Part shown: positions 1-24,000 of the stretch, piece by piece
Position numbering within the stretch: position 1 is the stretch's first letter
Layout of the letters: every line of letters begins with the position of its first letter
NCBI GenBank assembly: GCA_036745415.1
Contig: DAIOGF010000001.1
Location: 65,791 to 89,790 of the forward strand
Direction: 5' to 3'
Source of the DNA: Candidatus Saccharimonadota bacterium
GTDB taxonomy: Bacteria > Patescibacteriota > Saccharimonadia > Saccharimonadales > UBA4665
Length of the DNA stretch: 24,000 bases
Made by a program: the position numbers and the translations under genes
Notes under the pieces: model-generated
Databases searched by the model: none
What the model was told of the DNA's origin: nothing
Seen by the model: the letters and a program-made list of their open reading frames with translations, nothing else

Positions 1-138
1 TCCAGCAAAATGGTAAATACTTAATACTACTGAGACTATTAAAATAAATGTACCTAAGGGAATAAAAACCAAAGGATGCTTAAAGGCATTTATGATGTCT
101 TCTTTAAGTTTAGATATTTTTTTATTGAAATTATTCAT
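1..138 (-). CDS. Partial CDS (first 46 codons; continues past the left window edge): N-terminally membrane-anchored protein, function unknown
   Basis: A minus-strand ATG at 138..136 opens a frame that stays open to base 1: MNNFNKKISKLKEDIINAFKHPLVFIPLGTFILIVSVVLSIYHFAG. It has a basic N-tail followed by one hydrophobic helix. It is absent from the ORF track because it is truncated. Confidence 0.35.
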   Translation of the reverse strand, partial: MNNFNKKISKLKEDIINAFKHPLVFIPLGTFILIVSVVLSIYHFAG

Positions 139-210
139 TACTAAGAATTATTGTTGGATGGAAATTAATTAACAGGTATCTAACAATTATTAATTATAAC
201 AGATAGTCGC

Positions 211-2337
211 TTAGAGTTTTTCTAGCTTAGCATAGGTAAGATTCAACTTTTTCATTCCTTGATTCTTAAAGTAGACAGCTACATTGTCCCCTTCGATTTC
301 CATGATAGTTCCATCACCAAACATTTGGTGCCTAACAACATCACCAATAAATAGGTCAGGGACGTAACTGGGCTCATCAGAAGTATTCTCAAATGAAACA
401 GTTAGTGGAGTATAAGTATTCTCAGTCTTAAATTCTCCGTCAATCTCACTTAAGAATCTTGATGGAATATTGTGCGACACAGATCCATATATCATTCTAG
501 TATTAGCATTAGTTAAGAACAGTTCACGCTTTGCTCTAGTCATTCCAACATAACAAAGTCTGCGTTCTTCTTCCATTTCGCTTGCTTCGTATAGAGCTCT
601 ACTGTGTGGGAATAAGCCCTCTTCCATTCCGATCATGAATACTACATCAAACTCTAGACCCTTAGCAGCATGGAGCGTCATGAGGGTTACAGTATTGTTA
701 TCGAAATTGGCATTGTCTACGTCAGAAATTAAAGCTACCTCTTCTAGGAATACTCCGAGTCCAAGCTCTTGGTATTCTAAAGCTACAGAAATTAATTCTT
801 TCACGTTCTCTACTCTAGCTTCACCCTGCAAAGTGCCATCATCTAAGTATTTAAGATATTCGATTCTTCGAATAAGCGAGTCGATTAGCCCTGAGAGTGA
901 GCTAGTTTCAACAATTCTTCTTAGACTATTTAGACTGTCAGCAAGATCAACAACTTGGCTCTTAGCTTTTGGAGTCAGGCCAGGGCAGAGGTCTGCTGAA
1001 TTTAGTGCCTTCTCGATTGAGCCTAGCGAATTGGCATAAGATAAAACTGCAGCCACACTCTTAGGTCCGATTCCCCTTGCAGGAATATTGATTATTCGCT
1101 CTAAACTAACTCTATCTTCTGGCTGATAAATTAATCTTAAGTAAGCAATAATGTCTTTAATTTCTTTACGGTCATAGAATCTAACTCCACCTACTATGTG
1201 GTAAGGAATATTGTATCTAATGAATGCCTCTTCTATTGATCTGGACTGAGCGTTTGTTCTATATAGCACGGCAAAATCTTTATACTTATATATACCCTCA
1301 TCAATTCTAGTTGTCATGTGTCTAATAATGCTCTCGGCTTCAGATCGTTCATTACTTAACGTCAGAATCTGAACTGGCATCCCGTAGCCCATTTCAGTCC
1401 AAAGCTGCTTATCGCTTCTAGCTGTGTTCTTAGAAATTATCATATGAGCGGCATCTAGAATGTTTTTTGTTGACCTATAATTTTGTTCCAATTTAATTAC
1501 GGTTGTATTTGGATAATCTTTTTCAAAATTCAATATATTTCTAAAGTCAGCACCACGCCATGAATAAATTGACTGCCAGTCATCTCCAACCACTGCAATA
1601 TTATTATTCTTATTTGTTAAATACTTTACCAATTTATACTGGGCACTGTTCGTATCCTGATACTCGTCAATCATGATGTACTTAAATTTGTCTTGCCATT
1701 TTTTTCTAACTTCCTTATTTGAACTAAATAGTTCTACAGCCTTATTTATAAGGTCATCAAAATCTAGCGCAGATGCTTCTCTTAGACTTTTTTGGTAAAT
1801 AGGGTAGGTGGATGCTGCGACTTTTTGAACAGGACTTATGGCCCTGCTCATATATTCATCTGGGGAGAGCATTTCATTTTTTGCAGATGAAATTAAACTT
1901 AATATTGTTCGAGGAGCAAAAGCTTTGTCTTCAATTCCCTGTTCCTTCAACGCTCTTTTTACAACTGCCATTTGATCCTGATCATCAAAAATAACGAAGG
2001 TATTTGGAATAGAAATATATTCTCCGTCGAGCCTTAGAAGCTTCACACATATTCCATGGAATGTACCCATGAATGGCATAAAACTAAAGCTACCTGCATT
2101 ACCACCAATTAGCTTAGCTACTCTTTCACGCATCTCTTTGGCTGCCTTATTAGTAAAAGTTACGGCCAATATTTCATCGGACTGCGCAAGATTATTTGAA
2201 ATTAAATAAGCTATACGATGTGTTAATGTTTTTGTTTTACCGCTTCCGGCTCCTGCTTGTATTAGAAGTGGACCCTCAGTAGTTTCAACTGCCCTTCTCT
2301 GTTCTTTATTTAAACCCTCTAGCAAGTTATTAATCAT
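211..2337 (-). CDS. pcrA: ATP-dependent DNA helicase, PcrA/UvrD (SF1A) family
   Basis: 708-aa ORF with the SF1 motifs: AGAGSGKTKTLTHRIAYLI (Walker A), MIDEYQDTN (motif II), VGDDWQSIYSWRGA (motif III), TLHAAKGLEF and YVGMTRAK (V/VI). The C-terminal GDVVRHQMFGDGTI tail is typical of PcrA/UvrD. Confidence 0.95.
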   Translation of the reverse strand: MINNLLEGLNKEQRRAVETTEGPLLIQAGAGSGKTKTLTHRIAYLISNNLAQSDEILAVTFTNKAAKEMRERVAKLIGGNAGSFSFMPFMGTFHGICVKLLRLDGEYISIPNTFVIFDDQDQMAVVKRALKEQGIEDKAFAPRTILSLISSAKNEMLSPDEYMSRAISPVQKVAASTYPIYQKSLREASALDFDDLINKAVELFSSNKEVRKKWQDKFKYIMIDEYQDTNSAQYKLVKYLTNKNNNIAVVGDDWQSIYSWRGADFRNILNFEKDYPNTTVIKLEQNYRSTKNILDAAHMIISKNTARSDKQLWTEMGYGMPVQILTLSNERSEAESIIRHMTTRIDEGIYKYKDFAVLYRTNAQSRSIEEAFIRYNIPYHIVGGVRFYDRKEIKDIIAYLRLIYQPEDRVSLERIINIPARGIGPKSVAAVLSYANSLGSIEKALNSADLCPGLTPKAKSQVVDLADSLNSLRRIVETSSLSGLIDSLIRRIEYLKYLDDGTLQGEARVENVKELISVALEYQELGLGVFLEEVALISDVDNANFDNNTVTLMTLHAAKGLEFDVVFMIGMEEGLFPHSRALYEASEMEEERRLCYVGMTRAKRELFLTNANTRMIYGSVSHNIPSRFLSEIDGEFKTENTYTPLTVSFENTSDEPSYVPDLFIGDVVRHQMFGDGTIMEIEGDNVAVYFKNQGMKKLNLTYAKLEKL

Positions 2338-2502
2338 CTAAATATATTACCAAATGTTCGTAATTTAATTAAAAAATCATTAAGGAAATTAACAGATAAA
2401 ATGATGTGTTTTTTAATCGAAATTTAATGTTTTTGGAATTTAGATTTCTATTTCAGAGCCAATTAATGGTTATATGCAAGATATTAAAGGAGTTAATATT
2501 TT

Positions 2503-2796
2503 ATGGAACACATCCAAACCATAATTTATCTAGCAGATGCCCAAGCAAGCATTGGACAAATAGATAATTTTATTAAGAGCATAATACAGGCCCTAGCCGG
2601 AATAGCCGGACTAGTAGCAACCGGATATTTCGTAGTTGGCGGTTTTAGCTATATTACTAGTAGTGGAAATCCGCAGAAATTAGAGAAAGCAAAACGTACG
2701 ATTACATTTTCTGGAATTGGCTTAGCAATTACCATCGGAGCATTTGTAATTAGCGATATTGTAAGCTCATTAGCAACTAAGGCATTTGGATCATAG
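2503..2796 (+). CDS. Type IV secretion system pilin-like protein (TrbC/VirB2-like, of the kind common in CPR/Gram-positive-type T4SS loci)
   Basis: 97 aa with two hydrophobic helices flanking a conserved loop, VGGFSYITSSGNPQKLEKAKRTI. AAGGAG lies about 10 nt upstream of the ATG. It is the first gene of a translationally coupled operon that contains VirB4. Confidence 0.65.
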   Translation: MEHIQTIIYLADAQASIGQIDNFIKSIIQALAGIAGLVATGYFVVGGFSYITSSGNPQKLEKAKRTITFSGIGLAITIGAFVISDIVSSLATKAFGS

Positions 2797-2798
2797 CA

Positions 2799-4136
2799 AT
2801 GTTTTACTTTGGGTTAATAAATAAAGATGTTGCTACAGCATTAAGTCCATATCTTCATGCGCTTTATTTACTAGCAGCTACTATATCTACCCTCTCAATA
2901 TTAGTTGGCGGATATCTATATATAACAAGTAGTGGAAATATTAATAAGTTAGAAAAAGCTAAAAAAGTTATTAGAAATAGTTTAATAGGATTAGTCGTAG
3001 TTCTATCGGCTTCATTCCTAACAAATTTTTTAGATCAGAAATCTAATCAGTCTTTAAATTTACCAAATGGTGTTCCAAAACTTGAAGTTTTGTCTCCAAA
3101 GAAGAGTGATTCAGGACTCGTTGATCTAATCATTAAAGCTATAACGGGTGTGTTTTCAAATGTAATTACTTCAATGACTGAGCCCATCGTGAATGGTTTT
3201 AACTATTTCTTAAGAGGCACTCCACTGCCCTCTAAAAATTCTCAGGTATTTAATTTGTGGCTAAGCGTACTTGCAATAGCTAATGGTCTATTCATATTGG
3301 TCTTAATTATGATGGGAATGCATCTTATGAGCTTCTCTATTCTAGGCCTGAATGAATTATCTCTAAGTAAATTAATAGGAAGCTCAATATTTGGATTTAT
3401 TTTAATGAATTCATCCATATTCATAATAGATGCCATTATCATTCTATCTAATAGCCTTATAAGAATAATTGAAAACTCGTCAGCATTTTACGTGTTTAAT
3501 TCGATCAAAGCAATAATTAATGACCCTAGTATCTTCTCATTGGCGGGTTCGATTATCTTAATAATATTTCTTGTCATAGCTGTAATATTAATGGTCTTTT
3601 ATCTAATGAGAATTATAGGGATATATTTAGGAGCGATACTTTCTCCGCTAATTATTCTACTTTGCTTAGTTCCTGCTTTTAAAGATCTAATGTATGGACT
3701 TATGAAGAAATATTTCTTGAATATAAATATTATTTTCATTCATATCATAATTTTAGAACTTGCCGGTTCTCTGATTAACAACATAGATTCGAATGGTGGT
3801 GGACTTATGAAAGTATTCTTAGCTTTAGCCTCTTTAATAACTCTAATTAAATCTCCCGCTGTTGCTTCGCAATTATCTAATGTAGCTACAGCTCCTAGAA
3901 TGGCAAGACAGTTTGCTGAAAAAATGATAATTACTACTAGCATGCTTGGTGGGGCAACTGCAACTGCCGGCGCGACAGTAGGCGCATTTAAGCAGAGTGT
4001 ATTTACGCCAAAATATGAATCAGGGGGCTATATGAGCGGTGAAGATTACGCCATAAAAGAGAATGTTCATAAAACCGCGGAGAAAATTAGAAATGGAGAA
4101 GCAAACATTAATGATCTAAAAGGACTTAAAAAATGA
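2799..4136 (+). CDS. Polytopic T4SS membrane protein: N-terminal pilin-like module fused to a VirB6/TrbL-like multi-TM domain
   Basis: 445 aa. Residues ~20-75 repeat the pilin module of the upstream gene (VGGYLYITSSGNINKLEKAKKVI). At least 6 predicted TM helices follow (LWLSVLAIANGLFILVLIMMG, IFGFILMNSSIFIIDAIIIL, SIILIIFLVIAVILMVFYLM, and others), then a hydrophilic tail. It starts 3 nt after the pilin stop and overlaps the next gene by ATGA. The VirB6 assignment rests on topology and operon position, not on a recognised motif. Confidence 0.55.
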   Translation: MFYFGLINKDVATALSPYLHALYLLAATISTLSILVGGYLYITSSGNINKLEKAKKVIRNSLIGLVVVLSASFLTNFLDQKSNQSLNLPNGVPKLEVLSPKKSDSGLVDLIIKAITGVFSNVITSMTEPIVNGFNYFLRGTPLPSKNSQVFNLWLSVLAIANGLFILVLIMMGMHLMSFSILGLNELSLSKLIGSSIFGFILMNSSIFIIDAIIILSNSLIRIIENSSAFYVFNSIKAIINDPSIFSLAGSIILIIFLVIAVILMVFYLMRIIGIYLGAILSPLIILLCLVPAFKDLMYGLMKKYFLNINIIFIHIIILELAGSLINNIDSNGGGLMKVFLALASLITLIKSPAVASQLSNVATAPRMARQFAEKMIITTSMLGGATATAGATVGAFKQSVFTPKYESGGYMSGEDYAIKENVHKTAEKIRNGEANINDLKGLKK

Positions 4137-4594
4137 GAATAAGTATTGTTCCCGCAGAAATGACAAGTGTAAAAGATAAAATAATCGGCAATCTCGAGCT
4201 CAAACAAATATTACTCCTTGCCACACCTCTCATCTTTGCAATATTTACATACATAGCCATTCCGCCATTCAATAAAACTAATAGCCCTAAGATAATCTTG
4301 TTTATTGTTTTTAGCTTTATAAGCTCTATTTTGTCCATCAATATATCTGGAGAATTAGTTCTTGAAATTATTATTAATGGTTTTAAGTATTTAATAAGAC
4401 CAAAAATTCACTTAAGCACAATAAAAAATCTAGAAGATGAAATATTGGAAGATTTAAAAAACAATGAAATATCTATGGAAAATTCTAGACCACCGGAAAT
4501 TAAAGATCGAATTAAATTAGATTTACCAAAAGGTAACGTAGCTTTCTATTTTAATAGAAAAGGAGCACTGAATGTTAGATTCTATAAACAATAG
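4133..4594 (+). CDS. PrgI-family / VirB3-like small T4SS membrane protein
   Basis: 153 aa. The N-terminus, VPAEMTSVKDKIIGNLELKQILLLATPLIFAIF, matches the PrgI-family pattern (K-I/F-x-x-G-L-x-x-x-Q followed by two TM helices). It sits immediately upstream of VirB4, as VirB3 does in canonical systems. Confidence 0.6.
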   Translation: MRISIVPAEMTSVKDKIIGNLELKQILLLATPLIFAIFTYIAIPPFNKTNSPKIILFIVFSFISSILSINISGELVLEIIINGFKYLIRPKIHLSTIKNLEDEILEDLKNNEISMENSRPPEIKDRIKLDLPKGNVAFYFNRKGALNVRFYKQ

Positions 4595-5198
4595 GAAATC
4601 GTCTTCTTCAAAACAAATAGAAATAAAAAAGATAGAAGACGGAATAGTTCAAATCGGTAAAGATAAATATGTATCAATAATTAGAACTGGATCAATTAAT
4701 TTCGAATTAAAAAATGAGAAAGAACAGGATTCAGTAATAGATTCTTATGAAAATCTACTTAACGGGCTCAATTTCCCTGTACAAATATTAATTCGAACTA
4801 GGGAGCTAGAAATTAAAGAGTACCTTCAAAGCATTAATGAATTAAAGCAATACGAGAATGAAACAATCTACAAAAATCTTATAGAAAAATACTCATCATT
4901 CATTAGAAATTTAGTTAAGGATAAAAAAATTATATCTAGACATTTCTATATAGTATTTGGCATTGATTCAAAAGATAGAAATATGTCTAGCATAAAGCAA
5001 CAATTAGATATTAAGTTGGATTACTTAAAAAGAAATCTAAATAACGTAGGTATAGAAATAAAGAAACTAGATAGTTTAGAGCTTATAGATCTATTTCATA
5101 GCTTCTATTCCCCACATTCGAATAAATATCAGCCGATAAGCCATGAATCACTACTGGCGCTTAATAATGAATATATAAGGAGAGGAAATGAAATATAA
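4572..5198 (+). CDS. VirB4-like protein, N-terminal domain encoded as a separate cistron
   Basis: 208 aa. IEIKKIEDGIVQIGKDKYVSIIRTGSINFELKNEKEQDSVIDSYENLLNGLNFPVQILIRTREL ... SRHFYIVFG follows the N-terminal pattern of Gram-positive (CD1110/TcpF/PrgJ-type) VirB4 ATPases. It overlaps the PrgI-like gene by 23 nt and the ATPase cistron by 11 nt. Confidence 0.6.
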   Translation: MLDSINNRKSSSSKQIEIKKIEDGIVQIGKDKYVSIIRTGSINFELKNEKEQDSVIDSYENLLNGLNFPVQILIRTRELEIKEYLQSINELKQYENETIYKNLIEKYSSFIRNLVKDKKIISRHFYIVFGIDSKDRNMSSIKQQLDIKLDYLKRNLNNVGIEIKKLDSLELIDLFHSFYSPHSNKYQPISHESLLALNNEYIRRGNEI

Positions 5199-6861
5199 TA
5201 AATTCAATTTAGGAATAGAAAATCTTACTGATAAATTTTCATATACATCCCTTAAAGAAAATATTGATCACATTATTATAGATAATCAATTTGTGAGAAT
5301 TTTATACATATCAGGATATCCATACGTAGCAAGTAACGGCTGGATGGAAAATCTTATTAAATTTAATTCAGATAATGATTTATCTTTCTTTATAGAACAA
5401 ATACCTGCAAATTTAGCTTTGCCTAAATTAAATAGAAAAATTACTGAATTAGAGTCAACCAGAAGAGCTATGCTAAAAGACGGTAAATTAGTATCTTCAG
5501 ATATTAATGATCCGCTTAGTTCGGCTATGGAGCTTAAAGATAAAATAATTCGCGGTCAAGAAAAATTATTTCAGTTTAGTATCTATATTGCACTCCGAGA
5601 AAATTCTATTGAAGATATAAATAAATCTACGAATTTACTAGAGACCATATTAGCTTCTAAATTATTCAATACAAGAACTGCATACCTTCAGCAAATAGAT
5701 GCTATGCAATCTGTGCTTCCTAGATTAGAGGATAAATTAAAACAAAAAAGAAATCTTAACTCAACATCCTCAGCCTTAACCTTCCCCTTCATATCTTCTG
5801 AGGTTTTCCATAAGGATGGAACTCTTTATGGAATTAATAAGTCCAATGATTCATTGGTTATTATAGACAGATTCAGTCTTAATAATGCTAATTCAATAGT
5901 GTTTGCTCAGAGTGGAAGTGGAAAAAGCTACTTATCTAAAATTGAGATATTAAGACAATTAATGATAGGAACACAGGTTATAGTTATTGACCCAGAAGAT
6001 GAATATAGGGATCTATGTAATCACGTTAAAGGACAGTATATAGATATTGATATAGATTCAGATAACCACATTAACCCTTTCGATATTTCCAATAAGAACA
6101 AAAAACAAAATTTGTCAGAATTTATTCAGGAACTAACAGAAATATTAGATTTACTTACTGAAGGCTTAGATGTATCAGAAAAAGCTGTAATAGATAAAGC
6201 TTTAACTTATCTTTATTCAAAAGCTAGATCCAATACTGATATCTCGGATTTATATAGATATTTAAAGAAAAATAAATTCAATTTACTTGCTAATAAATTA
6301 GAAAAATACGTTAAGGGAAGTTTGAAATCTTTATTTGTGAATAAAACCAATATTGATTTAGATAATAGATTAGTTGTATTTGGCATAAAGAACTTACCTA
6401 GTGGCATCAAGCAACTAATGATGTTAATAATCTCTAATTACATATCTAACAAAGTAAAAAATGACCCAGTCAAAAGGTTATTGGTAATAGATGAAGGTTG
6501 GATGTTGCTTGAGAATGATATCACAGCTCAATTTATTGCAGGACTAGTTAGGCGAGCAAGGAAATACTACTTGGGGGTATCAATAATTTCCCAACAAGCC
6601 AATGACTTTTTAAATAACAAATATGGTTCAGCTATAGCTTCTCAAAGTTCAATGAGAATATTATTAAAACAAGACACAACAAGTATAGATAGAGTTAGCC
6701 TTGATTTCTCTTTGAGTAACTATGAGAAATCTTTTCTTTTAAACTGCGGTAAAGGTGACGCACTATTCATTCTAGACAGAACTCATGTTGCGGTAGAAGT
6801 AATTGCCTCCAATGATGAGCACCCAATAATAACAACTAACCCTAAGGAAAAACATGAATAA
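5188..6861 (+). CDS. virB4: VirB4-family T4SS ATPase (central and C-terminal ATPase portion)
   Basis: 557 aa. FVRILYISGYPYVASNGWMENLI is the VirB4 mid-domain signature. Walker A is FAQSGSGKSY (GSGKS codons 5914-5928). Walker B is RLLVIDEGW (6481-6501). The arginine-containing RRARKYYLGVSIISQ motif is also present. AGGAGAGG lies directly upstream of ATG 5188. Confidence 0.88.
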   Translation: MKYNKFNLGIENLTDKFSYTSLKENIDHIIIDNQFVRILYISGYPYVASNGWMENLIKFNSDNDLSFFIEQIPANLALPKLNRKITELESTRRAMLKDGKLVSSDINDPLSSAMELKDKIIRGQEKLFQFSIYIALRENSIEDINKSTNLLETILASKLFNTRTAYLQQIDAMQSVLPRLEDKLKQKRNLNSTSSALTFPFISSEVFHKDGTLYGINKSNDSLVIIDRFSLNNANSIVFAQSGSGKSYLSKIEILRQLMIGTQVIVIDPEDEYRDLCNHVKGQYIDIDIDSDNHINPFDISNKNKKQNLSEFIQELTEILDLLTEGLDVSEKAVIDKALTYLYSKARSNTDISDLYRYLKKNKFNLLANKLEKYVKGSLKSLFVNKTNIDLDNRLVVFGIKNLPSGIKQLMMLIISNYISNKVKNDPVKRLLVIDEGWMLLENDITAQFIAGLVRRARKYYLGVSIISQQANDFLNNKYGSAIASQSSMRILLKQDTTSIDRVSLDFSLSNYEKSFLLNCGKGDALFILDRTHVAVEVIASNDEHPIITTNPKEKHE

Positions 6862-7354
6862 AACCATCTACATAATCTGTGGAGTAATTTTATTTATTCT
6901 CATCATTTCTCCGGTCATAGCTTTAGCCAATTTGACAGATTTAATTTCAATTAATAATCCAAATACCAATATCTTTAAAGATGTATATGTATATATGGGC
7001 CCAAATGTAGACGGGGATAATTACGTTTTCGGAAACTGCACATGGTGGGTGGCTTATTTAAAAATTAAAGAAGGTGATCCGATTCCAAATAACTGGGGAA
7101 ATGCAGCTACTTGGAGTTCGCGCTCTGTATTCGACGGATACCGTGTAGATCATTCACCTTCAGTAGGTTCTATAATGCAAGATTCATATGACGCAGGTGG
7201 ACTAGGACACGTTGCTATGGTTACATCCGTTGATATTTATGGAAATTGGACCATTAGCGAAATGAATTATATTGGATTAGATATTGTTGACAGTAGGAGC
7301 TTAAATTATAGCCAAAGTAACAAGTACAATTTTATTCATAAAGGAGGACTTTGA
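6854..7354 (+). CDS. Membrane-anchored CHAP-domain peptidoglycan hydrolase (VirB1-equivalent of Gram-positive-type T4SS)
   Basis: 166 aa. N-terminal anchor IYIICGVILFILIISPVIALA. The CHAP catalytic Cys sits in FGNCTWWVAY (Cys codon 7037-7039) and the catalytic His in GLGHVAMV (7208-7210). It overlaps virB4 by 8 nt. Confidence 0.8.
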   Translation: MNKTIYIICGVILFILIISPVIALANLTDLISINNPNTNIFKDVYVYMGPNVDGDNYVFGNCTWWVAYLKIKEGDPIPNNWGNAATWSSRSVFDGYRVDHSPSVGSIMQDSYDAGGLGHVAMVTSVDIYGNWTISEMNYIGLDIVDSRSLNYSQSNKYNFIHKGGL

Positions 7355-7433
7355 TGTAGAATATACAATCTTTAACTAATTACACAAAAATATATTTGAT
7401 ATTTAAAAAATTAGTAATCTAAAATGGAGTTAT

Positions 7434-7868
7434 ATGAAAAAAGAAGTAAATACTAAAGAAGATTTCAACACTACACTTATGAATAAAATTAATTTACTCA
7501 CAAGTGGTTTAGACTATCTAAAAGTAAGTATGGGTGAACTAAGAACTGAGCTTAAAAATGATATGGGTGAACTAAGAACTGAGCTTAAAAATGATATGGG
7601 TGAACTAAGAGGGAACATGAATGGAATTAAGGATGAAATTAATCAGATTAAATTGTCCATTGTTGATGTACGCAAACATGTAACTAGCATTGATGAAAAA
7701 TTGGCCATAAATAATTCAGAGATAGTAGCAGTAAGAAAAATTGCCTACGAAAATACTGAAGCAATTAAAACTCTAGATTATAAAGTAGACCATCTGTACG
7801 AAGACTTGAAGAAACAAATAGAAGACAATCGAGAAAATGATCAAGGATTAATACTAAAACACGCTTGA
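7434..7868 (+). CDS. Small soluble coiled-coil protein with tandem 11-aa repeats (MGELRTELKND), function unknown
   Basis: 144 aa with no TM helix and heptad-like charged/hydrophobic periodicity throughout. GGAG lies 4 nt upstream of the ATG. Its 3' end overlaps the convergent tpiA 3' end by 28 nt (7841-7868). Confidence 0.6.
   Translation: MKKEVNTKEDFNTTLMNKINLLTSGLDYLKVSMGELRTELKNDMGELRTELKNDMGELRGNMNGIKDEINQIKLSIVDVRKHVTSIDEKLAINNSEIVAVRKIAYENTEAIKTLDYKVDHLYEDLKKQIEDNRENDQGLILKHA
7530..7610 (+). repeat. In-frame 33-bp tandem repeat: two perfect copies plus a 15-nt partial third copy
   Basis: ATGGGTGAACTAAGAACTGAGCTTAAAAATGAT occurs at 7530-7562 and identically at 7563-7595. ATGGGTGAACTAAGA at 7596-7610 then diverges. 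Confidence 0.95.
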
Positions 7869-8614
7869 ATCATTTCGTTGAATTGTTGATACTTCAAACT
7901 TGCACTACCCACTAAAGCACCATCGCATCCAGGTACTGCTAGATATGCAGATATATTGCTAGGATCAACACTGCCTCCATATATTACCCGAATACTGTTG
8001 GATATTTTTTCACCAAAAAGATAGGCTGTCTCTTTTCTAATGTAATCTATCATCTCCTTAACATCGTCAGGCATCGCTTGTTTGTTCCCAAATGTAGATA
8101 TTGCCCAGACTGGCTCATAGGCTATAACCATTTCAGTAACCTCATTTTCAGTTAGCTCTGAGAGTGCAGACGAAATTTGCTCATTAATCACTCGCTTAGC
8201 ATGGCCATCCTGTCTCTCTGTGAGATTCTCACCTACGCATAAAATGGGTTTAATTTTATTTCTGAACGCTGCCTTTATTTTTTTAGATATAATTTTATCG
8301 TCTTCATGGAAATAAATTCTTCGCTCACTGTGACCAACAATAACGTACTGGGCAATCCCTCTAAGCATTGTAAAACTAACTTCACCAGTAAATGCACCCT
8401 CATCTTCATAATAGGCATTTTGTGCGGCTAGCTTAATTTTTCTTAAATCTAATTCCTTGCTAAGGGGCTGCAATGCAACAAATGTAGGGGCAACGACAAC
8501 TTCTATGTCTCTATGAGACGTCATAGTTGTAGATAGATTATGGATGTATTTGCTAGCTTCTTGCACATTAAAGTGCATCTTAAGATTTGCTGCTATGAAT
8601 TTTCTTCTACTCAT
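7841..8614 (-). CDS. tpiA: Triosephosphate isomerase
   Basis: 257 aa. Signatures present: AANLKMH (catalytic Lys), VIVGHSERR (catalytic His), AYEPVWAI (catalytic Glu), YGGSV, DGALVGSASL. Confidence 0.9.
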   Translation of the reverse strand: MSRRKFIAANLKMHFNVQEASKYIHNLSTTMTSHRDIEVVVAPTFVALQPLSKELDLRKIKLAAQNAYYEDEGAFTGEVSFTMLRGIAQYVIVGHSERRIYFHEDDKIISKKIKAAFRNKIKPILCVGENLTERQDGHAKRVINEQISSALSELTENEVTEMVIAYEPVWAISTFGNKQAMPDDVKEMIDYIRKETAYLFGEKISNSIRVIYGGSVDPSNISAYLAVPGCDGALVGSASLKYQQFNEMIQACFSINP

Positions 8615-8636
8615 TAGGCTAATTTTAACATAAGCA

Positions 8637-9917
8637 TTATTTATCTAATAAAGACTCAACTCCAGGTAATTTATGCCCTCCAATAAGTTCTAGAGCCGCG
8701 CCACCGCCTGTAGATAGATGGTTAACCACTTTATCCATTACTTTAGATTGAACGAATCCTGCGGTATCTCCACCGCCAATTAATGAATATGGCTTATTGC
8801 CAAATTCACCGCACATAGCCTGAAGCACTAATTCACTACCATGAGAATATGGTCCTGTTGAAGTAATTAAACTTCTGATTTCAGTTACGCCTAATGTACC
8901 ATTCCAAATTACCGTACTCATTGATTGCATCACTCCTGCTATATATGCACCGCTAAATGGCCCTATATCGGCTATCTTCTCACTAGCAAGAATTCTATAG
9001 CTAGACTTAGCAGGTCTCTTAGGATAACTTTCTATTTCGCTAATTGAATATGCTGACCAATCCACTATTCTAATGTTCGAACTTGGATCTATTTTCTTAG
9101 TGACTACGACATCAAAAGGTAACTGAAGCTTAAATTTTCTTTTCTTAGATTCTAATTCCGCTAAATGTAAAATCTTTCTAGCTAGAGGTAGCTCATTCTC
9201 CTCATACATACTAGAACCTATTTCTATTCCAGTCGCCTTTAGAAAAGTGTTCGCCATAGCACCACCGAGCATAATGAAATCTGCGGAACTAATAAATCTC
9301 TCAATAATATCTATTTTATCTGCGATCTTAGCTCCCCCAATTATTACCATAAGTGGCTTTTCTGGTTTTGATGCAACATTAGTTATCGTATCCACTTCTC
9401 TTTCTAGAAGAAGACCGGATACACTGGGTAGATATTTAGTAATTGCAGAAGTAGAAGCATTGAATCTATGCACAACACCAAAAGCATCTTGTACGAAAAC
9501 TTCAGCTAATTCACTTAAAGATTTTGCAAACTCTTTACTGTCCTTCTCTTCGCCTTCATAAAATCTTAAGTTTTCTAATAAAATTATTTGTCCATTCTTA
9601 AGACTCTTAACCTGTTCTAGAGTTTTTTCTCCAATAGCATTTGGAGCGAATGCAATTGCTTTGCCTAAAAGCTTGGCTAATCTCAAAACTATAGGCTGCA
9701 AAGACAAACTTGGATCAATTCCTTTTGGCCTACCGAGATGAGAACAAATTACTATTTTGCAGTTTTGATCCAATAAGTACTTTATTGTTTCTAAAGATTG
9801 CTTAATCCTATAATCATCAAGGATTATCCCATTTTTTAAAGGCACATTATAGTCGACCCTAAGTAACACTGTCTTATTTCTAAGATTAATATCTCTAACT
9901 GTTTTCTTTGTAAACAT
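8637..9917 (-). CDS. pgk: Phosphoglycerate kinase
   Basis: 426 aa. Signatures present: LLRVDYNVPL, CSHLGRPKG, LLENLRFYEGEEKD, GGAKIADKI, WNGTLGV, GGGDTA, STGGGAALE. The start overlaps the pyk stop (TAATG on the minus strand at 9915-9919). Confidence 0.95.
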   Translation of the reverse strand: MFTKKTVRDINLRNKTVLLRVDYNVPLKNGIILDDYRIKQSLETIKYLLDQNCKIVICSHLGRPKGIDPSLSLQPIVLRLAKLLGKAIAFAPNAIGEKTLEQVKSLKNGQIILLENLRFYEGEEKDSKEFAKSLSELAEVFVQDAFGVVHRFNASTSAITKYLPSVSGLLLEREVDTITNVASKPEKPLMVIIGGAKIADKIDIIERFISSADFIMLGGAMANTFLKATGIEIGSSMYEENELPLARKILHLAELESKKRKFKLQLPFDVVVTKKIDPSSNIRIVDWSAYSISEIESYPKRPAKSSYRILASEKIADIGPFSGAYIAGVMQSMSTVIWNGTLGVTEIRSLITSTGPYSHGSELVLQAMCGEFGNKPYSLIGGGDTAGFVQSKVMDKVVNHLSTGGGAALELIGGHKLPGVESLLDK

Positions 9918-11347
9918 TATTCAATTACCCTCACTTTTATTGTATCCGTCGATCCCACTACTCCAGGATATTTACCCGATGCGCTCACAACCATATCGCC
10001 AGTACTTAATACTTTATTTTTAGCCAACCAATTCGTAAGCTTTGTAGCGGCAAATCTGTCGATTGGTCTAACGTAACTCTTAAGCATATACACAATAGAT
10101 AATTGCTGGGCTATTTTTCTATCTGAAGTTACGGCAATTATTGGAATCTTGGATCTTCTTGAAGCTATTAGTCTAGCCGTTGCGCCTGATTTAGTCTCAG
10201 CTACAATAGCTTTTGCTTGAATTGAATTAGCTAATTTAACGATTGCAGAAGATATAGCTAATTGCTTTGTATCTTTTATGTATTTTTGTTCCAAATTTTG
10301 TTCCATATTCTTTTCTGTATACGAAATAACTCTTCTCATAAATTTAACAGCCTCAATTGGATAACTTCCAACAGCTGTTTCATCACTTAACATTAAACAA
10401 TCTGCGCCCAATGTGACTCCGGAAGCAATATCACTAACCTCTGCCCTAGTCGGCTCAGAACTAGTAGTCATGCTGTATAGCATTTGCGTAGCAACAATAA
10501 CTGGCTTCGATTGATTAATGCATTTATCTATAATTTGGCGCTGATAAATAGGAACAGCCTCGGGCATAACCTCATAAGCTAAATCTCCTCTTGCGACCAT
10601 TATTGCATCAGCTTCAGATATTATGTCGTCTATATTATCTATGGCTCTTTGAGTTTCTATCTTAGCTATTATATTAGTGCGCATATTAAGACTATCTAAA
10701 ATCTTGTGCAGTTCTCTGATATCTTTATCGGACTGAATAAAACTCTGAGCCACATAATCTACATCTAGCGTGGAAGCAAAAACTAAATCGGCTCTATCTT
10801 TAGAAGTTATTACATCCCCGCCAAAATCTGTATCAGGTAAATTTATACCTTTACGCTTAATTAAGGATGCTGAATTTTCTGCTCTTAAATATACTATTCC
10901 TTCACTCACGCTAGTAACCACGGCTTGAAGTTTTCCATCAAAGAATATAGCTCTATGTCCTCTCTTCACTTTAGTGCTTAGATCGTACTGGGTAGGTATA
11001 ACACCGTTTTGGTTATAGTCGGCATTGTATCCAAGCTTGAAGCTCTTCCCTTTAGTTATCTCAATAACACCTTCGAAATCTCCTAATCTAATTTTAGGAC
11101 CCTGAAGATCTATAATGATAGAGACTGGTTTTGCGAGATCGTTTGATGCCTCTCTAATCCATTTGATTTGATCTAATCTTTCCTGATTAGTTCCATGAGA
11201 GAAGTTAATTCTAATTCCATTGGCTCCGGCATCTAAAAGTTTATATATCTGATTAATATTATTGGTTGATGGACCAACTGTAGCAATGATTTTAGTTCTT
11301 CTAAAATTCTTTAGTGAAAATTTTGAATCAGTTTTTTTAACTTCCAA
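9917..11347 (-). CDS. pyk: Pyruvate kinase
   Basis: 476 aa. Signatures present: RRTKIIATVGPST, IRINFSHG, DLQGPKIRLG, IIAKIETQRAI, IMVARGDLAYE, VIVATQMLYSM, PTRAEVSDIA, LMLSDETAVGSYP. Confidence 0.95.
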   Translation of the reverse strand: MEVKKTDSKFSLKNFRRTKIIATVGPSTNNINQIYKLLDAGANGIRINFSHGTNQERLDQIKWIREASNDLAKPVSIIIDLQGPKIRLGDFEGVIEITKGKSFKLGYNADYNQNGVIPTQYDLSTKVKRGHRAIFFDGKLQAVVTSVSEGIVYLRAENSASLIKRKGINLPDTDFGGDVITSKDRADLVFASTLDVDYVAQSFIQSDKDIRELHKILDSLNMRTNIIAKIETQRAIDNIDDIISEADAIMVARGDLAYEVMPEAVPIYQRQIIDKCINQSKPVIVATQMLYSMTTSSEPTRAEVSDIASGVTLGADCLMLSDETAVGSYPIEAVKFMRRVISYTEKNMEQNLEQKYIKDTKQLAISSAIVKLANSIQAKAIVAETKSGATARLIASRRSKIPIIAVTSDRKIAQQLSIVYMLKSYVRPIDRFAATKLTNWLAKNKVLSTGDMVVSASGKYPGVVGSTDTIKVRVIE

Positions 11348-11374
11348 GTATGCCCATCCTTTTAATATATTTTA

Positions 11375-12256
11375 CTACTTTTTTGCGATATCTGGTGAAA
11401 TTATCATCTTATTATTTATCTTCTGATAGATATAATAAAGACCGATAAAGCATAAATATATTATATATATAGATCTATCCACTAAACTAGCCAAAACAAC
11501 TTGATTAGTATTAAGATTGGTTAACTTCTCAGAGAATATTAAGAAGGCCTCCCTAATACCTATTCCCGCAGGTGTTAGTGAAACAAATAAGGATAATGCA
11601 GCCACTGCAGTATAACTCAGAACTTCCCTAATCTTTACACCATGTTTAATGAAATGGATTTCAATGAAATATATTATTGCCGCTAGGAATAACTGTAGTA
11701 CTGTATTAGATATTAGATTAATAAGAATCTTTCCTGATACAAATAATCTTTTGCCCGTAATGTTATGAAGGTATCTTAAAGTTAATAGGTAACCTGAAAT
11801 CAATATTAATACTGTTGATAAAACCGCGGGAAGCACTGGGAATATACCAAACATCAATAGACAAACAGCAACAGCTCCATAAACCGCATAATAAACTATG
11901 GTAGAAATTGTGTAATCTAAAACTTTAAGATTATGTTTTTCTTTAAGATAATATCCTCTATAAACAGGACCGGCTTGGCCCGGCATGAAGAAATTTAAAA
12001 CAAGTGAATTGCTATTTAAAATTAAACTGGTTTTAAAGGTCAGTTTAATTTTATTTAAATGCAGTACAGATATAAAAACTCTAGATATAGCAATGAGCTG
12101 CAGGAAATTAAGAAGAAGAATTACTATAAATATATAAATTGGTATTTTACTAAATTCACTAAATAAATTAGTGTGATTTTTTAAATAGAATACTGCAAAA
12201 ATAGCTAAAATTAGTAGAGTGGCAATATTAAGATATTTTTTTTGTTTGGCATTCAT
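11375..12256 (-). CDS. Flippase-like / lysylphosphatidylglycerol-synthase-TM-region (UPF0104) family polytopic membrane protein
   Basis: 293 aa with about 8 TM helices. It carries the conserved LTPAGIGIREA motif (PxGxGxxE) typical of UPF0104 proteins. It lies immediately downstream of a GT2 gene, a common pairing. Confidence 0.6.
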   Translation of the reverse strand: MNAKQKKYLNIATLLILAIFAVFYLKNHTNLFSEFSKIPIYIFIVILLLNFLQLIAISRVFISVLHLNKIKLTFKTSLILNSNSLVLNFFMPGQAGPVYRGYYLKEKHNLKVLDYTISTIVYYAVYGAVAVCLLMFGIFPVLPAVLSTVLILISGYLLTLRYLHNITGKRLFVSGKILINLISNTVLQLFLAAIIYFIEIHFIKHGVKIREVLSYTAVAALSLFVSLTPAGIGIREAFLIFSEKLTNLNTNQVVLASLVDRSIYIIYLCFIGLYYIYQKINNKMIISPDIAKK

Positions 12257-12279
12257 TCATATCTATTATATATGAATTA

Positions 12280-13248
12280 TTAATAATACTTTTGTCTTCT
12301 AATCTCTTCTAGGATATCTTCTTGCATAGCCCTATTGATACGAATTAGATTGGCTATGATAGCTAAAGTAAAAGATATGAAGGCCGCATTAAGTAGAACC
12401 GTTCCAGTAATAAGTGATTGTATATGGTGAGATCCATATAGGTTTTTACTATGGGTCAGTACCAAATATCCATAGTGAATAAAAGGTAAGAGTCCCCCAA
12501 GGAAAAATACTGATCCAATCGTCAAAAATACAGCATAAGACTTATACATCGTGAATGCATTGAATAGAGCTATCATAGATTTTCTTACGTGCTCAAATGA
12601 AGACTTAAATAGTCTAGACTCTCTAGTTTTAGGATTAGTATTAATCTTAATAGTTGCTATAGCTAGACGTTTATAACTTGCCTGAACAGTTGCCTCCATT
12701 GCAAAATTAAATCTACCAACTAAATTAAGTTTAATAGCTGCTTCTTTAGAATATGCTCTAAATCCACTGGTTGCATCTGGAATATTTGTTCCGGCAACTA
12801 AATTTAGAACTTTTGTTCCAAACTTTTGTAGGAATATTTTAGTCCTAGTGAAATGTTGAATCTTATGAGTTTGCCTATCAGCAATAACAATATCTGCTTT
12901 CTTATCTATGATAGGCTTAATTAATGCAGGTATTTTTTGTTGGGGATATTGATTATCTCCGTCAGTTAAAACCATTATATCCGCTCCAAGCTCTAATGAT
13001 CTTCTAATAGCATCTCTAAGTGATAGAGCTAAGCCTCTAGTTTTAGCATGATGAACAAAATGTTTTACTCCATTTTTCTTGGCAACGGCAACTGTTTTGT
13101 CCGTACAGCCATCATCTATAACTAGTATTTCTATCTTACTAATTCCCTTAATTTGTTTAGGAATTGTAGATAAAGTTAATGGCAGGGTCTTTTCCTCGTT
13201 TAAACAAGGAATCATTATTACTAGTTTTAAGCCTTTATTTCTTGCCAT
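12280..13248 (-). CDS. Family 2 glycosyltransferase with C-terminal TM helices (polyprenyl-phosphate sugar synthase-like, DPM1/GtrB/ArnC type)
   Basis: 322 aa. VIMIPCLNEEKTL, ILVIDDGCTDKT and VLTDGDNQYP (DxD-type) form the GT-A fold signature. There are two C-terminal TM helices (YAVFLTIGSVFFLGGLL, GTVLLNAAFISFTLAIIANL). Confidence 0.85.
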   Translation of the reverse strand: MARNKGLKLVIMIPCLNEEKTLPLTLSTIPKQIKGISKIEILVIDDGCTDKTVAVAKKNGVKHFVHHAKTRGLALSLRDAIRRSLELGADIMVLTDGDNQYPQQKIPALIKPIIDKKADIVIADRQTHKIQHFTRTKIFLQKFGTKVLNLVAGTNIPDATSGFRAYSKEAAIKLNLVGRFNFAMEATVQASYKRLAIATIKINTNPKTRESRLFKSSFEHVRKSMIALFNAFTMYKSYAVFLTIGSVFFLGGLLPFIHYGYLVLTHSKNLYGSHHIQSLITGTVLLNAAFISFTLAIIANLIRINRAMQEDILEEIRRQKYY

Positions 13249-13330
13249 AATTATTATCTAATTATACATTCTACAGGTTAATAGTAAAGTTTAGCTGAAA
13301 TATATTTATTTGATATTACATAAGCATTAT

Positions 13331-13338
13331 TGTATAAT
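13331..13338 (+). promoter_or_regulatory. Candidate extended -10 element (TGTATAAT) placed to give a leaderless or near-leaderless mRNA for the downstream gene
   Basis: TGTATAAT lies at 13331-13338 and the first ATG is at 13345, 7 nt after the hexamer. There is no Shine-Dalgarno sequence between them. TATAAT-like strings are frequent by chance in DNA this AT-rich. Confidence 0.3.
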
Positions 13339-13344
13339 ATAATC

Positions 13345-13971
13345 ATGAACATGCTGAGAAAGTTTGATAATTCAGAGAAAACAAGTGAAATATTAAACAC
13401 ACCTAACGCCTTAACTGCGGTTAGATTATTCGGTGGACCTGCCCTAGGAATATTAATGGGAATGAAGGAAATAAGCCCTATTAATGCTCTTGCCTTAATC
13501 GCCATCTTAGGTGCTACTGATGCCGAAGGTAACTTAATTAGACTCAGTGAAAGATTCCCTAAAATACAAAATAAATTAAGGATTCATGCTTCAGAATTAG
13601 GAACAAAATTGGACCCAATTGCAGATAAAGCTTTGGTTGTATCAACTTTAATAGGTGGCGCTATCGGTGGAGATATTTCACCTGCCGTAGCAATAGGAAT
13701 AGGAACTACCGAAGCACTAACAAGTGGGGTTACAATTGCCGCTGAAGCTAAAGGAAGCAATCCAAGTGTAAGCAATATCGGTAAACTTGGAATGATAGGT
13801 AGAGTTATGACTATAGGCAGTAATTTAATAGGTAGCTCAATTCCACCAGAAGCTCATCCCTTGGGGCATGAAATAGCCAATAGTACAACTAGTTTTGGTC
13901 TTGCCGTTACTGTAGCATTAGGATCATATAGTTGCTACAAATTAGTTAAAGAAAATCTTATTAAAAACTAG
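13345..13971 (+). CDS. Divergent CDP-alcohol phosphatidyltransferase-like membrane protein
   Basis: NALTAVRLFGGPALG is a typical N-terminal helix for the family, and GTKLDPIADK matches G-x3-D-x3-D. The first half of the motif is altered (TDAEGNLIR instead of DxxDGxxAR), and about 11 extra residues separate the two halves. The track ORF starts at TTG 13330. I prefer ATG 13345 (or 13351), because 13331-13338 looks like a -10 box. Confidence 0.5.
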   Translation: MNMLRKFDNSEKTSEILNTPNALTAVRLFGGPALGILMGMKEISPINALALIAILGATDAEGNLIRLSERFPKIQNKLRIHASELGTKLDPIADKALVVSTLIGGAIGGDISPAVAIGIGTTEALTSGVTIAAEAKGSNPSVSNIGKLGMIGRVMTIGSNLIGSSIPPEAHPLGHEIANSTTSFGLAVTVALGSYSCYKLVKENLIKN

Positions 13972-14417
13972 ATTTTCTTTTTAAGATTTTCTATTTCTAA
14001 TTCTAATTTTTTAATCATTTCAATTTGTTCTTCTGCCGTGTTAGCCAAATAAGTTAATGTTTTATGGTCGGCATCTGCCTTAGCGTCCTGTTGACCTTGA
14101 ATAACATTTTGACCAACCATAATGACTGGAAGAAGTACTAACTGTAGAAAATTTTGCGATATCCATGCAATAAGAGTAATCATCGAACTTGCTATTATCC
14201 AAGATGGAAAAAGATGCTTTAAGCTTCCGTTAATACTTACCAATATTGCTGGTAGTGAGACTATAGACAATATGGCGAATAAATAGGCGCTCCACATAGT
14301 TCCAATTGCTTTAGTTATCCTAACTGCAAGAATCTTATTAAACCTATTAAAGACATTGACTTCTTTTAACAGAGTATTTGGATGATATACGTTTGCATTC
14401 GGCTTAAGTCTATCCAT
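13968..14417 (-). CDS. Small membrane protein, DUF1003-like (two TM helices followed by a coiled-coil tail)
   Basis: 149 aa. AIGTMWSAYLFAILSIV ... LLPVIMVGQNVIQGQQDAKADADHK resembles the DUF1003 pattern (GSWxF ... IMMSQNRQ ... D). It overlaps the tatC stop by 8 nt, so it is the last gene of the tat operon. Confidence 0.4.
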   Translation of the reverse strand: MDRLKPNANVYHPNTLLKEVNVFNRFNKILAVRITKAIGTMWSAYLFAILSIVSLPAILVSINGSLKHLFPSWIIASSMITLIAWISQNFLQLVLLPVIMVGQNVIQGQQDAKADADHKTLTYLANTAEEQIEMIKKLELEIENLKKKI

Positions 14418-15414
14418 AAACTACTTGAATTTTCTTTGGCTCGTTTTCTTTCTTAGCTGGCTTAGTCACTTTACTGAAGCCATCTATATGCTTAACTTTT
14501 CGAGGCTTTTCTATGACGCTAGGTTGGATGTTCGCAGTGCTGGCTTTAACTGAGCTGTGGTGAATTTGCGACGGCTTATATACTCCAAACAATTTAGGAT
14601 TAACGTAATTAGAATATTTAATTTCTTCAACATCATCGAAATTTATTTCGTAATCTTCACGGATATTCATATTTATATTTCCAAATGAATCATAAGTAAC
14701 GTATCTTCTAACAGTCTTTTTGTTTTTGATAAATAACATTGCTATTGATATGTAATAAAGAACAATGATAGGAATAGCTACTATGAACTGTGAAATAGGA
14801 TCGTAGGTAAATGGAAGAATTACTGCAATTATTAAAGCGCCAACTACAACCTGCTTTTGATATTTTAATAACTTAGTAGGATTTATAGGCTTAATCTGGT
14901 CAATAAAGTCTATAAGTAGTGGCATTTGGAAGAAAACAGCAAAGCTACAAATAATATTTATAACGTAATTAATATAATCATTAGCAGATATTAGGGGTTT
15001 TATTGAGCTATTAGAATATCCCGAGAAAAAGTGCAGTGAAGTAGGTATGATCACATAAAAACCAAAAGCTGCGCCCACTAAGGCCAAAAGAACAGAGTAG
15101 AATGTTATTTTTAATAATCTAGATGTATTAACTCTCTGATAAACTGCAGGCTCAATAAATCTAATAATGTTATATACAAGAACTGGGAGAGCTATGAAAA
15201 CACCCATAATTCCAGCCACTTTCATAACAATATTAAAGCCACCACCTGGAGTATTGTAGTAAAGAGGCTGGCCTAGTGGACTGTCTAAGAATTTAATGAT
15301 TGCAACTCTAAAGAAATAGCCTAAAGTACCACTAACTGCAACAGCTAGAAATACCCAAAACGCCCTCTTCTTTAATTCGTTAAGATGGTCATGAAATGTC
15401 TGCGACCCGTCCAC
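14410..15414 (-). CDS. tatC: Twin-arginine translocase subunit TatC, with a ~100-aa hydrophilic C-terminal extension
   Basis: 334 aa with a GTG start preceded by GAGAGGGTAGG. The HLNELKKRAFWVFLAVAVSG opening and six TM helices fit the TatC layout. Residues from ~235 onward (KNKKTVRRYVTYDSF...KKENEPKKIQVVYG) are extra relative to typical ~250-aa TatC proteins. Confidence 0.85.
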   Translation of the reverse strand: MDGSQTFHDHLNELKKRAFWVFLAVAVSGTLGYFFRVAIIKFLDSPLGQPLYYNTPGGGFNIVMKVAGIMGVFIALPVLVYNIIRFIEPAVYQRVNTSRLLKITFYSVLLALVGAAFGFYVIIPTSLHFFSGYSNSSIKPLISANDYINYVINIICSFAVFFQMPLLIDFIDQIKPINPTKLLKYQKQVVVGALIIAVILPFTYDPISQFIVAIPIIVLYYISIAMLFIKNKKTVRRYVTYDSFGNINMNIREDYEINFDDVEEIKYSNYVNPKLFGVYKPSQIHHSSVKASTANIQPSVIEKPRKVKHIDGFSKVTKPAKKENEPKKIQVVYG

Positions 15415-15438
15415 TGCCTACCCTCTCATTTATTTTTT

Positions 15439-15606
15439 CTATTGATTGTCTGTTGAAGACTTTTCAGTTGAATCTTCGTTAAAACCTTTTCGAACTTCCT
15501 TTACAGAACGTCCAAGGCTTTTAGCTAATTCAGGAATTCTCTTGTGTCCAAATAGTAATAACAGTATTAGTACTATGATGGAAACTTCTTCTATTTTTCC
15601 AAACAT
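15439..15606 (-). CDS. tatA: Twin-arginine translocase subunit TatA/E (55 aa; not in the supplied ORF track)
   Basis: My translation of the minus strand from ATG 15606..15604 to TAG 15441..15439 is MFGKIEEVSIIVLILLLLFGHKRIPELAKSLGRSVKEVRKGFNEDSTEKSSTDNQ. This shows a TM helix, the hinge FG, and the amphipathic helix (P-E-L-x-x-x-L-G) typical of TatA. A GAGGGAGAG RBS lies just upstream. It sits 24 nt upstream of tatC. Confidence 0.8.
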   Translation of the reverse strand: MFGKIEEVSIIVLILLLLFGHKRIPELAKSLGRSVKEVRKGFNEDSTEKSSTDNQ

Positions 15607-15747
15607 TTTATCTCTCCCTCTCTTATTTAGTTAACCTCTAACAAAGTAAACTTTAATATTATTTTATAACTTACCACCTATAATGTAAATGCTTAAAGAC
15701 TAGTCTTCGTTGTAATATTGAAAATATAAATAGTAAAATAAACGAAT

Positions 15748-16362
15748 ATGGATATAAGTAAACTAATTCAATCCAATAAGATAATTAGCGATCAGATAGA
15801 CAAGAGATCACTAAAAGTTGTATTGGAGAATTTATCTAAGACTATAGAAAGAGATGTTCCAGGAGATATAGTCGAATTAGGTTGCTATAAAGGTACGACA
15901 AGTCTTTTTATAAGAAGAGTATTAGATTATTACAAGTCAGATAAGAAATTCTATGTTTATGACTCATTTGAAGGACTCCCCTGGAAATCTTCCGATGATC
16001 AATCTATTATTGGTGAGGTATTCAAAGAGGGTGAACTTAAAGCCAATAAAAAAGAACTCATAAATAACTTCAAAAAAGCTGGGTTTACACTACCCATAAT
16101 TCACAAAGGTTGGTTTAAAGATATTAAGCATCAAGACATGCCAAAAAACATTAGTTTTGCATTCTTGGATGGAGACTTCTTTGAATCAATCTTTGTCAGC
16201 CTAGAGCTGGTTTATCATTTTCTTTCTGATGGAGGAATTATAGTTGTAGATGATTACGACAACCCTAAGCTTCCAGGTGTAAAGAAAGCAGTAGATACAT
16301 TTTTTATAGATCTAGATGTAAATATTCAGAAAATTGCCAATGAAGCAGTAATATATTTTTAA
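15748..16362 (+). CDS. Class I SAM-dependent methyltransferase, TylF/MycF (macrocin O-methyltransferase) family
   Basis: 204 aa. GDIVELGCYKGTTS (SAM-binding loop) and FAFLDGDFFESIFVSLELVYHFLSDGGIIVVDDY (metal/SAM motif DGDxYES ... GG ... DDY) are the TylF-family hallmarks. Confidence 0.8.
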   Translation: MDISKLIQSNKIISDQIDKRSLKVVLENLSKTIERDVPGDIVELGCYKGTTSLFIRRVLDYYKSDKKFYVYDSFEGLPWKSSDDQSIIGEVFKEGELKANKKELINNFKKAGFTLPIIHKGWFKDIKHQDMPKNISFAFLDGDFFESIFVSLELVYHFLSDGGIIVVDDYDNPKLPGVKKAVDTFFIDLDVNIQKIANEAVIYF

Positions 16363-16399
16363 GAAATCTTCTTATTGCTACTTGATTATTATTTTAATC

Positions 16400-16528
16400 C
16401 TAGATGTCTGATTTAGCTTTATTCCTTAGAGCCATAGTTGAGCTTATAAGTACAAAACTAGTTACAGCGCCGATTATTAAAGTAGCTTCAGAGAAAATGT
16501 TTTCGAATTTACCTGAACCAGTGTTTGG
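16400..16528 (-). other. C-terminal sorting signal: PNTG (16517-16528), then GxF, a hydrophobic helix and a basic tail
   Basis: CCA AAC ACT GGT (minus strand) encodes PNTG. It is followed by SGKFENIFSEATLIIGAVTSFVLISSTMALRNKAKSDI and the stop codon. Confidence 0.7.
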
Positions 16529-18040
16529 CGTAGCTGGTACGGTTGGCAAGCCAAGGAAATAACTCGTAGTAAAAGCACTAGGAACTCCACCTCCATCACC
16601 AATTGTTATGCTAGAGGTTGGATCGCTACTATTAAAAATAGGAGTTCCACTTCCAATTCCAACTATGTAAATATTTCCTAATTTATCTACTGATGAAGAA
16701 TTGTGATATGCGGTGGTACTAGAAGCGCCTGTATCTACAGTTCTAACGAATTTAAATCCACCATTTAAATCTACTCCAATGAAAAATGCACTAGTATTGG
16801 CTGATGTTAAGTCATTGGCATTTGAAGCTGGATTAAAATGAATAGTACCACTCCAAGAACCAACTGCATACAGACCGTTGTTGTAGTAACTTAATGAATT
16901 AATGTATACAGTACTATTACCATCACTATTTTTAAATGTCTTAGTCCATGTATAATTTCCATCATTAGTTAGTTTGGTTATAAATGCATTATATTTATTA
17001 TTATTACCAGTGGTTGAACTATCATCAACCACAACAGAACCTCCACGACCATCAAAAGTTATAGAACCAGAATACTGACCACCTAAGTAGATGTTGTTAT
17101 TATCGTCTAAAACTAAAGATTGTGGGTATACGTAAGAATTATCTGAAGAAGCTAGATATTTCGTCCAGATAACATTTCCGTTAGAATCGTACTTACTTAC
17201 AAAACCCTCACCTGAATTAACCGCAGGGCTTGGCAATTCATGATAACCACAAAGATAAATATTTCCATTTTTATCTAATTTAATAGAAGAGCTGTAGGTA
17301 TTTGAATCGGAAGGATCTAAATTGGTAATTTTTGTCCATTTATAATTACCGGAATCATCATACTTAGTTATATAACTTTGAAAACTAGAAAATGTTTGAG
17401 TGTTAGAGCCATTTAAGCCATCAAAAGTTACAGTTCCAGTAACACTACCCGAGATATATAAATTATTTGAAGCGTCTGTCGTTAGTGCATTAACAATATA
17501 CCCATTTGAACCACTTGGAATAATATAATCCCTAATAAAATTACCATTGTTATCGTAAGCGGCAACAAATCCGAAGCTATCAGGATTGAAATATGACTGG
17601 TCGCCAATTCCAACAGTGCCTGAACCTACACCGCCTATATAAACGGTTCCGTTAGGAGCTACGGTTAGCCCGAAACAAAAAGCTCCTGAGTTTTGATCTA
17701 AAGGCACAACTGCCTTAGTCCAAACATAAGCTCCACTACTGGAGTACTTTGTAACGGCACAGCCTGGATTCATACCATTTAATGGAGTAGATATAGTGTC
17801 ATGATTACCAATAGGATCAAAAGTCACTGTTCCACCAAAAACACTAAGAGTATAAGTATTATTATTGGAGTCTGTAGCAGAAAACATTCCCTCACTAGCC
17901 CCACCGTCTGATAGACCATTAGTTTTAGTGAACCTATACTGAGGCAATTCACTGCTATCTGCTTTCACCATACCACTTGAAGCAGTTGTTAATATTAACG
18001 TATACAATAATGCGCTAAATATCCTAAAAAATCTTTTCAC
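16400..18040 (-). CDS. Secreted surface protein with SBBP-like beta-propeller repeats and a C-terminal TPNTG sorting signal (paralog 1)
   Basis: The maximal ORF reaches 18058 (GTG). I prefer GTG 18040 because AGGGGAG lies 5 nt upstream of it, which gives MKRFFRIFSALLYTLILTTASSGMVKA|DS as the signal peptide. Repeated units of the type G-N-(I/L)-Y-(I/L/V)-x-G ... (F/Y)(I/V)(T/S)K(Y/L)(D/T)xxGxxxWTK recur. The protein is rich in N/S/G/T/Y. The C-terminus is ATPNTGSGKF + TM + RNKAKSDI. Confidence 0.75.
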   Translation of the reverse strand: MKRFFRIFSALLYTLILTTASSGMVKADSSELPQYRFTKTNGLSDGGASEGMFSATDSNNNTYTLSVFGGTVTFDPIGNHDTISTPLNGMNPGCAVTKYSSSGAYVWTKAVVPLDQNSGAFCFGLTVAPNGTVYIGGVGSGTVGIGDQSYFNPDSFGFVAAYDNNGNFIRDYIIPSGSNGYIVNALTTDASNNLYISGSVTGTVTFDGLNGSNTQTFSSFQSYITKYDDSGNYKWTKITNLDPSDSNTYSSSIKLDKNGNIYLCGYHELPSPAVNSGEGFVSKYDSNGNVIWTKYLASSDNSYVYPQSLVLDDNNNIYLGGQYSGSITFDGRGGSVVVDDSSTTGNNNKYNAFITKLTNDGNYTWTKTFKNSDGNSTVYINSLSYYNNGLYAVGSWSGTIHFNPASNANDLTSANTSAFFIGVDLNGGFKFVRTVDTGASSTTAYHNSSSVDKLGNIYIVGIGSGTPIFNSSDPTSSITIGDGGGVPSAFTTSYFLGLPTVPATPNTGSGKFENIFSEATLIIGAVTSFVLISSTMALRNKAKSDI

Positions 18041-18076
18041 TTTATCTCCCCTTAACACTTAATTCTTATGAATTGT

Positions 18077-18100
18077 ATTAATATAATTTAAGCATTAGCG
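18077..18100 (-). promoter_or_regulatory. Upstream element shared by the two SBBP paralogs; likely contains the -10 region
   Basis: Plus-strand ATTAATATAATTTAAGCATTAGCG at 18077-18100 compares with TTTAATATAATTTAATCATTGGCT at 19825-19848. Read in the gene direction, both give AATG(C/A)TTAAATTATATTAA about 35-55 nt upstream of the start codon. Confidence 0.3.
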
Positions 18101-18154
18101 TAATGAATTTGCAAATACATAATTAGTTATTAAAGTCAGACTATCTACTTTTAT

Positions 18155-18280
18155 CTAAGCTTTTCTGAATTTATTCCTGGCGACTAGCAATCCAGTAGTG
18201 ACAGTGCATATAAGCGACAATACTAATAGAGCTTGCTCATTTGTTAGGAATTTACTGAAAACACCCGCACCTGTATTAGG
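18155..18280 (-). other. C-terminal sorting signal: PNTG (18269-18280), then GxF, a hydrophobic helix and a basic tail
   Basis: CCT AAT ACA GGT (minus strand) encodes PNTG. It is followed by AGVFSKFLTNEQALLVLSLICTVTTGLLVARNKFRKA and the stop codon. Confidence 0.7.
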
Positions 18281-19795
18281 CGTCTTAGGTACAGCAGTAG
18301 GATATGCAGCTAATTGATAGCTAGTAGTAAGAGTACTTGTAACTCCTTGACCATCGCCAATTTGCTGTCGATCAATTCCTCCCGGTCCGTCAAACACAGG
18401 AGTACCACTTGTGATACCAACTATATAAATATTGCCAATTCCGTCAACCGAAGCCTGAACATACAGCGCAGCGGTACGTCCGTCAAAAGATATATCCGTA
18501 ACTTTAGTAAATTTGTACGAACCATCTTGTCCATAACCGCTAAAATAAGCATTATTGTTACCATTTGGAGCAGTTAAGTTAGTCGAAGCATCATCCTGAT
18601 TGAATTGAACGGTACCATCAAATGCTCCTACAGCATAAATCTCATCATTATAAACTAACAAGGAATTTATATATGAGTGATTTCCTTCGCCAGTAGCTAT
18701 GTGTATTCTAGTCCATTGGTAACTACCATCTGAAGCGTACTTGCTTATAAAACCAGAATCCGAGTTGGTGACTGCCGTATGATTACCACCCTCCCCATCA
18801 AATGTAGTAGATCCATTAAAGAACCCACCTACGTAAATATTATCAGTACTATCAAGTGCAATAGAGTTACATCCAACTTGGTTGCTGCCAGTAGTAATAA
18901 CAGATTTTACCCAAATCGAATTTCCTTGTGAGTCTAACTTTTCAAGAAAAGCATATCTACTATTATCACTATTATCATATTGACCACAAGTGTATATGTT
19001 TCCCGATTTATCTACAGTTATAAAACTGTTAAGTGAGAAGCCATATGGCTCAACATCTGCTATCTTTACCCACTGATATACGCCCTGGTCGTTATACTTC
19101 GCAGTGTACGCAACTTGACTGCTATAAGTATTGTAATTTGTTCCATCAAAAGAAACATTGCCCTGTATATTACCTCCGATATAAAGATTATTGTTCGAGT
19201 CCACTGACAATGTATTTAACTCATTCCAAGAACTGGAATCCCCTCTAGGAAGTATTAGGGTCTTCAGATAACTACCGTCAGTTTTGTATTCATTAACATA
19301 GGAGTAACCATATGAACCTCCGTATGTGTCAGAATATGAGTGAGTTCCACCTGGGCCATCATAAATTACAGAGCCCGCAGAATAACCTCCAACGTACACA
19401 ACGCCATTACTACCTACAGCTACGGAATCACAAATATCAAACCCATTAGTTGGATCTAGGTAATCGATAAATTTAGTCCACTGATAAACTCCTGCGCTAT
19501 TGTATTTTGTTAATGCGCAAGTAACAGTCATTCCTTGTCCACCCGTTGGAGTGTAAGAACTAGTATTATCTCCTGGATTAAACTTCACAGTTCCATTCCA
19601 TATGCCTGCAGTATATGTATTATTACTTGAATCAGTAGCTGAAGCAGTACCATTAGACCACCCATTTGTTACGTCATTTATTTTTGTGAACCTATAACTT
19701 GGATAGTTGGCTGCAGCCTGAGCAAGACCACTCATTCCAGTAAATAACCCTATTATGGATATAAAGGTTCCTGCTAATTTAATTTTTATTCTCAT
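18155..19795 (-). CDS. Secreted surface protein with SBBP-like beta-propeller repeats and a C-terminal TPNTG sorting signal (paralog 2)
   Basis: 546 aa. The ATG is preceded by GAGGGG. The signal peptide is MRIKIKLAGTFISIIGLFTGMSGLAQA|A. It is collinear with paralog 1: YRFTK(T/I)N, DS(N/S)NNTYT, Y(V/Q)WTK, NNLYI(S/G)G, DK(N/S)GNIY(L/T)CG, (N/D)NIY(L/V)GG, GNIYIVGI(G/T)SGTP(I/V)F, IGDG(G/Q)GV. The C-terminus is KTPNTGAGVF + TM + RNKFRKA. Confidence 0.75.
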   Translation of the reverse strand: MRIKIKLAGTFISIIGLFTGMSGLAQAAANYPSYRFTKINDVTNGWSNGTASATDSSNNTYTAGIWNGTVKFNPGDNTSSYTPTGGQGMTVTCALTKYNSAGVYQWTKFIDYLDPTNGFDICDSVAVGSNGVVYVGGYSAGSVIYDGPGGTHSYSDTYGGSYGYSYVNEYKTDGSYLKTLILPRGDSSSWNELNTLSVDSNNNLYIGGNIQGNVSFDGTNYNTYSSQVAYTAKYNDQGVYQWVKIADVEPYGFSLNSFITVDKSGNIYTCGQYDNSDNSRYAFLEKLDSQGNSIWVKSVITTGSNQVGCNSIALDSTDNIYVGGFFNGSTTFDGEGGNHTAVTNSDSGFISKYASDGSYQWTRIHIATGEGNHSYINSLLVYNDEIYAVGAFDGTVQFNQDDASTNLTAPNGNNNAYFSGYGQDGSYKFTKVTDISFDGRTAALYVQASVDGIGNIYIVGITSGTPVFDGPGGIDRQQIGDGQGVTSTLTTSYQLAAYPTAVPKTPNTGAGVFSKFLTNEQALLVLSLICTVTTGLLVARNKFRKA

Positions 19796-19824
19796 ATCAC
19801 CCCTCTTCTTTTGCTTAAAAATAA

Positions 19825-19848
19825 TTTAATATAATTTAATCATTGGCT
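19825..19848 (-). promoter_or_regulatory. Second copy of the upstream element shared by the SBBP paralogs
   Basis: See the entry for 18077-18100. About 19 of 24 positions are identical by eye, in the same orientation, at a roughly similar distance from the start codon (about 30-55 nt). Confidence 0.3.
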
Positions 19849-19869
19849 TCATACAATTATAATAAATTT

Positions 19870-20001
19870 CTATCTTGCAATTTGCCTAATCTTATACCTA
19901 TAAGCTGTCGTAAGTGCTGCGGAAACTGAAAGTGCAGACAAAATAATTAGAGATATCTCATTCGAGATCGAACCATCAAACACTCCGTATCCGGTATTTG
20001 G
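19870..20001 (-). other. C-terminal sorting signal: PNTG (19990-20001), then GxF, a hydrophobic helix and a basic tail
   Basis: CCA AAT ACC GGA (minus strand) encodes PNTG. It is followed by YGVFDGSISNEISLIILSALSVSAALTTAYRYKIRQIAR and the stop codon. Confidence 0.7.
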
Positions 20002-22299
20002 AGATTTTACAGTTGTATCACTTAATGATTTGCCGCCAATAAGACTAGTTAAATCCCAGTTATACAAATTGTAGTGGCCCTGAACCCACAAATTATTGTT
20101 GTAAGGATCGTAAGTAACATCGTAAGTTCCATTCAAGCCAGGGTAATCTAACGTATAATTGACCGCTGAAGTAAAGTCTGATTCACCAAAAACCCATGAT
20201 GCGCTCATATTATCTGTAACCCCATTAGACATATCAAAGCCTAGAACTCTGTAATTATCATCGTCTGCCACAAATAATCGATTATTATTATTGTCGTATG
20301 TTACACCCCATGGATAAGATAAGCCGTTCTGAGTTAAGTTAGTCGTATTGGTCGTAAAGTCTGGCTGACCAATTACATTAACCGCGTCCATTCCATTCGT
20401 GATACCGTTAGCTAATTTATATACCATGATACGGTTATTATAGGCATCAGCGGCATAAAGCAGGTTGTGATTAAGGTCTATCGTAAGCCCACCAGGACTA
20501 TCTAATCCACTCTGGTTTAGATTAGCATTATCTGAAGTAAAGTCTGGCTGACCGAGTACATAGCTTGCATCCATTCCGTTCGTAATACCGTTAGCTAAGT
20601 TATATACCATAATACGGTTATTGCTCTCATCAGAAACAAATAGTTGCTTTGTTTTAGAGTCATATGTAGACTCATAATTTCCACACAGACCATTAACAGT
20701 ATCGCCACATGAATTACTAGTAAAGTCTGGCTGACCAATTACATTAACCGCATTCATTCCATTAGTAATACCATTATTGAAATTAAAGACTAACACACGA
20801 CTATTTGCGAAGTCACTTACAAATAAGTCATTTAAGCTTGAGTCATAGTTAATTCCCCATAAGTCACAGAAATTACTTGCACTGGCATTATCGCAGCCGG
20901 TAGTAGAATTAAAATCGCTTCGACCTAGAACATAAGTTGGTATGGTATTAACCAATTGATCATTATTGTCTAAGGCATAAACTAAAATTCTAGAATCAGA
21001 ATCATCGGTTACAAACATCCTATGGTGAGAATGATCAATAGCAGTTGCTGGCTCATTCCACGATACTACTCCAGCCAAATCATCATATGGAGTCATTCCG
21101 TCAGTTATGACATTAGTTAGATTATAGAAAAGCACCCTAGAATTATCTGAATCCGTAACTATTAAATTCTTATCTAACGAATCATATGTAACACCCCAAG
21201 GTTCATAAAAGCCAGAATTTAAGTTACTCCAGTCGCTGGAAGTAAAATTGCTTTGGCCTAAGACATGTGATGCAGCCATACCATCGGTTATTCCATTAGA
21301 TAAATCATATTCCAACAATCTATCGTTGTTACTATCCACTACATATAGACTCTTGGTAGCAGGATCATAACTCATTTGAGCAGGATTATCCAAGCTAGTG
21401 GAGGTTGTGCCATTTCCATTCCTATTGAATCCTGGCTGTCCTATCTCATGAACTGCATCCATGTTAGTAGATGGACCGTTAGATAGATCAAATGCCGTAA
21501 TACGGTTATTGCCTGCTTCTGATACTAGAAGATAGTTATCATTGCTGTCGTATGTAATTTCTTGTGGATATATAAATTGATTAGTACCACTACCTTCATA
21601 ATTGTCGGTGAAGTTAGCTTGGCCCAGTACATAAGTAGCTGACATACCGTTTGTAATACCATTGGATGTGTCGAATATTAATACCCTGTTATTATATTCA
21701 TCGGCTACATATAAGTACTTCGAGCCGTCATAGTACATGCCGCCTGGATAATTGAAAGTGCTGTCCGTAGTTCCAGGACTACTACTCGTAAAATCTGTTT
21801 GACCTAAAACATAAGAAGCTGACATACCGTTTGTAATACCATTGGATAAATCAAAAACTAGTACTCTATTATTTCCATTATCTGAAACGAATAATAGTTT
21901 ATGTGTGGTATCTAATGCCATACCCCATGGACTACTCATTTTAGAGCTGGTCGATCCGCTAGATAGAGTATCGAAATCTGGCTGTCCTAGAACATAAGAG
22001 GCATTTTTACTTACAGGATGATCACTGCTGTCTAGATTAAATACAAGTACCCTATTATTGTTATCGTCAGTTACAAACATTCGGTGATTAGCCGAATCAA
22101 CCAAAGTTTCTGATGGATACCGCAGTCCAGAACTCGATCCACCGTAGTAGCCATAGTTTCTTGTTGGATTCGGGAAGCTTGTTGCTGAAGCAGCCGAAGC
22201 CCCTCTTACTAATACAGTTGATGAAATAGTAATTAAACTAACACTAAAGAAAGTTACCGCTTTCAATTTATGCAATATTCGCTGTTTTTTATTTAACAC
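19870..22299 (-). CDS. Secreted NHL-repeat protein (11-12 blades, probably a double six-bladed beta-propeller) with a C-terminal SPNTG sorting signal
   Basis: 809 aa with a GTG start preceded by AGGGG. The signal peptide is ...FFSVSLITISSTVLVRGASA|A. Eleven clear repeats match (D)xxNNR(V/I)(L/M)(V/I)(F/Y)(D/N)LSNGITNGMxAxxV(L/I)GQ(P/T)DFTS, and a degenerate twelfth follows. The C-terminus is KSPNTGYGVF + TM + YRYKIRQIAR. Confidence 0.85.
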   Translation of the reverse strand: MLNKKQRILHKLKAVTFFSVSLITISSTVLVRGASAASATSFPNPTRNYGYYGGSSSGLRYPSETLVDSANHRMFVTDDNNNRVLVFNLDSSDHPVSKNASYVLGQPDFDTLSSGSTSSKMSSPWGMALDTTHKLLFVSDNGNNRVLVFDLSNGITNGMSASYVLGQTDFTSSSPGTTDSTFNYPGGMYYDGSKYLYVADEYNNRVLIFDTSNGITNGMSATYVLGQANFTDNYEGSGTNQFIYPQEITYDSNDNYLLVSEAGNNRITAFDLSNGPSTNMDAVHEIGQPGFNRNGNGTTSTSLDNPAQMSYDPATKSLYVVDSNNDRLLEYDLSNGITDGMAASHVLGQSNFTSSDWSNLNSGFYEPWGVTYDSLDKNLIVTDSDNSRVLFYNLTNVITDGMTPYDDLAGVVSWNEPATAIDHSHHRMFVTDDSDSRILVYALDNNDQLVNTIPTYVLGRSDFNSTTGCDNASASNFCDLWGINYDSSLNDLFVSDFANSRVLVFNFNNGITNGMNAVNVIGQPDFTSNSCGDTVNGLCGNYESTYDSKTKQLFVSDESNNRIMVYNLANGITNGMDASYVLGQPDFTSDNANLNQSGLDSPGGLTIDLNHNLLYAADAYNNRIMVYKLANGITNGMDAVNVIGQPDFTTNTTNLTQNGLSYPWGVTYDNNNNRLFVADDDNYRVLGFDMSNGVTDNMSASWVFGESDFTSAVNYTLDYPGLNGTYDVTYDPYNNNLWVQGHYNLYNWDLTSLIGGKSLSDTTVKSPNTGYGVFDGSISNEISLIILSALSVSAALTTAYRYKIRQIAR
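20354..20805 (-). repeat. Three consecutive 183-bp (61-codon) intragenic DNA repeats inside the NHL gene
   Basis: GTAAAGTCTGGCTGACC recurs at 20354, 20537 and 20720, an exact 183-nt period. The first two copies stay highly similar for about 85 nt (...TCCATTCC(A/G)TTCGT(G/A)ATACCGTTAGCTAA(T/G)TTATATACCAT(G/A)ATACGGTTATT). Confidence 0.85.
21630..21847 (-). repeat. A second pair of near-identical intragenic repeats in the NHL gene (180-bp period)
   Basis: ACATAAG(T/A)AGCTGACATACCGTTTGTAATACCATTGGAT at 21630-21667 and 21810-21847 differ at one position. Confidence 0.85.
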
Positions 22300-22417
22300 A
22301 CTAAACCCCTAAAGTTATAATGCTTATTAATACATATAATACTAGGTATTTAAATCAATTACAAAGTTTTCTATTGAACTAATTGAGAAAATTTTCTTAA
22401 TCTGTAAGTATAAGTTT

Positions 22418-23872
22418 TTAGGCAGCTGCCATTTTTATGGCTTCTTCATTGTTTTCAGAAGATTTAACATTTCTAATTAAAATAAGCGCAATTATGCCCG
22501 CTAGAAGAGCAAATGAAGCTGCGAATTTGAAAGCAACTTGGTATCCATGAACTGTTCCAGCTACAACCGTAGTCATGCCATGAACATTAGAATTGGATAT
22601 GTATCTAGTAGTAGCCGCGGCGACTTGACCAGAGATTATAGCTAGACCTAACGATCCACCTAATTGCTGTGAGGTATTAATTAGTCCTGAAGCTAATCCA
22701 GACAAATTACCTTCAACACCTGAAGTTCCAGCAACCAATAGACTTACGAATATAAATCCTAAACCAGTTCCCATCAATATAAGTCCAGGCATAACATCCC
22801 TAAGATAAGTACCATGCACAGGAATATAGCTTAGATAAAGTAGACCAGAAGCTGAAATTATTGGAGCGATTGAAAGAATTCTCTTATATCCAACTCGCTT
22901 AATCAATTTAGGCGCATTAGAAGCAGTAAGCCCAATAAATACTGGGATTATTAAGAAACATAGTCCAGTTTTAACTGGTGAGAAATGTAGAATCTCTTGA
23001 ACATATAAGGATGTAAAGAAGAACACTGAGAATAGTGCTCCAGCAATAGAAAGCTGAACAAGATTAGCTGCAGCAAGATTCTTGTATCTAAAAATTTTAA
23101 AAGGAACTAATGGCTTTTTAGCTTTTTGTTCGTTAATTATGAATATTAAGATCAATACAAAGCTAGAAAGTAGAGTGTAAAGAGTAGTATGAGATGTCCA
23201 TCCATTAGCTGGAGCCTTTTGTAGTGCGTAAACCAATAACATTAATCCTGCAGTAATTGAAGCTGCTCCTGGTAGGTCTAGAGATTTATTTTTTTCTTCA
23301 GATTCGTGTAGTGGAAGTAGTCTTCTAGCAGAGAAGAATACAAATAAGCCAACTGGTACGTTAATTAAGAAATTCCATCTCCATCCGAAATACTGAGTTA
23401 AGATCCCGCCTAGAAGCACACCTACTGCGGCACCACCAGATGCAACAGATCCCCATACGGATAGTGCGACATTTCTATCATGACCCTGTTTATATGTAAC
23501 TAGAATAATAGACAGCGCAGCTGGGGACATAAATGCACCAGATAGACCCTGGAATGCTCTTAGTACAATCAACATCGTTCCACTCTGAGCAAGTCCATCT
23601 AGTAGAGAAACTAGAGCAAACATAAATACTCCACTTAAGAATACTTTTCTTCTTCCGTATAAATCCGCAGCCCTACCACCAAGAAGTAAGAATCCACCGA
23701 AAGCCAGGGTGTATGCAGTAACTATCCACTGTAGATTAGCTTCAGACATATTAAAAGCTTTTTGTACTGTAGGAAGCATCACATTTACAATAGACACATC
23801 AAGAACAACCATGAACTGAGCTAAAGCTAACAGAATCAATATCAGCCAGTGCCCTTTTAACTTATTTTTCAT
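22418..23872 (-). CDS. MFS transporter, DHA2 (EmrB/QacA, 14-TM drug:H+ antiporter) family
   Basis: 484 aa. WLILILLALAQFMVVLDVSIVNVMLP is the DHA2 TM1 signature. GRAADLYGRRKVFL is MFS motif A. About 14 hydrophobic segments follow, then a short hydrophilic C-tail. Confidence 0.9.
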   Translation of the reverse strand: MKNKLKGHWLILILLALAQFMVVLDVSIVNVMLPTVQKAFNMSEANLQWIVTAYTLAFGGFLLLGGRAADLYGRRKVFLSGVFMFALVSLLDGLAQSGTMLIVLRAFQGLSGAFMSPAALSIILVTYKQGHDRNVALSVWGSVASGGAAVGVLLGGILTQYFGWRWNFLINVPVGLFVFFSARRLLPLHESEEKNKSLDLPGAASITAGLMLLVYALQKAPANGWTSHTTLYTLLSSFVLILIFIINEQKAKKPLVPFKIFRYKNLAAANLVQLSIAGALFSVFFFTSLYVQEILHFSPVKTGLCFLIIPVFIGLTASNAPKLIKRVGYKRILSIAPIISASGLLYLSYIPVHGTYLRDVMPGLILMGTGLGFIFVSLLVAGTSGVEGNLSGLASGLINTSQQLGGSLGLAIISGQVAAATTRYISNSNVHGMTTVVAGTVHGYQVAFKFAASFALLAGIIALILIRNVKSSENNEEAIKMAAA

Positions 23873-24000
23873 ATATTATTTATCCCTTGTTTATTAATAT
23901 TTATTATTTTAAATATACATTTTATAGTTATACTGGTCAAACAAATAATAAAATATTATTTGATGATAAGTATTTTTAAATTTAAGAACAAACTAAAAAT

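Follow-up and report, generated by a model that had tools for sequence, protein, structure and literature searches.

A compact six-gene candidate type IV secretion cassette of a separate VirB4 lineage beside pcrA in a Patescibacteria genome

Within the window (the whole stretch of DNA analyzed here, 24,000 nt), six plus-strand genes at positions 2503-7354 make up what we read, with somewhat better than even confidence, as a working, minimal type IV secretion system (T4SS) cassette of the monoderm type that serves host contact rather than self-conjugation and, as part of the same overall explanation, as an ancient module, once part of a mobile element, that selection has kept. The nearest named homologs of the neighboring PcrA belong to Ca. 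Saccharimonadales, and the organism carrying the cassette is, to judge from such sequence evidence, an ultra-small Saccharimonadales (Patescibacteria) bacterium. The preliminary description of this DNA had seen a T4SS-like locus of a sort that Patescibacteria possess, with open function; since T4SSs that are chromosomal, lack a relaxase, and include pilins and TrsD have already been published for the phylum (Wang 2023, PMC10633639; Quinonero-Coronel 2025, PMC12102498), that reading is upheld in its essentials, and systems of this kind are known. New here are an unusually small version of this kind from a separate, compact VirB4 lineage, its relocation as a unit, the presence of a coupling protein (T4CP)-like ATPase at two of eight loci, and long residence.

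All six reading frames were recovered in an ORF check of the window with the starts and stops originally given for them, and the tight packing first reported is likewise exact: ORF1 and ORF2 are separated by a 2-nt gap, and the next four junctions overlap by 4 (ATGA, where the ORF3 start meets the ORF2 stop), 23, 11, and 8 nt (Table 1). By inspection of the sequence, a separate Shine-Dalgarno-like motif and ATG serve each of the six, and the genes of this 4.85-kb cassette are translationally coupled. The cassette lies between the neighbors named before, pcrA and tpiA-pgk-pyk. A search of the pcrA/cassette intergenic region for sigma-70 promoters gave no convincing match. The ribosome-binding site of ORF1 (aaaggag) lies at 2486-2492; any longer leader for its product is precluded by a stop in the same frame at 2494-2496.

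Table 1. Features of the cassette and its immediate surroundings, with positions in the window.
Feature	Position	Strand	Matches or basis
pcrA/cassette intergenic region	2338..2502	.	common to divergently transcribed pcrA and cassette; sequence read
ORF1, putative VirB2-like T4SS pilin, 97 aa	2503..2796	+	PF18895 T4SS_pilin 3e-11, TrbC/VirB2 1e-4
ORF2, putative pilin::VirB6/TrbL fusion, 445 aa	2799..4136	+	T4SS_pilin 3e-7; precomputed TrbL_3
ORF3, putative PrgI/VirB3-like membrane protein, 153 aa	4133..4594	+	PF12666 PrgI 1e-4, below Pfam's threshold
ORF4, TrsD, soluble free-standing VirB4 N-domain, 208 aa	4572..5198	+	CD1110-family VirB4 2e-15; TrsD 1e-5
ORF5, VirB4 ATPase, middle and C-terminal domains, 557 aa	5188..6861	+	NF045971 VirB4 (CD1110 family) 5e-93
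ORF6, putative membrane-anchored CHAP peptidoglycan hydrolase, 166 aa	6854..7354	+	PF05257 CHAP 3e-15
Coiled-coil ORF, 144 aa	7434..7868	+	generic coiled-coil matches only

Pilin, PrgI, VirB4, and CHAP profile models all match the cassette, so that the families first proposed for ORF1, VirB4, and the CHAP protein stand, while the PrgI assignment of ORF3 has a sub-threshold match. The ORF1 match to T4SS_pilin exceeds Pfam's threshold, and NF045849 (pilin-like conjugal transfer protein) matches at 1e-11. The two helices of the protein, predicted as transmembrane at residues 27-45 and 72-90, form a hairpin whose loop is positively charged (YITSSGNPQKLEKAKR); the signal peptide present in seven of seven homologs is missing, and export could be impaired. 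ORF2 opens with a second VirB2-like hairpin (residues ~11-78), paralogous to ORF1, followed by a disordered linker (82-99) and a VirB6/TrbL-like polytopic helical domain. The precomputed TrbL_3 annotation sits on this exact protein, and nearly all of the 87 clusters of homologs combine PF18895 with TrbL_3, TrbL, or TrbL_4. An AlphaFold2 model (pLDDT 77.6) had as its five best PDB matches chains of R388 TrwI/VirB6 from the TrwI/VirB6-TrwJ/VirB5 stalk (7O3V, 8RT9, 8RTD; probability 0.89-0.99), the fold match being weak (E 0.03-0.1, TM 0.35-0.46). In R388, a VirB6 pentamer is the platform for pilin assembly; VirB5, which is absent from the window, is a separate protein in R388, and there VirB6 carries no fused pilin.

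ORF3 also matches the Mycoplasma VirB3-VirB4 fusion model NF045975 (positions 3-103), precomputed PrgI matches exist for its orthologs in five related cassettes, and it has transmembrane helices at 21-39 and 54-72 with an ~80-aa cytoplasmic tail. Positions 98-284 of NF045975 match ORF4 at 4e-12; the ORF4 match to CD1110-family VirB4 covers positions 8-172, and its precomputed annotation is TraC-like PF26593. This ORF, earlier noted as VirB4-N, is the protein called TrsD in the literature, where it is described in 2,272 Patescibacteria proteins. We rejected the idea that the split VirB4 is a pseudogene: TrsD is a separate ORF beside VirB4 in 73 of 80 related loci, in agreement with the literature. 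In ORF5, the NF045971 match spans positions 199-733, with further matches to P-loop_TraG (7e-26), AAA_10 (6e-18), and the solved VirB4 C-terminal domain 4AG5 (2e-30); the Walker motifs, A (AQSGSGKS) as well as B (LLVIDE), are intact, and the protein is predicted to be the motor of the system. ORF6 has an N-terminal transmembrane helix (7-25), retains the CHAP catalytic residues Cys62 (GNCTWW) and His119 (GHVAMV), matches the solved CHAP domains 2LRJ (2e-20) and 2K3A (2e-18), and appears to be the functional counterpart of VirB1/TrsG. The hydrolase slot of seven related cassettes holds a CHAP protein in four and an M23 peptidase in two, the remaining one (L005) having a T4CP-like ATPase directly after VirB4.

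In the mechanism we propose, TrsD and the PrgI/VirB3-like protein would tether VirB4 hexamers to the membrane for docking on the VirB6 platform, and ATP hydrolysis would pull pilin from the membrane so that a short pilus or conduit is polymerized. The pilin hairpins fused to VirB6 may, more speculatively, nucleate the pilus in place of the absent VirB5, and the CHAP enzyme would open peptidoglycan locally, in either the cell's own wall or that of the host.

The surroundings of the cassette bear on what such a machine might do. T4CP, relaxase, and recombinase domains were found neither in the other ORFs of the window nor within 10 kb past its left or right end (~44 kb of the ~0.67-Mb genome surveyed altogether); tRNA and Rfam searches of the window gave no match, no att-like direct repeats flank the cassette, and no VirB8-like protein was found at it. 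The absence of T4CP, relaxase, integrase, tRNA, and repeats first remarked for the window extends 10 kb to either side, where nothing would make the region an ordinary ICE. With coupling protein and relaxase missing, self-conjugation is most likely not performed in this genome. The gene content points most readily to a pilus or translocon working without a coupling protein, more probably for contact with its bacterial host, whether by transfer of protein or other cargo or as an adhesive pilus. It is rather unlikely that the cassette is instead a conjugation machine for DNA served in trans by a coupling protein and relaxase encoded elsewhere. In the rest of the genome a T4CP, a relaxase, or a second T4SS may be encoded; 2,918 Patescibacteria genomes in a published survey carried T4CP homologs, in most cases distant from virB4, and a T4CP-like ATPase directly follows the cassette at two of eight compact-cassette loci examined (L005 and L097). 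However, none of these eight loci shows a relaxase, and, beyond the ~44 kb without either gene, relaxases are rare in the phylum (109 in 103 of 3,035 genomes, published) and the distant T4CP homolog of S. epibionticum is non-essential while its T4SS genes are essential (published).

Loci in Chloroflexota MAGs (Dehalococcoidia, Anaerolineae), whose VirB4s are 33-38% identical to that of the cassette, share the split TrsD-VirB4, the VirB2-like pilin, and PrgI. They differ in having a DnaG-type primase (24 of 24), an ~890-aa ATPase (24 of 24) homologous to the T4CP-like protein beside the cassettes of L005 and L097, and usually a Replic_Relax protein (18 of 24), which give them the look of conjugative elements and lend the conjugation reading some further support; their hydrolases are NlpC/P60 and SLT rather than CHAP. 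The trs operon of Staphylococcus conjugative plasmids of the pGO1/pSK41 type (MPF_FATA, pGO1 subclass), with similar loci on Bacillus, Cytobacillus, and Lactiplantibacillus plasmids, has a near-identical core and order: a small CagC/VirB2-like protein, TrsC/PrgI, TrsD, VirB4 (DUF87), membrane TrsF/TrbL, and CHAP TrsG. Unlike the cassette, trs-type loci are plasmid-borne, carry relaxase and T4CP, have proven or typed conjugation, lack a pilin::VirB6 fusion, and encode VirB4s just 23-26% identical to ours.

VirB4-driven systems without a VirD4-type coupling protein or relaxase are familiar from Bordetella Ptl, Brucella VirB, and Helicobacter ComB, and such T4SSs can secrete proteins or import DNA. 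Unlike the cassette, these belong to diderms and have VirB7/9/10 cores in the outer membrane; Sec delivers some of their substrates to the periplasm, and in our comparison nothing closer than general VirB4 homology linked them to it. Import of DNA in the manner of Helicobacter ComB or archaeal Ced, by which host DNA would feed a nucleotide-auxotrophic epibiont, strikes us as distinctly unlikely. Known uptake T4SSs do consist of this set, VirB2, VirB3, VirB4, and VirB6 without T4CP or relaxase, and de novo nucleotide synthesis is missing in Patescibacteria (published), but the VirB4 of the window shows no specific similarity to the CedB or ComB families, S. epibionticum transformation needs ComEC and type IV pili with viability unaffected by loss of competence, and no direct evidence for import is known from any Patescibacteria T4SS.

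Demonstrated essentiality is confined to the Se-type system, known from Ca. Southlakia epibionticum ML1 (SEML1_0006-0019, PMC10633639). With this system and its Patescibacteria clade (PMC12102498) the cassette shares host phylum and class, a chromosomal setting without adjacent relaxase or T4CP, VirB2-like pilins, an uncommon feature in monoderms, a separate TrsD beside VirB4, and the gene order pilin(s), VirB6, PrgI, TrsD, VirB4, cell-wall hydrolase. It differs in scale, with six genes against 14 (~19 kb), one free pilin and a pilin::VirB6 fusion against six pilins and two ~1,000-aa VirB6-like proteins, and a 166-aa CHAP hydrolase against lysozyme-like and ~1,100-aa proteins; it also lacks an NTF2/VirB8-like gene and does not adjoin dnaA. 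The matching gene order, together with a published survey that counted 2,474 VirB4s in 2,417 assemblies, roughly one per genome, and the recurrence of the ksgA/pcrA neighborhood near T4SSs in other classes, would suit an ortholog of the canonical essential Se-type system, shrunk by genome reduction and the only T4SS of its genome. We consider this unlikely, though worth weighing. VirB4 identity is 58% to compact relatives and 34% to the Se-type, and in six neighbor-joining bootstrap configurations, the only form of phylogeny used, the compact clade (99-100%), the canonical CPR clade (94-100%), and the Chloroflexota clade (99-100%) each held together, whereas compact and canonical clades grouped in just 0-1% of replicates; the branching order among the three clades is left open by these trees. 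Moreover, in one relative (L098) dnaA is flanked by a compact cassette on one side and by Se-type tail genes on the other, and wherever homologs of those tail genes occur (four of four loci), a Se-type VirB4 lies directly upstream. The VirB4 of the cassette thus appears to represent a compact lineage separate from the experimentally studied one.

Placement in relatives indicates that the six-gene cassette relocates as a unit among Saccharimonadales genomes. In L094, whose PcrA is 70% identical, the tpiA-pcrA site is empty, the two genes lying 80 bp apart; an equivalent six-gene set is found on the opposite side of pyk-pgk-tpiA in L095 and L100; and the cassette of L098 stands beside dnaA. One of the two loci with a T4CP-like ATPase, L005, also has a serine recombinase, and neighbors of this sort speak for a mobile ancestry. 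The T4CP-like ATPase and recombinase of relatives and the empty site, along with the leaderless ORF1 pilin and the missing VirB8-like gene, could be taken as marks of a decaying, non-functional ICE remnant from which coupling protein, recombinase, and relaxase have gone. Such decay is very improbable: all six ORFs are intact with catalytic motifs kept, and eight lineages have kept the unit, with 40-60% amino-acid identity. It was undisrupted and at least 99.96% identical in 10 of 10 population contigs fetched, with index entries for the VirB4 and PcrA sequences in more than 50 collection blocks. In composition the cassette has fully ameliorated to its host (GC3 0.246 against 0.241-0.267 for host genes), cassette GC follows host GC in three other genomes, and VirB4 divergence (58%) is similar to that of Pyk and Pgk (55-60%); together the GC3 and divergence figures argue for long residence in the host rather than recent transfer. 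A module retained in working order is the reading we prefer, and the term domesticated, applied to the locus at the outset, needs qualifying in view of the empty or moved site in relatives, the T4CP-like ATPase at two of the eight loci, and the serine recombinase at one of these.

Finally, a seventh ORF, overlooked earlier, lies between the CHAP gene and tpiA. This coiled-coil ORF was found neither at the L094 empty site nor in any related cassette, and it falls within the inserted segment, although its membership in the secretion system is uncertain. It contains a 33-nt tandem repeat at 7529-7610, its length varies between samples by exactly one such unit (144 or 133 aa), and 28 nt of it are shared with the 3' end of tpiA.

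ORF calling recovered six genes packed between pcrA and tpiA-pgk-pyk (2503-7354), at exactly the coordinates first proposed for them, with a 2-nt gap and then overlaps of 4, 23, 11 and 8 nt along the cassette and a Shine-Dalgarno-like motif before the ATG start of every ORF. Together they encode a complete inner-membrane type IV secretion system (T4SS) core, comprising VirB3-like, TrsD, VirB4 and VirB6-like proteins, plus a pilin and a wall hydrolase. The preliminary description, made by a model, had named the pilin, PrgI, VirB4 and CHAP families, and profile-HMM searches returned matches to each, that to PrgI lying under Pfam's threshold. The observation is real and was correctly interpreted there; the locus is less surprising than was judged, however, because the literature already describes such systems. 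What is new is the compact variant itself, with a pilin::VirB6 fusion, a leaderless pilin, only six genes, an apparently separate VirB4 lineage, relocation as a unit and an occasional coupling protein (T4CP), a variant that published surveys have not singled out.

Positions, in the window, of the cassette genes and of nearby features discussed in the text
Feature	Position	Strand	Assignment	Supporting match or detail
ORF1	2503-2796	+	VirB2-like pilin	T4SS_pilin 3e-11
ORF2	2799-4136	+	pilin::VirB6 fusion	T4SS_pilin 3e-7 at N-terminus, about six more TM helices after it
ORF3	4133-4594	+	PrgI/VirB3-like	PrgI 1e-4 (under Pfam's threshold); two TM helices
ORF4	4572-5198	+	TrsD	positions 8-172 (the first ~170) of CD1110-family VirB4, 2e-15; TrsD 1e-5
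ORF5	5188-6861	+	VirB4 ATPase	remainder of CD1110-family VirB4 model (NF045971) 5e-93; P-loop_TraG 7e-26
ORF6	6854-7354	+	CHAP hydrolase	CHAP 3e-15
Coiled-coil ORF	7434-7868		coiled-coil protein	144 aa
Tandem repeat	7529-7610		33-nt unit in coiled-coil ORF	2.5 copies, encoding MGELRTELKND
Surface protein genes	16400-22299	-	two SBBP beta-propeller proteins and an NHL-repeat protein	NHL-repeat protein 809 aa

The nucleotide-binding motifs of the ATPase are intact (Walker A AQSGSGKS, Walker B LLVIDE), and ORF5 matches the solved VirB4 C-terminal domain (PDB 4AG5) at 2e-30. The hydrolase retains its Cys62/His119 dyad, has an N-terminal TM anchor and matches solved CHAP domains, while ORF3 aligns to the VirB3 part of model NF045975 and has orthologs in related cassettes (L095 and L097-L100) that give PrgI matches. 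ORF4, originally labelled VirB4-N, is a real gene and equals TrsD, the separately encoded VirB4 N-domain: it occupies the same place as trsD in pMI and in an L. plantarum plasmid, and it has no match among PDB sequences. A frameshift or pseudogene can be ruled out as the source of the split, since each ORF has its own Shine-Dalgarno motif and ATG, a separate TrsD-like ORF adjoins VirB4 in 73 of the 80 related loci, and the separate N-domain is already known as TrsD.

The pilin hairpin of ORF2 is clearly paralogous to ORF1, and its architecture is that of a family of 87 clusters, nearly all with PF18895 plus TrbL_3, TrbL or TrbL_4. A TrbL_3 match is precomputed on the exact ORF2 protein, and a direct Pfam scan gave only TrbL_4 (E 0.24). 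The best five PDB matches of its AlphaFold2 model (pLDDT 77.6) are TrwI/VirB6 chains of the R388 stalk, with weak scores (probability 0.89-0.99, E 0.03-0.1). The free pilin, ORF1, is without a signal peptide, and an in-frame stop at 2494 bars a longer leader; a classical leader ending in A-x-A was found in all seven ORF1 homologs examined. Profile searches of the cassette ORFs returned no VirB8, PrgL or TcpC match, and none of the six has the NTF2-bitopic architecture, as the preliminary description had held for VirB8/TcpC-like NTF2 proteins. Searches for known defence and phage systems gave only generic P-loop and coiled-coil matches, and such an identity was ruled out for that reason. A promoter and terminator scan of the region was uninformative, with fewer promoter-like sites than in shuffled sequence.

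T4SS loci of this sort are indeed known from Patescibacteria, as had been claimed at the outset (PMC10633639; PMC12102498). VirB4 occurs in 2,417 of 3,035 Patescibacteria genomes, forming a clade nested in MPF_FATA, and is accompanied by VirB2-like pilins, very few relaxases and 2,272 TrsD homologs that mostly adjoin virB4; T4CP homologs are rarely near virB4, and the systems are chromosomal and often origin-proximal (Quinonero-Coronel 2025, PMC12102498). According to a 2025 review, the superfamily has gained in the Patescibacteria T4SS a notable new branch and perhaps its most exciting newcomer. In Southlakia epibionticum (Saccharimonadia), Tn-seq found the T4SS cluster SEML1_0006-0019 to be essential for epibiotic growth (Wang 2023, PMC10633639), and this system, too, has pilins, unusually in a monoderm, and no recognisable coupling protein or relaxase (PMC10633639). 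Essentiality is a Tn-seq result for that Se-type system only.

A VirB2-like pilin and TrsD near virB4 are common to the window and the published Patescibacteria systems, while the origin-proximal siting (dnaA/dnaN) reported for several classes is not shared by the window, though it is by a compact relative beside dnaA (L098). Gene order is the same as in the S. epibionticum cluster, but that cluster spans ~19 kb and 14 genes against 4.85 kb and six genes here, and it includes six pilins, two VirB6-like proteins of ~1,000 aa, a 300-aa PrgI, an NTF2-like protein and downstream proteins of 643 aa (a lysozyme) and 1,113 aa. Among classical systems the closest in layout are the Bacillota pGO1/trs conjugative plasmids, ordered CagC/VirB2-like, TrsC/PrgI, TrsD, VirB4, membrane protein and CHAP TrsG. 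The window shares with MPF_FATA its VirB4, PrgI/VirB3-like, TrsD, VirB6/TrbL-like and CHAP hydrolase components; it lacks a coupling protein (within ~44 kb) and a VirB8-like protein (among the cassette ORFs), although a strongly diverged VirB8-like gene may lie elsewhere. A rival reading, in which the cassette imports DNA, would draw on the ComB/Ced uptake systems, whose only resemblance to it is that they, too, have neither T4CP nor relaxase; the NCBIfam matches of the window's proteins include no CedB or ComB family.

To place the cassette, we took 80 VirB4 relatives from species-representative genomes, which fell into three groups, and enlarged the tree with five further compact cassettes, located by way of ORF2 homologs, together with two Se-type loci and six outgroup sequences from Bacillota; neighbour-joining bootstraps, the only tree method used, were run with three distance corrections and two column filters. 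In the final tree the canonical Patescibacteria group comprises 56 sequences, the two later-found Se-type loci included; dnaA/dnaN lies nearby in 28 of 56 loci, ksgA in 17 and pcrA in 10, and Replic_Relax in none. The 24 Chloroflexota loci invariably carry a DnaG-type primase and an ATPase of ~890 aa, which has no match among PDB sequences, and 18 of them have Replic_Relax. The third group consists of the window with L001 and L005. Bootstrap values were 99-100% for the compact clade, 94-100% for the canonical CPR clade and 99-100% for the Chloroflexota clade; canonical and Chloroflexota sequences joined at 47-96%. Once Chloroflexota were included, compact sequences never grouped with canonical CPR ones (0-1%), in neighbour-joining trees whose deep branch order is unresolved.

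The window's VirB4 is 58% identical to its compact relatives and 34% to the Se-type VirB4, and on this neighbour-joining evidence it would represent a separate compact lineage. The gene order common to both systems speaks for a rival reading, a shrunken ortholog of the canonical system, and these identities and bootstrap values speak against it. Because the published Patescibacteria VirB4 tree was built without Chloroflexota (PMC12102498), the compact clade may lie inside the published clade as defined there.

The Chloroflexota loci look like conjugative elements, given their constant primase and ~890-aa T4CP-like ATPase and their usual Replic_Relax. They come from Dehalococcoidia and Anaerolineae (L012-L017, L024, L031, L034, L038, L040-L042 and others) and share the split TrsD-VirB4, a VirB2-like pilin and PrgI, with two copies on one 3.67-Mb chromosome. 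A further locus (L091, 4462-14015), with chemotaxis genes to one side and flagellar genes to the other, lies on the 898-kb replicon of Pontibacillus sp. ALD_SL1, a megaplasmid of Bacillota that was typed as non-mobilizable. It encodes a pilin-like protein, a protein of 779 aa, an ORF of 274 aa, a VirB4 sharing 34% identity with that of the window and an M23 peptidase of 1,050 aa; this VirB4 diverges close to the base of the clades formed by compact, CPR and Chloroflexota sequences rather than with classical plasmid VirB4s.

Outside the cassette the window is ordinary chromosome, with pcrA, tpiA-pgk-pyk, a lipid or glycan gene set, TatC, a methyltransferase, three beta-propeller surface proteins and an MFS transporter. 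The 10 kb to its left encode a G5/DUF348 protein, KsgA, an aminoacyl-tRNA synthetase, TatD, a class V aminotransferase, MnmA and AlaRS, and the 10 kb to its right a histidine kinase, response regulators, MurD, MurL and FolD. Across these ~44 kb, neither a coupling protein (VirD4/TcpA family) nor any relaxase or recombinase/integrase domain was found; tRNA and Rfam searches of the window were negative, and no att-like or direct repeats bound the locus. None of the features that define an integrative and conjugative element (ICE) is present, whether recombinase with att repeats and a tRNA target, relaxase with T4CP, or deviant composition, and repeats, tRNA and ncRNA were each dismissed as an integration target when no candidate was seen. 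The window's proteins recur on contigs from many samples, the longest of 667,538 bp, and the nearest named PcrA homologs (66-70% identical) are all from Candidatus Saccharimonadales. The cassette is chromosomal in a Patescibacteria genome, with housekeeping genes on both flanks and no associated relaxase.

These results uphold the preliminary description on its named neighbours (pcrA and pyk-pgk-tpiA) and on the absence from the window of a coupling protein, relaxase, integrase, tRNA and direct repeats; it had added that a T4CP, relaxase and integrase just outside would make this an ICE, and there are none within 10 kb of either end. Its view of a domesticated apparatus rather than a conjugative element stands as far as the ICE features go and must be qualified in that among relatives the cassette is relocated or absent and, in two cases, has a T4CP-like ATPase beside it. 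Synteny comparison showed the contexts of compact cassettes to vary. The site is empty in L094 (PcrA 70% identical), where pyk-pgk-tpiA abuts pcrA-G5-ksgA across an 80-bp spacer with no trace of any cassette protein. In L095 and L100 the same six genes lie upstream of, and co-directional with, pyk-pgk-tpiA-pcrA, with an RHH-PIN pair following in L095; in L098 the cassette lies between dnaA and rnpA-yidC-jag, and in L099 it has a restriction-modification system on one side and an OLD/UvrD pair on the other. L001 has an M23 peptidase instead of CHAP, and other neighbours. A T4CP-like ATPase lies downstream in L005, which has a large serine recombinase upstream, and an 868-aa one follows the cassette in L097, in an island with reverse transcriptase, Mrr-like nuclease and HTH genes. 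The two T4CP-like ATPases share 42% identity with one another and ~25% with the Chloroflexota ATPase. The VirB4s of L097 and L098 are 80.6% identical, yet only L097 has the T4CP.

Self-conjugation by the window's cassette is unlikely, as no coupling protein or relaxase lies nearby. The rival in which conjugation proceeds with partners encoded in trans would place those partners beyond the ~44 kb searched; the T4CP-like ATPases of two relatives speak for it, and the scarcity of relaxases in Patescibacteria speaks against it. ICEBs1 needs PcrA. As a partner of the cassette, however, pcrA was rejected in favour of conserved synteny, since in L094 it abuts tpiA with no cassette present. Genes pcrA-ksgA also occur near T4SSs in other Patescibacteria classes, and in canonical loci of distant classes (L022, L046, L067 and others) a pcrA, ksgA run leads co-directionally through PrgI-TrsD-VirB4 to dnaA-dnaN. 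This linkage is old synteny, as shown by the recurrence of the co-directional run in distant classes. Neither dnaA nor dnaN lies in the window or the 10 kb on each side of it, though ksgA is nearby; of KsgA and PcrA, the published survey names only the former (PMC12102498).

Defence or addiction genes often sit beside compact cassettes: a HaeIII-type restriction-modification pair (1453-3340) and a Gabija-like OLD-TOPRIM and UvrD-like pair (14855-17639) in L099, and an RHH-PIN toxin-antitoxin pair directly after CHAP in L095 (5654-6293) and L098 (14564-15317). Within the L098 stretch (1-21224), homologs of Se-type tail genes (a ~1,094-aa protein, a Phage_lysozyme2 protein and a ~479-aa protein) lie beyond recF-dnaN-dnaA, and the Se-type VirB4 would fall outside the fetched sequence. 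Given that a Se-type VirB4 lies directly upstream of such homologs in four of four comparison loci (L027, L102, L109, L115), the L098 genome very probably carries both a compact and a Se-type T4SS, flanking the replication origin.

The cassette is not a recent acquisition. Its GC dip (0.27-0.29) is confined to codon positions 1 and 2, and GC3 is 0.246, compared with 0.267 in the rest of the window and 0.241 in left-flank genes; cassette GC also tracks host GC over 39-47% in L095, L098 and L100, and foreign origin was ruled out on these two grounds. Against L095 or L100, VirB4 is 58% identical, close to the adjacent Pyk and Pgk (55-60%). All 10 fetched contigs of the organism carry the cassette intact and at least 99.96% identical, with just 3-4 substitutions. 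Taken together, the GC3 match, the Pyk- and Pgk-like divergence of VirB4 and this intactness point to a module of long standing that selection has maintained and that is occasionally relocated or lost. A decaying remnant is the rival reading here, for which the leaderless pilin and the empty site in L094 speak and with which the intact catalytic motifs and reading frames sit poorly.

How such a maintained module would work can be proposed from established T4SS biology. VirB4 hexamers would be attached to a VirB6 platform by way of VirB3 and of the VirB4 N-domain, supplied here by TrsD, and would pull pilin out of the membrane into a pilus or conduit, and the hydrolase would open the peptidoglycan locally. 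More speculatively, the VirB6-fused pilin hairpins might serve as a starting layer for the polymerisation of free pilin and so take the place of VirB5, which is missing. Of the readings considered, the likeliest, and in our view a reasonably probable one, is that the cassette serves host-contact transfer of protein or other cargo, or forms an adhesive pilus. In a fuller reading, which we consider less likely than not, Saccharimonadales may possess two evolutionarily distinct T4SSs, a large origin-side Se-type system and a six-gene compact cassette. The latter would descend from T4CP-bearing integrative elements related to the Chloroflexota conjugative elements, hop between chromosomal sites as a unit and, in some genomes at least, occur together with the Se-type system. 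Its 4.85 kb would make it the smallest T4SS with the potential to build a pilus, the pilin-VirB6 fusion perhaps nucleating one without VirB5.

The published picture of the Patescibacteria T4SS is unchanged by this locus, with three additions. The six-gene version would be a far easier target for structural modelling or reconstitution than the 14-gene reference system; Saccharimonadales T4SSs are probably not all of one lineage, and surveys scoring a T4SS as present from VirB4 only may be counting together a core system that is essential and a cassette that is accessory; and the conjugative-looking Chloroflexota relatives already pair a split VirB4 with VirB2-like pilins, which bears on the origin of the Patescibacteria T4SS and its pilin.

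Several features around the cassette were also observed. The coiled-coil ORF between CHAP and tpiA, omitted from the preliminary description, varies in repeat copy number among samples, the protein being 144 aa or 133 aa, a difference of exactly one unit, and elsewhere in the 5.5-kb region identity is at least 99.96%. The two SBBP beta-propeller proteins and the NHL-repeat protein share a C-terminal motif, [TS]PNTG[SAY]G, after which come ~10 residues, a hydrophobic helix and a tail of basic residues. This arrangement resembles a variant sortase (LPXTG-type) cell-wall sorting signal, and the relative L094 has a sortase gene close to its pcrA. Finally, four PcrA homologs (P0125, P0126, P0132, P0136) are ~950-1,070 aa long with Hint/intein-splicing domains and 87-88% identical where measured, so that pcrA of these close relatives carries an intein, while the window's PcrA (708 aa) has none.

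Follow-up and report, generated by a model that had tools for sequence, protein, structure and literature searches.

A candidate lineage-specific form of the sortase-type sorting signal on three predicted secreted beta-propeller proteins of a Saccharimonadales-like bacterium

The substrates of sortases are defined by a motif located 17-45 amino acids from the C-terminus (PMC4155245). In the closest described system, the sortase SrtB of Clostridioides difficile recognises (S/P)PXTG, cleavage between the threonine and the glycine has been shown in vitro, and diverse surface proteins are served by one housekeeping-like sortase (PMC4155245). Residues beyond the pentapeptide are reported to matter for SrtB of Bacillus anthracis (PMC11987632). 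Among CPR bacteria, sortases have been reported in a TM7 genome (PMC3812714) and in more than half of CPR genomes, and Méheust et al. described their distribution as patchy outside the Microgenomates (PMC6744442). The literature searched contains no account of a (T/S)PNTG signal in CPR.

The window, which is the whole stretch of 24,000 nucleotides analysed here, carries three consecutive ORFs on the minus strand, encoding 552, 546 and 809 amino acids according to the ORF listing and its translation. ORF1 (16400..18058, minus strand) encodes a predicted secreted SBBP beta-propeller protein, with PF06739 scoring 28.5 bits against a cutoff of 20.5 and a LipL53-type SBBP model matching in part; its length is 552 amino acids from a GTG start and 546 from an alternative start. 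ORF2 (18155..19795, minus strand) encodes a 546-residue SBBP beta-propeller protein, likewise predicted to be secreted (Pfam SBBP, 21.0 bits against 20.5), and its AF2 model is all-beta, with a pLDDT of 82.3 and a pTM of 0.81. A Foldseek search of the PDB with this model returned the CylK propeller first (E=7e-20), followed by NHL and sialidase propellers. The adjacent genes ORF1 and ORF2 encode paralogous proteins with 40% identity, and the passenger of ORF3 (19870..22299, minus strand) is unrelated to theirs. The 809 amino acids of this third predicted secreted protein comprise two six-bladed NHL propellers (PF01436, E=2e-41), with five scoring NHL stretches, ten NNRVL-like repeats and 12 four-stranded blades in the AF2 model (pLDDT 78.5). 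Scores above the gathering threshold and the propeller fold place the paralogues in the SBBP family, and multiple repeats in six-bladed propellers place ORF3 among the NHL proteins; the passengers that the sequence-only reading had called SBBP-like and NHL propellers are supported by Pfam, AF2 and Foldseek. By inspection, all three N-termini are basic, then hydrophobic, and then show an A-x-A-like site, as in a signal peptide, and N-terminal helices are present in the AF2 models. Export by the Tat route was rejected, the twin-arginine motif being present in none of the three. The locus is flanked by the peptidoglycan genes MurD, MurL, a G5/DUF348 protein and CHAP, and a promoter and terminator scan of the three-gene array gave nothing over the shuffled expectation.

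The C-termini of ORF1, ORF2 and ORF3 read TPNTGSGKFENIFSEATLIIGAVTSFVLISSTMALRNKAKSDI, TPNTGAGVFSKFLTNEQALLVLSLICTVTTGLLVARNKFRKA and SPNTGYGVFDGSISNEISLIILSALSVSAALTTAYRYKIRQIAR, respectively. The signal of ORF1 (16403..16531, minus strand) is composed of TPNTGSGKF (16505-16531), a spacer, a TM helix and an RNKAKSDI tail. The same order is seen in ORF2 (18158..18283, minus strand), with TPNTGAGVF (18257-18283) and an RNKFRKA tail, and in ORF3 (19873..20004, minus strand), with SPNTGYGVF (19978-20004) and an RYKIRQIAR tail. The best 19-residue Kyte-Doolittle windows of the tails reach 1.8-2.1 and the R/K tails come next; the translation and these values bear out the tripartite layout of a sortase substrate that had been noticed on all three. 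The T-G bond lies 38-40 residues from the C-terminus (39 in ORF1), inside the range of 17-45 for sortase substrates. In the AF2 models the motif sits in a disordered linker ahead of the terminal helix, residues 498-519 of ORF2 being disordered and residues 519-545 helical. The first position of the pentapeptide is T, T and S in the window and T, A or S in relatives, in place of the Leu of the canonical signal. A reading of the motif as an N-glycosylation sequon was rejected, because N-T-G does not fit N-x-S/T.

Any two of the tails have 6-7 of the nine motif residues in common, and 3, 5 and 6 of these, depending on the pair, are specified by different codons, with the rest of the tails showing 21-33% identity to the tail of ORF2. 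Among strain variants, flanking and helix residues change and the motif never does. The helix of ORF1 varies around an invariant motif, and a variant of ORF2 (P0001) that is 96% identical overall, and 80% across the aligned 49-residue tail segment, keeps KTPNTGAGVF intact. Judged from these sequences, the motif is under purifying selection, because its common residues are mostly differently encoded and it stays constant among strain variants.

The specificity of the pattern was assessed in the window and 10 kb on either side (44 kb). Among ORFs of 50 or more amino acids in all six frames, '.P.TG.G' or 'NTG.G' occurs only in the three tails and in two other places, both beside TM helices just outside the window, and the tail pattern is far beyond chance. 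In a neighbouring protein of 133 amino acids, APNTGAG stands at the N-terminus, ahead of a TM helix and probably on the cytoplasmic side, and another neighbouring tail reads LVNTGPG. Scans with a DNA pattern for T-P-N-T-G-x-G-x-F, of use as negative controls only, matched viral contigs 37 times, always in random context and never in that of a tail, and metagenome contigs at least 120 times, with one true tail (L141) among the matches listed.

Related tails, approximately [TAS]-P-[N/x]-T-G-[FY/x]-[G/A], are found in other Saccharimonadales-like contigs, both on orthologues and on passengers unrelated to these. An orthologue of ORF3 with 59% identity (P0190) has KTPNTGFGSN ahead of a TM helix and a basic tail, and an orthologue from a Saccharimonadales MAG ends in an APNTGFGSF tail. 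The signal is also carried by a Glug protein (TPNTGYGHF), a Vgb-lyase-like propeller (APETGYGKP) and SBBP proteins (TPNTGFAKG, TPATGYAKS, TPSTGFAKG and APKTGFASS). In independent tails from the window and related loci, on unrelated passengers, the motif stays 38-43 amino acids from the C-terminus. After the TG comes F or Y in 8 of 12 independent tails, and then G (8/12) or A (4/12). The G-x-G-x-F extension proposed in the sequence-only reading therefore stands in its common G at the second residue after TG and not in its F at +4, which is found in only about five of the 12. The corresponding site of a more distant homologue (P0020) is occupied by a canonical LPETG, and one distant NHL homologue has a LANTG ending; the close homologues P0002, P0003, P0005 and P0008 have the TM helix and the basic tail without the motif. 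On this comparison of sequences, the signal is modular and conserved across passengers and organisms. An alignment of ten tails searched against a collection of 5.8 billion proteins gave 716 word-sharing candidates, none of them at E<=10.

The curated models TIGR01167 and PF00746 did not match the three tails of the window even at E<=10. Against a cutoff of 20 for PF00746, a related tail, TPNTGYGHF, outscored the canonical LPETG control, with 18.2 bits against 16.2; because both fall below the cutoff, PF00746 is insensitive in this protein set. NCBIfam models of other CTERM signals (PEP-, GlyGly-, PGF- and MYXO-CTERM, among others) had no match to the tails at E<=10.

The search for an enzyme agreed with the earlier observation that the window lacks a sortase gene. 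Pfam found no sortase, exosortase, rhombosortase or archaeosortase in the 44 kb, and the contigs of the substrate homologues P0007, P0004, P0336 and P0020 hold no sortase. A scan of a genome collection with the SBBP alignment, in which only three loci were labelled Saccharibacteria (L013, L066 and L088) and the species of the window was not among the matches, showed no sortase adjoining any xPNTG substrate. The CPR class B sortases seen in context adjoin only proteins with NPNT[YF]DN tails. One of them, in a MAG labelled Saccharibacteria (L066), scored 163.8 bits against the TIGR03064 cutoff of 153.75; it adjoins a substrate with an NPNTYDN ending, and its closest relatives carry the label Dojkabacteria. 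P0079 is a CPR class B sortase homologue beside an NPNTF substrate. Another class B homologue (P0146) was set aside as irrelevant because it comes from a sporulating Firmicute.

We consider it rather probable that the tails are sortase-type cell-wall sorting signals in a lineage-specific form, approximately [T/A/S]-P-[N>K,E,S,A]-T-G-[F/Y/small]-[G/A]. In favour of this reading are the P, T and G, the TM helix, the basic tail and the signal peptide present in all three proteins, the spacing to the C-terminus, the purifying selection on the motif and its modularity, the LPETG of P0020, the PF00746 score of the related TPNTGYGHF tail, the disordered linker in the AF2 models, the sortases known from TM7 and CPR genomes and the peptidoglycan genes on the flanks. 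The three proteins would leave the cytoplasm by the Sec route through their N-terminal signal peptides, and their C-terminal helix and basic tail would keep them in the membrane. The T-G bond would then be cut by a cysteine transpeptidase that is bound to the membrane and whose gene lies elsewhere in the genome; its specificity would most plausibly resemble that of the C. difficile class B sortase, for which S or P is acceptable at position 1. With the threonine carboxyl passed on to peptidoglycan, the Saccharimonadales-like (CPR) cell would bear both kinds of propeller, SBBP and NHL, on its surface, where they may serve as adhesins or in host recognition, as the sequence-only reading proposed. 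Counted against the sortase model are the lack of a sortase in the 44 kb, the non-canonical T or S at position 1 and the failure of curated models to find the tails. The N-terminal APNTGAG of the neighbour, which the model leaves unexplained, also counts against it, as do the placement of CPR class B sortases beside NPNT[YF]DN and the patchy occurrence of sortases outside the Microgenomates.

The tails could also be plain, uncleaved membrane anchors, with PNTG-x-G as a juxtamembrane structural or interaction motif (a turn, a hinge, a contact with the wall or S-layer) and not a protease site. Such a role would suit the four close homologues that are anchored without the motif, the silence of the curated anchor models, the lack of a nearby sortase and the 133-residue neighbour, in which the motif is N-terminal to the TM helix and sortase cleavage would be senseless. 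We nevertheless hold this to be unlikely: the conserved P, T and G are exactly those that define sortase signals, the spacing of 38-43 amino acids is fixed over unrelated passengers, one homologue has the canonical LPETG in place of the motif, and the phylum has sortases. If the three tails merely shared a recent ancestor or had undergone gene conversion, and had no sorting function, the adjacent paralogues ORF1 and ORF2 would be accounted for. This reading does not fit the unrelated passenger of ORF3, the different encoding of most of the shared residues beside so little identity in the remaining tail, or the recurrence of the motif in other organisms and on other passengers. The sequence-only reading had named such ancestry as the outcome that would overturn it; because the signal is found on orthologues and unrelated passengers of other organisms, this objection is removed. 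With the codon differences added, the ancestry reading is effectively refuted and has only a very slight probability.

Cleavage by a dedicated non-sortase enzyme, such as an intramembrane protease of the rhomboid, CPBP or exosortase-like kind, would make this a new system analogous to GlyGly-CTERM/rhombosortase and MYXO-CTERM/myxosortase. We judge it improbable, since the neighbourhoods of the five loci examined contain no candidate from these families, the other NCBIfam CTERM models are without a match at E<=10, and the xPxTG core is the sortase signature. The sequence-only reading saw in the conservation past the pentapeptide a hint of a dedicated processing enzyme. This conservation, which in most tails puts an aromatic residue and a G or A directly behind TG, points towards a non-sortase enzyme, as do the tails missed by standard LPXTG models and the 44 kb without a sortase; however, residues past the pentapeptide are reported to count also for a bona fide sortase, B. 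anthracis SrtB (PMC11987632). Equally a long shot is a Saccharimonadia-specific display system, in which the lineage's own transpeptidase, be it a new sortase subclass or a non-sortase, would read past the pentapeptide and the APNTGAG neighbour would be a functional partner (acceptor, stalk or regulator).

The sortase-type reading extends sortase biology incrementally and adds no new principle. CPR bacteria, Saccharibacteria included, live attached to bacterial hosts, and the display of surface proteins in CPR bacteria is, to our knowledge, poorly described. Propellers of this kind are annotated as plain hypothetical proteins because earlier genome surveys sought LPXTG only (PMC3812714) and curated models miss the tails. 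The consensus [TAS]P[N]TG[FY][GA], with a TM helix and basic tail and located 38-43 residues from the end, would make it possible to catalogue systematically the surface proteins that these epibionts anchor in the wall, and would point to the sortase as a testable and possibly targetable step in host attachment.

Compared with known systems, the tails described here are closest to the SrtB substrates of C. difficile, a likeness proposed from the sequence alone that holds. In both, the signal is tripartite, position 1 is small or polar and not Leu, and P, T and G are fixed; the SPNTG of ORF3 is a literal match to SPXTG (PMC4155245), and the TPNTG of ORF1 and ORF2 is a conservative change from S to T. 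They differ in that the tails here favour Thr or Ala and not Ser or Pro at position 1, strongly prefer Asn at position 3, and have an aromatic residue and then Gly or Ala after TG. The host here is a CPR bacterium, and the cognate sortase, known for C. difficile, is only postulated. The canonical LPXTG signals of class A sortases (PF00746/TIGR01167) share the signal peptide, the xPxTG some 40 residues before the C-terminal end, the hydrophobic helix and the basic tail, whereas the tails of the window are without Leu at position 1 and are missed by the curated models. Class E sortase LAXTG signals of Actinobacteria tolerate non-Pro at position 2, as seen also in the neighbouring LVNTGPG tail, and the LANTG ending of the distant NHL homologue belongs to this comparison too; the three tails of the window, in contrast, keep Pro at this position and are without Leu at position 1. 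The CPR class B sortase loci L066 and L250, labelled Dojkabacteria or Saccharibacteria, belong to the same superphylum as the window, and their substrates have the P-N-T core, the TM helix and the basic tail in common with the tails here. Their signal is like the staphylococcal NPQTN, with N at position 1 and F or Y at position 5, where the window tails have G, and their sortase gene adjoins its substrate, whereas the window has no adjacent sortase.

The three consecutive propeller genes lie on the minus strand of a window with a G+C content of about 34%, and their products end in tails of the same layout. ORF1 (16400-18058, minus strand) is listed at 552 aa and ends in TPNTGSGKFENIFSEATLIIGAVTSFVLISSTMALRNKAKSDI, ORF2 (18155-19795, minus strand) at 546 aa and ends in TPNTGAGVFSKFLTNEQALLVLSLICTVTTGLLVARNKFRKA, and ORF3 (19870-22299, minus strand) at 809 aa and ends in SPNTGYGVFDGSISNEISLIILSALSVSAALTTAYRYKIRQIAR, with all three C-termini checked by translation. 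In each tail, a 19-residue hydrophobic window (Kyte-Doolittle 1.8-2.1) is followed by an R/K-rich end, and 38-40 residues separate the T-G bond from the C-terminus. Each protein also has a signal-peptide-like N-terminus. Because these features agree, the sequence-only reading, which described three propeller proteins sharing a motif, a transmembrane (TM) helix and a basic tail, is accurate.

The passengers had also been described as SBBP-like and NHL propellers, and both Pfam and structure prediction agree. ORF1 and ORF2 exceed the Pfam SBBP threshold, and ORF3 has an NHL match (E=2e-41). The AlphaFold2 model of ORF2 is all-beta (pLDDT 82.3, pTM 0.81), with the motif inside a disordered stretch (residues 498-519) and a terminal helix at 519-545; a Foldseek search with this model returned the CylK propeller first (E=7e-20), followed by NHL and sialidase propellers. 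The ORF3 model (pLDDT 78.5) contains twelve four-stranded blades, forming two six-bladed propellers, and its motif lies within a low-confidence linker that precedes the terminal helix. Surface propellers of this kind could plausibly serve an epibiont as adhesins or in host recognition.

The locus is common across metagenomes; the best relative in the genome collection, with 31% identity, is a Candidatus Saccharimonadales MAG. An SBBP orthologue in a Saccharimonadales MAG (L013) carries APNTGFGSF, while three adjacent genes at locus L011/L259 encode a Glug protein with TPNTG[YF]GHF and two SBBP proteins with TPNTGFAKG and APKTGFA[NS]S. Two further SBBP proteins, P0009 and P0010, carry TPATGYAKS and TPSTGFAKG. 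The NHL orthologue P0190, 59% identical to ORF3, has TPNTGFGSN, and a Vgb-lyase-like propeller beside the NHL orthologue at L263 has APETGYGKP. The motif starts 38-43 residues before the C-terminus in all of these related tails, and in a more distant homologue the equivalent place is taken by a canonical LPETG. The working consensus is [T/A/S]-P-[N>K,E,S,A]-T-G-[F/Y/small]-[G/A], with mostly an aromatic residue between the cleavage-site Gly and the following Gly/Ala. From this consensus, the proposed G-x-G-x-F extension is half right: many tails have Gly, or in some cases Ala, at the second position past the cleavage-site Gly, but Phe at +4 is not a general feature.

A scan of six-frame ORFs of 50 aa or more over 44 kb, comprising the window and the 10 kb to each side of it, found '.P.TG.G' and 'NTG.G' only five times: in the three tails, and at two further places that also adjoin TM helices. 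Searching DNA for a T-P-N-T-G-x-G-x-F coding pattern yielded 37 hits in IMG/VR, none with a C-terminal helix and basic tail, and at least 120 in metagenome contigs, where one among the matches listed has both. This sole true tail, TPNTGSGDFDGTMGLLVFSFVSIILGFVYLRVSLREHFLA, lies at the start of contig L141 (5-124, plus strand; 53% G+C). Since that organism is much richer in G+C, the signal may reach beyond the low-G+C lineage. A MAG labelled Saccharibacteria (50% G+C) encodes a 394-aa ORF (L088 62-1243, plus strand) with an internal element, VPYTGAGDVAKVIGFVSMLVLWSLVLAYVFLKRK, which resembles a sorting signal but lies about 124 residues ahead of the C-terminus rather than at the end.

The motif could merely reflect common ancestry of the three tails, each pair of which shares 6-7 identical residues. 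This explanation is highly improbable and effectively refuted, because those residues mostly differ in codon (3, 5 and 6 of them in the respective pairs) and because the motif recurs at other loci (L011/L259, L013, L263), including on other passengers. Outside the motif, identity to the ORF2 tail is just 21-33%. A strain variant of ORF2 is 96% identical overall versus 80% across the aligned 49-residue tail segment, where KTPNTGAGVF is untouched and every change falls outside it. Since codons differ, tails diverge and variant changes spare the motif, the pattern is the signature expected of selection on the motif, with a helix that would be drifting freely.

The window also holds a Saccharibacteria-style type IV secretion cluster (2503-7354, plus strand), comprising two T4SS pilin-like genes, one also TrbL-like, and PrgI-like, TraC-like, VirB4/TraG-type ATPase and CHAP hydrolase genes. 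Beside it are the glycolysis genes for TIM, PGK and pyruvate kinase (7841-11347, minus strand). TatC and TatA (14410-15414, minus strand, and the adjacent small ORF at L001 3009-3176) precede a TylF-type O-methyltransferase gene (15748-16362, plus strand) that separates them from the array, about 1 kb away. The three propeller proteins lack a twin-arginine motif. Past an MFS gene, the flank encodes a pair made up of a MurD-like ligase and a MurL epimerase (L005 860-3447), adjoined by two single-domain response regulators and a 7TM histidine kinase (HisKA_7TM).

Directly past the right window end, the flanking contig L005 (JGI Ga0208382_1000010; 8399-9577, plus strand) encodes a fourth secreted protein of 392 aa, with no Pfam match. 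Its C-terminus, ...PTKLVNTGPGDTITLFIGATTVGYFMSRRILKNKLS, shares with ORF1-ORF3 the core N-T-G-x-G, the TM helix and the basic tail, but has L-V in place of T-P. It is reminiscent of NVQTG, a motif proposed for C. difficile CbpA that was not cut by SrtB in vitro (PMC4155245). The preceding gene (L005 8008-8409, plus strand) overlaps the start of this one by 11 nt and encodes a 133-aa protein. Since MNPNIAPNTGAGNKEKNYFGR begins that protein, followed by a TM helix and then a stalk rich in Thr and Pro, its sorting motif is N-terminal, and probably on the cytoplasmic side. Good evidence for this gene start comes from a GAGGTG Shine-Dalgarno sequence and a promoter-like TTGACT-17-TATAAT site upstream.

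Sortase substrates combine P2, T4 and G5 with a set C-terminal distance, a helix, a basic tail and a signal peptide. We consider it rather probable that the tails are sortase-type cell-wall sorting signals, given invariant P2/T4/G5, fixed C-terminal spacing, helix, basic tail and signal peptide. They show the sortase-substrate features of PMC4155245, save Leu at position 1. Further reasons are published reports of sortases from a TM7 genome (PMC3812714) and from over half of CPR genomes, though with a patchy distribution outside Microgenomates (PMC6744442), a class B sortase in a Saccharibacteria-labelled MAG (L066; 163.8 bits, over the TIGR03064 cutoff), and the peptidoglycan genes on the flanks of the propeller locus.

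Against this, a Pfam profile search found no sortase in the window, as had been noted from the sequence, nor in 10 kb on each side, and the five substrate loci examined lack an adjacent sortase as well. An unlikely alternative is that the tails stay uncleaved as TM anchors and that the conserved stretch is a juxtamembrane motif; four homologues carry the TM helix and basic tail alone, without the motif. Cleavage by a dedicated protease other than a sortase seems less likely still. The window's tails escape detection by TIGR01167 and PF00746, but these models are insensitive here, since with PF00746 a canonical LPETG control scores only 16.2 bits, under a related tail at 18.2.

No description of such a signal in CPR was found in the literature searched, where earlier work looked for LPXTG only (PMC3812714). 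On two CPR contigs (L066 14737-17784 and L250 1538-4598), class B sortases divergently adjoin 723- and 727-aa proteins with C-terminal NPNT[YF]DN, a TM helix and a basic tail, a signal related to that of the window, yet distinct. The sortase-type signal proposed here would best be filed as lineage-specific, with the C. difficile (S/P)PXTG class as its nearest known relative. C. difficile SrtB cuts SPKTG, PPKTG, SPSTG and SPQTG at T/G, leaving LPETG and NPQTN uncut (PMC4155245). The sequence-only reading likened the motif to this class. ORF3, with SPNTG, matches SPXTG literally, and TPNTG differs from it by a single conservative replacement.
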